From an uncultured Prevotellaceae bacterium (GTDB lineage Bacteria > Bacteroidota > Bacteroidia > Bacteroidales > Bacteroidaceae): DNA of 64,000 nucleotides. The stretch's first letter is position 1, and every line of letters begins with the position of its first letter. Made by a program: the position numbers and the translations under genes. Under the pieces are notes generated by a model, which was not told the DNA's origin, did no database searches, and saw only the letters and a list, made by a program, of their open reading frames with translations. This document shows, piece by piece, positions 1-64,000 of this stretch. Location of the stretch: contig ONOG01000010.1 in assembly GCA_900319385.1 (NCBI GenBank), positions 17,022-81,021 of the forward strand. Reading direction: 5' to 3'.

Positions 1-760
1 AGCCGAAAAAACCATCGGCGGCATAGGGGCCGAAGCAACGAATGCCACGCTTGAAGCTCTCGACGATGGCGGGTTGGATGATGTTTTTCTCCTCAGTGCC
101 CAGCAACCCTCCGTCGCCTTGGTGGGGATTGAGCGAAAGGACGGCGATGCGGGGATTGTCGATGGCATAATCTCGGCGTAGCGTCTGGTGGAGGATATTG
201 AGTTTCTCGATGATGCCGTCCTTGGTGATGTTTTCGGCAATTTTCGACACGGGAAGGTGAGTGGTGACGAGTGCGACGCGAAGGGAGTCGGCGGCCAAAA
301 TCATCAGGGCTTTTGCACCGTTGCCCAGTCGTTGCTCGATGTATTCGGTGTGTCCGGGGAATTGGAAGTCGGGGCGCTGGATGGAGTGCTTGTCGATGGG
401 GGCGGTGACGAGAACGTCGATTTTGCCTTCACTCAGTTCCTGCAAGGCTCGTTCGAGGGCCACGAAGGCGGCATTGCCTGCTTCCTCGGTCGATTTGCCG
501 TATTCGATTTTGATTTCTTTCTCGCCGAAACAATTCACCATGTTCAGTTGTCCCTCACGTGCCTCGGCACCTGAGTTGACGATGTTGAAGTTGGTTTGGA
601 GGCCGCACGAATTGCGGTGGTAGATGGCTACTTTCGGAGAACCGTAGATGACGGGTGTGCACGTGCCGAGCATGTCTTCGTTGTCGAATGTCTTGAAGAT
701 GACTTCATAGCCGACACCGTTAATATCTCCGTGGGTGATGCCCACTTTCAGTTTTTGCAT
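1..760 (-). CDS. pdxA: 4-hydroxythreonine-4-phosphate dehydrogenase PdxA (C-terminus cut by the window edge)
   Basis: Absent from the ORF track because no stop lies in the window. The reverse complement of 721-760 reads ATGCAAAAACTGAAAGTGGGCATCACCCACGGAGAT = MQKLKVGITHGD and stays open to base 1. In-frame ...EGKIDVLVTAPIDKHS... and a C-terminal ...GPYAADGFFG are present. Plus-strand ORFs 188-1177 are antisense artefacts. Confidence 0.85.
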   Translation of the reverse strand, partial: MQKLKVGITHGDINGVGYEVIFKTFDNEDMLGTCTPVIYGSPKVAIYHRNSCGLQTNFNIVNSGAEAREGQLNMVNCFGEKEIKIEYGKSTEEAGNAAFVALERALQELSEGKIDVLVTAPIDKHSIQRPDFQFPGHTEYIEQRLGNGAKALMILAADSLRVALVTTHLPVSKIAENITKDGIIEKLNILHQTLRRDYAIDNPRIAVLSLNPHQGDGGLLGTEEKNIIQPAIVESFKRGIRCFGPYAADGFFG

Positions 761-772
761 ATCAGGATGTTT

Positions 773-1804
773 TTAGTTTTGTTGAGTTTCTTTCTTTTCC
801 GGCATCCGAAGTGTGTAAAGGGCAGCTTCGAGGCGTCGGATCATGGTGCGTTTCTTCTTGTCGGGGGCATAGACGAAGCCTTCGACAACGATGACTCGGT
901 TGTTGACCGTATCAACTTGCGAATGTGCCACGAAGGGGCCTCCCATGGCTTCCTTGGTCATTTCCCAAAGGCCACGTGCTTCCTGCACGTAGTGTCCTTG
1001 GATTTCCATGTTGGTCACGTCGCAAAATTCGTGGTTGGTGGTCATATAGCTGCCTGGGTGCTGGCCAGGGATGTTGTCGCGCATGAAAGAGTCGCGCAAA
1101 GCCATATAGACGTTGCGGCCGCTAAATACGCGCTCTGTGAAGTATGGATAGGAGTAGATGCAGATGTTCTGAATTGAGCTGAGACCGTCGTCGGAGGCCC
1201 AGATAAAGTCTTTTCCCACTTTCATCTTTCGGATGTCGGCTGGGATATAGAGTTCGCACCCGAACATTTCCTTCACCTTCTCGTTGAACTTGATGTTGTA
1301 TTCATCCTCCAGACGTGTGGCTTCGCGGTTGATTTCCTCGGCGGTGAAATAGCGGATGAGGAAGCGTGTCTGCTCGGTGATGAAGGGTGAGAGCGCCTCG
1401 TCGCTGGGGCCTTCAATGGTCATAATGAGTTGGGGCGAGGCGTGAAGGTCGCGTTCAATCTTTACTTTGGGTTCTACGTAGTAAGGATTGATTTTCAGAA
1501 CGATAATATTACGAAAAAGATTTGTGATGCGGTCGTAGTGACGTTCCGTCACATGGCTGACATGGAATACGTCTTCCTGTTGTGGAAGCATGGGGATAGG
1601 CTTGCTGAGCACGGTGCGGAGTGCACGTCCGGAGAATCCGCCCCAAAGCGAGTCGTCGGCCACGACCATCACCTCGTAGGGGTTGCCAGAGGAGGAGGGG
1701 ACGAGCAGGGGGCGACGGTGTTTTCGTTGCGGACGCTGTGTGGGCATGTCGCAAGCTGCGGTCAGCATGATGAGAGCTGCCAGAATCCAAATCAGTTTTT
1801 TCAT
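773..1804 (-). CDS. DUF4837-like lipoprotein of unknown function
   Basis: The track ORF 773-1837 begins at a GTG. The ATG at 1804 gives [18 protein letters not shown] (lipoprotein signal) and overlaps the rlmN stop as ATGA. Family assignment is from recollection of the conserved Bacteroidales protein between rlmN and pdxA. Confidence 0.7.
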   Translation of the reverse strand: MKKLIWILAALIMLTAACDMPTQRPQRKHRRPLLVPSSSGNPYEVMVVADDSLWGGFSGRALRTVLSKPIPMLPQQEDVFHVSHVTERHYDRITNLFRNIIVLKINPYYVEPKVKIERDLHASPQLIMTIEGPSDEALSPFITEQTRFLIRYFTAEEINREATRLEDEYNIKFNEKVKEMFGCELYIPADIRKMKVGKDFIWASDDGLSSIQNICIYSYPYFTERVFSGRNVYMALRDSFMRDNIPGQHPGSYMTTNHEFCDVTNMEIQGHYVQEARGLWEMTKEAMGGPFVAHSQVDTVNNRVIVVEGFVYAPDKKKRTMIRRLEAALYTLRMPEKKETQQN

Positions 1805-2841
1805 CGTTTTGCGTTTTGGGTAGTTAGCATTCCGCACGCAGCCATGATGTCTTCGCCGCGCGAGGCACGGATGGTGGTGAAGACGCCATGAGAGGTGAGA
1901 TAGTCGCGCAGGGACAGCAAATCGGCCTCTTCGCTTCCGGGGAGGTCAACGTCTGGGATGGCATGCCAGCGAATGAGGTTGACTCGGCATTCGAGCCCTC
2001 GGAGCAGACGCACGAGTGCCTTGGCGTGTGCGGGTGTGTCGTTCATGCCGTGAAGTACGATATATTCGAACGAGAGGCGGCGTTGGTGATGGAAGTCGTC
2101 GCGCTGGCGAAGCGTTTCCACGATGTCGGCAATGGGGAATTGACGCTCCGCAGGCATGAGTTGGAGTCTTTGCTCGTGGATGGGAGAATGGAGGCTGACG
2201 GCGAGATGGCAGGGACTTTCGTCGAGGAATCTCATGAGTGTCTTCCGTAGCCCTACGGTGCTGACGGTGATGCGTCGTGGGCTCCATCCCATTCCCCATT
2301 CAGCGGTGAGGATATTGAGCGCAGGGAGGAGGTTGTCGAGGTTGTCGAGGGGTTCGCCTTGACCCATCACGACGATGTTGGTGAGGGTGCGTTCGCGCAT
2401 TGCCCACACGACTTGGGCGAGGATGTCGGCCGTGGTGAGGTTGCCGTGGAATCCTTGCTTGCCGGTTTGGCAGAACTGGCAATTCATCTTGCATCCGACT
2501 TGGGTGGAGATGCAGAGGGTGTGGCGCTCACCTTCGTCTTGCCCTGCGGCAGAGGGGATGAATACGGTTTCGACGCATTGCCCGTCCTCGGTCGGGAAAA
2601 GGAATTTCTCGGTACCGTCCTGGCTCCGGAGCGTCTGGAGGGGTTGTACGGCTCCGACTTCGTAGCCTTCGGCCTTCATGCGCAGGCGTGCTGCCTTGGG
2701 GAGGTTGGTCATCTGGTCGATGGAAGAGACGTGTTTTTCGTACATCCACTGAGCCATCTGACGTGCGGCAAAGCGTGGCAGCCCCATTTCGGCCGCCACG
2801 CCTTGCAGTTCTTCGATATTTTTTCCTAAGAGTCTTACCAT
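1801..2841 (-). CDS. rlmN: 23S rRNA/tRNA adenine-C2 methyltransferase RlmN (radical SAM)
   Basis: [11 protein letters not shown] radical-SAM CxxxCxxC cluster, 346 aa, typical RlmN N-terminus ([16 protein letters not shown]). Confidence 0.9.
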
Positions 2842-4118
2842 GCAAAGATGGGATAGTCCTTCATGATGCTGTTCACCTTCTCACGCACACTGGTGATGAC
2901 GCGGTCGTTCTCGGGGTCGTTGAGCACGGTTTCGATCATCTCGGCAATGAGGAGCATGAGGTCTTCCTTGGCACCACGCGTGGTCATGGCAGGTGTGCCG
3001 AGGCGAATGCCGCTTGTCTGGAAGGCCGATCGTGTGTCGAAGGGTACCATGTTTTTGTTGGCGGTGATGTCGGCAGCCACGAGTGCACGTTCGGCAACCT
3101 TACCAGTGAGGTCGGGGTACTTGGTGCGCAGGTCAACGAGCATGGAGTGGTTGTCCGTACCGCCCGAGCAGATGAAGAATCCGCGATCCATCAGGGCTTG
3201 CGCCAGTGTGGCGGCATTGCGCTTCACTTGCTTCTGGTAGGTGACGAATTCTGGACGCAGCGCTTCGCCGAAGGCAACGGCCTTGGCCGCGATGACGTGT
3301 TCGAGGGGACCACCCTGCTGACCGGGGAAGACGGCTGAGTTGAGCAGTGCCGACATCTTCTTCACTTCGCCCTTCGGCGTGGTGAGGCCCCAAGGGTTGT
3401 CAAAGTCTTTACCCAGCAGGATGATGCCGCCACGGGGGCCGCGGAGGGTCTTGTGCGTGGTCGATGTGACGATGTGGGCGTAGCGGAGAGGATTGTCCAG
3501 AAGTCCGGCAGCGATGAGTCCGGCAGGGTGTGCCATGTCGATCATGAGGAGGGCACCAACCTCGTCGGCAATCTGACGCATGCGCTTGTAATCCCACTCA
3601 CGGCTATAGGCCGAACCGCCTCCGATGATGAGTTTCGGGCGACATTCGAGTGCCTTCTGTTCCATGGCATCGTAATCGACGCGGCAGGTGTCGGGATTGA
3701 GGTTGTAGCCGACGGGATTGTAGAGGATGCCGCTGGTGTTGACGTGGCTGCCATGCGAGAGGTGGCCTCCGTGGTCGAGGTTGAGGCCCATGAAAGTGTC
3801 GCCTGGACGGAGAACGGCGAGCAGTACGGCGGCATTGGCTTGTGCACCGCTATGAGGCTGGACGTTGGCATATTCCGCTCCGAAGAGCTTGCAAACGCGG
3901 TCGATGGCCAGTTGCTCCACCTGATCGACCACCTCGCATCCGCCATAATAGCGTTTGCCAGGGTAGCCCTCGGCGTATTTGTTGGTCAGGCATGAGCCTT
4001 GGGCTTCCATCACCTCCTCGCTTACGTAGTTTTCGCTGGCAATGAGTTCCATGCCCTTCAATTGTCTCTGGTGCTCCTTCTCGATGAGGGCAAACACTTG
4101 ATTGTCTTGTTTCATCAT
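2835..4118 (-). CDS. glyA: serine hydroxymethyltransferase
   Basis: 427 aa. PLP-lysine motif [15 protein letters not shown] and [11 protein letters not shown]. Overlaps the rlmN start by 7 bp. Confidence 0.95.
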
Positions 4119-4173
4119 GTGTGGGATGTTGAGTGTTTTTATAATTAAAAATTATGAATTATTAATTACGGTG

Positions 4174-4181
4174 CAAAGATA
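4174..4181 (-). promoter_or_regulatory. candidate Bacteroidetes -7 box (TATCTTTG) for glyA
   Basis: Reverse complement of caaagata. Matches the TAnnTTTG consensus of the Bacteroides primary sigma factor. Lies 56 bp upstream of the glyA ATG. Confidence 0.4.
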
Positions 4182-4412
4182 CGAAAAAAACGGGACACAT
4201 GAAAACATTTCAGCCAGTTTTGCGCGTTTTTTAGCAATCGTAAGAGCATTTTTTGTCATCGCGGCAAAATGCGCGCCTCCAGCCATAGGATTTCAGTCCT
4301 TCGAGTCAGCCACGCCACCCTCCTTGTCGGTCGTCGATGACAAGAGCCGTTTCTTGACATTCCACATTGACGATTTGCAAGGTCGGGGCGAAGAAACCAT
4401 GTCGTCAGATTT

Positions 4413-4640
4413 TGTGACTTTGTGACTTTGTGACTGTGACAATTAGTAGTTTCCATACATTGACGGCTAACTGATTGAGGAAATAGTTATAAATTGTAAG
4501 TAATAATATTTTATTATAATATATAATATATATATAATTATATATATATATTATATATTATAATAACCATCCACACCCACCCCCTTTCGGAAAATGTTGA
4601 AGGTACTAATTGTCACAAAGTCACAGTCACAAAGTCACAT
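4413..4640. repeat. composite palindromic element: about 35-bp GTGACTTT-word inverted repeats flanking an A/T-only core
   Basis: The left arm 4413-4449 (tgtgactttgtgactttgtgactgtgacaattagta) is the imperfect reverse complement of the right arm 4605-4640 (tactaattgtcacaaagtcacagtcacaaagtcaca). 4501-4566 contains only A and T. Confidence 0.7.
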
Positions 4641-4672
4641 TTTTTCGTGCCCACACCCCTGCCCGTCGCTCC

Positions 4673-4716
4673 CTGCTGAAAATCGGACCTTACGCTGCTG
4701 AAAATCGGCCCTTACG
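4673..4716. repeat. tandem 22-bp direct repeat (2 copies, 21/22 identical) plus a degenerate third unit
   Basis: ctgctgaaaatcggaccttacg (4673-4694) and ctgctgaaaatcggcccttacg (4695-4716). Confidence 0.8.
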
Positions 4717-4761
4717 AGCGTCGGAAATTTGGAGATGTGCGAATAAAGCCGTAACTTTGCA

Positions 4762-5847
4762 TCACTGTTGAAGGTGCAGCAAGCCTCCTGTGGCAGGATG
4801 AAAAGTGACGCGTGTGGTGGCGTCCTTACCGAATAGTGCTGGTGCCAGCTGGTCGATGGTGCCATACTGAGCGACGGGGAAAGTTCTGCTGAGCAGCTCG
4901 CGGGAGCCTTGCCACACCACCACTTGCGCCTGGCTTGGCAAGTTATAGACAATGCCCTCAATCTTGCGCTTGGCCAATTCCTTCTCGCTGGGAAGAACGA
5001 CGCTATGCTGGTCCTTCACTTCAATGTAGTAAGGCTCGCCGGAGAGGTCGTCTGCATCGACAAATCCGAGCTTACGCGAAAAACGGAAGAGAACCGAGCG
5101 AGGTACATCTTCATAGTCGTGAGGTTCGATGCGATAACTTTCTGAAATCCAAGTCGTATCGGTATATCCAATGAAGAGTTGAACGAGGGCTGATTCCTGG
5201 GCGTTCAGACGATCGAGTACCAGTCGCATGGCTTCACCGTCGTTGGGCATGGCATCGAGCTGACCACGCACGAGCAGGTTGCGTGTCTCGCGAATGTCGT
5301 AAATCTCCGCCGCCGTGAGTTCTGCCATCTTGGCCGACGACGTGGCAGCCAGGATTTCCTCGGTGAAGTAGGAGCGCGAGTCGAGCTGGTGATGCGTAGT
5401 GCGCCCTGTACGGTAGATCGGATCAATGGCAGCATCTTCCTGCACGCGTTCGCCCCCGTTCACCCCCAGGATGATACCACTCTCGGTGAGGGCAACCATC
5501 GGAGCCACCGTCTTGTCCTTCAGACGGATGGTGAAGGTCTTGAGCGTGTCGGGGGTACCTTCGAGATTGAGGGCAAGCTGCTGGACGGCATACTCGGTGT
5601 GAGGTTCCTGGCCGACATTCTGAACATGGAGGTAACGCTCGGCATAGCGGGCAAATTCGCCAGGGGTGTACTGAGTCTTGATCGCGGCCACATCGGCACG
5701 GAGGACGGTGCGCGGCAAGGCATAGGTGACGCCATTAGCCGTGACGCCAGGGTTGAAACTCGTCGTCTGGGCATTCACAGCCGTAAAACTTAGCGGAGAG
5801 AGGACGGCGAAGAGAAAGAGCAACGTGCGGTGAGTTTGATTCATCAT
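4762..5847 (-). CDS. DUF4831-like secreted protein of unknown function
   Basis: 361 aa with signal peptide MMNQTHRTLLFLFAVLSPLSFTAVNAQ. Family call is from recollection of conserved Bacteroidales proteins; no catalytic motif recognised. Confidence 0.65.
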   Translation of the reverse strand: MMNQTHRTLLFLFAVLSPLSFTAVNAQTTSFNPGVTANGVTYALPRTVLRADVAAIKTQYTPGEFARYAERYLHVQNVGQEPHTEYAVQQLALNLEGTPDTLKTFTIRLKDKTVAPMVALTESGIILGVNGGERVQEDAAIDPIYRTGRTTHHQLDSRSYFTEEILAATSSAKMAELTAAEIYDIRETRNLLVRGQLDAMPNDGEAMRLVLDRLNAQESALVQLFIGYTDTTWISESYRIEPHDYEDVPRSVLFRFSRKLGFVDADDLSGEPYYIEVKDQHSVVLPSEKELAKRKIEGIVYNLPSQAQVVVWQGSRELLSRTFPVAQYGTIDQLAPALFGKDATTRVTFHPATGGLLHLQQ

Positions 5848-5863
5848 AGTGTTAATGTATCAT

Positions 5864-7387
5864 TTATTTCGTTTCAAATTCTTGAAAGGCCAGAGGCAAA
5901 GATTCGATGATGTCGGAAGCAAGCAGGGACACCTGCCCGAGGCGGTCGGCTGCCATGTCACCAGCCAAGCCGTGCACATAGACACCCAGACGCGCTGCCT
6001 CAAAAGGCTTGATGCCACGCGCCAACAAGGCCGTGATGATGCCTGTGAGCACGTCGCCCGAGCCAGCCGTAGCCATGCCCGGATTGCCGGTAGAATTGAA
6101 AAACACCTTCTTTTCCGGCGTAACAATGGCCGTGTAGGCACCTTTCATGACGACAAACACCTGATGTTCGGCCGCAAAACGGAGCGTGGCCTGCAGGAGG
6201 TCGTACGTCGTGGCATGATAGCCGACAAGGCGCTCGAGCTCGCCGCGGTGAGGCGTGAGGATGGTGTTTGCGGGCAGTTGAGAGATGAGCGTGGGATGCT
6301 CGGCAAGGATGTTCAGGGCATCGGCATCCATCACAAGCGGAACCTCGACGCTGTATAGAAGGTCGGCCAGGGCACTGACCGTCTCCGTATGTTCACCGAT
6401 ACCAGGACCTATGCCGATAGCGTCAAAGTCGTCGAGCGGGAAGGGCGACATGAAGCGAAGGGCGTCGTCTGGCTCGACACTGAGCAGGGCTTCGGGCACC
6501 GATGTCTGAAGGATGCAACGGTTGCTCTCCTCCGTGCGAACGGTCAGCTTCCCCACCCCACTACGCATGGCGGCACGGGCGGCAAGCATGGCGGCACCTG
6601 CCATCCCCCATTGGCCAGCAATCAGGCATGCATGACCCATCGTGCCCTTGTGAGCAAAACGAGAACGGCACAAAGCTTGGAGATCGAGGTCCGAAATCTC
6701 TGTCATCGCATAGGGCGTTTCCACCTCCTCGTCGCTCGCAAGGCCGATGTCGAGCACCGTCCAGTCGCCCACCGCCTTTTCGTTCTCGGGGAAAAGGAAT
6801 GCGAGCTTCGGATGCTGGAAGGTAAACGTATAGTCGGCATGGATCACCTCATTCATCAGAGCAAGGTTGTTGTCCTCGGTCATCAACCCCGAAGGCACGT
6901 CGATGGAAACCACCGTCGCCGGCGAGCCGTTGATGTATTGCACAACAGCCGCAAAACCACCGGTGAGGGGGCGCGAAAGCCCTGTACCGAAAAGCCCGTC
7001 AACGACGAGTGTCTCTTGCGTCAGCACTGGTGGCGTAAACTCTTGCCGGATTTCATAGAAATGCGCATTTTCTTTTCCCTCGATCAATGATTGCAAACGC
7101 TCTTTATTGAGCAGGCAATCGGGCGAAAGCGCAGATGTTGTGTTGAAAAGATAAACCTCGACGGCATATGCTTTCTCTATCAACATCCGAGCCACACAAA
7201 GGGCATCCCCGCCATTGTTGCCAGGACCGGCAAACACGACGACAGGTGTGTCTTGCGGCCATCGGCTTTCAATCTCCCTTGCCACCTGTTGCGAGGCACG
7301 CTCCATGAGGTCGGCCGACGTGATCGTTTCATGTTCGATGGTAGCGGCATCGAGTTGGCGCATTTGTAGTGCATTCAGTATTTTCAT
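5864..7387 (-). CDS. nnr: bifunctional NAD(P)H-hydrate epimerase / ADP-dependent dehydratase
   Basis: N-terminal YjeF_N motif GPGNNGGD and C-terminal carbohydrate-kinase motif GSGDVLTGII. 507 aa. Confidence 0.9.
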   Translation of the reverse strand: MKILNALQMRQLDAATIEHETITSADLMERASQQVAREIESRWPQDTPVVVFAGPGNNGGDALCVARMLIEKAYAVEVYLFNTTSALSPDCLLNKERLQSLIEGKENAHFYEIRQEFTPPVLTQETLVVDGLFGTGLSRPLTGGFAAVVQYINGSPATVVSIDVPSGLMTEDNNLALMNEVIHADYTFTFQHPKLAFLFPENEKAVGDWTVLDIGLASDEEVETPYAMTEISDLDLQALCRSRFAHKGTMGHACLIAGQWGMAGAAMLAARAAMRSGVGKLTVRTEESNRCILQTSVPEALLSVEPDDALRFMSPFPLDDFDAIGIGPGIGEHTETVSALADLLYSVEVPLVMDADALNILAEHPTLISQLPANTILTPHRGELERLVGYHATTYDLLQATLRFAAEHQVFVVMKGAYTAIVTPEKKVFFNSTGNPGMATAGSGDVLTGIITALLARGIKPFEAARLGVYVHGLAGDMAADRLGQVSLLASDIIESLPLAFQEFETK

Positions 7388-7613
7388 TGTCTCCAGAAAT
7401 GGCTATTTTTGACGATAAATTAAGAATCACAAATCTTATTGTTGGGGCAAAATTAAGGATAAATTCGCATTTTTCGGCAAGGAAAGCAGAAAAAAGTAGG
7501 TTTCTGCACTCGAAATGGGTAATTTCGGGGATGATTTGCCGGCTTTTTATACGATTTTGCCAGCTTGGGCGCTTAAAAAATGTAAAATGTGCAAAGGTTC
7601 AAAGTTTTTTCAG

Positions 7614-7621
7614 TACCTTTG
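7614..7621 (+). promoter_or_regulatory. candidate -7 box (TACCTTTG) for hpt
   Basis: TAnnTTTG match 41 bp upstream of the ATG at 7662. Confidence 0.4.
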
Positions 7622-7661
7622 TCAGAAATTTATTCGTAACACCTCCAATTTCCGTAACGCT

Positions 7662-8195
7662 ATGATTAAGATTTTAGATCGCAACTTCGAGTTGTCGTAC
7701 CCCAACGAGTTGATTCAAGAGAAAGTGAAAGACGTGGCCGCACGACTCAACGAAGACTATGCCGGCAAGAACCCCGTCATGGTATGTATCCTCAACGGCG
7801 CTTTCATGTTTGCAGCCGACCTTGTGCGCGAACTCACCTTCCAACCGGAAATCCTCTTCGCCAAGTTTGCCAGCTACGATGGTATGCAAAGCACAGGTGT
7901 CGTGCGAGAACTCATCGGCGTGAATGCCAACATCTTGGCACGCGACGTCATCATCGTCGAGGATATTGTTGACACCGGCAACACCATGTACAACCTCCTG
8001 CCTCAATTCATCAACAAGGGTGCCAAGAGCGTGAAAATCTGCACTTTCCTGCAAAAGCCCGAATGCCTCACTGCCCCCCTCAAGGTTGATTATTGCGCGA
8101 TGGAAATCCCCAACGCCTTCATCGTCGGCTATGGCCTTGACTACAACGGCATGGGACGAAACTACCGCGACATCTACACCGTGGTGGAAGATTGA
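7662..8195 (+). CDS. hpt: hypoxanthine phosphoribosyltransferase
   Basis: PRPP-binding motif VIIVEDIVDTGNT. The track ORF starts at 7515, but the conserved protein begins at MIKILDRNF (ATG 7662), downstream of the promoter box. Confidence 0.9.
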   Translation: MIKILDRNFELSYPNELIQEKVKDVAARLNEDYAGKNPVMVCILNGAFMFAADLVRELTFQPEILFAKFASYDGMQSTGVVRELIGVNANILARDVIIVEDIVDTGNTMYNLLPQFINKGAKSVKICTFLQKPECLTAPLKVDYCAMEIPNAFIVGYGLDYNGMGRNYRDIYTVVED

Positions 8196-8257
8196 GGCTT
8201 AAGACAAGAAAATGAACTTTGATACACTAAACACCAAACAATAAACACTCAACATTC

Positions 8258-8830
8258 ATGAAGAATATCATCATCTTCGGTGCACCAGGCTCAGGCAAAG
8301 GCACCTATAGCGACGAAATTGTCAAGCGCTACAACATGGGACACATCTCAACAGGCGATGTGCTCCGCGGCGAAATCAAAAACGGTACGGAACTCGGCAA
8401 AATTGCCAAAGGATACATCGATCAGGGACAACTCATCCCCGACGACCTCATGATCGACATCCTCGCCAAAGTGTACGACTCGCATGAAGAAGGACGTGGC
8501 GTCATCTTCGACGGATTCCCACGCACCATCGCACAGGCGGAAGCCCTCAAACAGATGCTCACCCAGCGTGGGCACGACCTCGGCATGATGATCGAACTCG
8601 TTGTCGATGAACAAACACTCATGGAACGTCTCCTGCGTCGTGCCGAAATCGAAGGACGCGCCGACGACAACGAAGAAACCATCCGGAAACGTTTCGCCGT
8701 CTATCATCAAAAGACCGAACCACTCGCACAATGGTTTGAACAAGAGGGCATCCGCCACACCTTCACATGGAAAGGTTCGAAGGAACTGATGCTCGAAGAG
8801 ATTTTCAAGGGAATCGACGCAGAGAACTAA
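8258..8830 (+). CDS. adk: adenylate kinase
   Basis: P-loop GAPGSGKGT, 190 aa, LID-less short form. Confidence 0.95.
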
Positions 8831-10026
8831 TGGCAGAAAGCAACTTCATCGACTACGTCAAAATCTATTGCCGAAGCGGCAAAGGCGGAAAAGGTTCGCC
8901 ACACATGCACCGTGCCAAGTATCAACCGAAGGGAGGCCCCGACGGAGGTAACGGTGGACGTGGCGGACATGTCATCCTGCGCGGTAATCGCAACTATTGG
9001 ACACTCCTCCACCTACGCTACGACCGCCATATCCATGCCGAACATGGAGGCAACGGAGGAAAGAACAAGAGCACCGGCCGACAAGGCGCCGATGCCTACA
9101 TCGACGTGCCATGCGGAACCGTCGTCTATAACGCAGAAACAGGGCAATACATCTGCGACGTCACCGAACACGGGCAGGAAGTCATCCTACTACGAGGAGG
9201 GCGTGGAGGGCTCGGCAACGTCAACTTCGCCACACCCACCAACCAGGCACCCCGCTATGCACAACCAGGCGAGCCGATGCAAGAAATGACCGTCATCCTC
9301 GAACTCAAGCTCCTCGCCGATGTAGGACTTGTCGGTTTCCCCAATGCCGGCAAATCGACGCTTGTCAATGCCCTCTCATCGGCAAAACCCAAAATCGGCA
9401 ACTATCCCTTCACCACCCTCGAACCCTCGCTCGGCATTGTCCCCTACCGCGATGGACGCTCCTTTGTCATCGCCGACATCCCCGGAATCATCGAGGGGGC
9501 CAGCGAAGGACGAGGCTTAGGCTTGCGTTTTCTTCGCCACATTGAGCGCAATTCACTCCTGCTATTCATGGTTCCTGGCGACACCGACGACATCAAGCAC
9601 GAATACGAAATCCTGCTCAACGAACTCGCCACCTTCAACCCCGAGCTCCTTGAAAAGGGACGTGTGCTCGCCATCACCAAGTGTGATTTGCTCGACGATG
9701 AACTCATGGAACTATTGCGCGACACCCTGCCTCAGGGACTCCCCATCGTCTTCATCTCCGCCGTCACCGGTATGGGATTGCAAGAACTAAAAGACGTGCT
9801 TTGGCAGGAAATGAATAGCGAAAGCAACAAAATTGCTGCCATCCAAGGCTACGAAACCATTGTCCACCACGATAAGGATTTCAGCCATCTGCGCACCGAA
9901 CTTCAAGACGAAGGCGAAGACGAAGAACTCGGTTGGGACGACGAAGAAGACATCTCCGAGGACATCGAAGACATCGAAGATTACGAAGACTTTGACTACA
10001 TCGACGAAGAAGATGAAAACGCTTGA
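8830..10026 (+). CDS. obg: GTPase Obg/CgtA
   Basis: Starts at [20 protein letters not shown] (ATG 8830, TAATG overlap with the adk stop). Gly-rich Obg fold [13 protein letters not shown]1 motif GFPNAGKST, acidic C-terminal tail. Confidence 0.95.
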
Positions 10027-10756
10027 GTACGATTTAGGGCCTTGCGTCCGTGCATTCACGACCACCCATGCCGTCGATGCACGACGAACCAACCCAATGC
10101 CCCTTGCACGTCTCACAGGACTATCACCCGAGCTAATCATCATTCCCCATCAAGTGCATGACATCCGCTGTCTCCTCGTCGATACACCCTTCATGAAGCT
10201 CCCCCAAGACCACCGTACTCAATGTCTCGAAGGCATCGATGCCGTTATGACCGCACTGCCCAACACCCTCATCTGTATCTCTACCGCCGATTGCATACCT
10301 ATTATAATATACGATAAACGCCATCATGCCGTTGCAGCCATCCATGCAGGATGGAAGGGCACCGTCCGACGCATTGCCGAACACGCCTTCGCTCAGATGC
10401 AGGAAAACTTTGGCACACAAGGAGCTGACTCTCACGCCATCATTGGCCCTGGCATCTCGCTCGAGAGTTTTGAAGTGGGAGACGAAGTGTACGAACGCTT
10501 CAGCGATGCCACCTTCGATATGGAAAGCCTTGCAAGACGCTTCCCTACTCGAGATGCAGACACACCCTCAAACACAAAGTGGCACATAGATCTCAAGCTC
10601 TGCAACCGGCAACAACTCGAACACATCGGCATCCCTGCCCGCCACATCTACGTGTCAGACATCTGTACGATGACTCATCCCGACTTCTATTCCGCTCGGC
10701 GTGAAGGCATCGGAACAGGACGTAATATGACATGCATACAATTAAAACTCTCATAA
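10013..10756 (+). CDS. pgeF: YfiH/PgeF-family laccase-domain protein (peptidoglycan editing factor / purine nucleoside phosphorylase family)
   Basis: Conserved [13 protein letters not shown] and HAGWKG motifs. The start at ATG 10013 (MKTLEYD) overlaps the obg tail. The N-terminal 60 aa of the track ORF lie in the obg region. Confidence 0.8.
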
Positions 10757-10779
10757 AATAACTTTTAAAGTAAAACATA

Positions 10780-11229
10780 ATGAAATTCACCATCCACACG
10801 CTCTTGCGTTGTACAATGTACCTCGTACTTTGTACCTTGTTTCTCTCTTCATGCGACAACGACGATTTCGCTACCGGTGCAGAGCCTCCCGTCCTTGATC
10901 AATTGACCCTTGCCCCCAGTACCGTGGCACCAGGTGAAGAAGTCACTGCCACCGTCACCTACAAGTACACGGGAAAAGACGTCATCAAGATGGATTACAG
11001 CGTACGAGCTATCAACGCTACTATCGACTATAACAAGGAACTGGCAACCGGTTCCCTCATCGGCGAACACCTTGCCAACCCCACCTTCACCTTTAAGGCA
11101 CCCGATTCCCCTGCCGGTTATCGCATTGTCTTCAATGTCACCCGCGTTTCTGTTTCTACAGGTAATGCTCAGGGTGGACCCTACGTAGCCAATCCCTCCA
11201 GCGTCTTCGCCATCCTCACTGTAAAATAA
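10780..11229 (+). CDS. small lipoprotein, Ig-like beta-sandwich, unknown function
   Basis: Lipobox LFLSSC. 149 aa rich in T/V beta-strand patterns. Directly upstream of the GH51 gene. Confidence 0.55.
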   Translation: MKFTIHTLLRCTMYLVLCTLFLSSCDNDDFATGAEPPVLDQLTLAPSTVAPGEEVTATVTYKYTGKDVIKMDYSVRAINATIDYNKELATGSLIGEHLANPTFTFKAPDSPAGYRIVFNVTRVSVSTGNAQGGPYVANPSSVFAILTVK

Positions 11230-11250
11230 CATCCTTCAGTACCCATGACT

Positions 11251-11280
11251 TCCCCATAGTGAGGGGACCTTTTATTTACA
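11251..11280 (+). terminator. hairpin plus T-tract after the small lipoprotein gene
   Basis: tcccc-atagtga-gggga followed by ccttttattt. Confidence 0.45.
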
Positions 11281-11300
11281 ATTTTTATTTTTAATTTATA

Positions 11301-13895
11301 ATGAAACACTTTCTCACGACATTCGGTGCACTATGCCTAACAGTGGCTTTACATGCTTCGCAACCCAATCGCACCGATTCTGTCTATCTGTTCACCTATC
11401 AGACAGCCCCTGCACAAGGAGGACTCCGTGTCGCCTACAGCTACGACCGTCAACGTTGGACACCACTCACCCCTGAGCGCAACCTCGTCACCAGTGACTA
11501 CGGAACCTGGGGGGCAGAAAAAAGGATGTACCACCCCTCCGTTCTCTACACCAACGGACGGTTCTATGCAGTATGGCAACTCAACGAGCGTGCCAACCAA
11601 TTTGCTACCACATACACCCCCGACCTCTGGCTCTGGAAACCGCAAGACTATCCCTACATGACTACCAGCGACAATGTTGCTAAGCCCCAACTCAACAAGC
11701 AAGGCCAACATTTTGTCGTTACCTACACCACCCCCGCAGGGAATTACTACCGTACTCAAAGCACCGACTTCCGCCAGTGGAGCCCCGCACAAGCCATTAC
11801 CGAACAGCAGTACAATGCAACACGGCGTAGTGTCACCCTCAACATTCAAGGACACACCGTCACGGGCACCATCAATCGCGTCCCCACCGACATTCTCACT
11901 CAGCTCAACCTTCGTGTGGCAGATGCGGCACAGCGTGACCAGAAGTATGGCGAATCTATGCGCGACGATGCCACCCGTTTCCAGGGAATCCAGCACCTCG
12001 AAGCAACGCTCGACATTCATCCAAATCTCTCCAAACCCATCTCCCCCAATCTCATCGGAATTTTCTTCGAGGATATTAACTACAGTGCCGATGGCGGACT
12101 TTATGCCGAACTCATCCAAAACCGCGACTTCGAGTACAACAACCTCGACCGTCCCGAGTGGAATGCTACCAGCTTTTGGGAATTGAAAGGTGAAGGCACT
12201 ACTCTTGACATCGCCACCGACCAACCCATACATGCCAACAACTCTCATTACGCTGTCCTCCGCACTGGGCACGCCCTCGGAGCCACACTCCGTAACACAG
12301 GCTTCGATGGCATAGTCCTTCGTCAAGCGGAGCGTTACGACCTCTCACTCTTCCTCCGAAGCCTTGACGGTAGCTCTCAGAAAGTGAGAGTTTCCCTCAT
12401 GGATGGTGACAAAGTGCTCGCCACCACAACCCTTACCGCTTCAGCAGATTGGCGTCAACTCGGCGCCATGCTCCGACCCACCTCCGACGCCACCACTGCC
12501 CAACTCTCCATCCAACCCCTCACCACCGGAACACTCGCCATCGACTTCGTCAGCCTTTTCCCCCGCAAGACCTTCAAGAACCGTCCCAACGGCCTTCGCC
12601 CAGACCTTGCTCAGCTGCTGGCCGACCTTCATCCACGATTTGTCCGCTTCCCGGGTGGATGCGTGAGCCACGGCAACGGCATTGACAACATGTACCGCTG
12701 GCGAGAAACTATCGGACCTCTGTGGGAACGCAAGCCACAGAGCAACATTTGGGGCTACCACCAGTCGCGCGGCCTTGGATTTTACGAATACTTCCAGTTC
12801 TGCGAAGACATCGGAGCCGAGCCCCTGCCCGTCCTGCCTGCCGGAGTACCTTGCCAAAATTCCTCCAGAGGTGGAGCTGGACAGCAAGGAGGACTTCCTA
12901 TGCAAGAGATGGAAGCATACACCCAAGAACTTCTCGACCTTATCGAGTGGGCAAACGGTGACCCCAAAACTTCAGCCCTTGCCCGTATGCGTGCTGAGGC
13001 AGGTCATCCCCGCCCCTTCAACCTCAAGTATCTTGGCGTTGGTAACGAAGACCTCATCAGCGACGTTTTCACAGAGCGTTTTAACTACATCAACCGCCGC
13101 ATCAAAGCCGCACATCCCGAGATACAGGTTGTAGGCACCGTCGGTCCCTTCTTCGAGGGCTCTGACTATGAATATGGCTGGCAGCTTGCACGTCAGGAAC
13201 ACATTGACATCGTTGACGAGCACTACTACGTCAATCCTGGATGGTATATACACAACCAGAACTTTTATGACCGCTACGACCGCGACGGAACCAAAGTATA
13301 TCTCGGCGAATGGGCTTCGCGCGGCAATCGTCTTGAGAACGCCCTCGCCGAAGCACTCCACGTCACAAACCTGGAGCGCAATGCCGATGTGGTTGTCATG
13401 TCCTCCTACGCACCCCTGCTCGCTCGTCATGGGCACACCCAGTGGAACCCCGATCTCATCTATTTCAACGGCACTGATGCATTCCCCACTGTTAACTACT
13501 ATGTCCAGCAGCTTTGCGGTCAGAATGCAGGTACCCGCTACCTTCCCGCAGACCTCGCTGTTCAGTCGGTACACGACGTCCAAGGACGTGAAGAACGTAA
13601 ACCTGCCAGTGCAGATGCCGCACTCCGTATCGGTAGTTCTGTCGTACGTGATGAAAAAACTGGCGACCTCATCCTCAAGCTCGTCAACCTGACATCGCTC
13701 CGTGCTGACCTCAGCATCCGTCCTGGATCGCTTCAGGGTTATGCCAACAAAGCTCAGGTCAGCCAGCTCGGCGGACAACCAGCCGATCGCGACCTTCGAC
13801 CCGTTGAAAGCACCATCGAAGTATCCGAGAATTTCGCATACTCACTGCCCCCCTACACATTCAGCGTCATCCGCATCCCCTCTGCACGACGCTGA
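11301..13895 (+). CDS. alpha-L-arabinofuranosidase, GH51-type, with extra N-terminal domain
   Basis: FRFPGGCVSHGN, YLGVGNEDL (acid/base Glu context) and VYLGEWAS (nucleophile context) are typical of GH51. Signal peptide present. About 230 aa of N-terminal extension. Confidence 0.8.
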   Translation: MKHFLTTFGALCLTVALHASQPNRTDSVYLFTYQTAPAQGGLRVAYSYDRQRWTPLTPERNLVTSDYGTWGAEKRMYHPSVLYTNGRFYAVWQLNERANQFATTYTPDLWLWKPQDYPYMTTSDNVAKPQLNKQGQHFVVTYTTPAGNYYRTQSTDFRQWSPAQAITEQQYNATRRSVTLNIQGHTVTGTINRVPTDILTQLNLRVADAAQRDQKYGESMRDDATRFQGIQHLEATLDIHPNLSKPISPNLIGIFFEDINYSADGGLYAELIQNRDFEYNNLDRPEWNATSFWELKGEGTTLDIATDQPIHANNSHYAVLRTGHALGATLRNTGFDGIVLRQAERYDLSLFLRSLDGSSQKVRVSLMDGDKVLATTTLTASADWRQLGAMLRPTSDATTAQLSIQPLTTGTLAIDFVSLFPRKTFKNRPNGLRPDLAQLLADLHPRFVRFPGGCVSHGNGIDNMYRWRETIGPLWERKPQSNIWGYHQSRGLGFYEYFQFCEDIGAEPLPVLPAGVPCQNSSRGGAGQQGGLPMQEMEAYTQELLDLIEWANGDPKTSALARMRAEAGHPRPFNLKYLGVGNEDLISDVFTERFNYINRRIKAAHPEIQVVGTVGPFFEGSDYEYGWQLARQEHIDIVDEHYYVNPGWYIHNQNFYDRYDRDGTKVYLGEWASRGNRLENALAEALHVTNLERNADVVVMSSYAPLLARHGHTQWNPDLIYFNGTDAFPTVNYYVQQLCGQNAGTRYLPADLAVQSVHDVQGREERKPASADAALRIGSSVVRDEKTGDLILKLVNLTSLRADLSIRPGSLQGYANKAQVSQLGGQPADRDLRPVESTIEVSENFAYSLPPYTFSVIRIPSARR

Positions 13896-13925
13896 AACTT
13901 TGACACAGCTAAAGCAAAGATTGTT

Positions 13926-13956
13926 TTCGGCCAGTCAAGACATTTGACTGGCCGAA
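13926..13956. terminator. 13-bp-stem hairpin between convergent GH51 and tRNA-Ser (bidirectional terminator)
   Basis: ttcggccagtcaa-gacat-ttgactggccgaa, flanked by T-rich sequence on both strands. Confidence 0.65.
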
Positions 13957-14058
13957 ATTGTTTGATTACAAAATTAGAAATAGGATAAAGGAAGCTGTTG
14001 AATATCGTAAAAAAAAGACAACCCACTGTCTGAACAGTAGGTTGCCTTACAACGTTTG

Positions 14059-14145
14059 CGGAAGGAGGGGGATTCGAACCCCCGGTACGGTAACCCGTAC
14101 GGCAGTTTAGCAAACTGCTGGTTTCAGCCACTCACCCATCCTTCC
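14059..14145 (-). tRNA. tRNA-Ser (anticodon GCU)
   Basis: The reverse complement is GGAAGGATGGGTGAGTGGCTGAAACCAGCAGTTTGCTAAACTGCCGTACGGGTTACCGTACCGGGGGTTCGAATCCCCCTCCTTCCG. It has a 7-bp acceptor stem, a 3-bp D stem, an anticodon loop TTGCTAA, a long variable-arm hairpin, a GGGGG/CCCCC T stem with TTCGAAT loop, and no encoded CCA. Confidence 0.92.
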
Positions 14146-14184
14146 GGAGCCCTTGGCTGAAGTGCTTTCTTGCGAAAAGCGATG

Positions 14185-14192
14185 CAAAGGTA
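14185..14192 (-). promoter_or_regulatory. candidate -7 box (TACCTTTG) for tRNA-Ser
   Basis: TAnnTTTG match on the minus strand, 40 bp upstream of the mature tRNA 5' end. Confidence 0.4.
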
Positions 14193-14204
14193 CGATAAAA
14201 AATT

Positions 14205-14230
14205 AAAAGTGAAAAGTGAAAAGTGAAAAA
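14205..14230. repeat. (AAAAGTG)3 heptamer word repeat
   Basis: aaaagtgaaaagtgaaaagtgaaaaa, between the stop of the M15-like gene and the tRNA promoter. Confidence 0.85.
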
Positions 14231-14270
14231 TTTTGCAGAAATTTGGAAATAAATTAAAAAAACAGGGTTT

Positions 14271-15122
14271 TCAGCGTACGGTGAGGTGGAAACAAGCCTG
14301 TTTGTGCTCATATTTCACGTAGCAGCGTCCCTGGCGGCGGAGGTCGAAAAGGACTTGTGCCAGTACGTATTTGAGTTCATCATCGTATCGGGTGACGTTG
14401 TGACGTGTGCCGGAGGATAGGGGTTGGAAGCGATGGTAGGTGATGTCGATGGTGGTGCCATAGCTGTGGCAGGAGTTGGTGGTGGCGTTTTTGTTGCCTT
14501 GTTGCAGACGTGCGACATCGTCAACAGTGCGCAGGACGGAGGAAACAATAGGACGGTGGAGAGGCAGTCCTTTCCGATGGAGAGAGTCGAGAAAGTTAAT
14601 GGCAATTGTATTGAGCAGTTGCTGTGCTTTAGGTACGAGATAGGGCATGGAATGATTGAGGGGATCTACAGCGTAGAGGGATGAGTGGCGAATGTCGATC
14701 AATTGACGTCGATTGAGCATCGCTTGCAGTTGGTCTCGAGATTCTGCAGGGGTGATTCCGTTGAGCAGTGCAGCTGAGAGTTGAGTGGCTTGTGAGTCGG
14801 AAAAGCACTCAGAATAACTCCAGATATAGGTGCCGCGTCGGGTGCCGACGGAGGTTTGTATGGGTACCTCCATAACAGTGTCAACTGCTGCTTCAATAAT
14901 GTCATCAACTTCCTCTGCATCCGATGCGTCTTCATCTGTTTGCACATCTTCATAAACGGATGCGGATTGTGGAATCTGCTGCTGGGGAGCAACGACTGCA
15001 GCCGTGGCTGTAGCTGGCAGACGAAAGTGGAAGAGTGCCTGCAGACCTGCAAGCAAGGCTACGACTAGTGCGAAAGCTATATAAAAGGGATGTTGTTTAC
15101 GACGTTTTCGCTGTTGTTTCAT
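14271..15122 (-). CDS. membrane-anchored M15-like (VanY / LD-peptidase fold) zinc peptidase homolog
   Basis: SCHSYGTTID matches the SxHxxGxAxD zinc motif of peptidase M15, and a C-terminal CFH supplies the second His. Start chosen at ATG 15122 (MKQQRKRRKQHPFYIAFALVVALLAGL, N-terminal TM). The longer track ORF (to 15266) overlaps the ATPase gene. Confidence 0.6.
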   Translation of the reverse strand: MKQQRKRRKQHPFYIAFALVVALLAGLQALFHFRLPATATAAVVAPQQQIPQSASVYEDVQTDEDASDAEEVDDIIEAAVDTVMEVPIQTSVGTRRGTYIWSYSECFSDSQATQLSAALLNGITPAESRDQLQAMLNRRQLIDIRHSSLYAVDPLNHSMPYLVPKAQQLLNTIAINFLDSLHRKGLPLHRPIVSSVLRTVDDVARLQQGNKNATTNSCHSYGTTIDITYHRFQPLSSGTRHNVTRYDDELKYVLAQVLFDLRRQGRCYVKYEHKQACFHLTVR

Positions 15123-17625
15123 AAGGAACGAGGTTGTGGTTTCTGAAAAGGGTATGATTGAGTCCGAAGAGCAGAATGTTGATGATGAATGTTGCGGCGA
15201 TGATGACGACCCAGGTTGTGAAGTCCAAGGGCTCAACCCCGAACATTTCGCCTCCGAACGTGACAATCAGTATCTGTCCGATGAGTATCATGCCGGCGAC
15301 CATCGTGAATCCCCATCCGAAGGAGACTTGGAAGGGAGATGATGAGACGTTGAGCAATCGTACATTGAAGAGGTTCCAGAACTGAAGCATGACGAAGAAG
15401 GTGAAGAAGAAGGTGAGCTCGAAGCCATGCAGTCGTGCATTGTGATGCTCTTCATTGATTCGGGTGTGGAAATCGTTCAACTCATCAAAGTCATGGGTCT
15501 TGAAACAGAAGAGCAGACCACCCAGAACGAGGATGAACACAAGGCTACTGAGCATCAAACTGCCGATCATGCGGCGATTGATGATGAAAGCTGTGCGTCG
15601 GCGTGGACGTTCCTTCAGTACGTCGGGTGTGGGCGGCAGCGAGGCGAGAGCCATGGCGGCAAAGGTATCCATGATGAGGTTGACCCACAGCATCTGAGTC
15701 ACATTGAGCGGGTTTTCGGCACCCATGAATGCTCCGATGAGCACAACGACGCAGGCTACGACATTGACGGTGAGTTGGAAGAGGATGAATCGCTGGATAT
15801 TCTTGTAGAGCGAACGTCCCCACATGACGGCACGCACGATGCTGGCAAACGAGTTGTCGAGGATGGTGATGTCGCTGGCTTCTTTGGCTACAGCGGTTCC
15901 GTCGCCCATCGACAATCCTACGTGTGCCGCTTTCAGTGCTGGCGCATCATTGGTGCCGTCACCCGTCACAGCTACTACCCTGCCCTGCTCGTCTCGCAGT
16001 TGTTCTACGATTTGTTTCTTGTCCATCGGCCGTGCCCTGGCTACGATTTTGTCGGGTTCGATGCCCAGGTGCCGCCCAATTTCCTGTGCGGTGGCAGGGC
16101 TGTCACCTGTAATGATGCGTATGTCGATGCCGGCATCATGACACTGCCGTATGGCTTCGGGCACTTCCGGACGTATAGGGTCGCTGATGGCTGCGAAGGC
16201 TTGCAATTGATGGTCCATTGCCAGGGCAAGGGTACGCATGCCTCGCTGCTGATGCTCGGTGACCCATTCCATTGGGATGTCGCCTCCACAGAGTTGTGCC
16301 ACCACTTCGGGAGCACCTTTCATATATAGGTGCGTCTGGCCGTCGAGAGCAGAACGCACCCTTGTGGCCATGTATTTGATTTCGGTCGAGAAAGGTATTT
16401 CCTCCAGCACTTCAACCTTGCGCCGCATCGCTGCGTAGTCGCTCCCGTGCTGACGTAGGTAGAGCAGCAGTGCGCCTTCGGTAGGGTTGCCCACCACGTG
16501 GTCGCCATCGAGCGAGGCGGTGGAGTTCACAGCCATATTCTCGAGCACGTATGGCTTCATGTCGATATCCCCTACCAGATGGAGGGCATCTACACGCATC
16601 TGGTTCTGAGTCAGTGTGCCGGTCTTGTCTGTGCAGATAATATCGACGGCACCCATCGTTTCACAGGCATGCAGACGTCGCACTAGATTGTGGGTATGGA
16701 GCATTCGGCGCATGTTGTAGGCAAGGCTTAGAGTCACAGCCATCGGCAATCCTTCGGGCACTGCACACACCACGAGCGTGACGGCAATCATGGTGGCTTT
16801 CAGCAGATAGAGTACAAAGTCAACGGTGTCGAACGCAGCCCATCCATCGTAGGTGATGAGTTTGGCAGCGATGATCATCACGCCCAGCGAGAAACTGATG
16901 GCTGATATCCACTTACCCAGCCGGTCGAGTTGTTCGTTGAGGGGTGTCTTGACGCTGTCGTCCAGCCGCACGGCAGTGAACACTTTGCCATTTTCCGTGG
17001 CATCGCCTACGGCATCAACCTGCATCGTGGCATGACCTTCAAGCACGTTTGTGCCTCGTAACACACGGTTTGAGGGGAAAGTGGCTGATGGATCAGCCTG
17101 TGTCGTGTCGGCACTTTTGCGGCATTGCGGTTCGCCAGTGAGCGATGATTCGTCGATTTGCAGGTTCTTGCTTTCCAGGAGAAAGCCGTCGGCTGGTACT
17201 TCGTCGCCAGTCGATAGAAGTACGATGTCATCGACGACAACCTCGCGACGAGGCACTTCCTGTACCCTTCCCTCGCGAATCACTTTCACCTGCACATCGT
17301 CGTCAACCTGAGTGAGAAGCCTGAATTCGCGTTCGGCACGGTATTCAAACAGGAAGGCCAGTCCTGTAGCCAGCAGCACGGCCACGATGATGCCGAGGGG
17401 TTCGAGAAACACCTCGCTGCCGGCTTTCAAACAATAGTATTCGTAAAAGGAAATGCCCACGGACAGCAGGGCGGCCACCAGCAGAATGCGGATGAGCGGG
17501 TCGGAAAATTTCTGCAGGAATTTCTTCCATACGGCCTCCTGCTCTTTCTCCGTCAGCACATTTTGTCCGAAGCGCAGCCGGCTGGCCTCTACCTGTGCCG
17601 CATTGAGTCCTTGGATATTATTCAC
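15097..17625 (-). CDS. cation (Ca2+-type, P2) transporting P-type ATPase
   Basis: ICTDKTGTLTQN phosphorylation site, VTGDGTNDAPALK hinge, 842 aa. The only possible start is the GTG at 17625, immediately after an in-frame stop and overlapping the stop of the upstream S41 gene (GTGAATAA). Confidence 0.9.
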   Translation of the reverse strand: MNNIQGLNAAQVEASRLRFGQNVLTEKEQEAVWKKFLQKFSDPLIRILLVAALLSVGISFYEYYCLKAGSEVFLEPLGIIVAVLLATGLAFLFEYRAEREFRLLTQVDDDVQVKVIREGRVQEVPRREVVVDDIVLLSTGDEVPADGFLLESKNLQIDESSLTGEPQCRKSADTTQADPSATFPSNRVLRGTNVLEGHATMQVDAVGDATENGKVFTAVRLDDSVKTPLNEQLDRLGKWISAISFSLGVMIIAAKLITYDGWAAFDTVDFVLYLLKATMIAVTLVVCAVPEGLPMAVTLSLAYNMRRMLHTHNLVRRLHACETMGAVDIICTDKTGTLTQNQMRVDALHLVGDIDMKPYVLENMAVNSTASLDGDHVVGNPTEGALLLYLRQHGSDYAAMRRKVEVLEEIPFSTEIKYMATRVRSALDGQTHLYMKGAPEVVAQLCGGDIPMEWVTEHQQRGMRTLALAMDHQLQAFAAISDPIRPEVPEAIRQCHDAGIDIRIITGDSPATAQEIGRHLGIEPDKIVARARPMDKKQIVEQLRDEQGRVVAVTGDGTNDAPALKAAHVGLSMGDGTAVAKEASDITILDNSFASIVRAVMWGRSLYKNIQRFILFQLTVNVVACVVVLIGAFMGAENPLNVTQMLWVNLIMDTFAAMALASLPPTPDVLKERPRRRTAFIINRRMIGSLMLSSLVFILVLGGLLFCFKTHDFDELNDFHTRINEEHHNARLHGFELTFFFTFFVMLQFWNLFNVRLLNVSSSPFQVSFGWGFTMVAGMILIGQILIVTFGGEMFGVEPLDFTTWVVIIAATFIINILLFGLNHTLFRNHNLVPYETTAKTS

Positions 17626-18904
17626 GGGTCAGAATTGCATTGAGCAGCACCTCACGGGTGTCGCCGTAGGGATAGAGAAAAAGGGTTGTCTGCTCATCGA
17701 CATCGATATCGGGAGTGAGTCCCGCCGCATAGTCGTGGTCGCCATCCACGTCGGCGACATAGCAGACAGCAGGATGGAGCGTCACTTGATAGCTGCTGGG
17801 GATGGCTGACGTCATGACCACCTGTCCGTTGGTCGTCTTGCCTACAGTGATGACATAGTCATTTCCCTTCGCCTTGCGGATGCCGCGGATGAGCCATTCG
17901 GCAGCACCGCTCGTGTGCCCTGACGTAATGATGTAGAGCGTCTGGATGTCAAGATGGCGGTCGATGCAATTGTCGTCGAATGTAATCGTAGCATTTCGCG
18001 AGGCATTTGCACTGTTGTAGATCGTTCGGGCAAAGGTGCTGCCTTTCTGGTCAGTTCCCACTAGATAGGAGGCCAGTCGGCGTGCCATGTCAATCGTACC
18101 GTCGTTGCAAAGTCGCAGGTCGAGGACAAAGGCACTGAACGTGCGGGTGGAAAAAGCTGCCATCACGGCATCGAGGGCATCGCGGTAGGCAGTCGAAGCA
18201 GCAGCTTTCTCGGTCGGTCCTTCTGTCAGTCGGTTGCACAGGAGATAGCCCACGGTGCCCGACGACGTCTCATAGCTGTTGTGAACAGGGAATGCCACAT
18301 CCTCGACATATTCCGACGCCTCGATGTCGAGCGTCTTGGACCCCGTCCACACAGGCGCCGTCTCCTCGGCGCTGTAGCCCAGCTGCTCGATGCCCAGCGT
18401 GTGCTTCTTGCCGTTGATCAGTCGTTTGGCCAGCGTACTCGTAAACTTCGAGCCATCGACGCTGCTGATGAAGTCGCCGCGTTGGAGCCCAGCCCGAGCA
18501 GCCGGTGAATCGGCATAGACAGTCATGACGCGGCCATACTGCCGGCTGGTACCACCCGTCGGGTCCACCATCACGACAAAGTCCATGCCGTAGCTGTCGA
18601 GGTGGTTGAAGTAGCCACGTTCGTGATGATCCTCCATGAGCGTGTCGATGCTGCACCACGACCACGTGTCGCTGATGGGGGCCTGGGCGGTGAGTTTGGC
18701 AAAGAAGTCGGTCGGTTTGGCGAAATAGTCCCTCCATTCCAGCTCCTTCATTTGGTCACCCCACAGATATTCCCGCTGCATGACCTCCATCATCCAGTGG
18801 TCGCGAACAGTCAGCTCTTCATATTCATGCGTGCGATCCTCGCCGCAAGCTGTCAGCATCAGGGCAGCAACCGCCCACATCGTCTGTATATATCTTTTCT
18901 TCAA
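17618..18904 (-). CDS. S41-family (C-terminal processing peptidase-like) lipoprotein with PDZ domain
   Basis: Lipobox LMLTAC, PDZ-like GLQRGDFISSVDG, GHTSGAAEW serine context. The start is ambiguous: TTG 18904 (LKKRYIQTMWAVAALMLTAC), ATG 18880, or the track GTG 18940, which lies inside a 9-bp repeat. Confidence 0.7.
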   Translation of the reverse strand: MKKRYIQTMWAVAALMLTACGEDRTHEYEELTVRDHWMMEVMQREYLWGDQMKELEWRDYFAKPTDFFAKLTAQAPISDTWSWCSIDTLMEDHHERGYFNHLDSYGMDFVVMVDPTGGTSRQYGRVMTVYADSPAARAGLQRGDFISSVDGSKFTSTLAKRLINGKKHTLGIEQLGYSAEETAPVWTGSKTLDIEASEYVEDVAFPVHNSYETSSGTVGYLLCNRLTEGPTEKAAASTAYRDALDAVMAAFSTRTFSAFVLDLRLCNDGTIDMARRLASYLVGTDQKGSTFARTIYNSANASRNATITFDDNCIDRHLDIQTLYIITSGHTSGAAEWLIRGIRKAKGNDYVITVGKTTNGQVVMTSAIPSSYQVTLHPAVCYVADVDGDHDYAAGLTPDIDVDEQTTLFLYPYGDTREVLLNAILTRE

Positions 18905-18937
18905 TTGATAATTAATAATTGAAAATTGAAATTTAAC

Positions 18938-18963
18938 CACGAATTACACGAATTACACGAATG
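18938..18963. repeat. (CACGAATTA)x3 nonamer repeat
   Basis: cacgaattacacgaattacacgaatg. Confidence 0.85.
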
Positions 18964-18968
18964 TAACA

Positions 18969-18990
18969 TCCCGACGAAGTCGGCCTACAT
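18969..18990 (+). repeat. 22-mer TCCCGACGAAGTCGGCCTACAT (copy 1 of 2 in the window)
   Basis: 20/22 identical to 37906-37927. Contains the hairpin CCGAC-GAA-GTCGG. Confidence 0.8.
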
Positions 18991-19019
18991 AGAGAGCGAG
19001 TCCAGACCGTCAGGCCTTT

Positions 19020-19089
19020 AATTTTTAATTTTTAATTTTTAATTTTTAATTTTTAATTTTTAATTTTTAATTTTTAATTTTTAATTTTT
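19020..19089. repeat. (AATTTTT)10 perfect heptanucleotide microsatellite
   Basis: AA dinucleotides at 19020, 19027, 19034 ... 19083. Three copies encode the last 7 codons of ORF 19067-19990; seven copies follow its stop. Confidence 0.95.
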
Positions 19090-19990
19090 TGATGGCAGTG
19101 CCCTTCAGCTGCCTGACCACAGTCTTGGCCGTATCCTTGGGATTGATCGTTTCGGTGAGGTCGAACTGCACGTTGTAGAGCGTGCCGTCGGGGTTCAGCA
19201 TCTTCTGCACGTCGAAGTTCGAAGCCGTCAGCCGTTTGTCGTCCCGACCCTTGTGGAAGTGCTCCATATAGGCGATGATGTCCTCGTGCAGGGGATTGGG
19301 TTTGCCGATGTAGGACGAGATCACATCCGAGAGCGTGGCCACGAGCCCCTCTTCGTCATACAGCTGCATCGCCTCGAAGTGGTTGCGGATGCAGTCCGAA
19401 GCCAGCTTCGCCTCCTCCTCGCTGGCAGCCTGCTTGCCCACCCTCTTCAGCGCCTCGTGGGCCGCTTTGGCAAATCGGCTGTCGGGATGCTGCTCCAGGT
19501 AGTCGAGCAGGGCATCCTCCGTCTGCGCCTCGAGTGCAAGCACAAATTCGAGTGAGTCCTGCAGTCGGAGGGCATCCCGTCGATAGAAACCGTCGGGGTA
19601 TTCCTCAAGATAGGCATCGAGGGCCTGCACAGCCCTCTCCGTGTCGTAGCCATCGTCGGCGATGCGCTCGAAGCGGTCGCGTTCGTTCCGCAGTCGGTCG
19701 CGCAGCGTTCGGGCATCCTCGGCATAGCGTCCGTCGGTGTATGTCCAAAGGTAGGCATCGAGGGCAGCGTCGAGCGAGTCGAGTTGCGCAGCTGCCTGAA
19801 ACTGGGTGACGCGGTTCCAGGCATCCTGTTCCGTCAATTCCGTGCCGCGCGTCAAGCTCAGCACGGCATAGGCGATGCCACCCAGGACGACAGCCGCCAG
19901 CACAGCTGCCCAGAGCCATTTGTTCCGCAAGAAGCGGCGTGGGGAACTCGTTTTCCCCTTAGCGAAATGAGTTTTATCTTCCTCCATCAT
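19067..19990 (-). CDS. single-pass membrane protein with three LDAYLxxYPDGxY helical repeats, unknown function
   Basis: N-terminal TM WLWAAVLAAVVLGGIAYAVLSL. Repeats LDAALDAYLWTYTDGRYAEDA / VQALDAYLEEYPDGFYRRDA / LLDYLEQHPDSRFAKAA. No family recognised. Confidence 0.6.
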   Translation of the reverse strand: MMEEDKTHFAKGKTSSPRRFLRNKWLWAAVLAAVVLGGIAYAVLSLTRGTELTEQDAWNRVTQFQAAAQLDSLDAALDAYLWTYTDGRYAEDARTLRDRLRNERDRFERIADDGYDTERAVQALDAYLEEYPDGFYRRDALRLQDSLEFVLALEAQTEDALLDYLEQHPDSRFAKAAHEALKRVGKQAASEEEAKLASDCIRNHFEAMQLYDEEGLVATLSDVISSYIGKPNPLHEDIIAYMEHFHKGRDDKRLTASNFDVQKMLNPDGTLYNVQFDLTETINPKDTAKTVVRQLKGTAIKKLKIKN

Positions 19991-20061
19991 AGCAGTAAGA
20001 TTTCTTTTAGTGAATCAACATTTAGGAGTGGCGCAGCTCGGCAGAGCCGGCTTTCGTGCTA

Positions 20062-20069
20062 CAAAGTTA
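20062..20069 (-). promoter_or_regulatory. candidate -7 box (TAACTTTG) for the 19067-19990 gene
   Basis: TAnnTTTG on the minus strand, 72 bp upstream of the ATG. Confidence 0.35.
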
Positions 20070-20208
20070 CGAAAAACAATGCATACAGCGAAGCAATCAG
20101 ACGCTTATTTCCACCATTTCATCATTTTTTAATATAAGAATGGAATTATTTTGGCTTTACCCAAAGAAAATATCGTCGAAATCATTTCTTGTTTTACAAG
20201 TTAATTTG

Positions 20209-20216
20209 TAACTTTG
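20209..20216 (+). promoter_or_regulatory. candidate -7 box (TAACTTTG) for the S9 peptidase gene
   Basis: TAnnTTTG 37 bp upstream of the ATG at 20253. Confidence 0.4.
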
Positions 20217-20252
20217 CGCTATGTATCATTCTATTCTCTCTCTCTTATCAAC

Positions 20253-22577
20253 ATGAACAAGACTCTCTTCGCATCGGTTCTGATGCTCCTGACGTCCCTG
20301 CCGGCTCTGGCTCAGGGCTCCGTCGATGACTACAAGCGTGCCTACGGTATCCGTAACAAGTATTCCGGCAAGATGACTCACGGCGACGTGCAGGCTCACC
20401 GCCAGGGCGACGAGCACTCGTTCTGGTATTCCGTCTGGAACGGCGACAGCACGCAGTACAAGCAGGTGAATGCCGAAACGGGCGAGGTGACCCTCCTGCC
20501 TGGCAACCCCGAGCGCGACGGACAGAACCGCCGGCAGTGGGGCCGACAAGCTGGCGAACGGGAAGAGGATGCCGCAAAGAGCGTGCCCGTGAGGGTGAAC
20601 CACGAGGTGACCCGCCACTCGCGTCAGCGCCACTGGATGGAGACGGGCGACGAGAAAAGCGGCTGGCAGACTTCGCCGGATAAGAAGTTCAGCATCTTCC
20701 ACAAGCAGAACAACCTGTGGGTGATGAACAACCCCGAACCTCGGCCGGCTGAGGCGGCTTCGGCCGACGAGCCCCGCATCGACCAACACCCCATCGACTC
20801 GGAGCGTCCGCTGACTACCGACGGCACCGACTCGTGCTACTACAGCGGATGGGGCACGTTCTCGGACGACGGGAAATATTTCGCTACGACAAAAATCGTC
20901 CCTGCCCCCAAGCACTATGTCTATTATGTCGAGGCTGTGCCCAGCGGCGACATCGAGAAGCTGGGTCGCAGCAACCACCCGAACGTGAGCCGGAGCGTGG
21001 GCGAACTGACCCAGTGGGAGACGGGCGGCGGTGTGCGCGGCGTGCAACCAGTGCTGCATAAGCAGGAGTATCGCAAGCCTGGCGACACACTCGACTTTCG
21101 CATCCCCGTCATCGTCGAAGTGGCGACGGGACGTGTGATCGAACCCTCGACCGAGCTGTTCGAAAGCCAGTATGAGGTGTCGCGTCCGGAATGGAATAAG
21201 GACATGAAAAGTGTGCGCTTTGAGTTCAACGAACGAGGTCACCACACCTACCGCCTGCTCGAACTCTCTGCCGAGACGGGACGTGTGCGCTGCATCCTCG
21301 AGGAGAAGAACGACAAGTATATCAACTACGGTCGCATCTTCCGCCACCACTTCGACGACGGACGACGGATGCTGTGGACGAGTGAGCGTGACGGGTGGAA
21401 TCATATCTACCTGTACGACAAGGAAAAGGCAAGGCTTGTCCGACAAATCACGAAGGGGCAATACTATGTGCGCGACGTCGTGCGAGTGGACGAGGAGAAA
21501 GGGGTGATTTACTTCACCGCCAATGGTCCTACGGGACTGCGACAGAACGAGCAGGAGGACCCCTATCTCATCCATTACTACAAAGTGGGGCTGAACGGCA
21601 AGGGGCTCACTTGCCTCACACCCGAGGAGGGTAACCACCGCGCCACCTTCACCAGCGACATGGCGTACCTCATCGACACCTACTCCACCGTCACCACGCC
21701 ACCAGTCAGCGTGCTGCGCTCTGCGGACGACGGACATGTCATCAAGGTGCTCGAACAGGCCAACATCGACCGTCTGGTGGCGCAGGGCTGGAAAGCGCCG
21801 GAGGTGTTTGTGGCGAAGGGTCGCGACGGCGTGACCGACATCTGGGGACTCATCCAGCGTCCATCAAACTTCGACCCGTCGAAGAGGTATCCTGTCATTG
21901 AATACATCTACAGCGGTCCTGGCGACCAGTACGTACCGAAATCGTTTACTCCATGGCTCTACAACCTGGCTGACTTGGCCGAACTGGGATTCATCGTGGT
22001 CCAGATGGACGGCATGACTACCTCGTTCCGAAGCCGTGCCTTCGAGGAGGTGTGCTACAAGAACCTGAAGGACTCGGGATTTCCCGACCGCATGCTGTGG
22101 ATCAAGGCTGCCGGCGCGAAGTATCCCTACATGGACATCGACCGTGTGGGCATCTACGGATGCTCGGCCGGCGGTCAGGAGGCTCTGGCTGCCGTTCTCT
22201 TCCACGGCGACTTCTACAAGGCTGCCTACTCGGCTTGCGGATGCCACGACAACCGCATGGACAAGATTTGGTGGAACGAGCAGTGGATGTCCTATCCCAT
22301 CGACTCGAGCTATGTGGAATGTTCCAATGTCGAGAATGCCTACCGCCTCGAACGTCCGCTCATGCTCGTGGTGGGCGAACAGGACGACAATGTCGATCCT
22401 GCCTCGACGATGCAGGTGGCAGATGCCCTGATCAAGGCTGGCAAGGACTTCGAACTCGTCGTCATTCCTGGTGCTCACCACACGATGGGTGAGAGCTATG
22501 GCGAACACAAACGCTACGATTTCTTCGTCAAGAATCTGCTGGGAGTCAACCCTCCGAAATGGAGCGAACTGCGATAA
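20253..22577 (+). CDS. S9-family serine peptidase (dipeptidyl-peptidase IV-like beta-propeller plus alpha/beta hydrolase)
   Basis: Signal peptide MNKTLFASVLMLLTSLPALAQG (ATG 20253), nucleophile elbow GCSAGG, C-terminal DDNVD...GAHH catalytic Asp/His contexts. Confidence 0.85.
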   Translation: MNKTLFASVLMLLTSLPALAQGSVDDYKRAYGIRNKYSGKMTHGDVQAHRQGDEHSFWYSVWNGDSTQYKQVNAETGEVTLLPGNPERDGQNRRQWGRQAGEREEDAAKSVPVRVNHEVTRHSRQRHWMETGDEKSGWQTSPDKKFSIFHKQNNLWVMNNPEPRPAEAASADEPRIDQHPIDSERPLTTDGTDSCYYSGWGTFSDDGKYFATTKIVPAPKHYVYYVEAVPSGDIEKLGRSNHPNVSRSVGELTQWETGGGVRGVQPVLHKQEYRKPGDTLDFRIPVIVEVATGRVIEPSTELFESQYEVSRPEWNKDMKSVRFEFNERGHHTYRLLELSAETGRVRCILEEKNDKYINYGRIFRHHFDDGRRMLWTSERDGWNHIYLYDKEKARLVRQITKGQYYVRDVVRVDEEKGVIYFTANGPTGLRQNEQEDPYLIHYYKVGLNGKGLTCLTPEEGNHRATFTSDMAYLIDTYSTVTTPPVSVLRSADDGHVIKVLEQANIDRLVAQGWKAPEVFVAKGRDGVTDIWGLIQRPSNFDPSKRYPVIEYIYSGPGDQYVPKSFTPWLYNLADLAELGFIVVQMDGMTTSFRSRAFEEVCYKNLKDSGFPDRMLWIKAAGAKYPYMDIDRVGIYGCSAGGQEALAAVLFHGDFYKAAYSACGCHDNRMDKIWWNEQWMSYPIDSSYVECSNVENAYRLERPLMLVVGEQDDNVDPASTMQVADALIKAGKDFELVVIPGAHHTMGESYGEHKRYDFFVKNLLGVNPPKWSELR

Positions 22578-22588
22578 AAGTGAAATGT

Positions 22589-22614
22589 TAAAAATTAAAA
22601 ATTAAAAATTAAAA
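22589..22614. repeat. (AAAAATT)n heptamer repeat (reverse complement of the 19020 repeat unit)
   Basis: taaaaattaaaaattaaaaattaaaa immediately after the S9 peptidase stop. Confidence 0.85.
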
Positions 22615-22629
22615 GCCTCCCGATTTGGA

Positions 22630-22661
22630 CTCCCCCTCTATAGGAGGGGGTTGAGGGGGAG
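22630..22661 (+). terminator. G/C-rich hairpin after the S9 peptidase gene
   Basis: ccccctc-tatag-gaggggg, with alternative pairing ctccccct/agggggag. Only a weak T-tract follows. Confidence 0.4.
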
Positions 22662-22678
22662 ACTTCTTTCAATTCTTA

Positions 22679-24049
22679 ATGACGAATAGCACGAAGGAAC
22701 TCGGTACAGAACCGATTGGGCGATTGCTGATGCGCTATGCCGTGCCGGCAGTGATTGCCATGACGGCTTCCAGCCTCTACAACATTGTCGATCGCATCTT
22801 CATCGGACACATCGGCGAGGCAAGCGAAGGAGCATTGGCTCTGTCGGGACTTGCCGTCACCTTCCCCATCATGAACCTATCGGCAGCCTTCGGCGCCATG
22901 GTCGGCGTGGGTGGTTCGACACTCATCAGTGTGAAGCTCGGACAACGTGACGACACGACTGCCCAGCGAGTGTTGGGCAACGTGGTGACGCTCAACATCA
23001 TTGTCGGCATCGCGATTGGCATCTTGGGCTTGCTGTTCATCGACCCCCTGCTCTACTTCTTTGGTGCCAGTGAAAACTCGTTGAGCTATGCCCGCGAGTA
23101 TATGTTCGTCATCCTGCTCGGCAATGTCGTCACACACCTCTACCTCGGACTCAATGCTGCCCTGCGATCGACTGGGCACCCCACCATCGCCATGACAGCC
23201 ACCATCGCCACGGTCATTGTCAACTCGGTGCTCGACCCCCTGTTTATCTTCTCCTTCGGCATGGGCATCCGTGGAGCAGCCATCGCAACCATCCTGTCAC
23301 AGGTGTTTGCACTCGCCTATGTATGGGTGTTCCTGAGCCGACCCTCCGAGCTTGTGCACCTGCAACGCGGCATCTACGGCTTGCGTCAACGCATTGTCAA
23401 GAACATCCTGCAGATTGGACTTTCGCCCTTCTGCATGCAACTCTGTGCCTGCCTCGTCGTCATCCTCATCAACAAGGGATTACAACGCCATGGCGGTGAC
23501 CTCGCCATTGCAGCCTACGGCATAGTCAACGGCATCACCTTCCTCTTTGTCATGGTGGTGCTGGGCATCACGCAAGGAATGCAACCCATTGCCGGCTACA
23601 ACTACGGAGCGCAGAAATATGAACGTGTGGGTCAGGTGCTGCGCTACAGCATTCTCTATGCCACACTGGTGATGTGCTGCTCATTCGTCATCTGCGAATT
23701 TATCCCTCACCTGCCAGTCCTGCTCTTCACCTCCGACCCTGCTCTCACCCAACTGACCATCGACGGCATGCGCATCATCGTTTCGATGTCGCCGCTTGTG
23801 GGATTCCAGATTGTCGTGGGCAACTTCTTCCAAAGCATCGGCATGGCGAAGAAGAGCATCTTACTCAGCGTGAGTCGCCAGCTGCTCTTCCTCGTCCCCT
23901 TCCTCCTCATCTTCCCCGAGATTTGGGGAACGAATGGCGTGTGGCTCAGCATTGCTGTCAGCGACCTGATCAGTGTCATCACCGCAGCCAGTATGCTCTG
24001 GCACTTCTATCGGACAGGAGGCATCACCCGTTCGTCCATTAGCATTTAA
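22679..24049 (+). CDS. MATE-family efflux transporter
   Basis: 456 aa, 12 hydrophobic segments, N-terminal LLMRYAVPAVIAMTASSLYNIVDRIFIG typical of MATE (NorM/DinF) proteins. Confidence 0.85.
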   Translation: MTNSTKELGTEPIGRLLMRYAVPAVIAMTASSLYNIVDRIFIGHIGEASEGALALSGLAVTFPIMNLSAAFGAMVGVGGSTLISVKLGQRDDTTAQRVLGNVVTLNIIVGIAIGILGLLFIDPLLYFFGASENSLSYAREYMFVILLGNVVTHLYLGLNAALRSTGHPTIAMTATIATVIVNSVLDPLFIFSFGMGIRGAAIATILSQVFALAYVWVFLSRPSELVHLQRGIYGLRQRIVKNILQIGLSPFCMQLCACLVVILINKGLQRHGGDLAIAAYGIVNGITFLFVMVVLGITQGMQPIAGYNYGAQKYERVGQVLRYSILYATLVMCCSFVICEFIPHLPVLLFTSDPALTQLTIDGMRIIVSMSPLVGFQIVVGNFFQSIGMAKKSILLSVSRQLLFLVPFLLIFPEIWGTNGVWLSIAVSDLISVITAASMLWHFYRTGGITRSSISI

Positions 24050-24076
24050 CCAAACTAATCTTAATAATAACTGATT

Positions 24077-24703
24077 ATGGAAAATTATGTGATTACCATC
24101 GGCCGCGAACTAGGCAGCGGCGGAAAGTCCATCGGCGAAATGATGGCCAAAGAACTCGGAATTCCTGTCTATGACCGCCGTCTCATCATGATGGCTGCCC
24201 AGGAAAGCGGACTCGCTCCCGAAGTGTTTGAAAAGGCAGACGAAACACCTGGTAAAGGCCTCATGTCGCACATCCTGCGCGGACTTTCCACCCCCTTCGC
24301 TTCGTTCAACAGCCTCTACAACAATTCGATGTCGAAAGAATCCCTCTTCCAGGTGCAGGCCGACATCATCCGGCAGAAAGCTGCGCAGGAAAGTTGCATC
24401 ATCGTCGGACGATGCTCCGACTACATCCTGAGAGAACATCCACGCCACCTCGACATCTTTGTACGGGCTAACTACGAAGATCGTGTCGCACAACTGATGC
24501 GTCGCCATCAGTGCACCGACAAGGAGGCGAAGGAACTCATCGAGCGGATCGACGAAATGCGCAGCGAATACCACAACTTCTACGCCGAAACGAACTGGGG
24601 TGACAGCCGAGCCTACGACATCTGTGTCAACTCCTCCATTCTCGGCATCGAAGGTACGGCCGAACTCCTCCTGAGTTTTGTCCGTAAAGCACTGAACCTG
24701 TGA
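24077..24703 (+). CDS. cytidylate kinase-like family protein
   Basis: ITIGRELGSGGKSIG P-loop variant, 208 aa. Typical Bacteroidales cytidylate-kinase-like protein of unknown substrate. Confidence 0.7.
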   Translation: MENYVITIGRELGSGGKSIGEMMAKELGIPVYDRRLIMMAAQESGLAPEVFEKADETPGKGLMSHILRGLSTPFASFNSLYNNSMSKESLFQVQADIIRQKAAQESCIIVGRCSDYILREHPRHLDIFVRANYEDRVAQLMRRHQCTDKEAKELIERIDEMRSEYHNFYAETNWGDSRAYDICVNSSILGIEGTAELLLSFVRKALNL

Positions 24704-24811
24704 CATTAAAACTATGTTACACAGGTAATAAAGGTGCGCCTGCATTCGTTATTGATAATGTTATTTAGTAACGCATTTTTTGTTTAACTTTTAATTATTT
24801 TTCAATTCAAC

Positions 24812-25465
24812 ATGAAAAAGCTTTATGCTATTGTGGCTGCCGTTGCAGCCCTCTCGTTCACCGCATGCGGTAACAAGACACAGAACACAGCCGAGTGCGA
24901 CTCGACATGTACCGAAGCTTGCACCTGCGCTCCCTGCGAGTGCGAGACTTGCAAGTGCGGAGAAGAGTGCTGCGAAGCCGCTGCTCCCACCACAGCTGCC
25001 CTTGCTGAAGCCGTCGAGGCTAAAGATGCTAACACGCTGCAAAGCAAGATTGAAGAATTCAAGGCTTACATCCAGAAGCTCATCGACGAAGGCAAGGCCG
25101 AAGAAGCCAGCAAACTGGCTGAACAGCTCAAGCAGTTTGTTGCTGAGAACAAGGAGAAAATTGCTGAATTCACTGCCGGAAACGAAACTGTCAGCGCTCT
25201 CGTCAACAAAGTGGCTGAAATGCCTACCGACGTCGCTGCTCTGGCCAGCTCACTCGGCCTGCAGGTGAAGGATGCTGCCGCTGGTGCTGCAGACGCCGTT
25301 GAAGGTGCTGCTGCCGGCGCTGCTGCCGCTGCTCAGCAGAAGGTAGAAAACGTGAAGGCTGATGCTGCTCAGAAGGCCAACGAGGCTGTCGAGGCTGGCA
25401 AGCAGAAGGCCAGCGATGCTATCGACAACGCTGCTGCCGACGTCAAGGGCAAGCTGGGTCTCTAA
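24812..25465 (+). CDS. lipoprotein with a 10-Cys metallothionein-like module and an Ala/Glu/Lys-rich helical tail
   Basis: Lipobox LSFTAC. Residues 29-54 are CDSTCTEACTCAPCECETCKCGEECC. The remaining about 160 aa are Cys-free, A/E/K/Q-rich and low complexity. Confidence 0.7.
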   Translation: MKKLYAIVAAVAALSFTACGNKTQNTAECDSTCTEACTCAPCECETCKCGEECCEAAAPTTAALAEAVEAKDANTLQSKIEEFKAYIQKLIDEGKAEEASKLAEQLKQFVAENKEKIAEFTAGNETVSALVNKVAEMPTDVAALASSLGLQVKDAAAGAADAVEGAAAGAAAAAQQKVENVKADAAQKANEAVEAGKQKASDAIDNAAADVKGKLGL

Positions 25466-25486
25466 TCCCCTACCCCATATTAAAAT

Positions 25487-25522
25487 AAAATCCGCTGTTA
25501 CATCGGTGTGGCAGCGGATTTT
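25487..25522. terminator. bidirectional rho-independent terminator between convergent genes
   Basis: aaaatccgctg-(14 nt loop)-cagcggatttt, with A-tract and T-tract flanks. Confidence 0.7.
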
Positions 25523-25546
25523 TTGTATTGTTGCGGCGTTAGTTTG

Positions 25547-26836
25547 CTATTTTTTGCCGAATTCTTCGTCTATCTTAATCAGCGCAGCTACGGCGAAGGT
25601 GATGGCGCAGAATGCCATGACGATGATGAAGAAGGTGTGGTAGCCCACCATGTCCTTCAGCCAGCCACTCACCATACCAGGCAGCATCAAGCCCAAATAG
25701 CTGAGCCCCGTGCAGATGGCATAGTGACTTGTCTTGAACTCACCCTGACTGTAGTAGAGCATATAGAGCGTGAGAGCTGTAAAACCAAGTCCGTAGCCGA
25801 ATTGCTCGACGAACAGGCAGCTGCTGATGAGCCAAAGATTGGTGGGCAACGCTGCCGACATATATACATAGACGATGTCGGGCAACGTGATTGCCATCAC
25901 CATAGGCCACAGCCAGCGTTTCAGGCCGTCGCGACTGGCCAGCCATCCGCCGACGATACCGCCGAGCAACAGACCAATCAGCCCCACCGTACCATTGGCA
26001 AGACCTATCTCCTGCAGTGAAAGCCCAAGTCCACCTTCCGAGTTGGGACGCATGAGGAACGTAGCCGACATCTTCGTGAGCATAGCCTCCGGAAAGCGGT
26101 AGAGCAACAGGAAAAGCATGGCAAAGAGAGTGGCACGTGGTGGCATTTTCTGAAAGAACGTGACGAACATCTGCTTAATGCCTCGCCAAACTTCGCTGGC
26201 ATTGCTATCAAGGGTGCGATCGGCTGCTGGGCGGGGCATGATGTAGCGGTGCCACAACCATAGACCGATGAACAGGGCAGCGAGAAAGTAGAAAATGAGG
26301 CTCCAGGTGAAGGCGATGTCGCTACGGAAATGGACCTGCAGCACTCCAGCGACAGGTACTAACACGCCATTACCAAAGATGACGGCGATGCGATAGAACG
26401 TGTTGCGGATGCCGACAAACCATGCCTGCTGGTGCGAGGTCAGTTCGAGCATGTAGTAGCCATCGGCAGCGATGTCGTGGGTGGCACTGCTGAAAGCCAT
26501 GAGGAAGAAACAGAACATCGTTCCTTGGAACCAGAAAGGAGTTTTCAAGGTGAAAGCCACACCGGCCAGCGACGAACCCAGCAGAACCTGCATCAGCAGT
26601 ACCCACCAGCGTTTCGTCTTGAAGAGATCGACGAACGGACTCCACAGCGGCTTGATGACCCACGGAAGGCCCAGCCAACTGGTGTAAAGCGCAATCTCTG
26701 TGTCTTTCATCCCAAGCTGTGCGTACATATATACAGCCACCATCACGACAATCACATTGGGAAGTCCCTCACCGATATAGAGCGAAGGAATCCAAAGCCA
26801 AGGAGAAGTATGTTTCTCTGTTTTACGATTTTCCAT
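25547..26836 (-). CDS. ampG: AmpG-family MFS permease (muropeptide-type transporter)
   Basis: VIKPLWSPFVDLFKTKRWW and SSATHDIAADGYYM resemble the AmpG KxLWSPxxD and SASQDIxxD motifs. 429 aa. Confidence 0.75.
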   Translation of the reverse strand: MENRKTEKHTSPWLWIPSLYIGEGLPNVIVVMVAVYMYAQLGMKDTEIALYTSWLGLPWVIKPLWSPFVDLFKTKRWWVLLMQVLLGSSLAGVAFTLKTPFWFQGTMFCFFLMAFSSATHDIAADGYYMLELTSHQQAWFVGIRNTFYRIAVIFGNGVLVPVAGVLQVHFRSDIAFTWSLIFYFLAALFIGLWLWHRYIMPRPAADRTLDSNASEVWRGIKQMFVTFFQKMPPRATLFAMLFLLLYRFPEAMLTKMSATFLMRPNSEGGLGLSLQEIGLANGTVGLIGLLLGGIVGGWLASRDGLKRWLWPMVMAITLPDIVYVYMSAALPTNLWLISSCLFVEQFGYGLGFTALTLYMLYYSQGEFKTSHYAICTGLSYLGLMLPGMVSGWLKDMVGYHTFFIIVMAFCAITFAVAALIKIDEEFGKK

Positions 26837-27866
26837 AACCTTTTAAGATAATAGTATTTGGATAATAATGCTGAAGGATTTGGTCGTAGGTGAACCCCTG
26901 TTCTCCCATCACAGCCGCACCAATCTGGCATAGCCCGACGCCATGTCCCCAGCCACGTCCATGCAGGACAAAGCCTCCATCAGTCTTCTCCACATCGAAG
27001 GCAGAACTGTAGAGGTGACTTTCGCTCAATGCCCTACGGATGACAAGTTCCTTGCCAAGGACAACCGAAGCGTTGGTGCCTACAATCTTCAGTTGGCTGA
27101 TACGTCCCGAAGGGCCACGATGCAGAGGGATGAGATCGGTGATGGTACCAAAGTCAATACCTGTCTTTCGGCAAACCAATGCCGAGAGTTGCTCTTGTGA
27201 ATAGCTGACATCCCAGCGGTAGAAGTCCTGTGTTTCCTGATCATAACTATTGAGTACCTGATGCAGAATATGTGGGTCGTGGGTGTTGCAATACGGACAG
27301 GGGACAGATTGCAGATAAGGCACATCGTCACCTTCCCAGCAAGTAGAAAACAACTCAGTCTTTCCCCCACAACATTTCGAGTATCGGGTGTCGCAAATTG
27401 TTCCTTGGTAGGTCAGCACCTCGCCAGAGGTCTCTCGTACGGCTCGGATGGCATTGGGATTGGTGATGCGGTGCAAGCCTTGGTAGCGTTGGCAGTGGTC
27501 GTCGGCACAAACATCGAAGAGCTGGTGATCCTTCGGCGCAGCCATTGCCCAGCTGCGGGCAATCACAGCGTGCGCCTTGAGAAACTCCAACGAGGCTTCG
27601 GCACTCATCTCGCTGCTCACCACACTTTCCAAATAGTCTTCCAACGGCAACACATTCACAGCCCAGACACCCTCTTCGTCCTCCACAAATTGCAGTTCGC
27701 CACGAAACGTCTGATCTTCGTAGCGCTGCCAATGGAAGTTGATGCCGATGCACACACTCTTGATGGTAAAAGTGCCGTCGGCATGAAGTTGATAGGCGGG
27801 CTTATCCTTCGAATGCAGAATGCCTACACGGATGAATGGCTGCCTGTGTACGTCTTTATATTTCAC
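26823..27866 (-). CDS. SpoIID/LytB-domain protein (lytic transglycosylase / amidase enhancer family)
   Basis: GRGWGHGVGLCQIGAAVMGEQGFTYDQILQHYYPNT is the SpoIID signature. The only start is the GTG at 27866, inside a word repeat. Overlaps both neighbouring genes. Confidence 0.8.
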   Translation of the reverse strand: MKYKDVHRQPFIRVGILHSKDKPAYQLHADGTFTIKSVCIGINFHWQRYEDQTFRGELQFVEDEEGVWAVNVLPLEDYLESVVSSEMSAEASLEFLKAHAVIARSWAMAAPKDHQLFDVCADDHCQRYQGLHRITNPNAIRAVRETSGEVLTYQGTICDTRYSKCCGGKTELFSTCWEGDDVPYLQSVPCPYCNTHDPHILHQVLNSYDQETQDFYRWDVSYSQEQLSALVCRKTGIDFGTITDLIPLHRGPSGRISQLKIVGTNASVVLGKELVIRRALSESHLYSSAFDVEKTDGGFVLHGRGWGHGVGLCQIGAAVMGEQGFTYDQILQHYYPNTIILKGYGKS

Positions 27867-28782
27867 TTTTCACTTTTCGCTTATCGCTTTTAGCCTTGCC
27901 AACTTCTTGAAGGATTCCGACAGCCTTATCAGCAGTCATACGGTCATAATCCTCCTTTCGCGGCGTGATGATGAGCCCTGCCATGTCTAATGCACCAGGG
28001 CTGACGAGACACTGAGCGTCTCCATCAGCCGTGTAGCAAGCAGGACGATGTTTGGTGCGTGGAATGACAATGCTGACCCACTGTTTGTCGGCTTCCTCAA
28101 ACCAAGCGAGCAGGTTCATCATCGGTTCACCACTTTCCACGTCCATCGGAAGTCGATCATAGAGCGAAAGAAACAACCGTTCGCTTTCCTCTGCACTGCC
28201 AGCCACGATGCACCAAGCCTCGACACAATAATTGCTCAGCACATATATGCCGTCGGTTGTTGATTGCGGTCGATAGAAGAGATTGAAATCACGCTCCAGC
28301 GGCACCACAGCCCGTCGGCCTGCCTGGAAATGCAAATGATCAGGGGCAGAAGCACCGCAGCGAGGACCATTATAGAAGAGGAAAAGTCCTGTCAGTTGCT
28401 CCGCCATGTGCATCATGTCGATATAGGTTTGGCGGATGCGCTGCGGTTCGTGCACCATCGAGGGCAACGTGAAATGCAGCGGAAGTATGGGAAACGGATT
28501 GACAAGCAATTCATAGCGCCCATCGAGCAGAGGCAAAGCCTCTTGAACAGCAGGACGATTCGTGCTGCACAGGAAACATGGGCGCTCTGCAATCGTTTTC
28601 TTATCAATCTTTGCACCAGTCGAAACGATACGAGCCGGATTGAATTGCACAGCCAATGCAACCACTTCCGTTTCCAACACCTTCACCTTTACCCCACGAA
28701 GTGCCGCCACATTCTGCTGAGCCAAAGGCCAAGATTTCAGTTGTCTGTCGAAAAAGTCAACAGCCTCCCTACAGCCTTCCAT
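27856..28782 (-). CDS. DUF4922-like protein, GalT/HIT branch nucleotidyl-transferase or phosphorylase fold
   Basis: DHLHFQAG at residues 148-155 (28324-28338 encodes HLHFQ) matches the HxHxQ motif of GalT, Apa2 and GDP-L-galactose phosphorylase enzymes. Confidence 0.7.
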
Positions 28783-30052
28783 ATTTTAATCTCGCCAATA
28801 TTTCCATCGTGCGGAGCGAGTCTTTGTATTGATTGTTCGCATTCACACGATCGTGCGACAAAGCAGCATCAGAGTTTCCCTCCCAGCGGCGGCACAAATA
28901 CAATTCTTCATAGATACGACCAATCCTGTAACGACGTGAAAATGCCAGTCCCAGCGCATAGTCCTCACCATAGCTTGTATTAGGAAACCCCTGTTCACGA
29001 AGCAATGGAGTGTAGAATGCACGTGGTGCGCCCAGTCCGTTAATCCTCAATGCATTATTGCGGCCATTCTCATCCGTCCATTCTTTATGGTCGATAAGTC
29101 CTGGAGGTAGCGTCTGTAGCTGAAAATCACACATTCGATATGAACCGATGACCATGGCGCAATGCTCCTGATGAAACTTATCGACAATGCGTTGCAAGCT
29201 GTCCGTGCCGCTATACAAATCGTCACTGTCCAGCTGGACAGCAAAACGTCCACACTGCTCGTGGCGAATCGCCAAGTCCCAGCAACCACCGATACCCAGG
29301 TCATTCTCCTTCGGAATGATATGCACGAGTCGCGAGTCCATACCCTTCAGCCTCTCCAACACCTCCGTCGTACCGTCGGTCGAATGATTATCAACCACGA
29401 TCACATTGAAAGGAAACGACGTCTGCTGGCTCAGCGCCGAACGGACAGCATCCTCAATCGTGCGTACACGGTTGCGAACAGGGATAATGACAGAAGCCTC
29501 GTATTCAAAACCTTCGGAATAGGCGACATCGTGCACAGATTCGGGAGAAATCCAGGCACCGATAGCCCTTAAGTGTTCAGTGCAGATACGTTCACATTCC
29601 CGTTGTACCTCGGCATTGCGAGGGTCAACATAGTCGAACTGCTTCTGTCCACTCTTTCTCAGGTCTGTCTCCTCCACCGTGTAGAGCAATTCGCCCAAGT
29701 GCACAATCGGTTGTGGCACGTCTGTCATCCGAGAGATGAAGAGTCGCAAGTCGTAGAGCGTCGCATGTCGGGTCAGCTGCTCCATGCTCAAATCGGGATG
29801 CAGGGCGAGATACTGCGACAGGGCCGTATCGCTCACCATCAGCAAAGCACCCATGTCGAAATCGTCGCGCACCGACCCCAGCTGATAGTCAAGACAACGA
29901 TACACCTCGCGCTCACCAGCCTTCATCGCATAGTAGTCGCAATAGACAAGGTGAGCACCCGTCTGGCGTCCCACCTGCACCATGCGTTCGCAACAGCGAT
30001 AGCCAAGCTTCACCCCTGGCTTAACGTGTAGGAAATGATACGTCGCTTCCAT
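28769..30052 (-). CDS. family 2 glycosyltransferase with about 190-aa N-terminal extension
   Basis: [23 protein letters not shown]...[10 protein letters not shown] and QLDSDD (DxD) GT2 motifs. The track start at 30079 is TTG and overlaps the upstream gene; ATG 30052 (MEATYHF) is preferred. Confidence 0.8.
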
Positions 30053-30062
30053 GATCAGGAGG

Positions 30063-30554
30063 TCAGAAATAGTAGCCAAGGCCCACCTTCACGCCCACCT
30101 TGCTCTTATGGCCGAAGTCGGTCAAGCTCATGTCGTAGTAGGCAGCAGGCTCAATCGTGATATGACCACCAAGGAAGAAGCAGTAGCCCACCTCGGGCGT
30201 GAGCTGCAAGTCGTTGAAGTTGCTGAAGTTGTGCAAGTAGCGCAGGCCACAACCCAGGTAGAGACCGTTCTGCTCGATGTAGTAGCGGCCCTTGGCACCC
30301 AGATAGAGCGTCTGCAGGTCACCCTTTCGAAGGTCGAAGCCCGCCTCACCCAGCAGCATCCAGTCCTGACGGAACATGTAACCCGCCGTAATGTCGGCAC
30401 CCAATTGGAACTCGTCGTAGTCGCTGTACGACAAACCGGCACTTGTGAGCGATGCGCCCAAATACTTCTTGCCCTTTTCAAACTGGGCAAAGGCACTGGC
30501 CGACGTCAGCATCAGCAATAGCAGTGCCATACATGTTTTCTTCATAAGCATCAT
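30063..30554 (-). CDS. small outer-membrane beta-barrel protein
   Basis: Signal peptide ending AFAQ, alternating hydrophobic strands, C-terminal GLGYYF. Confidence 0.6.
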
Positions 30555-30608
30555 TTATAATTACAGATTTAATATTTAGATATAACTAATATCTCGCATT
30601 TCGTAGCG

Positions 30609-30616
30609 CAAAATTA
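30609..30616 (-). promoter_or_regulatory. candidate -7 box (TAATTTTG) for the envelope operon
   Basis: TAnnTTTG on the minus strand, 55 bp upstream of the ATG at 30554. Confidence 0.4.
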
Positions 30617-30654
30617 CAGAAAAAGCCCGACGTCTGCAAATCTTTGGCTCATTT

Positions 30655-30825
30655 TGTGTGCACCGCCAAGAAATTCAGTGCGCACTGCGAGCCATACTGG
30701 CTGTGCACACCCAAAGTTATTCAGTGTGCACTGCTATGAAATCCGCTGTGCACTTCCAAGAAAATCAGAGCGCCGAGCGATGAAAAAAACACCGCAGTGC
30801 CAAGGAAATGACACTGCAGTGTGAT
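30655..30825. repeat. phased array (about 22-23 bp spacing) of GTGCAC-centred palindromes
   Basis: GTGCAC 30658, perfect 12-bp palindrome CAGTGCGCACTG 30676-30687, GTGCAC 30703, CAGTGTGCACTG 30722-30733, GTGCAC 30748, then degenerate units ending in CACTGCAGTG 30812-30821. Confidence 0.6.
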
Positions 30826-30885
30826 TTGATATGCAACGCCCGTCGTCGCAGGTTAAAATGGACGTGAACGGAAGATGTGCGTGGT

Positions 30886-31083
30886 TCAGAGGTCGTGACG
30901 ATCCTCCATCTCCTCGCGTTTACGCAACACCCAGTAGAGGGTGAGGATGATGACGACGTAGATGATAAGGTTAGGCAGATTGACGGTCCACGCTCCCCAC
31001 TCTACTCCATAATAGACATAGAAGGCAGTGCCGACGAGCAGCAGTGTCCAGGGCAGCCAGGCGGATTTACGGATGCGTTTCAT
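30886..31083 (-). CDS. 65-aa two-TM membrane protein downstream of cstA
   Basis: Two hydrophobic helices (WTLLLVGTAFYVYYGV, LIIYVVIILTLYWVL). Overlaps the cstA stop by 17 bp. Confidence 0.5.
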   Translation of the reverse strand: MKRIRKSAWLPWTLLLVGTAFYVYYGVEWGAWTVNLPNLIIYVVIILTLYWVLRKREEMEDRHDL

Positions 31084-32548
31084 TCTTACGACGATTTTTG
31101 AAGAACGTGAACAGAAAGACTGTAAGGCACAGCAGGGTGACGAGGGCTGCGATGCCGTAACCTACCGCGAGGGGAAGGTGAAAGCCTTCGGGGACTATGC
31201 AGATGTAGCTGATGCACACCATAGTCATGAAGATGGCGGGCAGGAGAGTGATGATGAACAGTTTGCGGCGACGTGCCAGCCAAACAGTGATGGTCCAGAG
31301 GGTGACCATGCCGAGGCTTTGGTTGACCCACCCGAAATAGCGCCACAGGATGTCGAAGTTGACAAACATGAGGAAGAAGGAGACGAGGAAGAGGGGGGTT
31401 GACATGAGAATGCGCTGCCAGACGCGGCGCTGGGGCACTCGGAGGAAGTCGGCGGCAATGAGCCGTGCCGAACGGAAGGCGGTGTCACCAGTGGTGATGG
31501 GTGCTGCCACGACGCCGAGGATGGCGAGTACGGCTCCGACGGTACCCAGCCATGAGTGACATATCTGATTGACGATGATAGCTGGATTCATCTTTCCTGT
31601 CTCGGGATTCGTCATCGCCGTGAGTAGTTTTTCGTAGGGAGTAGCACCTTCGACAGCAAGACTGTCGGCGAACTTGATGGCTGCGGCCGCCCAGATGAGA
31701 GCGACGAGTCCCTCGGTGATCATGGCTCCATAGAAGATGGGGCGCCCCAGCCGCTCGTTCTTCATACAGCGTGCCATCATGGGGCTTTGAGTGGCATGGA
31801 ATCCACTGATGGCTCCACAGGCGATGGTGATGAAGAGTATGGGGAAGAGGGGCAGTTTGGCTGCTTGAGGATGATGGTTGGCAAAGGCTTCGGTGATTTC
31901 GGGCAGTTGTCCTTGCTGTGCAAAGATTCCGTAAAGCACGCCCACAGCCATGATGAGGAGGGCAATGCCGAAGACGGGGTAGATGCGCCCAATGATTTTG
32001 TCGATGGGCAGGAGTGTGGCGAGGAGATAATAGAGGAAGATGACGATGCTCCAAACGAGAAAGCTGCCCCACTGTCCCCACGACGTGGTCATTGTGGCAA
32101 GCAGGGTGGCAGGCGTAGTGACGAAGACGGCGCCGACCAGAATCATCAGGACGAGCGAGAAGATAAGAATGAATACTTTTGCTGTTCGTCCGAGCTGCTG
32201 TCCTACCAGTTCGGGTAGGCTGGCGCCACTGCTACGCAGGGAGAGCATACCACTCAGGTAGTCGTGAGTGGCTCCTGCGAAGATGCAGCCAAGCACGATC
32301 CAGAGATAAGCTGCCGGGCCGAACAGGATGCCCTGGATAGCTCCGAAGATAGGGCCTGTGCCTGCGATGTTGAGAAACTGGATGAGGAAAACTTTCCATG
32401 TGGGCATGGGAATGTAATCGACACCGTCCTGCATGGTGTAGCAGGGTGTCTTGCGGCGTGCGTCGGCTCCGAACACTCGTTCAACGAATGTGCCGTAGAG
32501 CAGGAATCCGAGCAGCAGCAGGAGGATGGATGTGAGAAAGGTAATCAT
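31067..32548 (-). CDS. cstA: carbon starvation protein A family transporter (peptide/pyruvate uptake family)
   Basis: 493 aa. N-terminus [27 protein letters not shown] and conserved [17 protein letters not shown] are typical of CstA. Confidence 0.9.
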
Positions 32549-32967
32549 AGTGAAGTAACTATTTTTCCGTGTGACACATGAATTCCGGTGCGAATGATGC
32601 GGGCGGGATTGCCGGCAACGATGGTATTGCTGGGAACGTCTTTGGTTACGACGCTGCCACCGCCGACGATGACTTCGTCACCGATCGTGACACCTGGCAT
32701 GATGATGGCATTGATGCCGATGACGCAATCGTGGCCGATGTGGGTGTCGGCGCGTAGCTGACGGCAATGATCGTGTGCAAGTATGTAGGCCCCTGCAAGC
32801 ACCCATGTGTGGGCTCCGATGTGGATGCCTCGAGGATTGGTGCTCTTATCCAAATGGGCTTTATACGAGAGACGAACGCCCTGAGAAAGGTCCATATGGT
32901 AAATTCGCCGCAAAAGTGCGGGATACCAATACGTTAGTTTTACCCAAATCTTTGTTCTGAGATTCAT
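32545..32967 (-). CDS. hexapeptide-repeat (LbH) O-acyltransferase, WcaF/maltose-acetyltransferase-like
   Basis: [49 protein letters not shown]. Its stop overlaps the cstA start (ATGA). Confidence 0.8.
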
Positions 32968-33059
32968 ATTAAATGTTTACTATTATTGAGCGTGATGCGT
33001 GAAGTGAAGACTGATGAAATCGATTCACAACAGCATAGCGTTCGCTTTACGCTTTACAT

Positions 33060-33680
33060 TCAAAAGCAATATGCAAAGTTGACATGTAGTCGAATCTTTT
33101 CGTAGCGCTGCTGCAACGGGATTGACATTTGCGGACAGACCGACAAGGTGCCATGGGCAAGTGATTGGATGCGTAATCGTACGCCGGCGCGAATACGGTC
33201 TTCAGGCTGTCTGAATTCTGGTATATTAGAGAATGCCAGGTATAGTGCTGCTACTTTGAACACACCTACATAGGTTTCGAACGAGCAGCAAGTCTTGTAG
33301 TTAAGGCCTGTGTCGTAGTGAGGATTCAGTGTGGCATGGAGTGAGTAGTTGTCGGCGCTGTCAAAATGGTAGGATGTCGAGACGAATGCTCCATAGTCCT
33401 GATACATGCCATTGTGTGTACTGCCCCAGTAGGCAAGACATTGCAGGCGTAGATGATTGTTCACAAATTGGTGCCTGTAGCCGGCGTAGAGTCTGAAATG
33501 CTGTAGAGAGATTTTCTCAGAGTAGATGCTGTGCTCCAACATCAAGGGCATATGTTTGAAAAAAACATGCTGAAACTGCAAAAACCTGCTGTCTCGCATG
33601 GCTATCCGATTGGTCTGAGCCATTAGGATATTTACGGAACTCACTGAGAGAAATATAAGGATGCAGATGACCTGTCGCAT
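33060..33680 (-). CDS. hypothetical secreted protein, possible small outer-membrane beta-barrel
   Basis: Signal peptide MRQVICILIFLSVSSVNILMAQ from ATG 33680 (the track start 33689 is TTG). Alternating aromatic/hydrophobic pattern, C-terminal F. AT-rich gene; no family recognised. Confidence 0.45.
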   Translation of the reverse strand: MRQVICILIFLSVSSVNILMAQTNRIAMRDSRFLQFQHVFFKHMPLMLEHSIYSEKISLQHFRLYAGYRHQFVNNHLRLQCLAYWGSTHNGMYQDYGAFVSTSYHFDSADNYSLHATLNPHYDTGLNYKTCCSFETYVGVFKVAALYLAFSNIPEFRQPEDRIRAGVRLRIQSLAHGTLSVCPQMSIPLQQRYEKIRLHVNFAYCF

Positions 33681-33685
33681 TGATG

Positions 33686-34273
33686 TCAATAGTTTCGAAT
33701 AATTTGGTTTGTGAGGATTTCGTAGCAGGCATCGTTGGGATGCAAACCATCTAAAGTATAGGAGGGGTTGAGCTGTTCATCAATCAAGAGCATGGAATAG
33801 ACGTCGAGGTACGTCCAACCATGTTTCGCAGCACATCGCTTCATCCGTTGGTTGAAGTCTTTGATGATATTATTTTTGATGTGAGCCATGTCGTTGCGTT
33901 CTGTATTGGTCGGAAGGACAGAGAAGAGATAGATTTTTGCAGCGCCCAAGTTTTCAATGGCCCGTTCATAGCGTTCTGAATACATATCAAGAAAGAGAGG
34001 AATTTCCTCGGGCGTTTCAGATGGCCCCAAATCATTGGTTCCAGTGAGAACCACCACTCTCTGTCCATGAAATTTCCCAGCAAAATCCTCAAGATAGTGG
34101 AGACCACTATTCGACTTTCCATAGTTATCTGTGATGAAAGTGGGAAAAAAACGTCTTACATCCCAGCGCTCCACATTGGAATCACCAATAAAGGCCAGGC
34201 GATAATCATCCTCACGCTTCTCACACGAGGTAAAAATCAATGTACAAAGTATAATGAATAAACTTCTCAACAT
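33686..34273 (-). CDS. SGNH/GDSL-family hydrolase lipoprotein
   Basis: Lipobox IFTSC, block I FIGDSN, block III GTND, C-terminal DGLHPN (DxxH). Confidence 0.8.
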   Translation of the reverse strand: MLRSLFIILCTLIFTSCEKREDDYRLAFIGDSNVERWDVRRFFPTFITDNYGKSNSGLHYLEDFAGKFHGQRVVVLTGTNDLGPSETPEEIPLFLDMYSERYERAIENLGAAKIYLFSVLPTNTERNDMAHIKNNIIKDFNQRMKRCAAKHGWTYLDVYSMLLIDEQLNPSYTLDGLHPNDACYEILTNQIIRNY

Positions 34274-34275
34274 TA

Positions 34276-34884
34276 TCAGTTCGTACCGTCAAACATTGGC
34301 ATGGTGGCCTCGCCTGCATGCGAAATACCCTCGCGGATAAATACTTTCTTGATAGTCAGCCAAAAGATTTTGAAATCCAGGCCAAAAGAGAGATGATCTA
34401 CATACCATACATCATACTCAAATTTCTTCGTAAACGTGATGGCATTCCGACCATGCACCTGAGCCCAACCCGTGATACCGGGACGTACCTCATGGCGCCG
34501 CATCTGCTTAGGTGTGTAGAGCGGAAGATAGCGTACAAGCAAGGGGCGAGGCCCAATAAGCGCCATGTCACCCTTCAGAACGTTGATTAGCTGTGGCAGT
34601 TCGTCAATGGACAGCGAACGAACCAAACGACCCACACGGGTCAGCCGGTCCTTATCTGGGAGCAGCTCACCATCAGCCCCACGGCGGTCGTTCATAGTCT
34701 TGAACTTAATGACTCGGAAGATTTTTCCATCCTTACCAGGGCGATCCTGACAGAAGAAAGCGCCATCGCCACCGTTGGCAATATAAAGTACCAAAGCCAC
34801 CAACAAGATAAACCAGCCAATCAACAGGAGGGCAACAGCCACCAAACAGAAGTCTATGATACGTTTTAGGTAATGTCTATACAT
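34276..34884 (-). CDS. small initiating phosphoglycosyl transferase (bacterial sugar transferase, PglC/WcfS-like)
   Basis: 202 aa with one N-terminal re-entrant helix and IDELPQLINVLKGDMALIGPRP. Confidence 0.9.
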   Translation of the reverse strand: MYRHYLKRIIDFCLVAVALLLIGWFILLVALVLYIANGGDGAFFCQDRPGKDGKIFRVIKFKTMNDRRGADGELLPDKDRLTRVGRLVRSLSIDELPQLINVLKGDMALIGPRPLLVRYLPLYTPKQMRRHEVRPGITGWAQVHGRNAITFTKKFEYDVWYVDHLSFGLDFKIFWLTIKKVFIREGISHAGEATMPMFDGTN

Positions 34885-34890
34885 AAGCCG

Positions 34891-35952
34891 TCAAATTTCA
34901 ACCAGTTCGGGCACCACCACATCCTTTAACTCCAGCCACATCGTGCCCCAACTCAGTCCTAGACCGAACGAAGAACAGAGCAAACGCACCGTCTCGCCTG
35001 AGGTGAGACGCTCACGAATGCGAGTCACCATCAGCGTCGGGATGCTGGCACCGCCAAGGTTACCAAATTCTTCCAAATTATAAGGTACACGCCCTGCCGG
35101 CAGTTTCAGTTTCTTTACCACCCGATCAACAATCAGCTTGTTAGCTTGGTGAATCAGGAAATAATCTACATCCCTATCCTTGTCAATGCCTTCACGCTCC
35201 ATAAACCGAGCCACACTGCGGGGGGGCTTAGAGATAGCAAACGAAAACACCGACATGCCGTCAATCAGCGTGTGCATCGGTGCACGCACAATGCCATGGC
35301 CAAAGTCCTCCTCTACCAGCGACTCAGCAGAGAAAGGATGACGAAAACCGCCATGCGGCGTCATCAATGCCTGTGAGCCACTGCCGTCCGTGTTGAATTC
35401 AATCACCATCGGCCGAACCTGGGAATCATATTCCAAGGCGATGGCAGTACCACCGTCACCGAACAGGGGCACACGGCTTTTGTCCTTCATCGAACCCATT
35501 CGTAGGGCAGTGTCACCCACCAGCAGTAATGCACGCCGCACCTGTCCACTCTGTAGCAAGTTGCCAGCCACAGTCATCGCATACATACATCCACAGCAGC
35601 CCATCGGCAGGTCCAAGCAGAAACAGGTTTCGCTCAGTCCCATACGCTCCTGCAGCAAACAGGCAGTCGGAGGAGTTCGATAGTCACCCGTCACCGATTC
35701 GAAGACAAGTACGTCAACACTCTCCTTCGCCCATTCCAGTTCGTCCAACAGACGTTCAGCAGCAGCCTGACACAAGTCGGACGCACAAACATCCAGCGGA
35801 GCAATGCGCCGCTGGCGTATGCCCACAGTATTGTTGAAAACCTCAGCTTCTTCTGCCGTGAAGAAGGGCAGGTCTTCCGTCTTTACAATCTGTTTCGGAA
35901 CGCAAGCCGACACACCGGCCATCCTTACGTTCTCAATCTTCCATTGCGCCAT
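34891..35952 (-). CDS. 3-oxoacyl-ACP synthase III (FabH-like) family enzyme
   Basis: Thiolase fold, 353 aa. Cys context LDLPMGCCGCMYAM, HQAN and GNLGGASI (His/Asn catalytic contexts). Confidence 0.8.
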   Translation of the reverse strand: MAQWKIENVRMAGVSACVPKQIVKTEDLPFFTAEEAEVFNNTVGIRQRRIAPLDVCASDLCQAAAERLLDELEWAKESVDVLVFESVTGDYRTPPTACLLQERMGLSETCFCLDLPMGCCGCMYAMTVAGNLLQSGQVRRALLLVGDTALRMGSMKDKSRVPLFGDGGTAIALEYDSQVRPMVIEFNTDGSGSQALMTPHGGFRHPFSAESLVEEDFGHGIVRAPMHTLIDGMSVFSFAISKPPRSVARFMEREGIDKDRDVDYFLIHQANKLIVDRVVKKLKLPAGRVPYNLEEFGNLGGASIPTLMVTRIRERLTSGETVRLLCSSFGLGLSWGTMWLELKDVVVPELVEI

Positions 35953-35969
35953 TGCTCAACACACATCGG

Positions 35970-36209
35970 TCAACACTCGACATCATACTTGTGCAAAATC
36001 TCACGTGCAGCCTCGTACGATGTGCAGGCAACAATGTCCTCAGGGTCAAGCATCAGGTCAAACCGATCCTCAATGAGGCTAATGATGTTCAGCTGGTGAA
36101 CCGAGTCCCAGCCGTCAACAGTATCCTTTGTAAAATCCTTGCCCAAATGATCTGCCACATCGCCAAACACTTCGGTGAAGATGGCATTCAGTTGTTCTGT
36201 ATTGTTCAT
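35970..36209 (-). CDS. acyl carrier protein (carrier 1)
   Basis: 79 aa, acidic, GWDSVHQLNIISLIEDRF phosphopantetheinyl-serine context. Confidence 0.75.
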   Translation of the reverse strand: MNNTEQLNAIFTEVFGDVADHLGKDFTKDTVDGWDSVHQLNIISLIEDRFDLMLDPEDIVACTSYEAAREILHKYDVEC

Positions 36210-36428
36210 TCCGTTTTAGCTTTTTCCATTACTTTAAATAGTAACGGAAGGCTCTGGCTTTTATTATTAAAAAAACTAAAAAAAACGGAAGGAAAGCGAA
36301 AAATCGCGAATTCTCCCCTTCTGGAATCAAAGAATTCTTGAATGAATGTTCGATTACCATCAGACGTTTTCTCGTCATGGCAAAGTTTAAAGAAGTTTGA
36401 CTTTGCTCATTTGGCTGGACGAAAACGC

Positions 36429-37787
36429 TCAGTATTGTGGCAGTTGCTGATAGAGTTTCTTGCCGGCTTCGTTCTTGGGTATGCGGTCGATCACGCGTAG
36501 CTGGAAGCTGGTGGCGGGCAGACGTGTAGCTGCAATGAGTGCCTCGCTGACTTCGGCGGAGCGGGTGGCATCGGTGATATAGACAATAAGTTGCTGGTCG
36601 GTTCCGACACAGGCACATTCGTTGCCGACGATGCCTTGAACGATTTGTTCGCATTCGTCGAGTCCTATGCGTTGTCCGTATAGCTTGAGGAAACGACTGA
36701 GCCGACCGACGATATAGTAGCAGCCGTCGTCGTCGCGATAGGCAAGGTCGCCGGTGTGTATGAATCCGTGACGCTCGTCGCCCATGGCTAAATCGGCACG
36801 GGTGTATGCATAGCCGAGGGTGACGTTACGTCCTCGGTAGCACATTTCGCCCTGGACATGGCTGTGGGTGATGGTGTTGCCTTGGGTGTCGATGAGCGAG
36901 AGTTCGCCGTTGGGAACGGCGATTCCGATGCTGCCCACCTTGTCACAGGCCCATTCGGGAGGTAGCCATGCCATGCGGGCGGTGCATTCCGACTGGCCGT
37001 AAGTGGCTATCCAGCGTCGTCCGGTGTCGCGGCAGTATTCTGCAAAACGTCGGTTGAGGTCGGTGGGCATCTTTCCTCCTCCCTGCGTGAGCAGTCGCAG
37101 GTGGGGAAGGTCCATACGGAAGAATCGCATGAGGTTGAGAATGTGGTAGCTGTAGGGTACGCCGGTGAAACTGGTAGCCTGTTCTTCCTTCATGAATTGC
37201 CAGAAGCGGGCGGATGTCATGCTCTGCCCAGTGAGTAGGATGGTGGCTCCAACACTTAGGTGGCTGAAGAGGACGGAGAGTCCCATGGTGTAGTAGAGTG
37301 GCAGGACGAGGAGGGGTCGGTCTTGGTCGGTGAGTTGGAAGAAGGTGGATATGTTGAGGGCGGATGCTTCGATGTTGTCGTAACTGTGGCGGATGAGTTT
37401 GGGACTGCCTGTGCTGCCGGAGGTGGGCAACAGGTGGGAGAGTTGGGGGTAGAGAGCTTCGCCTGCGACTTCGGATGCGAGGGTGAACGATTCTTTTTCC
37501 TTCCAGACGAATACGGGCTGATAGGTATCGTTAAGATGTTCAAGGAGTGTGGGCTCGGTGTGTAGGTTGAGGATGAGGGGAACGAGCCGTTCGGAGGCAA
37601 GGGCGGCCATGATGGTCAGGGCGCATTGGGCTGTGTTTTCGACAAGGAGAAAACAAAGGGTGCGCTCCGTGTATTGTTTCCGAAAGGTTTCGGCCTGTCT
37701 GACAATCTGTCCATAGGTGATCGTATTGCCTTCGGAATCGATGACGGCTGGGTGGTCGGAGGGTATGTGATCTAAGTTGAGGAGCAT
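36429..37787 (-). CDS. adenylate-forming enzyme (acyl/aryl-carrier protein ligase, DltA-like size)
   Basis: LLPTSGSTGSPKLIRHSY (A3), HTGDLAYRDDDGCYYIVGRLSRFLKLYGQRIGLDE (A7/A8). ATG 37787 (MLLNLDH) is preferred; the upstream 19 codons of the track ORF are word-repeat sequence. Confidence 0.85.
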   Translation of the reverse strand: MLLNLDHIPSDHPAVIDSEGNTITYGQIVRQAETFRKQYTERTLCFLLVENTAQCALTIMAALASERLVPLILNLHTEPTLLEHLNDTYQPVFVWKEKESFTLASEVAGEALYPQLSHLLPTSGSTGSPKLIRHSYDNIEASALNISTFFQLTDQDRPLLVLPLYYTMGLSVLFSHLSVGATILLTGQSMTSARFWQFMKEEQATSFTGVPYSYHILNLMRFFRMDLPHLRLLTQGGGKMPTDLNRRFAEYCRDTGRRWIATYGQSECTARMAWLPPEWACDKVGSIGIAVPNGELSLIDTQGNTITHSHVQGEMCYRGRNVTLGYAYTRADLAMGDERHGFIHTGDLAYRDDDGCYYIVGRLSRFLKLYGQRIGLDECEQIVQGIVGNECACVGTDQQLIVYITDATRSAEVSEALIAATRLPATSFQLRVIDRIPKNEAGKKLYQQLPQY

Positions 37788-37905
37788 GGGAAAAAGTGAA
37801 AAGTGAAAATATTCTTTTGGACACACTTCATGTGGAAATTTCACAAATTTGGTCCCAATTAAGCAAATTTAATTTGTAAAATTTTTGAAAACAATTTGAA
37901 TAATT

Positions 37906-37927
37906 TCCCGACGATGTCGGCTTACAT
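37906..37927 (+). repeat. 22-mer TCCCGACGATGTCGGCTTACAT (copy 2 of 2)
   Basis: 20/22 identical to 18969-18990, same orientation, again flanked by word repeats. Confidence 0.8.
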
Positions 37928-37976
37928 TAAAAGTGAAAAACTTCAAACTTCAAATTTTAAATTTCAAAATTGAAAG
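37928..37976. repeat. low-complexity word repeats (AAAAGTG, CTTCAAA x2, AATTT/CAAAAT words)
   Basis: taaaagtgaaaaacttcaaacttcaaattttaaatttcaaaattgaaag. A related gaaaaagtgaaaagtgaaaat lies at 37790-37810. Confidence 0.75.
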
Positions 37977-37980
37977 TATA

Positions 37981-38733
37981 TTAGATTGAAGCACAGCCAT
38001 CGACTCCGAGTATCTGTCCCGAGATGTAGGAGGCGCGGTCGCTGGCCAGGAAGGCACAGGCTGTAGCTATGTCCTGTGGGGTGCCAAGTCGTCCGAGGGC
38101 GATGCGGCTGATGCGCTGGTCAATCTTTTCTCCGCTGGACTCGTAGAGTTCGGCAAAGCGTTCGGTCTTTACGATGCCTGGTGCCACTGCGTTGACTCGG
38201 ATTCCTTGCGCTGCCAATTCCTTGGCGGCGGACTTGGTGAGGGCTATGATGGCTCCCTTGGTTGCGGAATAGGCTACTTGTCCTGGCGAGCCGAGGACTG
38301 CTGTGACGGATGCTATATTGACGATACTTCCACCACCAGTCTTGGCCATGAGACGGGAAACAAGCTGAATAAGTTCAATGACGGCGATAACGTTGATGCG
38401 GAACATGAGTTCGGTCTCTGCGCGCAGAATCATGCCTATCTTGCGGTTGAAGACGACGCCGGCATTGTTGACAAGCACGTCAATGCGGCCTTCTTGCTTG
38501 AAGACTTGCATCATGGCTGTTTTAACGGCGGCAGGATCGGTGACGTCGAAGCATAGAGGTATGACGCGGGTGTTGGTACCAGCGGCAAGCACTCTCGCCC
38601 ACTCTTCCATCACGCCTTGCTGGCGGTCGGCGGCATAGACGATTGCTCCGTCGTGAGCCATCTGCTCGGCAATGGCACGTCCAATGCCTTGTGCTGCACC
38701 TGTGACGATACAAACTTTATGGGATAGCAACAT
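37981..38733 (-). CDS. SDR-family oxidoreductase (FabG-like ketoreductase) 1
   Basis: VTGAAQGIGRA, NNAG, YSATK. ATG 38733 (MLLSHKVCIVTG) is preferred over the track TTG at 38757. Confidence 0.85.
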   Translation of the reverse strand: MLLSHKVCIVTGAAQGIGRAIAEQMAHDGAIVYAADRQQGVMEEWARVLAAGTNTRVIPLCFDVTDPAAVKTAMMQVFKQEGRIDVLVNNAGVVFNRKIGMILRAETELMFRINVIAVIELIQLVSRLMAKTGGGSIVNIASVTAVLGSPGQVAYSATKGAIIALTKSAAKELAAQGIRVNAVAPGIVKTERFAELYESSGEKIDQRISRIALGRLGTPQDIATACAFLASDRASYISGQILGVDGCASI

Positions 38734-38753
38734 ATGAAATGTAGAGATTTTTA

Positions 38754-39506
38754 TCAAGAGAGCGTACGTCCCCCATCTATCTTGATGGATGTTCCTGTCA
38801 CCCAGCTACTTGCATCAGAAAGAAGGTATATGATACCGTATGCCACGTCTTCGGGACGGCCAAATCGGCGAAGGGGGTATTTCTGACATTCGGCTTCGCG
38901 TTGCTCATCTGTCCAACTTAGGGTGGCAGAACCTTCCGTTTCGATGATGGCCGGATTGACACTGTTGCAACGTATGCCTCGCTTAGCAAGTTCGAGTGCT
39001 GCTGTTCTCATCATGGCATCAAGTGCGCTCTTGGTAGAGGCATAAATACCATTGGCTGGTGTCACTCTATAGACACCGGCTGCCGACGATACAAAGACAA
39101 TGGATGCACGAGGTGCAAACTTGCGTTTTTTAAGTATATAACGAAGAAGCAGAACTGGTGCATTGAGATTCACTTGCTGCATCTGTGTCAGTTTCTCTTC
39201 TGTATAGGCAAGCAGTGGCACCAATCCAATTACACCAAACGACAGTACAAGACCATCGACCGTGGTCAACATCGATACGAGCCGTTCTACATCAGCAAGC
39301 AAAGTGAGATCGGCACAAACCATTTGGTGCCCTTCTCCCGGAAGTTGAGTGAATGTCTCTGTCAGACGCTGTTGGTTTCGCCCGGTGATGAAAACAGTGG
39401 CTCCCATGTGAGCGCATTGGATGGCTGTTGCTCGTCCAATTCCGCTGGATGCACCCGTAATGAGTATGTTTTTTTGAGCAAGAGTGAATGGGGATGGTGT
39501 GCTCAT
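38754..39506 (-). CDS. SDR-family oxidoreductase (FabG-like ketoreductase) 2
   Basis: ITGASSGIGRA and YASTK. Its start overlaps the stop of the upstream carrier gene (ATGA). Confidence 0.85.
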   Translation of the reverse strand: MSTPSPFTLAQKNILITGASSGIGRATAIQCAHMGATVFITGRNQQRLTETFTQLPGEGHQMVCADLTLLADVERLVSMLTTVDGLVLSFGVIGLVPLLAYTEEKLTQMQQVNLNAPVLLLRYILKKRKFAPRASIVFVSSAAGVYRVTPANGIYASTKSALDAMMRTAALELAKRGIRCNSVNPAIIETEGSATLSWTDEQREAECQKYPLRRFGRPEDVAYGIIYLLSDASSWVTGTSIKIDGGRTLS

Positions 39507-39730
39507 TGCTTCGATGCGACGATGTCGTAGAGTTCTTGAAGTGTGTGTGTCTTTCGCATTTCTTCAGGCGAAAGTACGATGTCATATTCATCGTCAATCA
39601 TCGTGATGATGAGCAGTGCTGTGAGCGAGGTCCATTCGTCTAAGTCACGAAAACGGGTCTCGGGGGTCAATTCGACACTGAGCATGTCAAACTGATCGGC
39701 AACGTTGTCGATAAATGCTTGGATATCCAT
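39503..39730 (-). CDS. acyl carrier protein (carrier 2)
   Basis: 75 aa, acidic, LDEWTSLTALLIITMIDDEY serine context. Confidence 0.7.
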   Translation of the reverse strand: MDIQAFIDNVADQFDMLSVELTPETRFRDLDEWTSLTALLIITMIDDEYDIVLSPEEMRKTHTLQELYDIVASKQ

Positions 39731-39734
39731 AGAA

Positions 39735-40376
39735 TTAAATTTTGTTGATTGAAAACACTTTTGCTGGCGAGCCCATCACGGTTGTCCCGCTCTTTACTCG
39801 ACGAACGACAAAGCTGAGAGCTCCGACTCGTGAGTTGGACTCGATGATAACACCGTGATTAAGAACAGAACCTGTGTAGATATCAACTTCGTCCATCAAT
39901 TGTGTCCCGCCCACCATGGTGACATGAGTGTCCACTCGATTCCAGTCGCCCATGACAGAGTCGTGTCCTATGACTGTATACGACTGGATGAGGTTGTATT
40001 TTCCTATCTTGGCTTCTGCTCCGATAGAGGTATAGGCACCAATCACAGTACCCTCGCCAATGGTGACGTTAGTTCCAATCCGAGCAGTCCGATGTATCAT
40101 GGTGTAGAATTGCCCCCCACGTTCAATGATTCTTTCCATACATTTGCGACGCGAATGCCCACCAATGGAGCATACAAAACAATCGTCAGCTACGGGTTGA
40201 TAGGCTGAGATGGTTCCCAGCATGGGAGGGTATCCTTTAAAATTGTCAAGGGCCTGGATATTATCGTCGATAAAACCTTTTATTATAAAGTCTGTGCCAA
40301 AACCCAGGCTCTCTTGGGCCATATCGAAGAAAGTGCGACCCATTCCTCCGGCACCGATAATTATCAAATGTTTCAA
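39735..40376 (-). CDS. NeuD/PglD-type sugar N/O-acyltransferase (LbH with N-terminal nucleotide-binding subdomain)
   Basis: N-terminal KHLIIIGAGGMGR followed by hexapeptide repeats (IGTNVTIGEGTVIGAYTSIGAEAKIG). The start codon is TTG at 40376; no in-frame ATG preserves the G-loop. Confidence 0.8.
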   Translation of the reverse strand: MKHLIIIGAGGMGRTFFDMAQESLGFGTDFIIKGFIDDNIQALDNFKGYPPMLGTISAYQPVADDCFVCSIGGHSRRKCMERIIERGGQFYTMIHRTARIGTNVTIGEGTVIGAYTSIGAEAKIGKYNLIQSYTVIGHDSVMGDWNRVDTHVTMVGGTQLMDEVDIYTGSVLNHGVIIESNSRVGALSFVVRRVKSGTTVMGSPAKVFSINKI

Positions 40377-40478
40377 GGGGTAGAGTTGTTTTACAAATAA
40401 GAGCGATTTTATGAATATTTATCAGAATAACGTAAAAGATACGGAATTATTACAAATACGGGGAAAGTTTTTGGTTTA

Positions 40479-41642
40479 TCAGTTAGAATGACTTGAGGTT
40501 GAATGTTGCACAACATCAAGAAAGATGGATGAAAGCTGTCGTCCGATGACTTCAGCTCCGAATCGTTGAAGACACCGTTCTGCAATGTTTCTTCGGTCAT
40601 AAGTTAAGAAGTTCTGCTGCATGAACACCAAAGCATGAAAGAAGGCATCTGCATCGTTGATAGGGCAAAGCAAGCCGTCTGCTTCCTGTACAATAGATTC
40701 CGGTCCGCCACAACGTGTTGCAACGATAGGCAGCCCACAAGCCATGGCCTCTATACATACCACACTAAAAGTCTCCATCTGGGAACTCAGCAGAAATACG
40801 TCACTCTCCAGAAACTGTCGAGCTATTTCTGATTTTGTCAGTCGTCCCAGAAAACGAACCTGACCGTCAAGTCCCAAACGATGAACCTGTGACTCCAAAC
40901 GTGTACGTTCAGTTCCTTCACCAATCAAGACAAGTTCCCAGTTGCTATCTACACCGTTGAGATTGGACAGGGCATCCAGCATCACGTCAAAACGTTTTCC
41001 ATTGTTCAGAGAACCCACCGTAATATATCGAACACGAGAACGACGTCGCGGTTTTTCATTATACTGAAAATCGCTTCCCACAACATTATACACAACTTCA
41101 GACGGCTGCCCAATCAGTTTAATAATATTCTGCTGGAGAGCTGGGGAAACTGTGATGAGACGATCTAATTTAGTATAGATTTTTCTAATACTCTGAATCA
41201 TGGATTCTGGAAGATTCTTCTTAGCCAGCTCCGACCAGTGTTCAATGGCAACAAGCGGAACACCATAACGCTGCTTCAGTTGGACTGCATTAGCGGTTAC
41301 AAACAAATAATGGCTGTATAGGATATCAGGTCTCCCAAAACGCTTGCTGGCATATTCATATACCTTGCGCAGCTGCCACTGCTCAACTTTCCAACGGATA
41401 CTCTTACCCAACAGACCTATGACACTGCTTGGTATTAAAAAGCAGTTGACAAAATGTATTCCTCTATCTGTATGGCAGCTAATACCTGGCTTGCGCCAAA
41501 ACAACCTAAAGCGTGTATCGACACTAAGTACAACCACCTCATTACCTACAGAAACCAATGCTTCGGCCTGGTCCCTTTCAAAACAGCCCCATTGCGGAGA
41601 ACGTGCTGTCGGAAATCCTCGTGCTATCAGAAATACCTTCAT
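40479..41642 (-). CDS. GT4 (GT-B fold) glycosyltransferase
   Basis: 387 aa. C-terminal SQMETFSVVCIEAMACGLPIVATRCGGPESIV (E-x7-E region). Confidence 0.85.
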   Translation of the reverse strand: MKVFLIARGFPTARSPQWGCFERDQAEALVSVGNEVVVLSVDTRFRLFWRKPGISCHTDRGIHFVNCFLIPSSVIGLLGKSIRWKVEQWQLRKVYEYASKRFGRPDILYSHYLFVTANAVQLKQRYGVPLVAIEHWSELAKKNLPESMIQSIRKIYTKLDRLITVSPALQQNIIKLIGQPSEVVYNVVGSDFQYNEKPRRRSRVRYITVGSLNNGKRFDVMLDALSNLNGVDSNWELVLIGEGTERTRLESQVHRLGLDGQVRFLGRLTKSEIARQFLESDVFLLSSQMETFSVVCIEAMACGLPIVATRCGGPESIVQEADGLLCPINDADAFFHALVFMQQNFLTYDRRNIAERCLQRFGAEVIGRQLSSIFLDVVQHSTSSHSN

Positions 41643-42811
41643 GTCTCACATTCATCATTTATCAGATTCTTCTTCAACACATCGAGAAACCCATGCCCGT
41701 ACTTCAAATCCGGTTCGACATAATTGCCTTCAGCCCATTCGTTCCACGACTGCAGGAAAAGAATACGATGTTCTGCTTCTTTGTCTTTTACTAAAGATAG
41801 AGCTGTCTGCATCTGCCGGTCAAACTCCTCTGGAGTGCTATCAACATAAATACGAGCCTTCTTGCCGCTACGCGGGGTACGATCCCAACAAGGCAACAGC
41901 GTCGGAAAAACATTCTCCTGACGGTCACGCTCTACATACATATATTTATTGACTTTCTTTTGCGAACATTTAGAAACAACAAACTGGTGCAACACATTTC
42001 GCACAACAAATCGCTTTACATAATCAAAGAGACTACGCGAGAGATCTTCAGCCCGATGATAGCCTCGTGAGTTAACGGCATCGAATCCTGCTTTTATCAG
42101 CCTTGGATACAGTTCTGAACTCTGATCAGGAATGGATTTCCGCAATACATCCCTAATCGTCAAATCTTTCTCATGTATATAGTTTTGCTGAACAGCTACA
42201 AAATAAATGCCAGGAATACCATTCTTGTTGGCCAGTTCCTGCCAACGCTTGATAAACGCACTCACATCAGGCAAATCCCAAGGACGGTACACAACGAACA
42301 AGGGTTTCCCATCGACATGGATATAGCGTGGGTCACGAAAAGCAGGTAATACAGCTTCAAAATGTTTGATGTCATCAGCCTCACTATACCGCTGCTCCAT
42401 CAGTACTGAGAGTTCCATTTTGCGCGACCCTACATGCCATGACTTATTGGTCCACGACTCATTAGCCCATGCTAGACAGAAGGGAAAATCAGGCTTTCCG
42501 CTTTTCAGTACCTCAGAAAAAGGACGCTCCAGAATCTGACGACCATCACCAAACCAGTAGTGCCAGTAGCAAAAACCTTCAATGCCAGCCTCACGAGCCA
42601 TGTCTGCCTGAGCCTGGCGCACCTCAGGCATACGCAAGTCATAATAGCCAAGGTCGGCAGGTACTCGTGGTTGGTAATGGCCTTTGAATAGGGATTTAGC
42701 CTTTCCAACATTGGTCCATTCTGTAAATCCTTTGCCCCACCAACGATCGTTTTCTGGAATAGGGTGAAACTGTGGTAAGTAGAATGCCAGTACTCGAGCT
42801 TTTCTGTTCAT
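41639..42811 (-). CDS. WbsX-family (GH99-like fold) glycosyltransferase
   Basis: AFYLPQFHPIPENDRWWGKGFTEWTNV N-terminal signature. Confidence 0.75.
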   Translation of the reverse strand: MNRKARVLAFYLPQFHPIPENDRWWGKGFTEWTNVGKAKSLFKGHYQPRVPADLGYYDLRMPEVRQAQADMAREAGIEGFCYWHYWFGDGRQILERPFSEVLKSGKPDFPFCLAWANESWTNKSWHVGSRKMELSVLMEQRYSEADDIKHFEAVLPAFRDPRYIHVDGKPLFVVYRPWDLPDVSAFIKRWQELANKNGIPGIYFVAVQQNYIHEKDLTIRDVLRKSIPDQSSELYPRLIKAGFDAVNSRGYHRAEDLSRSLFDYVKRFVVRNVLHQFVVSKCSQKKVNKYMYVERDRQENVFPTLLPCWDRTPRSGKKARIYVDSTPEEFDRQMQTALSLVKDKEAEHRILFLQSWNEWAEGNYVEPDLKYGHGFLDVLKKNLINDECET

Positions 42812-42885
42812 ATCTTTTTATTTTCTTTTATAACGAGAGAAGAATTCTTTTATTATATACTCAAAAGCACTGTTGAAACTTGTAT

Positions 42886-43491
42886 TCATAGCTTGTGGGC
42901 AGGATTACCAACTACAATGGATTGAGGAGGTACATCGTGTGTGACTACACTGTTAGCTCCAATGACGGAACCATCTCCAATGGTTACACCAGGGAGAATG
43001 GTAGCTTTGTCACCAATCCAAACATTGTTACCAATAACGACAGGTCCCTTCGACTGGAGGGTGCGTTGGGCTGGCGGCTGCATGAGTTGATCAAGAGTGG
43101 TTAATCCGTGAGCATTGTCAGTAATAGTCACTTGTTTGCCAATCAACACATGATTACCAATACGAATATGACGAGCAGCAGTGATATGACAGTTTTCAGG
43201 GATGGACACATAGGATCCTATTTCCAGGCGGGGACGTTCGACGCCAGGTACACCATACCAGGTGGAGAGTATGGTGGAGGCACCTATGGTGGTGTAGTCA
43301 CCGATGCTAATGTTTTCACGTCCATCTATCCGGACACGTGGTGCAAAGACTGTACATCGCCCAACGTACAGCATGCCGTGTGCGATGTAACCGGTTCGGA
43401 TGTGACGGAGAATGTGTCGTTCGGTGACCTGAGTGAGGCGACGGAGGAGCATGGCCAGAAGGGTGCCGAGTGTTCGCAAAAGGTGACGCAT
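42886..43491 (-). CDS. hexapeptide-repeat O-acetyltransferase
   Basis: [48 protein letters not shown]. Confidence 0.8.
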
Positions 43492-43562
43492 GATGATAGA
43501 TGATTATCAAAGTGAAATGTGAAGCGTGAAGTGAGAAGAATACCGATTTTTGTTAGCGATGT

Positions 43563-44624
43563 CTACTTCGTGGAAATAGATTGAAGTTGTGCCTGTATCA
43601 TGCGGGTTTTGACTGTGAGGCTGTGATGGTCTGTCTGTTCTGCGGCGTTGAGACGGGTGGTGTCGGCGAGTTGTTGCTGGATGTACTTGATGGCTGCGTC
43701 GATGCGTGCCTGATGCTGGTGGTAGTAGTCGATGCCGATGTGGTAGAGCATGACGCAGAAGTCGGTGACGTGCTGAAGGTTGTAGATTGCATAGGTGAGG
43801 GGGAGGGCCCTGCGCATTTCTTGAGGCTGACTTCCGTCGGATTGTATCTGGGCATAGAGTCGTCGGTCGGCAAATTGTTGCATGAGGAAGTTGAAATGTG
43901 GAGTATCTCCGATATAAAGGTCGATGGCGCAGGACATGACGTCGTAGGCTACGGAAAGGTTGTTTGGGGCTTGGCTTTGCTTGATGCCGAGGGGGCTTGT
44001 GCGCAGCCAACGGGCGAACTGACGGAACCACTTTTGCAGTTTGCGGTCGGTGGATCGATCAAGCTGACCATACGAACGCATGAGGCGGATGCTCTCTATG
44101 ATATCAACAAAGACATAGGCTTCGATGATGCCAAAGTAGTTGCCTCGATTGTTATTGAGATTTTTTACAAACTGGGCGTAGTCGAAATTAGGGTTCATAC
44201 GGGTTTGTTTATCAATAAACCACGCCTGAATATCAGTGAGCCACTGATTCGCATATTTCTGGTTTCGGGTAAGATGGTAGGCCTGGCTGAGGAGACGAGT
44301 TCGCCTGGCAAGTGCATTAATCTTCTTGAGGTCGTAGGTATCGCCTTCAGGATTGCGCAGGCAGTCGCGATAGACGTAGGGGGAATCGGGGGAGAGGGTG
44401 TCGGGCCAAAAGTACATGCTGAAACTCTCGAAGTTATGAGGGTCTCCTGAGATGCTGACTTTCTTGTCGGTGACAACGGGAGATGGTGTACCGATGTAGG
44501 TATCAACTTCGGGAAAGATGGCTGAACGATTGAGGCGCTGAAGATTCCAAATCAGGGTAGATGATTCTTGTGCTTGGCCAAGGATAGCTACTAGGAAAAG
44601 AAAGATGGTGAGAAGATGATTCAT
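43563..44624 (-). CDS. secreted alginate-lyase-family (alpha/alpha toroid polysaccharide lyase-like) protein
   Basis: Signal peptide MNHLLTIFLFLVAILGQAQ. General resemblance to AlgL-type proteins (..YFWPD.., ..AWF.., QAPNNLSVAYDV). Family call from recollection only; the expected NNH position reads NNL. Confidence 0.55.
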   Translation of the reverse strand: MNHLLTIFLFLVAILGQAQESSTLIWNLQRLNRSAIFPEVDTYIGTPSPVVTDKKVSISGDPHNFESFSMYFWPDTLSPDSPYVYRDCLRNPEGDTYDLKKINALARRTRLLSQAYHLTRNQKYANQWLTDIQAWFIDKQTRMNPNFDYAQFVKNLNNNRGNYFGIIEAYVFVDIIESIRLMRSYGQLDRSTDRKLQKWFRQFARWLRTSPLGIKQSQAPNNLSVAYDVMSCAIDLYIGDTPHFNFLMQQFADRRLYAQIQSDGSQPQEMRRALPLTYAIYNLQHVTDFCVMLYHIGIDYYHQHQARIDAAIKYIQQQLADTTRLNAAEQTDHHSLTVKTRMIQAQLQSISTK

Positions 44625-45661
44625 AGCTGTTGTTGTTTTTTTATGTGTTTGAGCTTGCTTTTTGTTAGAAGGGTACGGTAAAGGTAATATGGCTCGAGTA
44701 TGCCTAAGCGCGCAAAACGATATGGAAGAATATGACGCAAAAAATTAAGTGTACAAATCTGAAGCGCAAGTAGAAATCCATAGAGAGAGGAATAATGGCA
44801 GACAATATTTTTAATTTTGTTAAGAAATTGAGGCTGTGGAATGTCAGCACAAACTCTGTTAATCAAAAACAATGTTCCGATGTAGAGGGAGAAGTCGTAG
44901 CGATGGCCAAAGTGGCTTTGATAGCTGAGGTAGTTTTTCCGCAGGGTGTAGAGGTGGCTGTTCTGATGACTCGGGTCTGAGATGTGAGCTGATACAGTTG
45001 TGGGGGAGTATTTGATGCGGTAATAATAGTCTGGGGCGGTGAGAATGTATGTGTAGCGAGCTCCTGAGAGGAGGACTGTGATGTTGAAGTCGGAATCTTG
45101 TAGCGACAGGATCTTTTCGTCCCAGGTAATGTTGTGATGACGGAGATATTGTGTCTGATAGATATTAGACCAAACTATGAAGGGCAGAAATCGCTTTGCA
45201 AAACGTGCAAGGTCGTCCCCTCCCATGGGATAGCCAAAGGATTGGTGGTGTGGTTCCGTAATGGTTTCTCCATTCTGGATGACGGCAGAAGGAAATACGA
45301 GGAAGTCGTACTGTGGGTTTGCTAACATAGCTTCGATGCGTTGTCCGAGACAGGTGGGAGTAACTCGGTCATCGGAGTCGAAAAAGACGATGAAGCGACC
45401 TTTGGCTTGTTCCAGACCGATATTACGGCAAGTCTGTGCTCCCTTTGGAAGACGCTGACGTGTAATCAGCTGAATGCGCGGGTCGGACTGTGTGTAGGTG
45501 CGGAGCATATTGAGTGTTTCAGATTCGGAACCGTCGTCAATGAGCAAAAGTTCCCAATCCTGGTACTGATTGGCGATAACGGAATCTATCATGATGCTCA
45601 CTTCTGCTGGATGGTTGTAGATGGGCATCACAATTGTGAGAACAGGGGTGTTGTGGGTCAT
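44621..45661 (-). CDS. family 2 glycosyltransferase
   Basis: LTIVMPIYNHPAEVSIMIDSVIANQYQDWELLLIDDGS and FFDSDD. ATG 45661 overlaps the upstream stop. The 82 extra N-terminal codons in the track ORF overlap the pyruvyl transferase gene. Confidence 0.8.
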   Translation of the reverse strand: MTHNTPVLTIVMPIYNHPAEVSIMIDSVIANQYQDWELLLIDDGSESETLNMLRTYTQSDPRIQLITRQRLPKGAQTCRNIGLEQAKGRFIVFFDSDDRVTPTCLGQRIEAMLANPQYDFLVFPSAVIQNGETITEPHHQSFGYPMGGDDLARFAKRFLPFIVWSNIYQTQYLRHHNITWDEKILSLQDSDFNITVLLSGARYTYILTAPDYYYRIKYSPTTVSAHISDPSHQNSHLYTLRKNYLSYQSHFGHRYDFSLYIGTLFLINRVCADIPQPQFLNKIKNIVCHYSSLYGFLLALQICTLNFLRHILPYRFARLGILEPYYLYRTLLTKSKLKHIKKQQQL

Positions 45662-46731
45662 AGCTGTCTGAGGTAGTTGAGGGACTTTTGCTGAAGTGTT
45701 GAGAATGTCTGGGTGATCAAATCGTAATGAAGGGGGGGGATGTCGCTGGGGATCGTACTGCTCATAGGGGGCAGAAGGCGGTCGGAAATGTGGAGGGAGT
45801 GAAGGATGGATTGCGCTCGTCCTCCATTGGTGGAAAAGGCTGCATAGAAGGGTTTCTGAAATATAATGGCAAAGACAAGCCCATGAAATGAAGAAGTAAA
45901 GACACACTGTGCTCCATATATAAGTTGGACCAGAGATCGCGGATCTGCATTGTAGATATTGGTTGAGGTGTTCCGTCCTGTACCTTTTCCGTAGATAGTT
46001 TTCAGTTGAAGGTCATGAGCTTTTGTGTATTGGCGAATGGCTTCGTCCTGGAACGAATGGGGAAGAAGATTATAGAATAGGGCGTAGGGTGTATCTGTGG
46101 GTGATTGAAGGTGGAAGATGTCAATCCAGCGCTGCTTGCTAAGCAACATGGTCGGATCGAGATGCAGCTGGCAGGGGTAGCCAAGTGATTGGACGAGTTG
46201 ACATAGGTCGGATTCTCGAACAGAGATGGAGTCAAGATTGGAGAGAAGTTTACGGAGTTGTAACCTATCGGCATCGGTGGTAGTCACTTGCCCCATGCTG
46301 GCTGCGTACGAAATGCGATGCTGGCAGGGAATGGCATGTTGGCCAAAATAGACAGGGTTATAGGAAAAAATGAAGGGTTGTTTTCTCCAAATCTGATCGG
46401 AACCATGGATGATGACATCATAGGTCTCGTTGGGGGAAGCAGTGTAGGGAGTGATATACTGTCGGATGAATGTCTGGAATGTACGGTAACGCTTCAGGAT
46501 TGGGGATATATGAGTCATGCGGTCACGAAGGTAGGAAAGAGATAGCCTGGGCGACTTATGCATTAGTTGGTAAAAGGAGACTGGAGCATATAGGCTTTTA
46601 TGGTAGTCGGGCCAATAGTCGACATATAGGACTTCATGCCCCATGTCTTGCAGGACTACCCGCAGGGCTATGGCCTGTAGGAGTGCACCATAGTTGTGAC
46701 TTCTATGATAGGTGAGGATGCCTATTTTCAT
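45658..46731 (-). CDS. polysaccharide pyruvyl transferase family protein
   Basis: MKIGILTYHRSHNYGALLQAIAL N-terminus and SFHGLVFAII near the C-terminus, typical of the WcaK/CsaB family. Confidence 0.75.
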   Translation of the reverse strand: MKIGILTYHRSHNYGALLQAIALRVVLQDMGHEVLYVDYWPDYHKSLYAPVSFYQLMHKSPRLSLSYLRDRMTHISPILKRYRTFQTFIRQYITPYTASPNETYDVIIHGSDQIWRKQPFIFSYNPVYFGQHAIPCQHRISYAASMGQVTTTDADRLQLRKLLSNLDSISVRESDLCQLVQSLGYPCQLHLDPTMLLSKQRWIDIFHLQSPTDTPYALFYNLLPHSFQDEAIRQYTKAHDLQLKTIYGKGTGRNTSTNIYNADPRSLVQLIYGAQCVFTSSFHGLVFAIIFQKPFYAAFSTNGGRAQSILHSLHISDRLLPPMSSTIPSDIPPLHYDLITQTFSTLQQKSLNYLRQL

Positions 46732-46741
46732 GTTGTAAGTA

Positions 46742-47890
46742 TTAAAATGAAATTCCGAGTCGGCGGAGGATGCGTTTCTTGAGATTGGCCACCTTCCGGC
46801 GCCAACCTATGAATCCGAAATGTCGGAGAGCATGTTCGTAGCCATGTGCCTGGTAATATTGCAGGAAAGCAGACCGTTGGGGATGTTCGGGAGTAGGTGT
46901 CCGCAGGCGGTTCTGAATAATATCGGAGAGGGGGACCGAAAGGACCGTCAGCTTAGGGGTGGCACTATTGAACAATTGCAGTCCTTTCTCTGTGTTGCAG
47001 ATGACCAGAGAGCAGCCTTTGTCGTCAGCATTGAAGTGTGGGTCGGTACGTTCCCATCCCCAATAGTCACCTAGGGTAAGGTCGCCAACACGGCGTGTAT
47101 TGGTGAAGGGACATTGACTGCATGAGGGTCGAAAGAACATAGATTGGTAGAATAGATAGGGTGTTGCGTGTATTTGCTGATCACCGATCAGTACGTAGGT
47201 CTCACGCATTGCCTTCCAGCCGAAGCTTACCTTGTCACGGCAGTTAATGGATTGCAGGGGGGTGTCATGTAGTCTGGAAAGCCATTGGATGTGCTCACCC
47301 CACAGACGTGGACTAGGTACTCCGCTGCAAATGATATCAACGAGCCACAGGTTTCCTTTCTGATTTGAGGGAATATAGGCAGACAGACCTGCGACCTGAC
47401 ATGGTGTACCGGTGAACAAAACAGGCAAACCATCGTGAAGGTCTTTTTTGACCTGTGGAAAAATGCCACTGATGTCACTTTCAACATATTTACTCCCACG
47501 CATTTTGTCTCGTTGTTCCGCTGTTGTTGCCCGTGCGTGGCGAACTGTAAAGTCTGGGCCGAATACTGCTCCATAAACCACCCCACCCTGCTGGAGAATC
47601 AAGTCGGAAATAGCTGAAAAGACTGCTCCGCTGCGACTTTTCATTATCTCTGACATGTCGCGATGGCGAGCGGCGAATGCTTGTGGGACAGGAAGAGTTG
47701 TGCTGCGCTGATAATCGGGGGAAAACTGACAAACTTTATCGCATAGCCCACACTGGGTACAGCTTTGCATATCGACAATCGGATAGCGAAAACCTGCGGA
47801 GTCGGCGACCATGTGGATGGCTTGATGTGCACAAACATGAGAACAGGCTGTGCATCCGCTACACTGGTGCTTATCAGTGATATGTATCAT
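46742..47890 (-). CDS. FrhB-like (coenzyme F420 hydrogenase/dehydrogenase beta-subunit family) Fe-S flavoprotein
   Basis: Two ferredoxin motifs CSGCTACSHVC and CTQCGLCDKVC, followed by the FrhB-type C-terminal domain. Confidence 0.75.
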   Translation of the reverse strand: MIHITDKHQCSGCTACSHVCAHQAIHMVADSAGFRYPIVDMQSCTQCGLCDKVCQFSPDYQRSTTLPVPQAFAARHRDMSEIMKSRSGAVFSAISDLILQQGGVVYGAVFGPDFTVRHARATTAEQRDKMRGSKYVESDISGIFPQVKKDLHDGLPVLFTGTPCQVAGLSAYIPSNQKGNLWLVDIICSGVPSPRLWGEHIQWLSRLHDTPLQSINCRDKVSFGWKAMRETYVLIGDQQIHATPYLFYQSMFFRPSCSQCPFTNTRRVGDLTLGDYWGWERTDPHFNADDKGCSLVICNTEKGLQLFNSATPKLTVLSVPLSDIIQNRLRTPTPEHPQRSAFLQYYQAHGYEHALRHFGFIGWRRKVANLKKRILRRLGISF

Positions 47891-47900
47891 GACGATGGTG

Positions 47901-49451
47901 CTATTGATGAATGATTTTTCTCAGATACATCCTGATGGTTGACCGCTCTCTCTGCGTGCATCCCACAACGTAGATCACAAGAGCATTAATGAGGATGCAC
48001 AGAATGACGTTCTGTAGCGCGTCAGTCCAACAATCTGTAGGGTGAAATCGGGTATAGAGTATTAAGGGAAACGAAACCACAATGGTTGTCACGGCAACAC
48101 GTCCGAGTACTTGAATTATAAATGCGCGTGCACTAAATTTCATTGTACTAGATAGCATGTAGATGCGAGCCACCAGACAAATGACAGCGAAAGCCAATGC
48201 TGCGTAGTAAATGGAGAGAGGACTGCAGCCCAAGATAAGCATGAGATACCCCACGGGTAGATTTAATAGCTGCAGCCCACCTACCAGGAGCTGATAGTTG
48301 CGAATAATGCCAGTGGCTAACTGGGCTGTGATTAGTGTTCCTGAGAGCGATTCTACCAGAATGTACGCCAATGTCCACTGAACGAATTCAACTGAATAAT
48401 TAGGCACTTCGGTGAGCCAAGCATGCAGTATGAAATCGGCATTCAACAAGAGAGGCAGGCAGACAAAAAGCATCAGATAGTACGATAATCGAGCTCCAGT
48501 CAGTACGAGCATCATCATATAGTTCAGGTTTCCGGCTGCGTATGACTGGGTGATTTGTGGTTTGACTGCCGTGATGAAGTTTTCGATAAATCCATGGACG
48601 GCATGCTGAACCTGATTGGATATGGTGCGGGCAGCATTGACAACAAGGCCACCGCCATAGAGGTTGAGCAAAATATTACATCCCTGATTGACAAGAATAG
48701 CTGAGGAGGATCCGATGATATTCCAGCCAGCAAAAGACGTAATATCGCGGATGGTTTGGCGATCGTTTTTAGCAAACAAAGTACATTCGCTGAATTGCCA
48801 TTTACAGTATAAATAATAGACAACTACAATAATAAGTTGTACAACTACGGTGAGACCAACATAGTAAATGAGATGATCGAAGGGGGAATGGATGACCAAA
48901 AAGCACATGAGCAGTTTGGCAATACCTTCGAAAAGGCTGATGTATGCAAATACCGACATCTTTTCGTGAGCAATGATGGCGGCATTGAAAGGAACTATTA
49001 ACAAGTTGATACAGAAATTGATGACGGAAAAATGAAACACCCACATTGTTGCCGTCAGACGTCCTGTGGGGACATTCATCTGATGATGGACAAACCAATA
49101 GCCTATCGGTTCGCCCAAAACAACAATGAGCACAGCCATCAGCAGGTGGATGACAAAGATGGTAGAGAAAACGCCACGGAGTTTTTCAGCATTGCCACCA
49201 TCACATTTGCCTAGTTCAAAATTCAGAAAGCGACTGGCTGCACTCGACAAAGACCGACTAAGAACACCGAACAGGGCAACAAAGCCGGCAATAACGCCAA
49301 ATATACCGAAATCCTCTACACCCAATACTTGTAGTATAACACGAGAAGTGTAGAGGCTGATGGCCATCAGCAAAAACATGCGAATGTAAAGGGCCGCAGC
49401 ATTACGGGCAATACGACGGTTCTTGCAGCTATTGTCCATCGGCTCAGTCAT
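47901..49451 (-). CDS. wzx: Wzx-type oligosaccharide flippase (MOP superfamily)
   Basis: 516 aa with about 14 hydrophobic segments. N-terminal RIARNAAALYIRMFLLMAISLYTSRVIL typical of polysaccharide flippases. Confidence 0.75.
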   Translation of the reverse strand: MTEPMDNSCKNRRIARNAAALYIRMFLLMAISLYTSRVILQVLGVEDFGIFGVIAGFVALFGVLSRSLSSAASRFLNFELGKCDGGNAEKLRGVFSTIFVIHLLMAVLIVVLGEPIGYWFVHHQMNVPTGRLTATMWVFHFSVINFCINLLIVPFNAAIIAHEKMSVFAYISLFEGIAKLLMCFLVIHSPFDHLIYYVGLTVVVQLIIVVVYYLYCKWQFSECTLFAKNDRQTIRDITSFAGWNIIGSSSAILVNQGCNILLNLYGGGLVVNAARTISNQVQHAVHGFIENFITAVKPQITQSYAAGNLNYMMMLVLTGARLSYYLMLFVCLPLLLNADFILHAWLTEVPNYSVEFVQWTLAYILVESLSGTLITAQLATGIIRNYQLLVGGLQLLNLPVGYLMLILGCSPLSIYYAALAFAVICLVARIYMLSSTMKFSARAFIIQVLGRVAVTTIVVSFPLILYTRFHPTDCWTDALQNVILCILINALVIYVVGCTQRERSTIRMYLRKIIHQ

Positions 49452-50739
49452 AGCTATCCTCCTTTCCTCTGGTTCCTAAAGCAAGATTTGAAGGATGCAC
49501 AAATGCAAGAAGATAATAAGAAATAAAGAATCCCATCCAGAAGGGATATGCTCGAACCATAAAGTTGGCTAATGATAAGACAACCATAGCCCAGAATGCT
49601 CTGCGATCGAATGCCTTATGCATGGCAATAAAATAGGTCAGGTAGCATAAAATAAAACCCACGAAACCATAGGTATAGACAAACACTTTGAAGCCAGCGT
49701 TACCATGCATGATGTCCTGATTGACCTTTCGTCCGAAAAACACATCGGACGATTGAAGAAAACTATCGTACTCTGTCTGGAAACTAGAAGTGACACGATT
49801 GTTACCCTCAATGTCATCACCTTCTTCATTCATTTGCAGACGCATGAAAATAAGTTGATTGAGCATATTGTCACCTCCATTATACACCGACGCACTACCT
49901 AGAATAATGGCAATGAGGACTGACACAAAAAGAATCTTAGCAATGATGCGCTTACGCTTCATCCACAAATGGAGTAGCATAACTATAACGAGCAGTACAT
50001 AGGCTGCCAGTGAAAATGAAAAGAGGAGAGCGATGAGCAGAATGATATTGTACCACTTCTTCATTTGCCCCACCTGAGTTGCCAGCAATAGGACAATAGC
50101 AGTGCCCATATGACCTGGTTCAAGGAAGTATGCCTGAAAACGAGGAATTAACATTACTTGCCCCCAGTCACGGATGAGAAAAAAATAATAATTGGTAAAA
50201 CGATACGTCTCTGAGAATTCTGCATTTCTTCCTGGCAAGTTCAAACCAAGATGGAAAAGAATGAACATCAGCAGCGAAATTCCCAGCATACAAGCTAGGA
50301 TTTTACTGAAAAGCGTGGCAAAATGGCTGTGGAAAGACGGTGAAATGCGGAAAAGCGCAAAGAAAACGAACACCCGAAAGAACAACATGAGGAAAGCTAT
50401 CACCGTTATTTCCTGCACAAGCAACATATACAGCAACATGATGCCAACGAAAATAGTTGGCCAAAATGCATCTTTACGGTCATAAATGGGGTGGTCCATC
50501 GAATTGCTAATGAGCATAGATGGTACTAGCAGCATAGTCGAGAACAAAGCATAATTGTTAACGAAGGGCCAGCAAAACCAAACTCGAAGGGACGATAAAA
50601 AGGCGAACAGCATGGCTGCATAAAACAGCGACAAAGCGATCTGCCTCTTTTTAAGGAGGTAGAAACGAGAAATGTCTAGATAGCGGAAGCGCTGAAAAAA
50701 CGACAAGTCAATGTATCTGAGTCTGTTCGTAAACGACAT
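49444..50739 (-). CDS. multi-pass membrane protein, probable Wzy-type polymerase / O-antigen ligase-like
   Basis: 431 aa with about 10 hydrophobic segments plus one larger loop. Very AT-rich. Lies between the flippase and chain-length genes. Assigned by topology and context only. Confidence 0.55.
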   Translation of the reverse strand: MSFTNRLRYIDLSFFQRFRYLDISRFYLLKKRQIALSLFYAAMLFAFLSSLRVWFCWPFVNNYALFSTMLLVPSMLISNSMDHPIYDRKDAFWPTIFVGIMLLYMLLVQEITVIAFLMLFFRVFVFFALFRISPSFHSHFATLFSKILACMLGISLLMFILFHLGLNLPGRNAEFSETYRFTNYYFFLIRDWGQVMLIPRFQAYFLEPGHMGTAIVLLLATQVGQMKKWYNIILLIALLFSFSLAAYVLLVIVMLLHLWMKRKRIIAKILFVSVLIAIILGSASVYNGGDNMLNQLIFMRLQMNEEGDDIEGNNRVTSSFQTEYDSFLQSSDVFFGRKVNQDIMHGNAGFKVFVYTYGFVGFILCYLTYFIAMHKAFDRRAFWAMVVLSLANFMVRAYPFWMGFFISYYLLAFVHPSNLALGTRGKEDSYD

Positions 50740-50802
50740 GCAGAAGATGCTGTAGAAAGTTTCTGAGATTAATCGAATAAAATAATTCCAACGAAAAGAA
50801 AA

Positions 50803-51903
50803 TTATTTCAAATGAGTCAGCTGTGCCACTATTTCCTGTTTGAAAATCCAAGCAACAACAATCATTGTGGAGATGATGAGCATCGCACCAACAAAAATAA
50901 CGCGCTTGGGGTAGGTCGGTTTGAAGGGTACTGTTGCTGCCTTCAAGATCGTGAAAGCAGGAGTGCGTTCCTGTACTTTTGCCTTGGCTGCCTCAAACTG
51001 TGTGGACATAGCTGTATAGGTCTGCAGTTTCATCTGGACAGCATTCTCCAGTTCGTCGCGCTGCGAAAGATAGTACTGAAGTATGGTATTCTGGTGCGAA
51101 TCGGAGTAGTTGCTGTAAGCAGCCATGGCGTCTTGGTATTCGATATAGGCACTGTCACGAAGCTGACGGTAGTGCTCCAAATCGCCACGAGCCTTGTTCG
51201 TACGATAGTCGGTGATAAAGTTCTGAAGACGGACACGAACAGAGTCGGCGATATCAGCACAAATCTTGGCATCTTGATCCTCAACGGCAATGGAGATAAC
51301 CATTGTCTTCTTGTCAACGCTGCATGAGATATGGCTTCGAATGATTTCTGCAATGCCGTTGTCTTCCTCCGACAACATACGGGGGTCTTTTTTGCCATCC
51401 TCAGTTGCAGCTACTGGACGATTATTTTCTTTTTTGAAGATAGATAAAATTTGATTCTTGAGCCACTTGACGGGAACCATGTATGCTGTTTCCTGCTGAT
51501 AATCTTTCAGATAGGTATAGTAATCTGTATTGATTTCACCGTCGAGTGAAACGACAGGAACGTCAAACAAATCAACAATGAATGTATTAGTGGCGATGAC
51601 ATCGGGATAGAGCTCGGGATAGAAAGCATCGTTGGTCTCCATGTTGCTCATGTTGATACCGAAAGTACTTGCCAGCGATGCGAGCCCACCGCCGGCCATG
51701 TCGCCACCCATTTCCGGTGCCAACGTAAGATCGGTCGTATAGGTTCTTGGAACCGGTAAAATAAGTGCAGCTGAGACAATGGTCGTGATAATCCACACCC
51801 AGATGAAGAGTTTCTTCCTCTTCCATATTTTTTTAAACACTTCGCGCAGGTCAATCACCTCTCGATTCTGCATGCCGGTATTGTTGATATTTTGTTCTTC
51901 CAT
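50803..51903 (-). CDS. wzz: Wzz-type chain-length determinant (PCP) protein without kinase domain
   Basis: EVIDLREVFKKIWKRKKLFIWVWIITTIVSAALIL N-terminal TM, coiled-coil periplasmic region, C-terminal TM VIFVGAMLIISTMIVVAWIF. Confidence 0.75.
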   Translation of the reverse strand: MEEQNINNTGMQNREVIDLREVFKKIWKRKKLFIWVWIITTIVSAALILPVPRTYTTDLTLAPEMGGDMAGGGLASLASTFGINMSNMETNDAFYPELYPDVIATNTFIVDLFDVPVVSLDGEINTDYYTYLKDYQQETAYMVPVKWLKNQILSIFKKENNRPVAATEDGKKDPRMLSEEDNGIAEIIRSHISCSVDKKTMVISIAVEDQDAKICADIADSVRVRLQNFITDYRTNKARGDLEHYRQLRDSAYIEYQDAMAAYSNYSDSHQNTILQYYLSQRDELENAVQMKLQTYTAMSTQFEAAKAKVQERTPAFTILKAATVPFKPTYPKRVIFVGAMLIISTMIVVAWIFKQEIVAQLTHLK

Positions 51904-51912
51904 ATTAGTTGA

Positions 51913-54423
51913 TTATTTCAGAATATTGGCTACGGTGATAATCATGGTGGCAATGGATGTGGCAGAGGTACCCAGTGCCATAGTTTCAGCAGGAGTCATC
52001 TGGTTCTTGATTTTCTTCGACGGGATGACGATTTCGCAGCCAGGCTGAATGTCCTTGCGTGAATGCTTGCTGATTTTCTTCACCGAGCCATTCATGTAGA
52101 TGGCGTAGGCATGACGTTTGCGGGCGTTGTCACCAAATCCGCCGGCATGTTTGATGTAGTATCCAAGGGTCTCGCCTTTCTTGTAGTTTACAGAAATGGG
52201 GTACATAACGTCGCCGCTGATCTTCACTGTGCTAGAGTATTCAGGGACAATGAGACGGTCTCCGTCGCGCAGCTCAATGTTCTCATCACCTTCGGGATGC
52301 TTGATGGCTTGTTCAAGATCAATAGCTACGACGTAGGTGTAGCCCAAGTCAAGTTTTAGTTCGAGCAACGAGTCTGCACGTTCAAGGTCGAAGCTTTTGT
52401 TGTCGGTGGTCATACTCTCTTCGTATAGTGCAATCTGCTGGGCACGCATCGAGGTTTCGCGCTGTTCGCGTTCTTCTGCTGTAAGCTGACGTTCGAGGCG
52501 CGCACCTTTAGCCCAACCGTCGAGCGAGAGTCCACCGGCATCTTTGATAAGGTCTGCCAAGCGGTAGGTCTTCGATGACATGGCATAATGTCCCGGGAAG
52601 TTGACCGAGCCTTGTACGCGGACATTCTGTTGTTGCTCGTAGGCGGGGCTCTTGCGCACGACTACGATGTCGAAAGGCTGGAGATAAAAGACTGTTTCCA
52701 CATCCTTTTCCGTGCTGATGACAAATCCGTCTTTCAGCGAGAAGGTGTAGGTGCGGGTGATGGTGTCGTTAGCTTCTGTGGCATTTCGGTCGATGATGCG
52801 GCGATAAACATTGATCTTGGCGAACGAGGCGGCTGCTGTGGGACCGCCAGCTTGAAGGATGAGGTCCTCGATGGTGGTCTTGTCTGCGTAGGCATACCGT
52901 CCAGGAAATTGTACTTCGCCATAGATGCTGAGGGTCTGTTCGCCGAGCATGTCTGTCTTGCTGGGAATGTAGATGACATCGTTGTTCTGGAGCACAATAT
53001 CGGGCACACTGCCATCGAGAATGCCTTGTACATCGACGGGCAAGAGTTCAAGCGTACGATCTGCCTTTTGGCGATGCATGACGGCACGTGTGACGAAGGC
53101 GTCGGGGCGCAGACCTTCTGCAGCATTGATAAGTTCGCGAATAGTACTAATCGGACCACCTTTCTCAAACTGTCCAGGGTGACGAACGGCTCCTCGGATT
53201 TCGACGATGTTTGAGAATCGGTCGAGCACATTATCGACATAGAGCGAGTCGCCATCGTGGAGGGTGAAATTGCGCTGATCAAACTCTTCGATGGTGTGTA
53301 TGGAATATCCTGTTTCGCTCTTACGAATGAGTCGTACGTTCTTGCGGTAAGCATCACCTGTGAATCCACCAGCATAGTCGATGAGAGTTCCCACAGTTTC
53401 GGTGGATTTCATTTCGTAGTACATAGGACGCTTAACACGTCCACGAGCCGATACAATGCAGTCGTATGTGCCGACTCGTATGATATCATTGTCTTGCAGA
53501 CGAACGTCACCTGCCGAGTTTCCGTTGAGAATATAGTCATAGACATCTATATGAGCTATGACACGGCCATTTCGATACACTTCGATGTCACGCAAAGTAC
53601 CGATGTCGTTAATACCGCCAGCAGCGTAGAGGGCATTGAAGGCGGTAGAGAGCGAGGATAGAGTATAGGTGCCAGGCAGCACAACTTCGCCCATCACCTG
53701 TACCTGTATACTACGGGTTTCACCAAGTGACATGGTGATTTGAGAGGATGCATATCGTGGCCCCATGGTCCCACGCACCTTGCTTGTGGCTTCGCCTACC
53801 GACAATCCACCCACTTTGATGGGACCAATGCCAGGGATAACAATCACTCCGTCGGGCGAGATTGTGGCTTGAAAGGATTCCTGCGAAGCTCCGAACACGT
53901 CGATAAGCACTTTATCACCAGGGCCGAGACGATAGTTCTGCGGAGTAGCCATATTGGTATTGGGCTGGAAGGTGAGATAGGTGTTATTGAAAATGTTACG
54001 CCCGAACACCTCGTAGGGATCAGAGCTACCACCGGCCATAATGCTGTCTTGTCCAAAGGCCATGAGTTCTTCGTTCATGGCTTCACGACGTTCCATGGTG
54101 GACATGATGCGATTGTTTGTCGAACCGAAAGCACCATTTTCGGTATCCAAACGCATACGGTTTTCGTCACTCACACGCTGCGCTGCATCAACAGCGCCCA
54201 ACTGCTGCTGTTGCTGCTGGTATTTGCGGCGAACACGTTGCAGTTGCTGTGTGGTGACACCGCGACGCATGAGTTTCGAGACGATAGTCTGCTGGTTAGT
54301 ACCCTTAGCCTGTTCGGTCTTGATGAAGTGAACAATCTGGTCGTCGCTCATCGACTGAGCAAATGCGCAGGTTGCAGCGAACAGGAGGGTGATGAACAAT
54401 AAAAGTTTCTTATTCATGGTCAT
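51913..54423 (-). CDS. wza: Wza-family polysaccharide export protein with multiple SLBB domains
   Basis: YRLGPGDKVLIDVFG export motif, then repeated G.V..PG.Y soluble-ligand-binding beta-grasp units. 836 aa with a C-terminal helix. Confidence 0.85.
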   Translation of the reverse strand: MTMNKKLLLFITLLFAATCAFAQSMSDDQIVHFIKTEQAKGTNQQTIVSKLMRRGVTTQQLQRVRRKYQQQQQQLGAVDAAQRVSDENRMRLDTENGAFGSTNNRIMSTMERREAMNEELMAFGQDSIMAGGSSDPYEVFGRNIFNNTYLTFQPNTNMATPQNYRLGPGDKVLIDVFGASQESFQATISPDGVIVIPGIGPIKVGGLSVGEATSKVRGTMGPRYASSQITMSLGETRSIQVQVMGEVVLPGTYTLSSLSTAFNALYAAGGINDIGTLRDIEVYRNGRVIAHIDVYDYILNGNSAGDVRLQDNDIIRVGTYDCIVSARGRVKRPMYYEMKSTETVGTLIDYAGGFTGDAYRKNVRLIRKSETGYSIHTIEEFDQRNFTLHDGDSLYVDNVLDRFSNIVEIRGAVRHPGQFEKGGPISTIRELINAAEGLRPDAFVTRAVMHRQKADRTLELLPVDVQGILDGSVPDIVLQNNDVIYIPSKTDMLGEQTLSIYGEVQFPGRYAYADKTTIEDLILQAGGPTAAASFAKINVYRRIIDRNATEANDTITRTYTFSLKDGFVISTEKDVETVFYLQPFDIVVVRKSPAYEQQQNVRVQGSVNFPGHYAMSSKTYRLADLIKDAGGLSLDGWAKGARLERQLTAEEREQRETSMRAQQIALYEESMTTDNKSFDLERADSLLELKLDLGYTYVVAIDLEQAIKHPEGDENIELRDGDRLIVPEYSSTVKISGDVMYPISVNYKKGETLGYYIKHAGGFGDNARKRHAYAIYMNGSVKKISKHSRKDIQPGCEIVIPSKKIKNQMTPAETMALGTSATSIATMIITVANILK

Positions 54424-54428
54424 GTTTT

Positions 54429-54456
54429 AACTTTTCACTTTTAACTTTTCACTTTT
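54429..54456. repeat. perfect 14-bp tandem duplication (AACTTTTCACTTTT x2) filling the whole intergenic spacer
   Basis: 54429-54442 = 54443-54456. Lies between the stop of the first transferase gene (54455) and the wza start (54423). Confidence 0.9.
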
Positions 54457-55063
54457 ACAGTGCCGTCAGGGTCTCAAACATGATACGTAGGTCGGTCCAA
54501 AGGGTGCGGTAACGCAGGTAGTCGAGGTCCATGTCAAGGCGACGGAGCATCTGATCGATGGTATAAGTGTAGCCATTATGCACGGCAGCTGCACTGGTGA
54601 TACCAGGACGGCTGCAGTAGAGAAGCACATAATCGGGGTTGCGCTCGATGATTTGATTGATGAAGAATTGTCGTTCTGGTCTGTAGCCAACAAACGACAT
54701 ATCACCACGTAGCACGTTCCATAGCTGGGGCAACTCGTCAAGGTGATGACGGCGTAGGTATTTTCCGTAGCGAGTGAGGCGTGTGTCATTTTCCTCAGCC
54801 AGTGTTGGGGTGTCTTCTACCTCGTCGTGCATAGTTCGGAACTTAAGCAAATGGAATGGTTGACCTCCCAGTCCGATGCGTTCCTGACGGAAGATGACAG
54901 AGTCGGTACCATCAACCTTAAGCAAGATGTAGATAACGAGAAAGACTGGTGAAAGCACTATCATTCCTACGATAGCACCTACCACGTCCCCCACCCTTTT
55001 CAGCCCCCTTTCGAGGGGCGATAAATGGTCAATCTCGTTCTGACTTATGCTGGCATCGCCCAT
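54455..55063 (-). CDS. small initiating phosphoglycosyl transferase (second copy, first gene of the locus)
   Basis: LDELPQLWNVLRGDMSFVGYRP. 202 aa, the same architecture as 34276-34884. Confidence 0.9.
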   Translation of the reverse strand: MGDASISQNEIDHLSPLERGLKRVGDVVGAIVGMIVLSPVFLVIYILLKVDGTDSVIFRQERIGLGGQPFHLLKFRTMHDEVEDTPTLAEENDTRLTRYGKYLRRHHLDELPQLWNVLRGDMSFVGYRPERQFFINQIIERNPDYVLLYCSRPGITSAAAVHNGYTYTIDQMLRRLDMDLDYLRYRTLWTDLRIMFETLTAL

Positions 55064-55126
55064 GCGTGTGCGTATTCTTTATCTTTTTAATAACGTAGCC
55101 GAAAGGTGTTTATTGTTAAACGGCGA

Positions 55127-55134
55127 CAAATTTA
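55127..55134 (-). promoter_or_regulatory. candidate -7 box (TAAATTTG) for the polysaccharide locus
   Basis: TAnnTTTG on the minus strand, 64 bp upstream of the ATG at 55063. Confidence 0.4.
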
Positions 55135-55262
55135 GCACTTTCTGGGCACATGGCAAAATATTCTGTCCGTTTTCGGTCAATCTACGTTTGGTCGGATATA
55201 TTGTTACAGTTTTTCTTCAAGCGAAGCTGTGACATATAATCCGTTATACAGTGAGAGCATAC

Positions 55263-55297
55263 CAGACATTTTGTCTTAAAACAAGACATATTGTCTG
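55263..55297. promoter_or_regulatory. 35-bp imperfect palindrome abutting the clpB -7 box (candidate operator)
   Basis: CAGACAttttGTCTTaaaacAAGACatatTGTCTG. Confidence 0.4.
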
Positions 55298-55305
55298 TAT
55301 GTTTG
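55298..55305 (+). promoter_or_regulatory. candidate -7 box (TATGTTTG) for clpB
   Basis: TAnnTTTG 68 bp upstream of the ATG at 55373. Confidence 0.4.
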
Positions 55306-55372
55306 GGCAATGGAATGTTCGTTGCACGGATGAGGAATGAAACAGAATACTAAACATTAACTATTTACAACT

Positions 55373-57973
55373 ATGAACTTCAACAATTTTACCATCAAAG
55401 CCCAGGAAGCTGTGCAGGAAGCTGTAAACCTCGTGCAGCAGTTGGGGCAGCAGACCATCGAGCCGGCTCACCTGATGGCGGGCGTGCTGAAGGTCGGCGA
55501 AAATGTAACGAACTTTGTATTCCAGAAGTTGGGCATCTCTGTGCAGAACTTCCAAAACATGGTAATGGCAGAGGCTCAATCTAAGCCCAAAGTGAGCGGT
55601 GGCGAACCCTACTTGGGTCGTGAGGCTAACAGTGTCTTGCAACGAGCTGTAGATCTATCAAAACAGCTGGGCGACGAGTATGTAAGCCTGGAGCCGCTAT
55701 TGCTTGCGCTATTCATGGTCGATAGCTCACTATCGAAGATGATGAAGGACATGGGGTTCACCGAAAAGGAACTGCGCAGTGCCATCATGGAACTAAGGCA
55801 GGGGGAGCAGGTGAAGAGTCAGTCGGCCGAGGACACATATCAGGCTCTGGATAAATATGCCACGAACCTGATTGAGCAGGCTCGTTCTGGCAAACTCGAC
55901 CCTGTGATTGGGCGCGACGAGGAAATCCGACGTGTGCTCCAAATCCTTAGCCGACGCACGAAGAACAATCCTGTGCTCATCGGCGAACCTGGTGTGGGTA
56001 AAACTGCGATTGTCGAGGGACTGGCACACAGAATCCTACGGGGTGACGTGCCGGAGAACCTGAAACAGAAACAGCTCTACTCGCTTGACATGGGAGCTTT
56101 GATAGCCGGTGCCAAGTATAAGGGAGAGTTTGAGGAACGGCTGAAGAGTGTGGTGAACGAAGTCGTGAAAAGCGATGGTAACATCATCCTGTTCATCGAC
56201 GAAATCCACACGCTCGTCGGGGCAGGAAAAAGTGAAGGCGCGATGGATGCTGCTAATATCCTCAAGCCTGCGCTGGCACGTGGTGAACTGCGTAGCATCG
56301 GTGCCACAACACTCGACGAATACCAAAAGTATTTCGAAAAGGATAAAGCCTTGGAACGCCGTTTCCAGACGGTCATGGTGGACGAGCCCGACACAGTGGA
56401 TGCCATCAGCATCCTGCGTGGGCTGAAAGAACGTTACGAGAACCACCACAAGGTGCGTATCAAGGATGAGGCTATCATTGCAGCTGTCGAACTCTCGCAC
56501 CGCTACATCACTGAACGTTTCCTGCCCGATAAAGCCATCGACCTTATGGATGAGGCTGCGGCCAAGCTGCGCATGGAGCGCGACTCAGTGCCCGAGGAAC
56601 TCGATGACATCAGCCGTCAGCTTAAACAGCTGGAGATTGAGCGTGAAGCTATCAAACGGGAAGAAGCCTCCCCCATCCCCTCCCAAGGCGGGGAACTCCA
56701 AAACATTGAGAAGAAGATAGCAGAACTCAAGGAACAGGAGTCTTCATTTAAAGCCAAATGGCAAGCTGAGCGCGAACTGGTGAACAAGATTCAGCAGAAC
56801 AAGCAGCAGATGGAACAGTTGAAATACGAGGCTGACCGCGCTGAGCGCGAAGGTAACTACGGACGTGTAGCAGAGATACGTTACGGACGTCTGCAAGCCC
56901 TGGAACAGGAAATTCGCGACATACAGGCTGAACTGGCAAAGACTCAGGGTGGAAATGCCATGATTAAAGAGGAAGTGACGGCCGACGATATTGCTGAGGT
57001 GGTGAGTCGCTGGACGGGCATTCCTGTGGCCAAAATGCAACAGAGCGAACGTGAGAAGTTGCTCCATTTGGAGGACGAATTACACAAGCGTGTGGTAGGT
57101 CAAGACCAGGCCATTCGCGCCGTGGCAGATGCTGTGCGCCGCAGCCGTGCTGGATTGCAAGATCCGCGCCGACCCATCGGAAGTTTCATCTTCCTCGGAA
57201 CGACGGGCGTGGGCAAGACGGAGCTGGCGAAAGCGTTGGCAGACTATTTGTTCGACGACGAGAGCCTGATGACTCGTATCGACATGTCGGAATACCAGGA
57301 GAAACATAGCGTGAGCCGGCTGATTGGTGCGCCTCCAGGCTATGTTGGCTACGACGAAGGCGGACAACTGACCGAGGCCGTGCGCCGCAAACCTTACTCT
57401 GTTGTTCTGTTCGATGAAATAGAGAAGGCACATCCCGACGTATTCAACACACTCCTGCAAGTGCTCGACGACGGTCGGCTGACGGACAACAAGGGACGTA
57501 CGGTAAACTTCAAGAACACCCTCATCATCATGACGTCGAACTTAGGCAGCCACCTGATTCAGGAGAAGTTTGCTGAGGCGCATGGCAACATCGAGCGTGC
57601 TTCCGAAGAGGCAAAGCGCGAGGTGCTCAGCATGCTGAAGCAGACAATACGTCCGGAGTTCCTCAACCGTATTGACGAGATTATTATGTTCCAGCCTTTG
57701 AACGAGACTGAAATCCGTCAGATTGTACGCCTACAGGTAGAGGCCGTGCAGCGGATGCTTAAAGAAAACGGCATCAGTCTGCATTTGACCGATGCCGCCA
57801 TTGATTTACTTTCGCGTGCAGGCTATGACCCGGAGTTTGGTGCAAGACCTGTGAAACGAGCCATACAGCAACTCTTGCTCAACGACCTCTCTAAACAAAT
57901 CCTGTCGGGTCAAGTGAGCCGCGAAAGCGAGATTGTGGTGGATGCTAACGGAGAAGGACTTTCCTTCCGTTGA
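55373..57973 (+). CDS. clpB: ATP-dependent disaggregase ClpB
   Basis: 866 aa. Two Walker A motifs ([18 protein letters not shown]), a long coiled-coil M domain, Clp N domain. Confidence 0.95.
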
Positions 57974-59444
57974 TGATATAGATGCCTGGATGAGTGGGCT
58001 GTGCTTTGAGGCGACGACCAGTCAAATCATAGTACAGCCCTTCTTGTGTGCTGTCATGACGAATGGACGTCGTATCGGTAATGCCAGTAGGGATGACCGG
58101 CACGCCGACATAGGCACGAAGGTCGTCGATGTAGCAGCGCTTGTTGGTGGTCTGCACGTCGATAGTAGCATGTGCAGGAACATTGTTGAACACAAGGGTC
58201 AGCGTCTCAAAGTCATCGCTCATGGTGGCGGTATAATCTACCTTCTGCTGCTCTGAGCCCACGCTGACGGTGAGTTGGCCTTCGACAGTGGTCCAACCCT
58301 TCACGTCAATCTCAACGATGAGAGGTCCACCGGCGTAATTGAGCGCTGTGGTGGTGAATCCACCCTGCTTGCTGCTGGTGCCCAGTTTGACGGCGCCGCC
58401 TGCCTGATAGCCTGCTGCCACGTTCGTAATCTGACTGTTGCCACTCCAAGTCTTGCCCGCTCCGCTGGAGTTAGAGCTATTGCCTTCGGAGCAGTCAGCA
58501 AAGGTCTCCTGGAATAAGAGGGTTCCCTTGGTGTAATCGCCAGCGATGACTGGGTCGGGGTCAACGGGATCCGGGTCAACAGGATCGGGATCAACGGGAT
58601 CAACAGGGGTGATGACGTGCAGTTCTGCCGTTGCGAGGTCGAAGGGTGTATTCTTCTTCGAGCCCCAGATGTAGTTAGCCAGGTCGGGATAGTCGATGAA
58701 GGGGTTGCGATTCTTCTGCACCAGGGCAGCACGTTCCTGACGCGTCATCTCCCATTCGCTGACAGGGTCCTGCTCGTTCCATTTCAGCAAGAGTTCCTGA
58801 AACTCGGGCTTGAGCGTGGGATAGGGCTCTTTTCGGAGTGCCACATCAACATCGCTGCGGTTCTGCCACTGGGCATCAGGATAGGCCGTGGCAACGTAAA
58901 AGTAGATGCGTGCAAAGTCGCCCTTGTACTCGTCGATGGGTTCAAACACCATCTTTCCACTGGCGCCCTTGCCTGTCTTCATGCGTTTGTTGCTGTATGA
59001 GACAGAGCCGATAACCACGCCAAGGGGATAGTTGCCTTTTGAACTGTTAGCTTGGCTTTCGGAAGGGAGTACCTGGAAGACGTCATTGTAGCAGCCAGGA
59101 GATCCGTCCCACCAGCTCTGAGGTACAGTGTGCTCTTTGTTCATTCCCGAGGGAGCATCACCATTACCTGTGAAGTAATGCACTTCTTCGCTGTAGTAGT
59201 CGAACACCTGATACTGTCCGGCTGCATTCTTCTTCCCTTCAATGTAGTCAATTTTTTCGTAAGAGACAAAGAGTTTCTTATAGTTTTCGAGATCCTTTCC
59301 TGTGTTGATGATGGTCTGCAAGCGACTCTTGAGGGTGGCGCCGCTGGTCTGGTCGATACTCTGGTAATAGTCAGCCGAGGGCTGAGCTACTGTCGCTGTA
59401 GCTACCGTAAGCAGTAAGAAAGATAAAAATGTACGATTTTTCAT
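57945..59444 (-). CDS. secreted endonuclease I-family nuclease with extra beta-sandwich domain and T9SS C-terminal sorting domain
   Basis: NKEHTVPQSWW and DVFQVLPSESQANSSKGNYPLG resemble endonuclease I (EndA/Vvn) motifs. PVDPVDPDPVDPDPVDPDPV linker. C-terminus ...[13 protein letters not shown] is Por_Secre_tail-like. Confidence 0.75.
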   Translation of the reverse strand: MKNRTFLSFLLLTVATATVAQPSADYYQSIDQTSGATLKSRLQTIINTGKDLENYKKLFVSYEKIDYIEGKKNAAGQYQVFDYYSEEVHYFTGNGDAPSGMNKEHTVPQSWWDGSPGCYNDVFQVLPSESQANSSKGNYPLGVVIGSVSYSNKRMKTGKGASGKMVFEPIDEYKGDFARIYFYVATAYPDAQWQNRSDVDVALRKEPYPTLKPEFQELLLKWNEQDPVSEWEMTRQERAALVQKNRNPFIDYPDLANYIWGSKKNTPFDLATAELHVITPVDPVDPDPVDPDPVDPDPVIAGDYTKGTLLFQETFADCSEGNSSNSSGAGKTWSGNSQITNVAAGYQAGGAVKLGTSSKQGGFTTTALNYAGGPLIVEIDVKGWTTVEGQLTVSVGSEQQKVDYTATMSDDFETLTLVFNNVPAHATIDVQTTNKRCYIDDLRAYVGVPVIPTGITDTTSIRHDSTQEGLYYDLTGRRLKAQPTHPGIYIINGRKVLLR

Positions 59445-59476
59445 ACGTTTAGATAGAACATTTTAGAGAAAATGAT

Positions 59477-59510
59477 GCCCCTATGCACCACCTTTGAGGC
59501 GCATAGGGGC
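59477..59510 (-). terminator. 10-bp-stem hairpin after the large T9SS protein gene
   Basis: gcccctatgc-(14 nt)-gcataggggc. On the minus strand it is followed by atcattttctct. Confidence 0.5.
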
Positions 59511-59529
59511 TTTAGGATTAGGGAATTGA

Positions 59530-62463
59530 TTACTTCACGAAGACCTTCTTGCCGCCGATGATGTAGAGGCCGCCGCGTGTGATAGCGTTGACTTTCTGAC
59601 CGGCGAGTGTGTAGATGTCACCGCTGAGGACTTCCTTGTCCATTGCGATGCCATTTACGCCAAGGCTTGTGCCGTCGATGATAGCGTCTTCGAGGTTCTT
59701 CACACCTGCTATGTTGAAGTAGTCTTCAATCGTGCCGAGGAGCAGAACTTCCTTGCCCACGTTAGCAGGGTTGTCCACGATGTTGAGCTTGTCACGCAGA
59801 GGTGAGCCAGCTGCCAAGGCAACAGGGACGCAGTCGCTGAGTTCGTAACCTCCTGCCACTGCCTTGCGTGCTTTCGAAGCGTTTTCAACAGGTGCAATGA
59901 TGATATTCGACTTCACTTCCTTGTCAGCTCCGTCTTTACCTGCACCAGGATAGATACCCGTTGTGCTGAACTTGTCTTCAGTGAATGTACCATCTACGCA
60001 GCCGATGATGATACCGCGTACCCATACGGGGTTGCTGGGCTGCTTCGGTACCCAGAGGTGCTGAACATCTGCAAGGGTGTAAGGAACTTCCTGAGTGCCT
60101 TCGCCTTCGTACTCATACTGGGGCTCGTTGGCCAGCAGTTCGTCGCGGTTGATGGGATAGACTTGAACGGCTCCGTCGCGAACGGTAACAATCACACTCA
60201 ACGAGTATGTTTCTTCAGTGCTGAATTCAATGCCACCGGCAACGCTGAACTGGTCCCAAAGCACGGCTTCATTGCCATTCTGGCTGATGCCAACAGATTT
60301 GCTATTGAGGGCGGACTCTGCAAAGAGAACATCTTCGAGTTTGACGAGACGGCTGGCAAATCCCATTGGTTCGGCAAGGATGTTGGCGAGTTCGGCTATA
60401 TTAACTTCAACGTTGTTGCCTTCCGACTGAACCTGAGCATCCACCTTGGTGAAGGCCAGTTCAGGCAGACCGTGGTAGAGGTAGAGTTCACCTTCCATCG
60501 TTCCACCGATGATGTCGCCAGCCTTAGGAGCAAAGCCCTCAACGCTGCCGAAGAGCAGGAATCCTACAGTTTGTGTGGCTGCATCAGTAACGTAAATATT
60601 CTTTCCGCTTACGTAAGTAACGAGCAGAGGATTGTTTTGGAAGTCATAGGTTACCACTGCGTGTTCTTCAGTAGCAGCCGAAACCAGTTCATGAATGGTG
60701 TAGTAAGCATTCTCAACAGGCTGTTCACCACCACCCTGATCGAACTCATCCTTATTGATGGGATAGAGCTGAAGAACTCCGTCACGTACCGTGGTGATGA
60801 AAGTAGCTGTGTATTCGGCATCAGGATCGAAGGTAACGCCTGTAAGCACCTGGAACTGGTCGAACATAACAGCTTCATCGCCGTACTGGTTGATATTCAC
60901 CTTCTTGTCCGTCAGAGCTGTGCCATCAATCATAAAGCTCTCAACTTTCACAAGCAAGCTGGCATTAGAAGCAGGGTCAGCCAACAAATCAGAAAGTTCT
61001 ACGGGATTTGCCTCAATGGTCATGTTTTCCGAAACCTTTAGTGCCGTATTGTTAGAGCTGGGTACGAGTTCGGGCAATCCGTGGTAGGTGTAGAGTTCGC
61101 CAAAGAGGGTGCCTTGGAGCACATCTCCCACCTTCAGGTCTTCGGGCAGGCCATTGGTGCCGTAAAGCAGGAAGCCGCAACCTGTCGAAGTCTCAAGTAC
61201 ATAGACGTTTGATCCGTTGATGTAGGTAACAACCACATTAGAAACAGCGATATATGCCTCCTTGTGCGTGTCAGTAGCGGCTGCAGCGGCAGCAGAAATG
61301 GTTTCGTAACGGTCGGGCTCGACAACCACACCGCCCTGTCCGTTGAGCGAGAAAATGTAGTTGTCGCGATCCATTTCGCGTGTGGAGTTGAATAGCTTAA
61401 GCAGACCGTAAACAACCACTTGGTCGCCTACCTTTATATAATCTTCCGTGGTCATGCTTTCACCATTCAAACCTTTACCGCGGTAGATTTCCAACGTAAC
61501 GTCGCTACCTTCGTCTGCAATAAAATAGGTAGCATTACCGTATTCAGAACCTGGAAGGTCTGTCATTTGACCATCCTTTTCAATACCCACCTGCGTGATG
61601 ACACCCTTGACATAAACCTTTTCTGTGGGCAGAGTATTGCTATCAAACAGCAGCATAACGTCAGCCACAGTATAAGGATTCTGAGCCGTTCCGTCACCAG
61701 TGATATCACTCGTTGATACGAAAGTATAGGCTACCGTAACCGTTGTGCTCTGAGCACCCGTAGCATCAACAGCATAGGCTGTAATTGTAGCGTCTTCGTT
61801 AACAGTGAAGGGGGCTGTGTACTTCTCGAATGAAGCGCCAATCTGTTTGCTCACCCAGATTTCACAGCCATCCTGTGCCGTGATGGTCACGGTCTGGGGT
61901 TCTGTGTAAGTACCTGTAGCAGGAGTGATGACGGGAGCAGGAACGAAGACACCATCGTCGGATGTCGTCACCTGAATAGGTGAGTCGATGTCGAACTGAC
62001 CAGCCTTTGTATTGCCGTCGGTGCCATAAGTTGCCTTATCGCCTACGGTGAAACTGACTTCCGAGGCGGAGCCTGTCCAAGTCACAGTCCAAGCATAAGC
62101 GTCGATGCTCACCTTACCTGTTGATGCTGTGATGTCTGTGAGGCGTTTTTTGCCCTGGGTACTGATTTTGAACACGATGGCAGTCATCGTCTTCTTTGTC
62201 GAGATGGTCAATGTACCCTTGGCATAGATGCGCAGGTCGCCAGCTGTAGCATTCACAGTTGGGTTGTTGGAGCCGTTATTCTTGACGGCTGTCATAGTGT
62301 AAGAATCAGTCTGGAGTGTGATTGTGGAATTCTCTGCTCCTGTGCCGATGTTCGACCAGTCGCTCTGTCCACTCCAACTGATTTCATCTGCCATGGCCGT
62401 GCCGCAGAGCATGAGTGCGACGGCAGTCATAGCGTACTTCATCGAAGTAAATAGTTTTTTCAT
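59530..62463 (-). CDS. 977-aa T9SS-sorted surface protein with Fn3-associated domain, two OB-like modules and an internal about 200-aa tandem duplication
   Basis: Signal peptide. PAPVITPATGTYTEPQTVTITA (chitobiase/Fn3-associated type). Two GT(A/Q)xxPYTxADV modules. Duplicated blocks share ...VTY..G.N.YV.....G.LL.G......GD...G...GELY.YHGLPEL... and ...VRDG..Q.YPIN.DE. C-terminus GGLYIIGGKKVFVK. Confidence 0.75.
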   Translation of the reverse strand: MKKLFTSMKYAMTAVALMLCGTAMADEISWSGQSDWSNIGTGAENSTITLQTDSYTMTAVKNNGSNNPTVNATAGDLRIYAKGTLTISTKKTMTAIVFKISTQGKKRLTDITASTGKVSIDAYAWTVTWTGSASEVSFTVGDKATYGTDGNTKAGQFDIDSPIQVTTSDDGVFVPAPVITPATGTYTEPQTVTITAQDGCEIWVSKQIGASFEKYTAPFTVNEDATITAYAVDATGAQSTTVTVAYTFVSTSDITGDGTAQNPYTVADVMLLFDSNTLPTEKVYVKGVITQVGIEKDGQMTDLPGSEYGNATYFIADEGSDVTLEIYRGKGLNGESMTTEDYIKVGDQVVVYGLLKLFNSTREMDRDNYIFSLNGQGGVVVEPDRYETISAAAAAATDTHKEAYIAVSNVVVTYINGSNVYVLETSTGCGFLLYGTNGLPEDLKVGDVLQGTLFGELYTYHGLPELVPSSNNTALKVSENMTIEANPVELSDLLADPASNASLLVKVESFMIDGTALTDKKVNINQYGDEAVMFDQFQVLTGVTFDPDAEYTATFITTVRDGVLQLYPINKDEFDQGGGEQPVENAYYTIHELVSAATEEHAVVTYDFQNNPLLVTYVSGKNIYVTDAATQTVGFLLFGSVEGFAPKAGDIIGGTMEGELYLYHGLPELAFTKVDAQVQSEGNNVEVNIAELANILAEPMGFASRLVKLEDVLFAESALNSKSVGISQNGNEAVLWDQFSVAGGIEFSTEETYSLSVIVTVRDGAVQVYPINRDELLANEPQYEYEGEGTQEVPYTLADVQHLWVPKQPSNPVWVRGIIIGCVDGTFTEDKFSTTGIYPGAGKDGADKEVKSNIIIAPVENASKARKAVAGGYELSDCVPVALAAGSPLRDKLNIVDNPANVGKEVLLLGTIEDYFNIAGVKNLEDAIIDGTSLGVNGIAMDKEVLSGDIYTLAGQKVNAITRGGLYIIGGKKVFVK

Positions 62464-62509
62464 AACGTTTTGTTTTTAGTAGTTAAACATATTAAGTGTA
62501 TATTCGCTG

Positions 62510-62517
62510 CAAAATTA
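62510..62517 (-). promoter_or_regulatory. candidate -7 box (TAATTTTG) for the large T9SS protein gene
   Basis: TAnnTTTG on the minus strand, 47 bp upstream of the ATG at 62463. Confidence 0.4.
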
Positions 62518-62850
62518 CGCTTTTATTCTGATACGAACAAATTTTTATTCGAATAAAATATTATTTCACTCTAAATGAGTATAAACTTCACGCATTGTTC
62601 GGATAGACAAAAGTAATTGGGAAACGACTTGATGCGGATTGGCTCGATTGATTAAGTTAAAAAAAAAGGAATTTAACATTTTAGCCCACCATTTTTGTGG
62701 GAGAATTTCGGACGAAATAAGTGTTAAAAGTAGTGTTCGGAAAGATGCTTCGCGTCATAAACACACAAAAAAGTCACAAAGGAAACGTAAAAAATGAACA
62801 TTAAGGGGCAATTATTGCCCAAAATATTGCCAAAACTCACTTTTGAAGAG

Positions 62851-63125
62851 TCGTCGGAGAGTAATCTGCTTGTCGGCAGAGCGCCGTCTGAGCATCGGCA
62901 GAGCGCCGTCTGAGCGTCGGCGTAGTGCCCTCTGAGAGTCTGCAGAGCGCCACCTGAGAGTCTGCAGAGCGCCGTCTGAGCGTCGGCAGAAGTGCCATCT
63001 TAGTGCCAGCCGAAGCGCCGTCTGCCGACAGCCAATGTGCCGTTTGCCGACGACAAAAGCGCCGTCTGCCGACATTCCGACGGCCGTTTGACGACGAAGT
63101 GCCGGTCGTTGGCTGTCTGGCAGAC
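62851..63125. repeat. about 12 contiguous degenerate 22-bp tandem repeats (consensus TCGGCAGAGCGCCGTCTGAGCG), non-coding
   Basis: The core G[CT]GCC[GAC]T[CT]TG starts at 62881, 62903, 62925, 62947, 62969, 62992, 63015, 63037, 63059 and 63081. No spacers between units. Confidence 0.9.
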
Positions 63126-63299
63126 TTAACTTAGTGTCGAAGCTTGCGCGATTTGCAGGCAAAGGGTCGGCAACTGACTTTTTCGCGATTCTCAGACGTT
63201 TACGGCAATGAAGTGTAGTTAACGAAATCGCAACTAAGTCTATATCAAAATTAAACAGGTAAATTTGGTTTCAAAGAATTCGGATCAAATTGATCCAAT

Positions 63300-64000
63300 T
63301 TATCGCCGAGGTGATTCATGTACGGCCTCTTTTCCGATATAGATAATCGTTGGCAGGTGGTCACTGAACCCATTAAGCCAAACGCCTCCAGCATGTGTAC
63401 GTCGCGGATAGCCCTTGAACTGTCCTTCCTGCTGCAGCAGGTAGTCACGGTTAAACACCTCCTGACGAAGGAAGCGCAGACGAGCAGGGTCTTTATGGAG
63501 GAGCGTACCCGTCATGATAATCTGGTCGAACAGATTCCACTTGCCGTTATACTTCAACGTGCCTACACCTTGTTTGCGCAACACGTCCCACCAAGGGTTC
63601 CACAAGTCCTGCGGTTGACAGTCTGTTTGCTTGCGCTTGGCACCCAATGACACAGCCATCGACTTGTCGTCGGGGTCGTCATTCATATCGCCCATGATAA
63701 TGATGTGGCTCTCCGGCTCCGTACGCTGCAGCGAGTCCTTAATCGCGCGAATCTGCGTACCACCCAGTTCACGATAGAAACTCGTGGCACCACGCGAAGG
63801 CAGGTGGTTCACAATCAGGTGCGTACGTTCGCCTCCCAACCATCCTGACATCACCAGGAAACCACGCGTTTTGTGTTCCGTTTCCCCCTCAGGATAAACG
63901 TATTGCACCAGTTTGTGCGACTCATACTTAAAGAACCTTGGGTTATAGAAAAAAGCACAATCAACACCACGACGGTCTGGTCCCTCCTCGTGAACAATCT
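63300..64000 (-). CDS. endonuclease/exonuclease/phosphatase (EEP) family protein, N-terminus beyond the window
   Basis: HLIVNHLPSRG, IIIMGDMNDDP and GFSDHLP are EEP catalytic blocks. The frame stays open upstream of the track GTG (…IVHEEGPDRRGVDCAFFYNPRFFKYESHKLVQYVYPEG) to the window edge. Confidence 0.8.
   Translation of the reverse strand, partial: IVHEEGPDRRGVDCAFFYNPRFFKYESHKLVQYVYPEGETEHKTRGFLVMSGWLGGERTHLIVNHLPSRGATSFYRELGGTQIRAIKDSLQRTEPESHIIIMGDMNDDPDDKSMAVSLGAKRKQTDCQPQDLWNPWWDVLRKQGVGTLKYNGKWNLFDQIIMTGTLLHKDPARLRFLRQEVFNRDYLLQQEGQFKGYPRRTHAGGVWLNGFSDHLPTIIYIGKEAVHESPRR

Follow-up and report, generated by a model that had tools for sequence, protein, structure and literature searches.

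A short hydroxy-acyl chain on the first amino sugar is the most likely product of a fatty-acid-like cassette in a rumen Bacteroidales capsule locus

The wfpB-G genes of Flavobacterium psychrophilum encode a PglC homologue, two KAS III enzymes, one ACP, one reductase, and a PglD homologue, and accompany a proven Qui2NAc4N-(3,5-dihydroxyhexanoyl) residue (PMC6519341). The cassette described here is of the same known kind as Flavobacterium wfpC-G and Vibrio wbeK-O, and its initiating transferase shares 57% identity with Campylobacter PglC. Two KAS III serve two extensions in F. psychrophilum; the present cassette has one KAS III and a proposed ligase-loaded starter. Gut Bacteroidales, among them Bacteroides thetaiotaomicron, very often carry the same kit, and the number of its extension modules ranges from zero to three. 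A literature search found no paper on the homologous Bacteroidales cassettes or their biochemistry.

The window is the whole 64-kb stretch of DNA analysed, and includes a rumen Bacteroidales capsule locus. The eight consecutive minus-strand genes reported in an earlier note were all found as ORFs (Table 1), and their families were assigned by Pfam and NCBIfam. The motifs quoted there (TSGSTGSPK, GRLSRFLKLYGQRI, the carrier serines, TGxxxGIG, YxxxK, and IIGAGG) were all located in the translations; TGxxxGIG and YxxxK are present in SDR1 as well as SDR2. The catalytic motifs of all eight genes are intact and conserved. A pN/pS of about 0.10 against conspecific contigs shows the cassette genes to be in use. 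In agreement with the earlier note, the window yielded no dehydratase, enoyl reductase, malonyl transacylase, or cytoplasmic thioesterase. The cassette is the capsule locus's own small fatty-acid-like assembly line, which most likely makes a short hydroxy-acyl chain and joins it to the first amino sugar of the polysaccharide. Somewhat favoured is a reading in which the block works as a dedicated type-II polyketide-like line without dehydration, its hydroxy-acyl product serving as a substituent of the first sugar in a capsular polysaccharide of the Wzx/Wzy type. The core proposal of that note was that an acid is activated, extended once on a dedicated carrier, reduced, and passed as a hydroxy-acyl group to the NeuD/PglD-type transferase, all of this apart from housekeeping fatty-acid synthesis; it fits every computational test run.

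Table 1. Positions of the cassette genes, spacers, and neighbouring genes in the window.
Feature	Position	Strand	Length	Proposed role	Basis
Small hexapeptide-repeat acetyltransferase	32545..32967	-	140 aa		Hexapep match
GDSL/SGNH hydrolase, lipoprotein-type signal sequence	33686..34273	-			Lipase_GDSL_2; N-terminus MLRSLFIILCTLIFTSC
Small monotopic phosphoglycosyl transferase, PglC-like (initiating transferase)	34276..34884	-	202 aa	Loader of N-acylated sugar-1-phosphate onto undecaprenyl phosphate	Bac_transf E 4e-58
KAS III-type condensing enzyme, ACP2-linked clade	34891..35952	-	353 aa	Single decarboxylative extension	ACP_syn_III + ACP_syn_III_C
ACP2, acidic carrier	35970..36209	-	79 aa	Ligase partner	PP-binding 17.4 bits, below gathering score
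AT-rich non-coding spacer, ligase-ACP2	36210..36428	.			Sequence read
Adenylate-forming ligase	36429..37787	-	452 aa	Acyl-ACP2 ligase for starter acid	AMP-binding E 2e-42 (Pfam)
AT-rich non-coding spacer, SDR2-ligase	37788..37980	.			Contains TAAATTTG
SDR2, FabG-like 3-oxoacyl-ACP reductase	37981..38733	-	250 aa	Reductase of ACP2 starter	adh_short_C2 E 9e-61
SDR1, divergent classical short-chain reductase	38754..39506	-	250 aa	Extension-module ketoreductase	adh_short_C2 E 2e-48
ACP1, acidic carrier	39503..39730	-	75 aa	Acceptor of extended chain and donor to transferase	PP-binding 24.5 bits, above gathering score
NeuD/PglD-type left-handed beta-helix N-acyltransferase	39735..40376	-	213 aa	Off-loading enzyme	Hexapep + PglD_N above gathering score
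GT4 glycosyltransferase	40479..41642	-			Pfam
WbsX-family glycosyltransferase	41639..42811	-			Pfam

The ligase, ACP2, and SDR2 occur together. The ligase gene has an ACP2-type carrier gene beside it in all 37 close loci that are complete, and the same holds for most loci with identity as low as 40%; SDR2 accompanies the ligase in 36 of the 37, including loci without KAS III. Homologue alignments place the probable start of the ligase at ATG 37787, inside a GTG-start mechanical ORF (36429-37844), and that of SDR2 at ATG 38733, the mechanical ORF running to 38757. The ligase motif TSGSTGSPK (from residue 141), the hinge motif GRLSRFLKLYGQRI (residue 380), and the lysine of the C-terminal PKNEAGK (K462) are invariant in the alignment. 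Among solved enzymes, oxalyl-CoA ligases and MenE come closest to it; these nearest relatives act on oxalate, malonate, and o-succinylbenzoate. They match only at E 1e-31, so the ligase substrate is not readable from them, and this was counted against the model. In 88 sequences, conservation of the ACP2 WDS motif, which contains Ser36, is 90% or more. Profile-profile comparison (hhalign) aligned the ACP2 and ACP1 families with 97% probability (E 1e-10), serine on serine. SDR2 matches adh_short_C2/KR in Pfam, and its best PDB matches are almost all FabG (3e-44 downward); it scores 206 on the TIGR01830 FabG model, under the cut-off of 298. The NNAG motif, Y163, and K167 are conserved.

KAS III, ACP1, and SDR1 form the other group. 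KAS III scores on the FabH models are under their cut-offs; its closest structure is 4efi (E 5e-65), with E. coli FabH at 1e-29, and the Cys119-His268-Asn298 triad is conserved (55 sequences). The KAS III genes that come straight after ACP2 group in a clade of their own, with 62-80% identity to the window gene (26 cases), against 32-42% for the genes set between ACP1 and SDR1, in the order ACP1-KAS-SDR1 (11 cases). The score of ACP1 is far under the AcpP equivalog cut-offs, and its Ser35 lies within a conserved W-S/T-S-L motif. The two carriers are acidic, as the earlier note had described, with serines in WTSL (ACP1, pI 4.05) and WDSV (ACP2, pI 4.12) contexts. SDR1 also matches adh_short_C2/KR; among solved structures, it comes closest to tropinone-reductase-like proteins and FabG (E 1e-32), and TGASSGIG, Y155, K159, and an Arg after strand beta-2 are conserved.

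Co-occurrence was examined in the 37 complete loci whose ligase is at least 47% identical. Of these, 23 have KAS III together with the ACP1-type and SDR1-type genes and 14 have none of the three, with a Fisher p of 1.6e-10 that is uncorrected for shared ancestry; ACP1 occurs only in loci having KAS III and SDR1. The numbers of carriers and of reductases usually equal the KAS number plus one. The commonest KAS, carrier, and reductase counts are 0,1,1 and 1,2,2; hand counts gave 2,3,3 (L034, L041, L054) and 3,4,4 (L047). The rule is broken in L001 and L003 (2 KAS, 2 carriers, 3 reductases) and in L040 (3, 3, 2). On these gene-content grounds, the layout is a predicted starter triad (ligase, ACP2, and FabG-like SDR2) with an optional extension set (KAS III, ACP1, and SDR1). 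This modularity accounts for the two carriers and two reductases, which had seemed unlike the textbook cases. Three distant loci (L021, L078, L100) have an ACP, two SDRs, and a ligase without KAS III; therefore, the reductases need not act on KAS products. The question whether the cassette moves between polysaccharide loci was answered by the survey of related loci, in which it is portable between them.

The transferase scores 141.5 bits on TIGR03570 (NeuD/PglB/VioB), under the cut-off of 160.8. Of the solved structures, VioB 7txp is nearest (E 1e-26), with further matches to WeeI, PglB, PerB, and PglD. In 51 family members, the IIGAGG loop at the N-terminus (residues 6-11) and the GHD motif (H138) are conserved, and TTG 40376 is the start because the conserved loop lies upstream of the first ATG. 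The transferase shares 65-73% identity with that of the window in one-extension loci, against 52-59% where KAS III is absent, and these ranges do not overlap. No such split was seen for the ligase (61 vs 62%), ACP2 (62 vs 62%), or the initiating transferase (68 vs 68%). By this comparison, the putative off-loading transferase reads the product, since its identity, unlike that of the other three, tracks the module content.

The recipient might be a sugar or a lipid-linked primer, both of which had been suggested. The initiating transferase matches the N,N'-diacetylbacillosaminyl-1-phosphate transferase 8g1n over its full length (57% identity, E 6e-70), and DELPQ (D94-E95) and GPRP are invariant. 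Directly downstream of it, an aminotransferase gene is found in 12 of 21 genome loci and in L022-L024. The top PDB matches of this aminotransferase are 1o61 and 4ztc (E 1e-87), which we take to be C. jejuni PglE. Because of the likeness to PglC and this downstream aminotransferase, a UDP-4-amino sugar, acylated ahead of the initiating-transferase step, is the most likely recipient, rather than the lipid-linked primer. The window itself has no DegT-type aminotransferase by tblastn over all 64 kb, and no aminotransferase or sugar 4,6-dehydratase in Pfam scans of 48 window ORFs, a set with 45 of the 66 mechanical ORFs of at least 180 aa but not a 977-aa ORF (59530-62463), a 202-aa ORF (63300-63908), or some that overlap scanned genes from the other strand or in a different frame. 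This absence was counted against the model. The missing acceptor pathway noted earlier is thus a real gap in the window; since many relatives carry the PglC-like transferase with the aminotransferase directly after it, the gap belongs to this lineage and not to the system. The dehydratase and aminotransferase of this strain would have to be encoded beyond the window. There is a precedent in B. fragilis, whose dehydratase gene ungD2 is not part of the CPSA operon but located elsewhere (PMC13063421).

With a UDP-4-amino sugar as the preferred recipient, the following pathway is proposed. The ligase would adenylate a small carboxylic acid and load it onto ACP2, its partner in the surveyed loci. 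The starter might most simply be a 3-oxo acid such as acetoacetate, which SDR2 may reduce while on ACP2. The ACP2-linked KAS III, which co-occurs with ACP1, would then condense the acyl group once with malonyl-ACP1, with the malonyl group from the housekeeping FabD, and SDR1 would reduce the 3-oxo group so formed. Starting from a C4 acid, this would leave a 3,5-dihydroxyhexanoyl-type chain on ACP1; this product is possible, but a guess. As suggested by its family and neighbours, the PglD/VioB-like transferase would take the acyl group off ACP1 and attach it to a UDP-2-acetamido-4-amino-2,4,6-trideoxyhexose, at the 4-amino group. The PglC-like transferase would pass the acylated sugar phosphate to undecaprenyl phosphate, starting the repeat unit, and the conserved GT4 and WbsX would extend the acylated primer. 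Several points were counted against this model. The KAS III primer classically comes from acyl-CoA, not acyl-ACP. To our knowledge, acetoacetate is no obvious abundant metabolite in Bacteroidales, and the PglD-family enzymes characterised so far are acyl-CoA users; we know of acyl-ACP use only as a prediction, WfpG included.

The two unusually long spacers described earlier are real, AT-rich, and non-coding, but they are not conserved in the cassette. The SDR2-ligase gap is 2-15 nt in relatives. The ligase-ACP2 gap ranges over 0-517 nt, usually below 100 nt, and is 219-220 nt only in this lineage. No Rfam family matches either spacer; TAAATTTG resembles what we take to be the Bacteroidetes -7 promoter motif. 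On the downstream side, the GDSL hydrolase occupies the place of the relatives' DegT aminotransferase, and was not counted as a member of the acyl pathway. The order transferase, GDSL, unknown, hexapeptide, cstA is repeated in conspecific contigs (L025, L027-L030). In about twenty related loci, a homologue of the 140-aa hexapeptide protein (37-67% identity) stands between the initiating transferase and KAS III or ACP2, and such loci include some with and some without KAS III. On the upstream side, WbsX (54-65% identity) and GT4 (36-47%) directly precede the transferase gene in many related loci. Together with the cassette, these two genes (40479..42811) make up a conserved block in many loci, and their products probably add the next sugars onto the acylated primer. 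Across Bacteroidales, the sets of KAS III, ACP, and reductase vary from 0 to 3, and this number would determine how long the acyl chain is.

The cassette forms the end of a Wzx/Wzy-type polysaccharide locus, which extends from about 55063 to 32545 and is bounded by clpB and cstA. From its start, the locus encodes a second small phosphoglycosyl transferase, Wza-like, Wzz-like, and Wzy-like proteins, a 516-aa protein without Pfam match, an FrhB-like protein with a pyruvyl transferase, a GT2, an alginate-lyase-like protein, a hexapeptide acetyltransferase, and WbsX with a GT4; these are followed by the cassette, and then by a GDSL lipoprotein, a protein without assigned family, and a small hexapeptide transferase. 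The eight minus-strand ORFs described in the earlier note were all recovered in Pfam and NCBIfam profile searches, each in the family named there. Proteins identical to those of the window are also encoded on rumen metagenome contigs; the organism belongs to the uncultured Bacteroidales of rumen or gut and is known only from metagenomes. The cassette genes are under purifying selection in the window lineage, with a pN/pS of ~0.10 against the conspecific contigs (L025 and L027-L030).

Cassette genes and other features of the window, with positions counted from its start
Feature	Position	Strand	Assignment or remark
Transferase (NeuD/PglD-type)	39735-40376	-	PglD_N + hexapeptide
ACP1	39503-39730	-	small acidic carrier, pI 4.05
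SDR1	38754-39506	-	classical SDR
SDR2	37981-38757	-	classical SDR, FabG-like
Ligase	36429-37844	-	AMP-binding
ACP2	35970-36209	-	small acidic carrier, pI 4.12
KAS III	34891-35952	-	KAS III family
Initiating transferase	34276-34884	-	202-aa Bac_transf phosphoglycosyl transferase
Small hexapeptide transferase	32545-32967		in related loci both with and without KAS III
Hexapeptide transferase	42886-43491		extra hexapeptide gene of the locus
GDSL lipoprotein and 209-aa protein	33060-34273	-
ORF in ligase-ACP2 spacer	36229-36377	-	49 codons
Second phosphoglycosyl transferase	54455-55063	-	202-aa Bac_transf
FrhB/FdhB-like iron-sulfur protein	46742-47890	-
Polysaccharide pyruvyl transferase	45658-46731	-
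GT2 ORF	44621-45907
Alginate-lyase-family protein	43563-44624	-	PF05426
clpB	55373-57973	+	bounds the locus
cstA	31067-32548		bounds the locus
Gene group downstream of cstA	25547-30079	-
977-aa ORF	59530-62463

Several neighbouring genes were also observed. The second phosphoglycosyl transferase opens the locus, ahead of Wza and Wzz; it shares only ~34% identity with the initiating transferase of the cassette and resembles WbaP more than PglC. Two initiating enzymes are thus encoded in a single locus. The alginate-lyase-family protein (E 2e-55), encoded between the GT2 and the hexapeptide acetyltransferase, has an N-terminal signal-like sequence and may be a polymer-trimming enzyme. The FrhB/FdhB-like gene adjoins that of the pyruvyl transferase. 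The GT2 ORF overlaps the pyruvyl transferase ORF by ~250 nt; the real GT2 start therefore lies further downstream. The conserved gene group downstream of cstA, which is also present in the conspecific contigs, encodes a GT2 with a long N-terminal extension, a DUF4922 protein with a weak ATP-adenylyltransferase-like C-terminus, a SpoIID-like protein, and an MFS/BT1 transporter.

The characteristic motifs of the cassette enzymes are intact. KAS III contains Cys119, His268, and Asn298, and both SDRs contain Tyr-x3-Lys and the glycine-rich loop; these residues are conserved in the respective families from the related loci. The PDB neighbours of SDR2 are almost all FabG. In the ligase, the TSGSTGSPK motif, the hinge motif, and the C-terminal lysine K462 are invariant in the family alignment. 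Together with the adjacent carrier gene (37/37 close loci and most of the distant ones), these motifs point to an ANL member of a putative acyl-carrier-loading subtype. The nearest solved ligases are oxalate, malonate, and o-succinylbenzoate ligases (E 1e-31 to 1e-16); reading the starter acid off these structures was rejected because they are too distant. ACP1 matches the Pfam PP-binding profile at 24.5 bits; ACP2, at 17.4 bits and below the gathering score, is the sole weak Pfam assignment in the cassette. The two carriers are only 22% identical and both have W-D/S/T-S motifs, with W-D-S at least 90% conserved in the ACP2 family (88 sequences). Profile-profile alignment of the ACP2 and ACP1 families by hhalign gave a probability of 97% and an E of 1e-10, with Ser aligned on Ser. 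The GHD motif (H138) and the N-terminal IIGAGG of the transferase are conserved in 51 relatives; H138 may correspond to the catalytic His of PerB and PglD. Homologue alignments upheld the TTG start of the transferase, and shifted the starts of the ligase and SDR2, probably to ATG 37787 and ATG 38733, respectively.

The two long spacers, which had been pointed out as unusual, are real, AT-rich, and non-coding, but they are not a feature of the cassette as such. Because the ligase-ACP2 gap ranges from 0 to 517 nt in the relatives, they are a peculiarity of the window lineage. The transferase-ACP1 gap in the window is 4 nt. An Rfam search of both spacers gave no match at E <=0.1, and sigma-70 promoter-like and terminator-like sites were not commoner in them than in shuffles. 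A conserved RNA or regulatory element was rejected on these results and on the variable gap length. The 49-codon ORF in the ligase-ACP2 spacer (MTRKRLMVIEHSF...) has a hydrophobic tail; given the lack of spacer conservation, it is probably spurious. A 57-aa ORF that one gene caller annotated in the L025 spacer may share its frame.

The co-occurrence survey suggested in the earlier note was made on 21 related loci from genomes, 80 from metagenomes, and a few more obtained by exact protein look-up, with the ORFs classified by comparison with the window proteins. The core set comprises 37 loci (window included) with at least 47% ligase identity and complete on both sides. Modules were counted within 8 kb of the ligase; this replaced a gap-limited clustering, which under-counted where gaps exceeded 1.5 kb. 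In the complete loci, an ACP2-type carrier goes with the ligase in 37/37 cases and a FabG-like SDR2 in 36/37; the three genes are called here the starter triad. KAS III, the ACP1-type carrier, and the SDR1-type reductase, called here the extension set, are all present in 23/37 and all absent in 14/37 complete loci. The extension set is thus all-or-none (Fisher p = 1.6e-10, ignoring shared ancestry). The minimal loci, which have no KAS III, show the order transferase-SDR2-ligase-ACP2-PGT, where PGT is the initiating transferase. Compared with them, the window form has ACP1-SDR1 added after the transferase and KAS III added after ACP2.

Some related loci contain 2 or 3 KAS III genes and further carriers and reductases. 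In L041, for example, the order is transferase-ACP1-SDR1-SDR2-ligase-ACP2-KAS-ACP-KAS-SDR-PGT-aminotransferase. The numbers of KAS, carrier, and reductase genes are mostly 0,1,1 or 1,2,2; counts by hand gave 2,3,3 in L034, L041, and L054, and 3,4,4 in L047. The exceptions are L001 and L003 with 2,2,3, and L040 with 3,3,2. L001 and L003 contain a separate NeuD'-ACP-KAS-SDR-SDR module, apart from the SDR2-ligase-ACP2-KAS block. The KAS III genes fall into context-specific clades: the copies directly after ACP2 (n=26) share 62-80% identity with the window enzyme, and those set between ACP1 and SDR1 in the order ACP1-KAS-SDR1 (n=11) only 32-42%. Distant loci, including one in a Lachnospiraceae genome, have a carrier, one or two SDRs, and the ligase, without KAS III. 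Four of these (L021 6407-11449, the Lachnospiraceae genome, and L078, L095, and L100) show ~40% ligase identity and encode a carrier, two SDRs, and the ligase; some adjoin PglD-like, PglC-like, and DegT genes. The ligase-carrier-reductase core therefore extends beyond Bacteroidota.

The transferase passes both the PglD_N (33.9 vs 23.4) and the Hexapep thresholds of Pfam, and scores 141.5 bits against TIGR03570 (NeuD/PglB/VioB), below the cut-off of 160.8. Its closest solved relatives are VioB, WeeI, PglB, PerB, and PglD, which are all N-acyltransferases of 4-amino-4,6-dideoxy sugars; the PDB matches include VioB at 1e-26, LpxA structures (to the helix domain of the transferase) at 3e-14, and PglD at 4e-9. 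The scores suggest a diverged NeuD/PglB/VioB relative, consistent with a different acyl donor. A NeuD-type transferase was found within 8 kb of the ligase in 32/37 complete loci. Among the transferase, the ligase, ACP2, and the initiating transferase, only the first tracks module content. Its identity to the window protein is 52-59% in minimal loci and 65-73% in one-extension loci; the corresponding values are 61% and 62% for the ligase, 62% and 62% for ACP2, and 68% and 68% for the initiating transferase. Such divergence would be expected of a transferase that recognises the finished product, with one starter chemistry common to all loci.

In five of the related loci, the 8 kb around the ligase contain no NeuD-type gene. 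Three of these five have a gene for a sugar-transfer-associated ATP-grasp protein (PF14397, E 1e-43 to 1e-49) downstream of the cassette (L034 15594-16697, L035 12766-13812, L054 16240-17322), either ~30-60 nt past the last cassette gene or with an overlap of a few nt. The next gene in L035 and L054 encodes a small protein, which in L034 is reached only after another ~1.3 kb. This protein clearly matches GNAT in L054 (E 3e-10), matches it weakly and below threshold in L035 (E 0.0014), and shows no GNAT match in L034. About 9 kb downstream, L034 also contains a distant NeuD-type gene (29% identity). The ATP-grasp and the small protein may be an alternative means of attaching the acyl product.

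Over 202 residues, the initiating transferase shares 57% identity (E 6e-70) with Campylobacter concisus PglC (8g1n), an N,N'-diacetylbacillosaminyl-1-phosphate transferase, and its D94-E95 dyad (DELPQ) and GPRP are invariant. The length of 202 aa, these motifs, and the full-length similarity to PglC indicate a small monotopic PglC-type enzyme. An aminotransferase gene directly follows the PglC-like gene in 12/21 genome loci; in L022-L024, three of the related loci, a 413-aa DegT aminotransferase is found at this position. The best PDB matches of the relatives' aminotransferase are 1o61 and 4ztc (E 1e-87), whose titles read only "aminotransferase" and which we take to be C. jejuni PglE. The relatives would thus encode a trio of PglC, presumed PglE, and PglD-like enzymes, with the PglD-like gene wrapped in acyl-carrier genes.

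In the window, the lack of an amino-sugar pathway noted earlier was borne out: no DegT aminotransferase was detected by tblastn across the full 64 kb, and no aminotransferase or sugar 4,6-dehydratase in Pfam scans of 48 ORFs, including 45 of the 66 mechanical ORFs of at least 180 aa. The 977-aa ORF and a number of overlapping alternative-frame ORFs were omitted from these scans. Neither PglF nor PglE, and hence no amino-sugar pathway of the kind that goes with this class of cassette, was found in the window by these searches. Likewise, no dehydratase was found in the Pfam-annotated flanks of the related loci L022 and L111. The B. fragilis dehydratase gene ungD2, which lies outside the CPSA operon, is a precedent for an unlinked dehydratase (PMC13063421). 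At the position of the relatives' aminotransferase, the window encodes the GDSL lipoprotein and a 209-aa protein without family match, a pair confined to the window lineage (L025, L027-L030). The GDSL hydrolase was considered as the missing thioesterase, and was rejected on its lipoprotein signal sequence and its restriction to this lineage.

The earlier proposal was that an acid is activated, extended once, reduced, and transferred as a hydroxy-acyl group. Module co-occurrence and family evidence support and sharpen it, and the general mechanism predicted from them is considered reasonably probable. The ligase would load a small acid on ACP2, where SDR2 would reduce it. The ACP2-linked KAS III would condense the ACP2-borne acyl group once with malonyl-ACP1, for which the housekeeping FabD would supply the malonyl group, as in many type II polyketide systems, and SDR1 would reduce the new ketone. 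The transferase would then acylate the 4-amino group of a UDP-2-acetamido-4-amino-2,4,6-trideoxyhexose with the ACP1-borne chain; the PglC-like enzyme would transfer the sugar phosphate to undecaprenyl phosphate, and the conserved GT4 and WbsX would continue the repeat unit. Loci without KAS III keep the FabG-like reductase, and therefore the simplest starter is a 3-oxo acid such as acetoacetate. Our guess is that this starter would yield a 3-hydroxybutanoyl group in the minimal loci and a 3,5-dihydroxyhexanoyl-type chain in the window. A polyhydroxy chain agrees with the lack of both a dehydratase and an enoyl reductase. The specific product is a doubtful prediction.

The loci of gut and rumen Bacteroidales may represent a previously undescribed "one module per extension" type II line. 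A ligase-primed starter on its own carrier would pass 0-3 stand-alone sets of KAS III, carrier, and ketoreductase, each used once and ordered by carrier-specific recognition; the PglD-like enzyme would then move the polyhydroxy-acyl chain (C4, C6, C8 and so on) from the last carrier to a bacillosamine-type sugar. This wider proposal is tentative, and its chances are put a little short of even.

Other explanations were weighed against these data. The cassette draws on the protein families of type II fatty-acid synthesis, and the genes might be the organism's housekeeping fabH, fabG, and acpP, lying by chance inside a polysaccharide locus. However, every protein of fatty-acid synthesis type falls below the NCBIfam equivalog cut-offs: KAS III scores 184 bits against 292 for TIGR00747 (FabH), the SDRs 206 and 131 against 298 for TIGR01830 (FabG), and the carriers 18-28 against 66-106, with 18 against 70 for TIGR00517 (AcpP). 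The motifs and low mutual identity of the carriers also argue against housekeeping genes, as does the extension set, which is missing from 14 complete loci and present in 2 or 3 copies in others. The earlier note had reported no dehydratase, enoyl reductase, transacylase, or thioesterase, and the locus indeed contains no other genes of fatty-acid synthesis: no FabD, FabZ, FabI/K, or FabF goes with the cassette, and fabD, fabF, and fabZ were never seen beside the cassette genes in the related loci listed. In these loci the cassette is always set between glycosyltransferases and an initiating transferase. Housekeeping fatty-acid synthesis was rejected on the cut-offs and the variable presence, and is practically out of the question. 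A more serious alternative is that two independent acyl pathways lie side by side. The starter triad would make one acyl group, KAS III with ACP1 and SDR1 would make 3-hydroxybutanoyl-ACP1 from acetyl-CoA and malonyl-ACP1, and different transferases would deliver the products to different positions or sugars. A carrier, KAS III, and reductase are self-sufficient in principle, as in F. psychrophilum wfpC-F, which has no ligase; L001 and L003 keep a NeuD'-ACP-KAS-SDR-SDR module physically separate, and the locus has two extra hexapeptide transferases. Yet loci of the window type have only one NeuD-type transferase, diverged from that of the minimal loci, which is unexpected if the ACP2 product is delivered unchanged. 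The window KAS III also belongs to the clade always found directly after ACP2, not ACP1, and the small hexapeptide gene occurs irrespective of KAS III. Two separate pathways are thus regarded as unlikely.

The ligase might instead provide the extender. In that case malonate or another dicarboxylate would be loaded on ACP2, in place of a malonyl-CoA:ACP transacylase, and KAS III would join acetyl-CoA and malonyl-ACP2. Oxalate-CoA and malonyl-CoA ligases are among the nearest solved structures, the cassette has no transacylase, and KAS III is encoded right after ACP2. On the other hand, the 14 complete loci without KAS III retain the ligase, ACP2, SDR2, and the transferase, and malonyl-ACP offers no ketone to a FabG-like reductase. 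An extender ligase would also leave ACP1 without a role, and the structural similarities of the ligase are weak (E 1e-31) and cover a generic adenylation core; this role is judged highly unlikely. It is also quite unlikely that the acyl chain goes to something other than the sugar amino group, by O-acylation of the polysaccharide, to the lipid-linked primer, or to a lipid anchor. No aminotransferase or dehydratase was found in the window, the NeuD-type gene is missing near the ligase in five related loci, an ATP-grasp gene follows the cassette in L034, L035, and L054, and the cassette is not beside a PglC-like gene in loci of the Bacteroides thetaiotaomicron type. However, the transferase has the PglD_N nucleotide-sugar-binding domain, and its closest solved relatives all acylate 4-amino sugars; the adjacent initiating transferase is close to PglC, and the top PDB matches of the relatives' adjoining aminotransferase are presumably PglE. 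A single ligase-primed chain on the amino group is the preferred reading.

The closest described system, by its published description, is wfpB-G of the Flavobacterium psychrophilum O-polysaccharide, which encodes a PglC homologue, two KAS III, one carrier, one reductase, and a PglD homologue (PMC6519341). The polysaccharide contains Qui2NAc4N-(3,5-dihydroxyhexanoyl), which was proven by NMR (PMC6519341). WfpB is 57% identical to C. jejuni PglC, the same figure as for the window enzyme and C. concisus PglC. Both systems have KAS III, a dedicated carrier (a 76-aa ACP in wfp), and a 3-ketoacyl-ACP reductase, without dehydratase or enoyl reductase; both have a PglD homologue, predicted in wfp to move the acyl group from ACP to UDP-Qui2NAc4N. 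By contrast, wfp combines two KAS III with one ACP and one reductase, lacks an adenylating ligase, and presumably starts from acetyl-CoA. The window combines a ligase-primed starter module, which includes a carrier and a FabG-like reductase of its own, with one KAS III and a further carrier and reductase. Homologues of pglE and pglF are also encoded in the wfp locus, whose pathway is likewise a prediction. By analogy, its two KAS III for two extensions would match a reading of one KAS per extension.

The wbeK-wbeO genes of Vibrio cholerae O1 (rfbKLMNO, VC0248-VC0252) place a carrier, the ligase WbeL (471 aa), reductases, and an acyltransferase in an O-antigen locus (PMC3441752, PMC12208996). 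As in the route proposed for the window, an unusual hydroxy-acyl group is amide-linked to a 4-amino-4,6-dideoxy sugar (PMC3441752, PMC12208996). Unlike the window, wbe lacks KAS III and has a single carrier; its pathway, too, has been called putative. The acceptor is GDP-perosamine in an ABC-transporter pathway, and not a PglC-type primer sugar. Morona et al. reportedly placed the wbe reductases in other families (iron alcohol dehydrogenase, LuxC-like) in 1995.

The Campylobacter PglF-PglE-PglD-PglC pathway shares with the window the 57% identity of the initiating transferase to PglC and the PglD_N and hexapeptide fold of the transferase, and with the window's relatives the aminotransferase that we take to be PglE from its matches at E 1e-87. 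However, PglD uses acetyl-CoA, whereas in the window the PglD-like gene is set among seven genes for a carrier-borne donor; the window transferase is closer to VioB than to PglD. The Campylobacter product is an N-glycan, and that of the window would be a polysaccharide repeat unit. LpxA and LpxD also have a left-handed beta-helix, and take hydroxy-acyl groups from acyl-ACP onto UDP-sugars. LpxA structures match the window helix domain better than PglD does, which may reflect the repeat alone; LpxA and LpxD differ in the N-terminal domain and use long-chain acyl groups from the housekeeping AcpP. Type II polyketide initiation modules (R1128 ZhuH/ZhuG) combine a KAS III with a dedicated priming carrier apart from the main carrier, and borrow malonyl transfer from fatty-acid synthesis. 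These modules feed an iterative KS-CLF to give aromatic polyketides; the window has no KS-CLF, its product would go to a sugar, and there appears to be one KAS III, carrier, and reductase per extension. With dedicated carriers, apparently intact chain-building enzymes, and a transferase encoded with a carrier, the cassette would fall into the class of wfpC-G and wbeK-O. It is a variant of the ACP-dependent N-acyl cassettes and not a new category; the modular 0-3 series, the carrier-per-module layout, and the very wide spread in gut Bacteroidales make it a worthwhile experimental target. A literature search on this cassette in Bacteroides, or on ACP-dependent 3-hydroxybutanoyl synthesis in O-antigen loci, found nothing relevant.

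The ligase family yielded more than 7,600 clusters (90% identity) at E <=1e-10 among 8,000 candidates scored. A human-gut member of the family matched more than 7,800 clusters at E <=1e-50, some of which hold hundreds to more than 1,000 sequences; one of its clusters is named Bacteroides thetaiotaomicron. The closest ligase homologues in genomes (61-64% identity) are from Paludibacteraceae genomes assembled from metagenomes. In the Bacteroides thetaiotaomicron-type locus, the same seven cassette genes are found in the same order amid different neighbours. The cassette therefore moves between polysaccharide loci, which answers the question of a mobile cassette raised earlier. On the contigs of this type, L111-L113 (145-3590 and 13334-20476), genes for an NDP-hexose 2,3-dehydratase, a GFO oxidoreductase, and an aminotransferase adjoin the cassette, with Wza, Wzz, a 191-aa transferase, a formyltransferase, a PIG-L deacetylase, and another aminotransferase downstream. 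The cassette may serve other amino sugars elsewhere, for example in L111-L113.

Immune modulation, phage resistance, and colonisation all depend in part on the capsular polysaccharides of gut Bacteroidales. To our knowledge, very few of their structures have been determined. If the proposed model is true, the reducing-end sugar would carry an unusual polyhydroxy N-acyl epitope, and the number of KAS III sets would be a genomic read-out of its chain length. The transferase would be the first PglD-family enzyme tied to carrier-borne donors from a module-per-extension system, and the model would explain loci without dehydratase, enoyl reductase, transacylase, and thioesterase genes. If each module indeed serves one extension, strains would diversify their capsule antigens by gaining or losing modules, a genetic switch acting on the length of the acyl chain; thousands of strains would be concerned, Bacteroides thetaiotaomicron among them.
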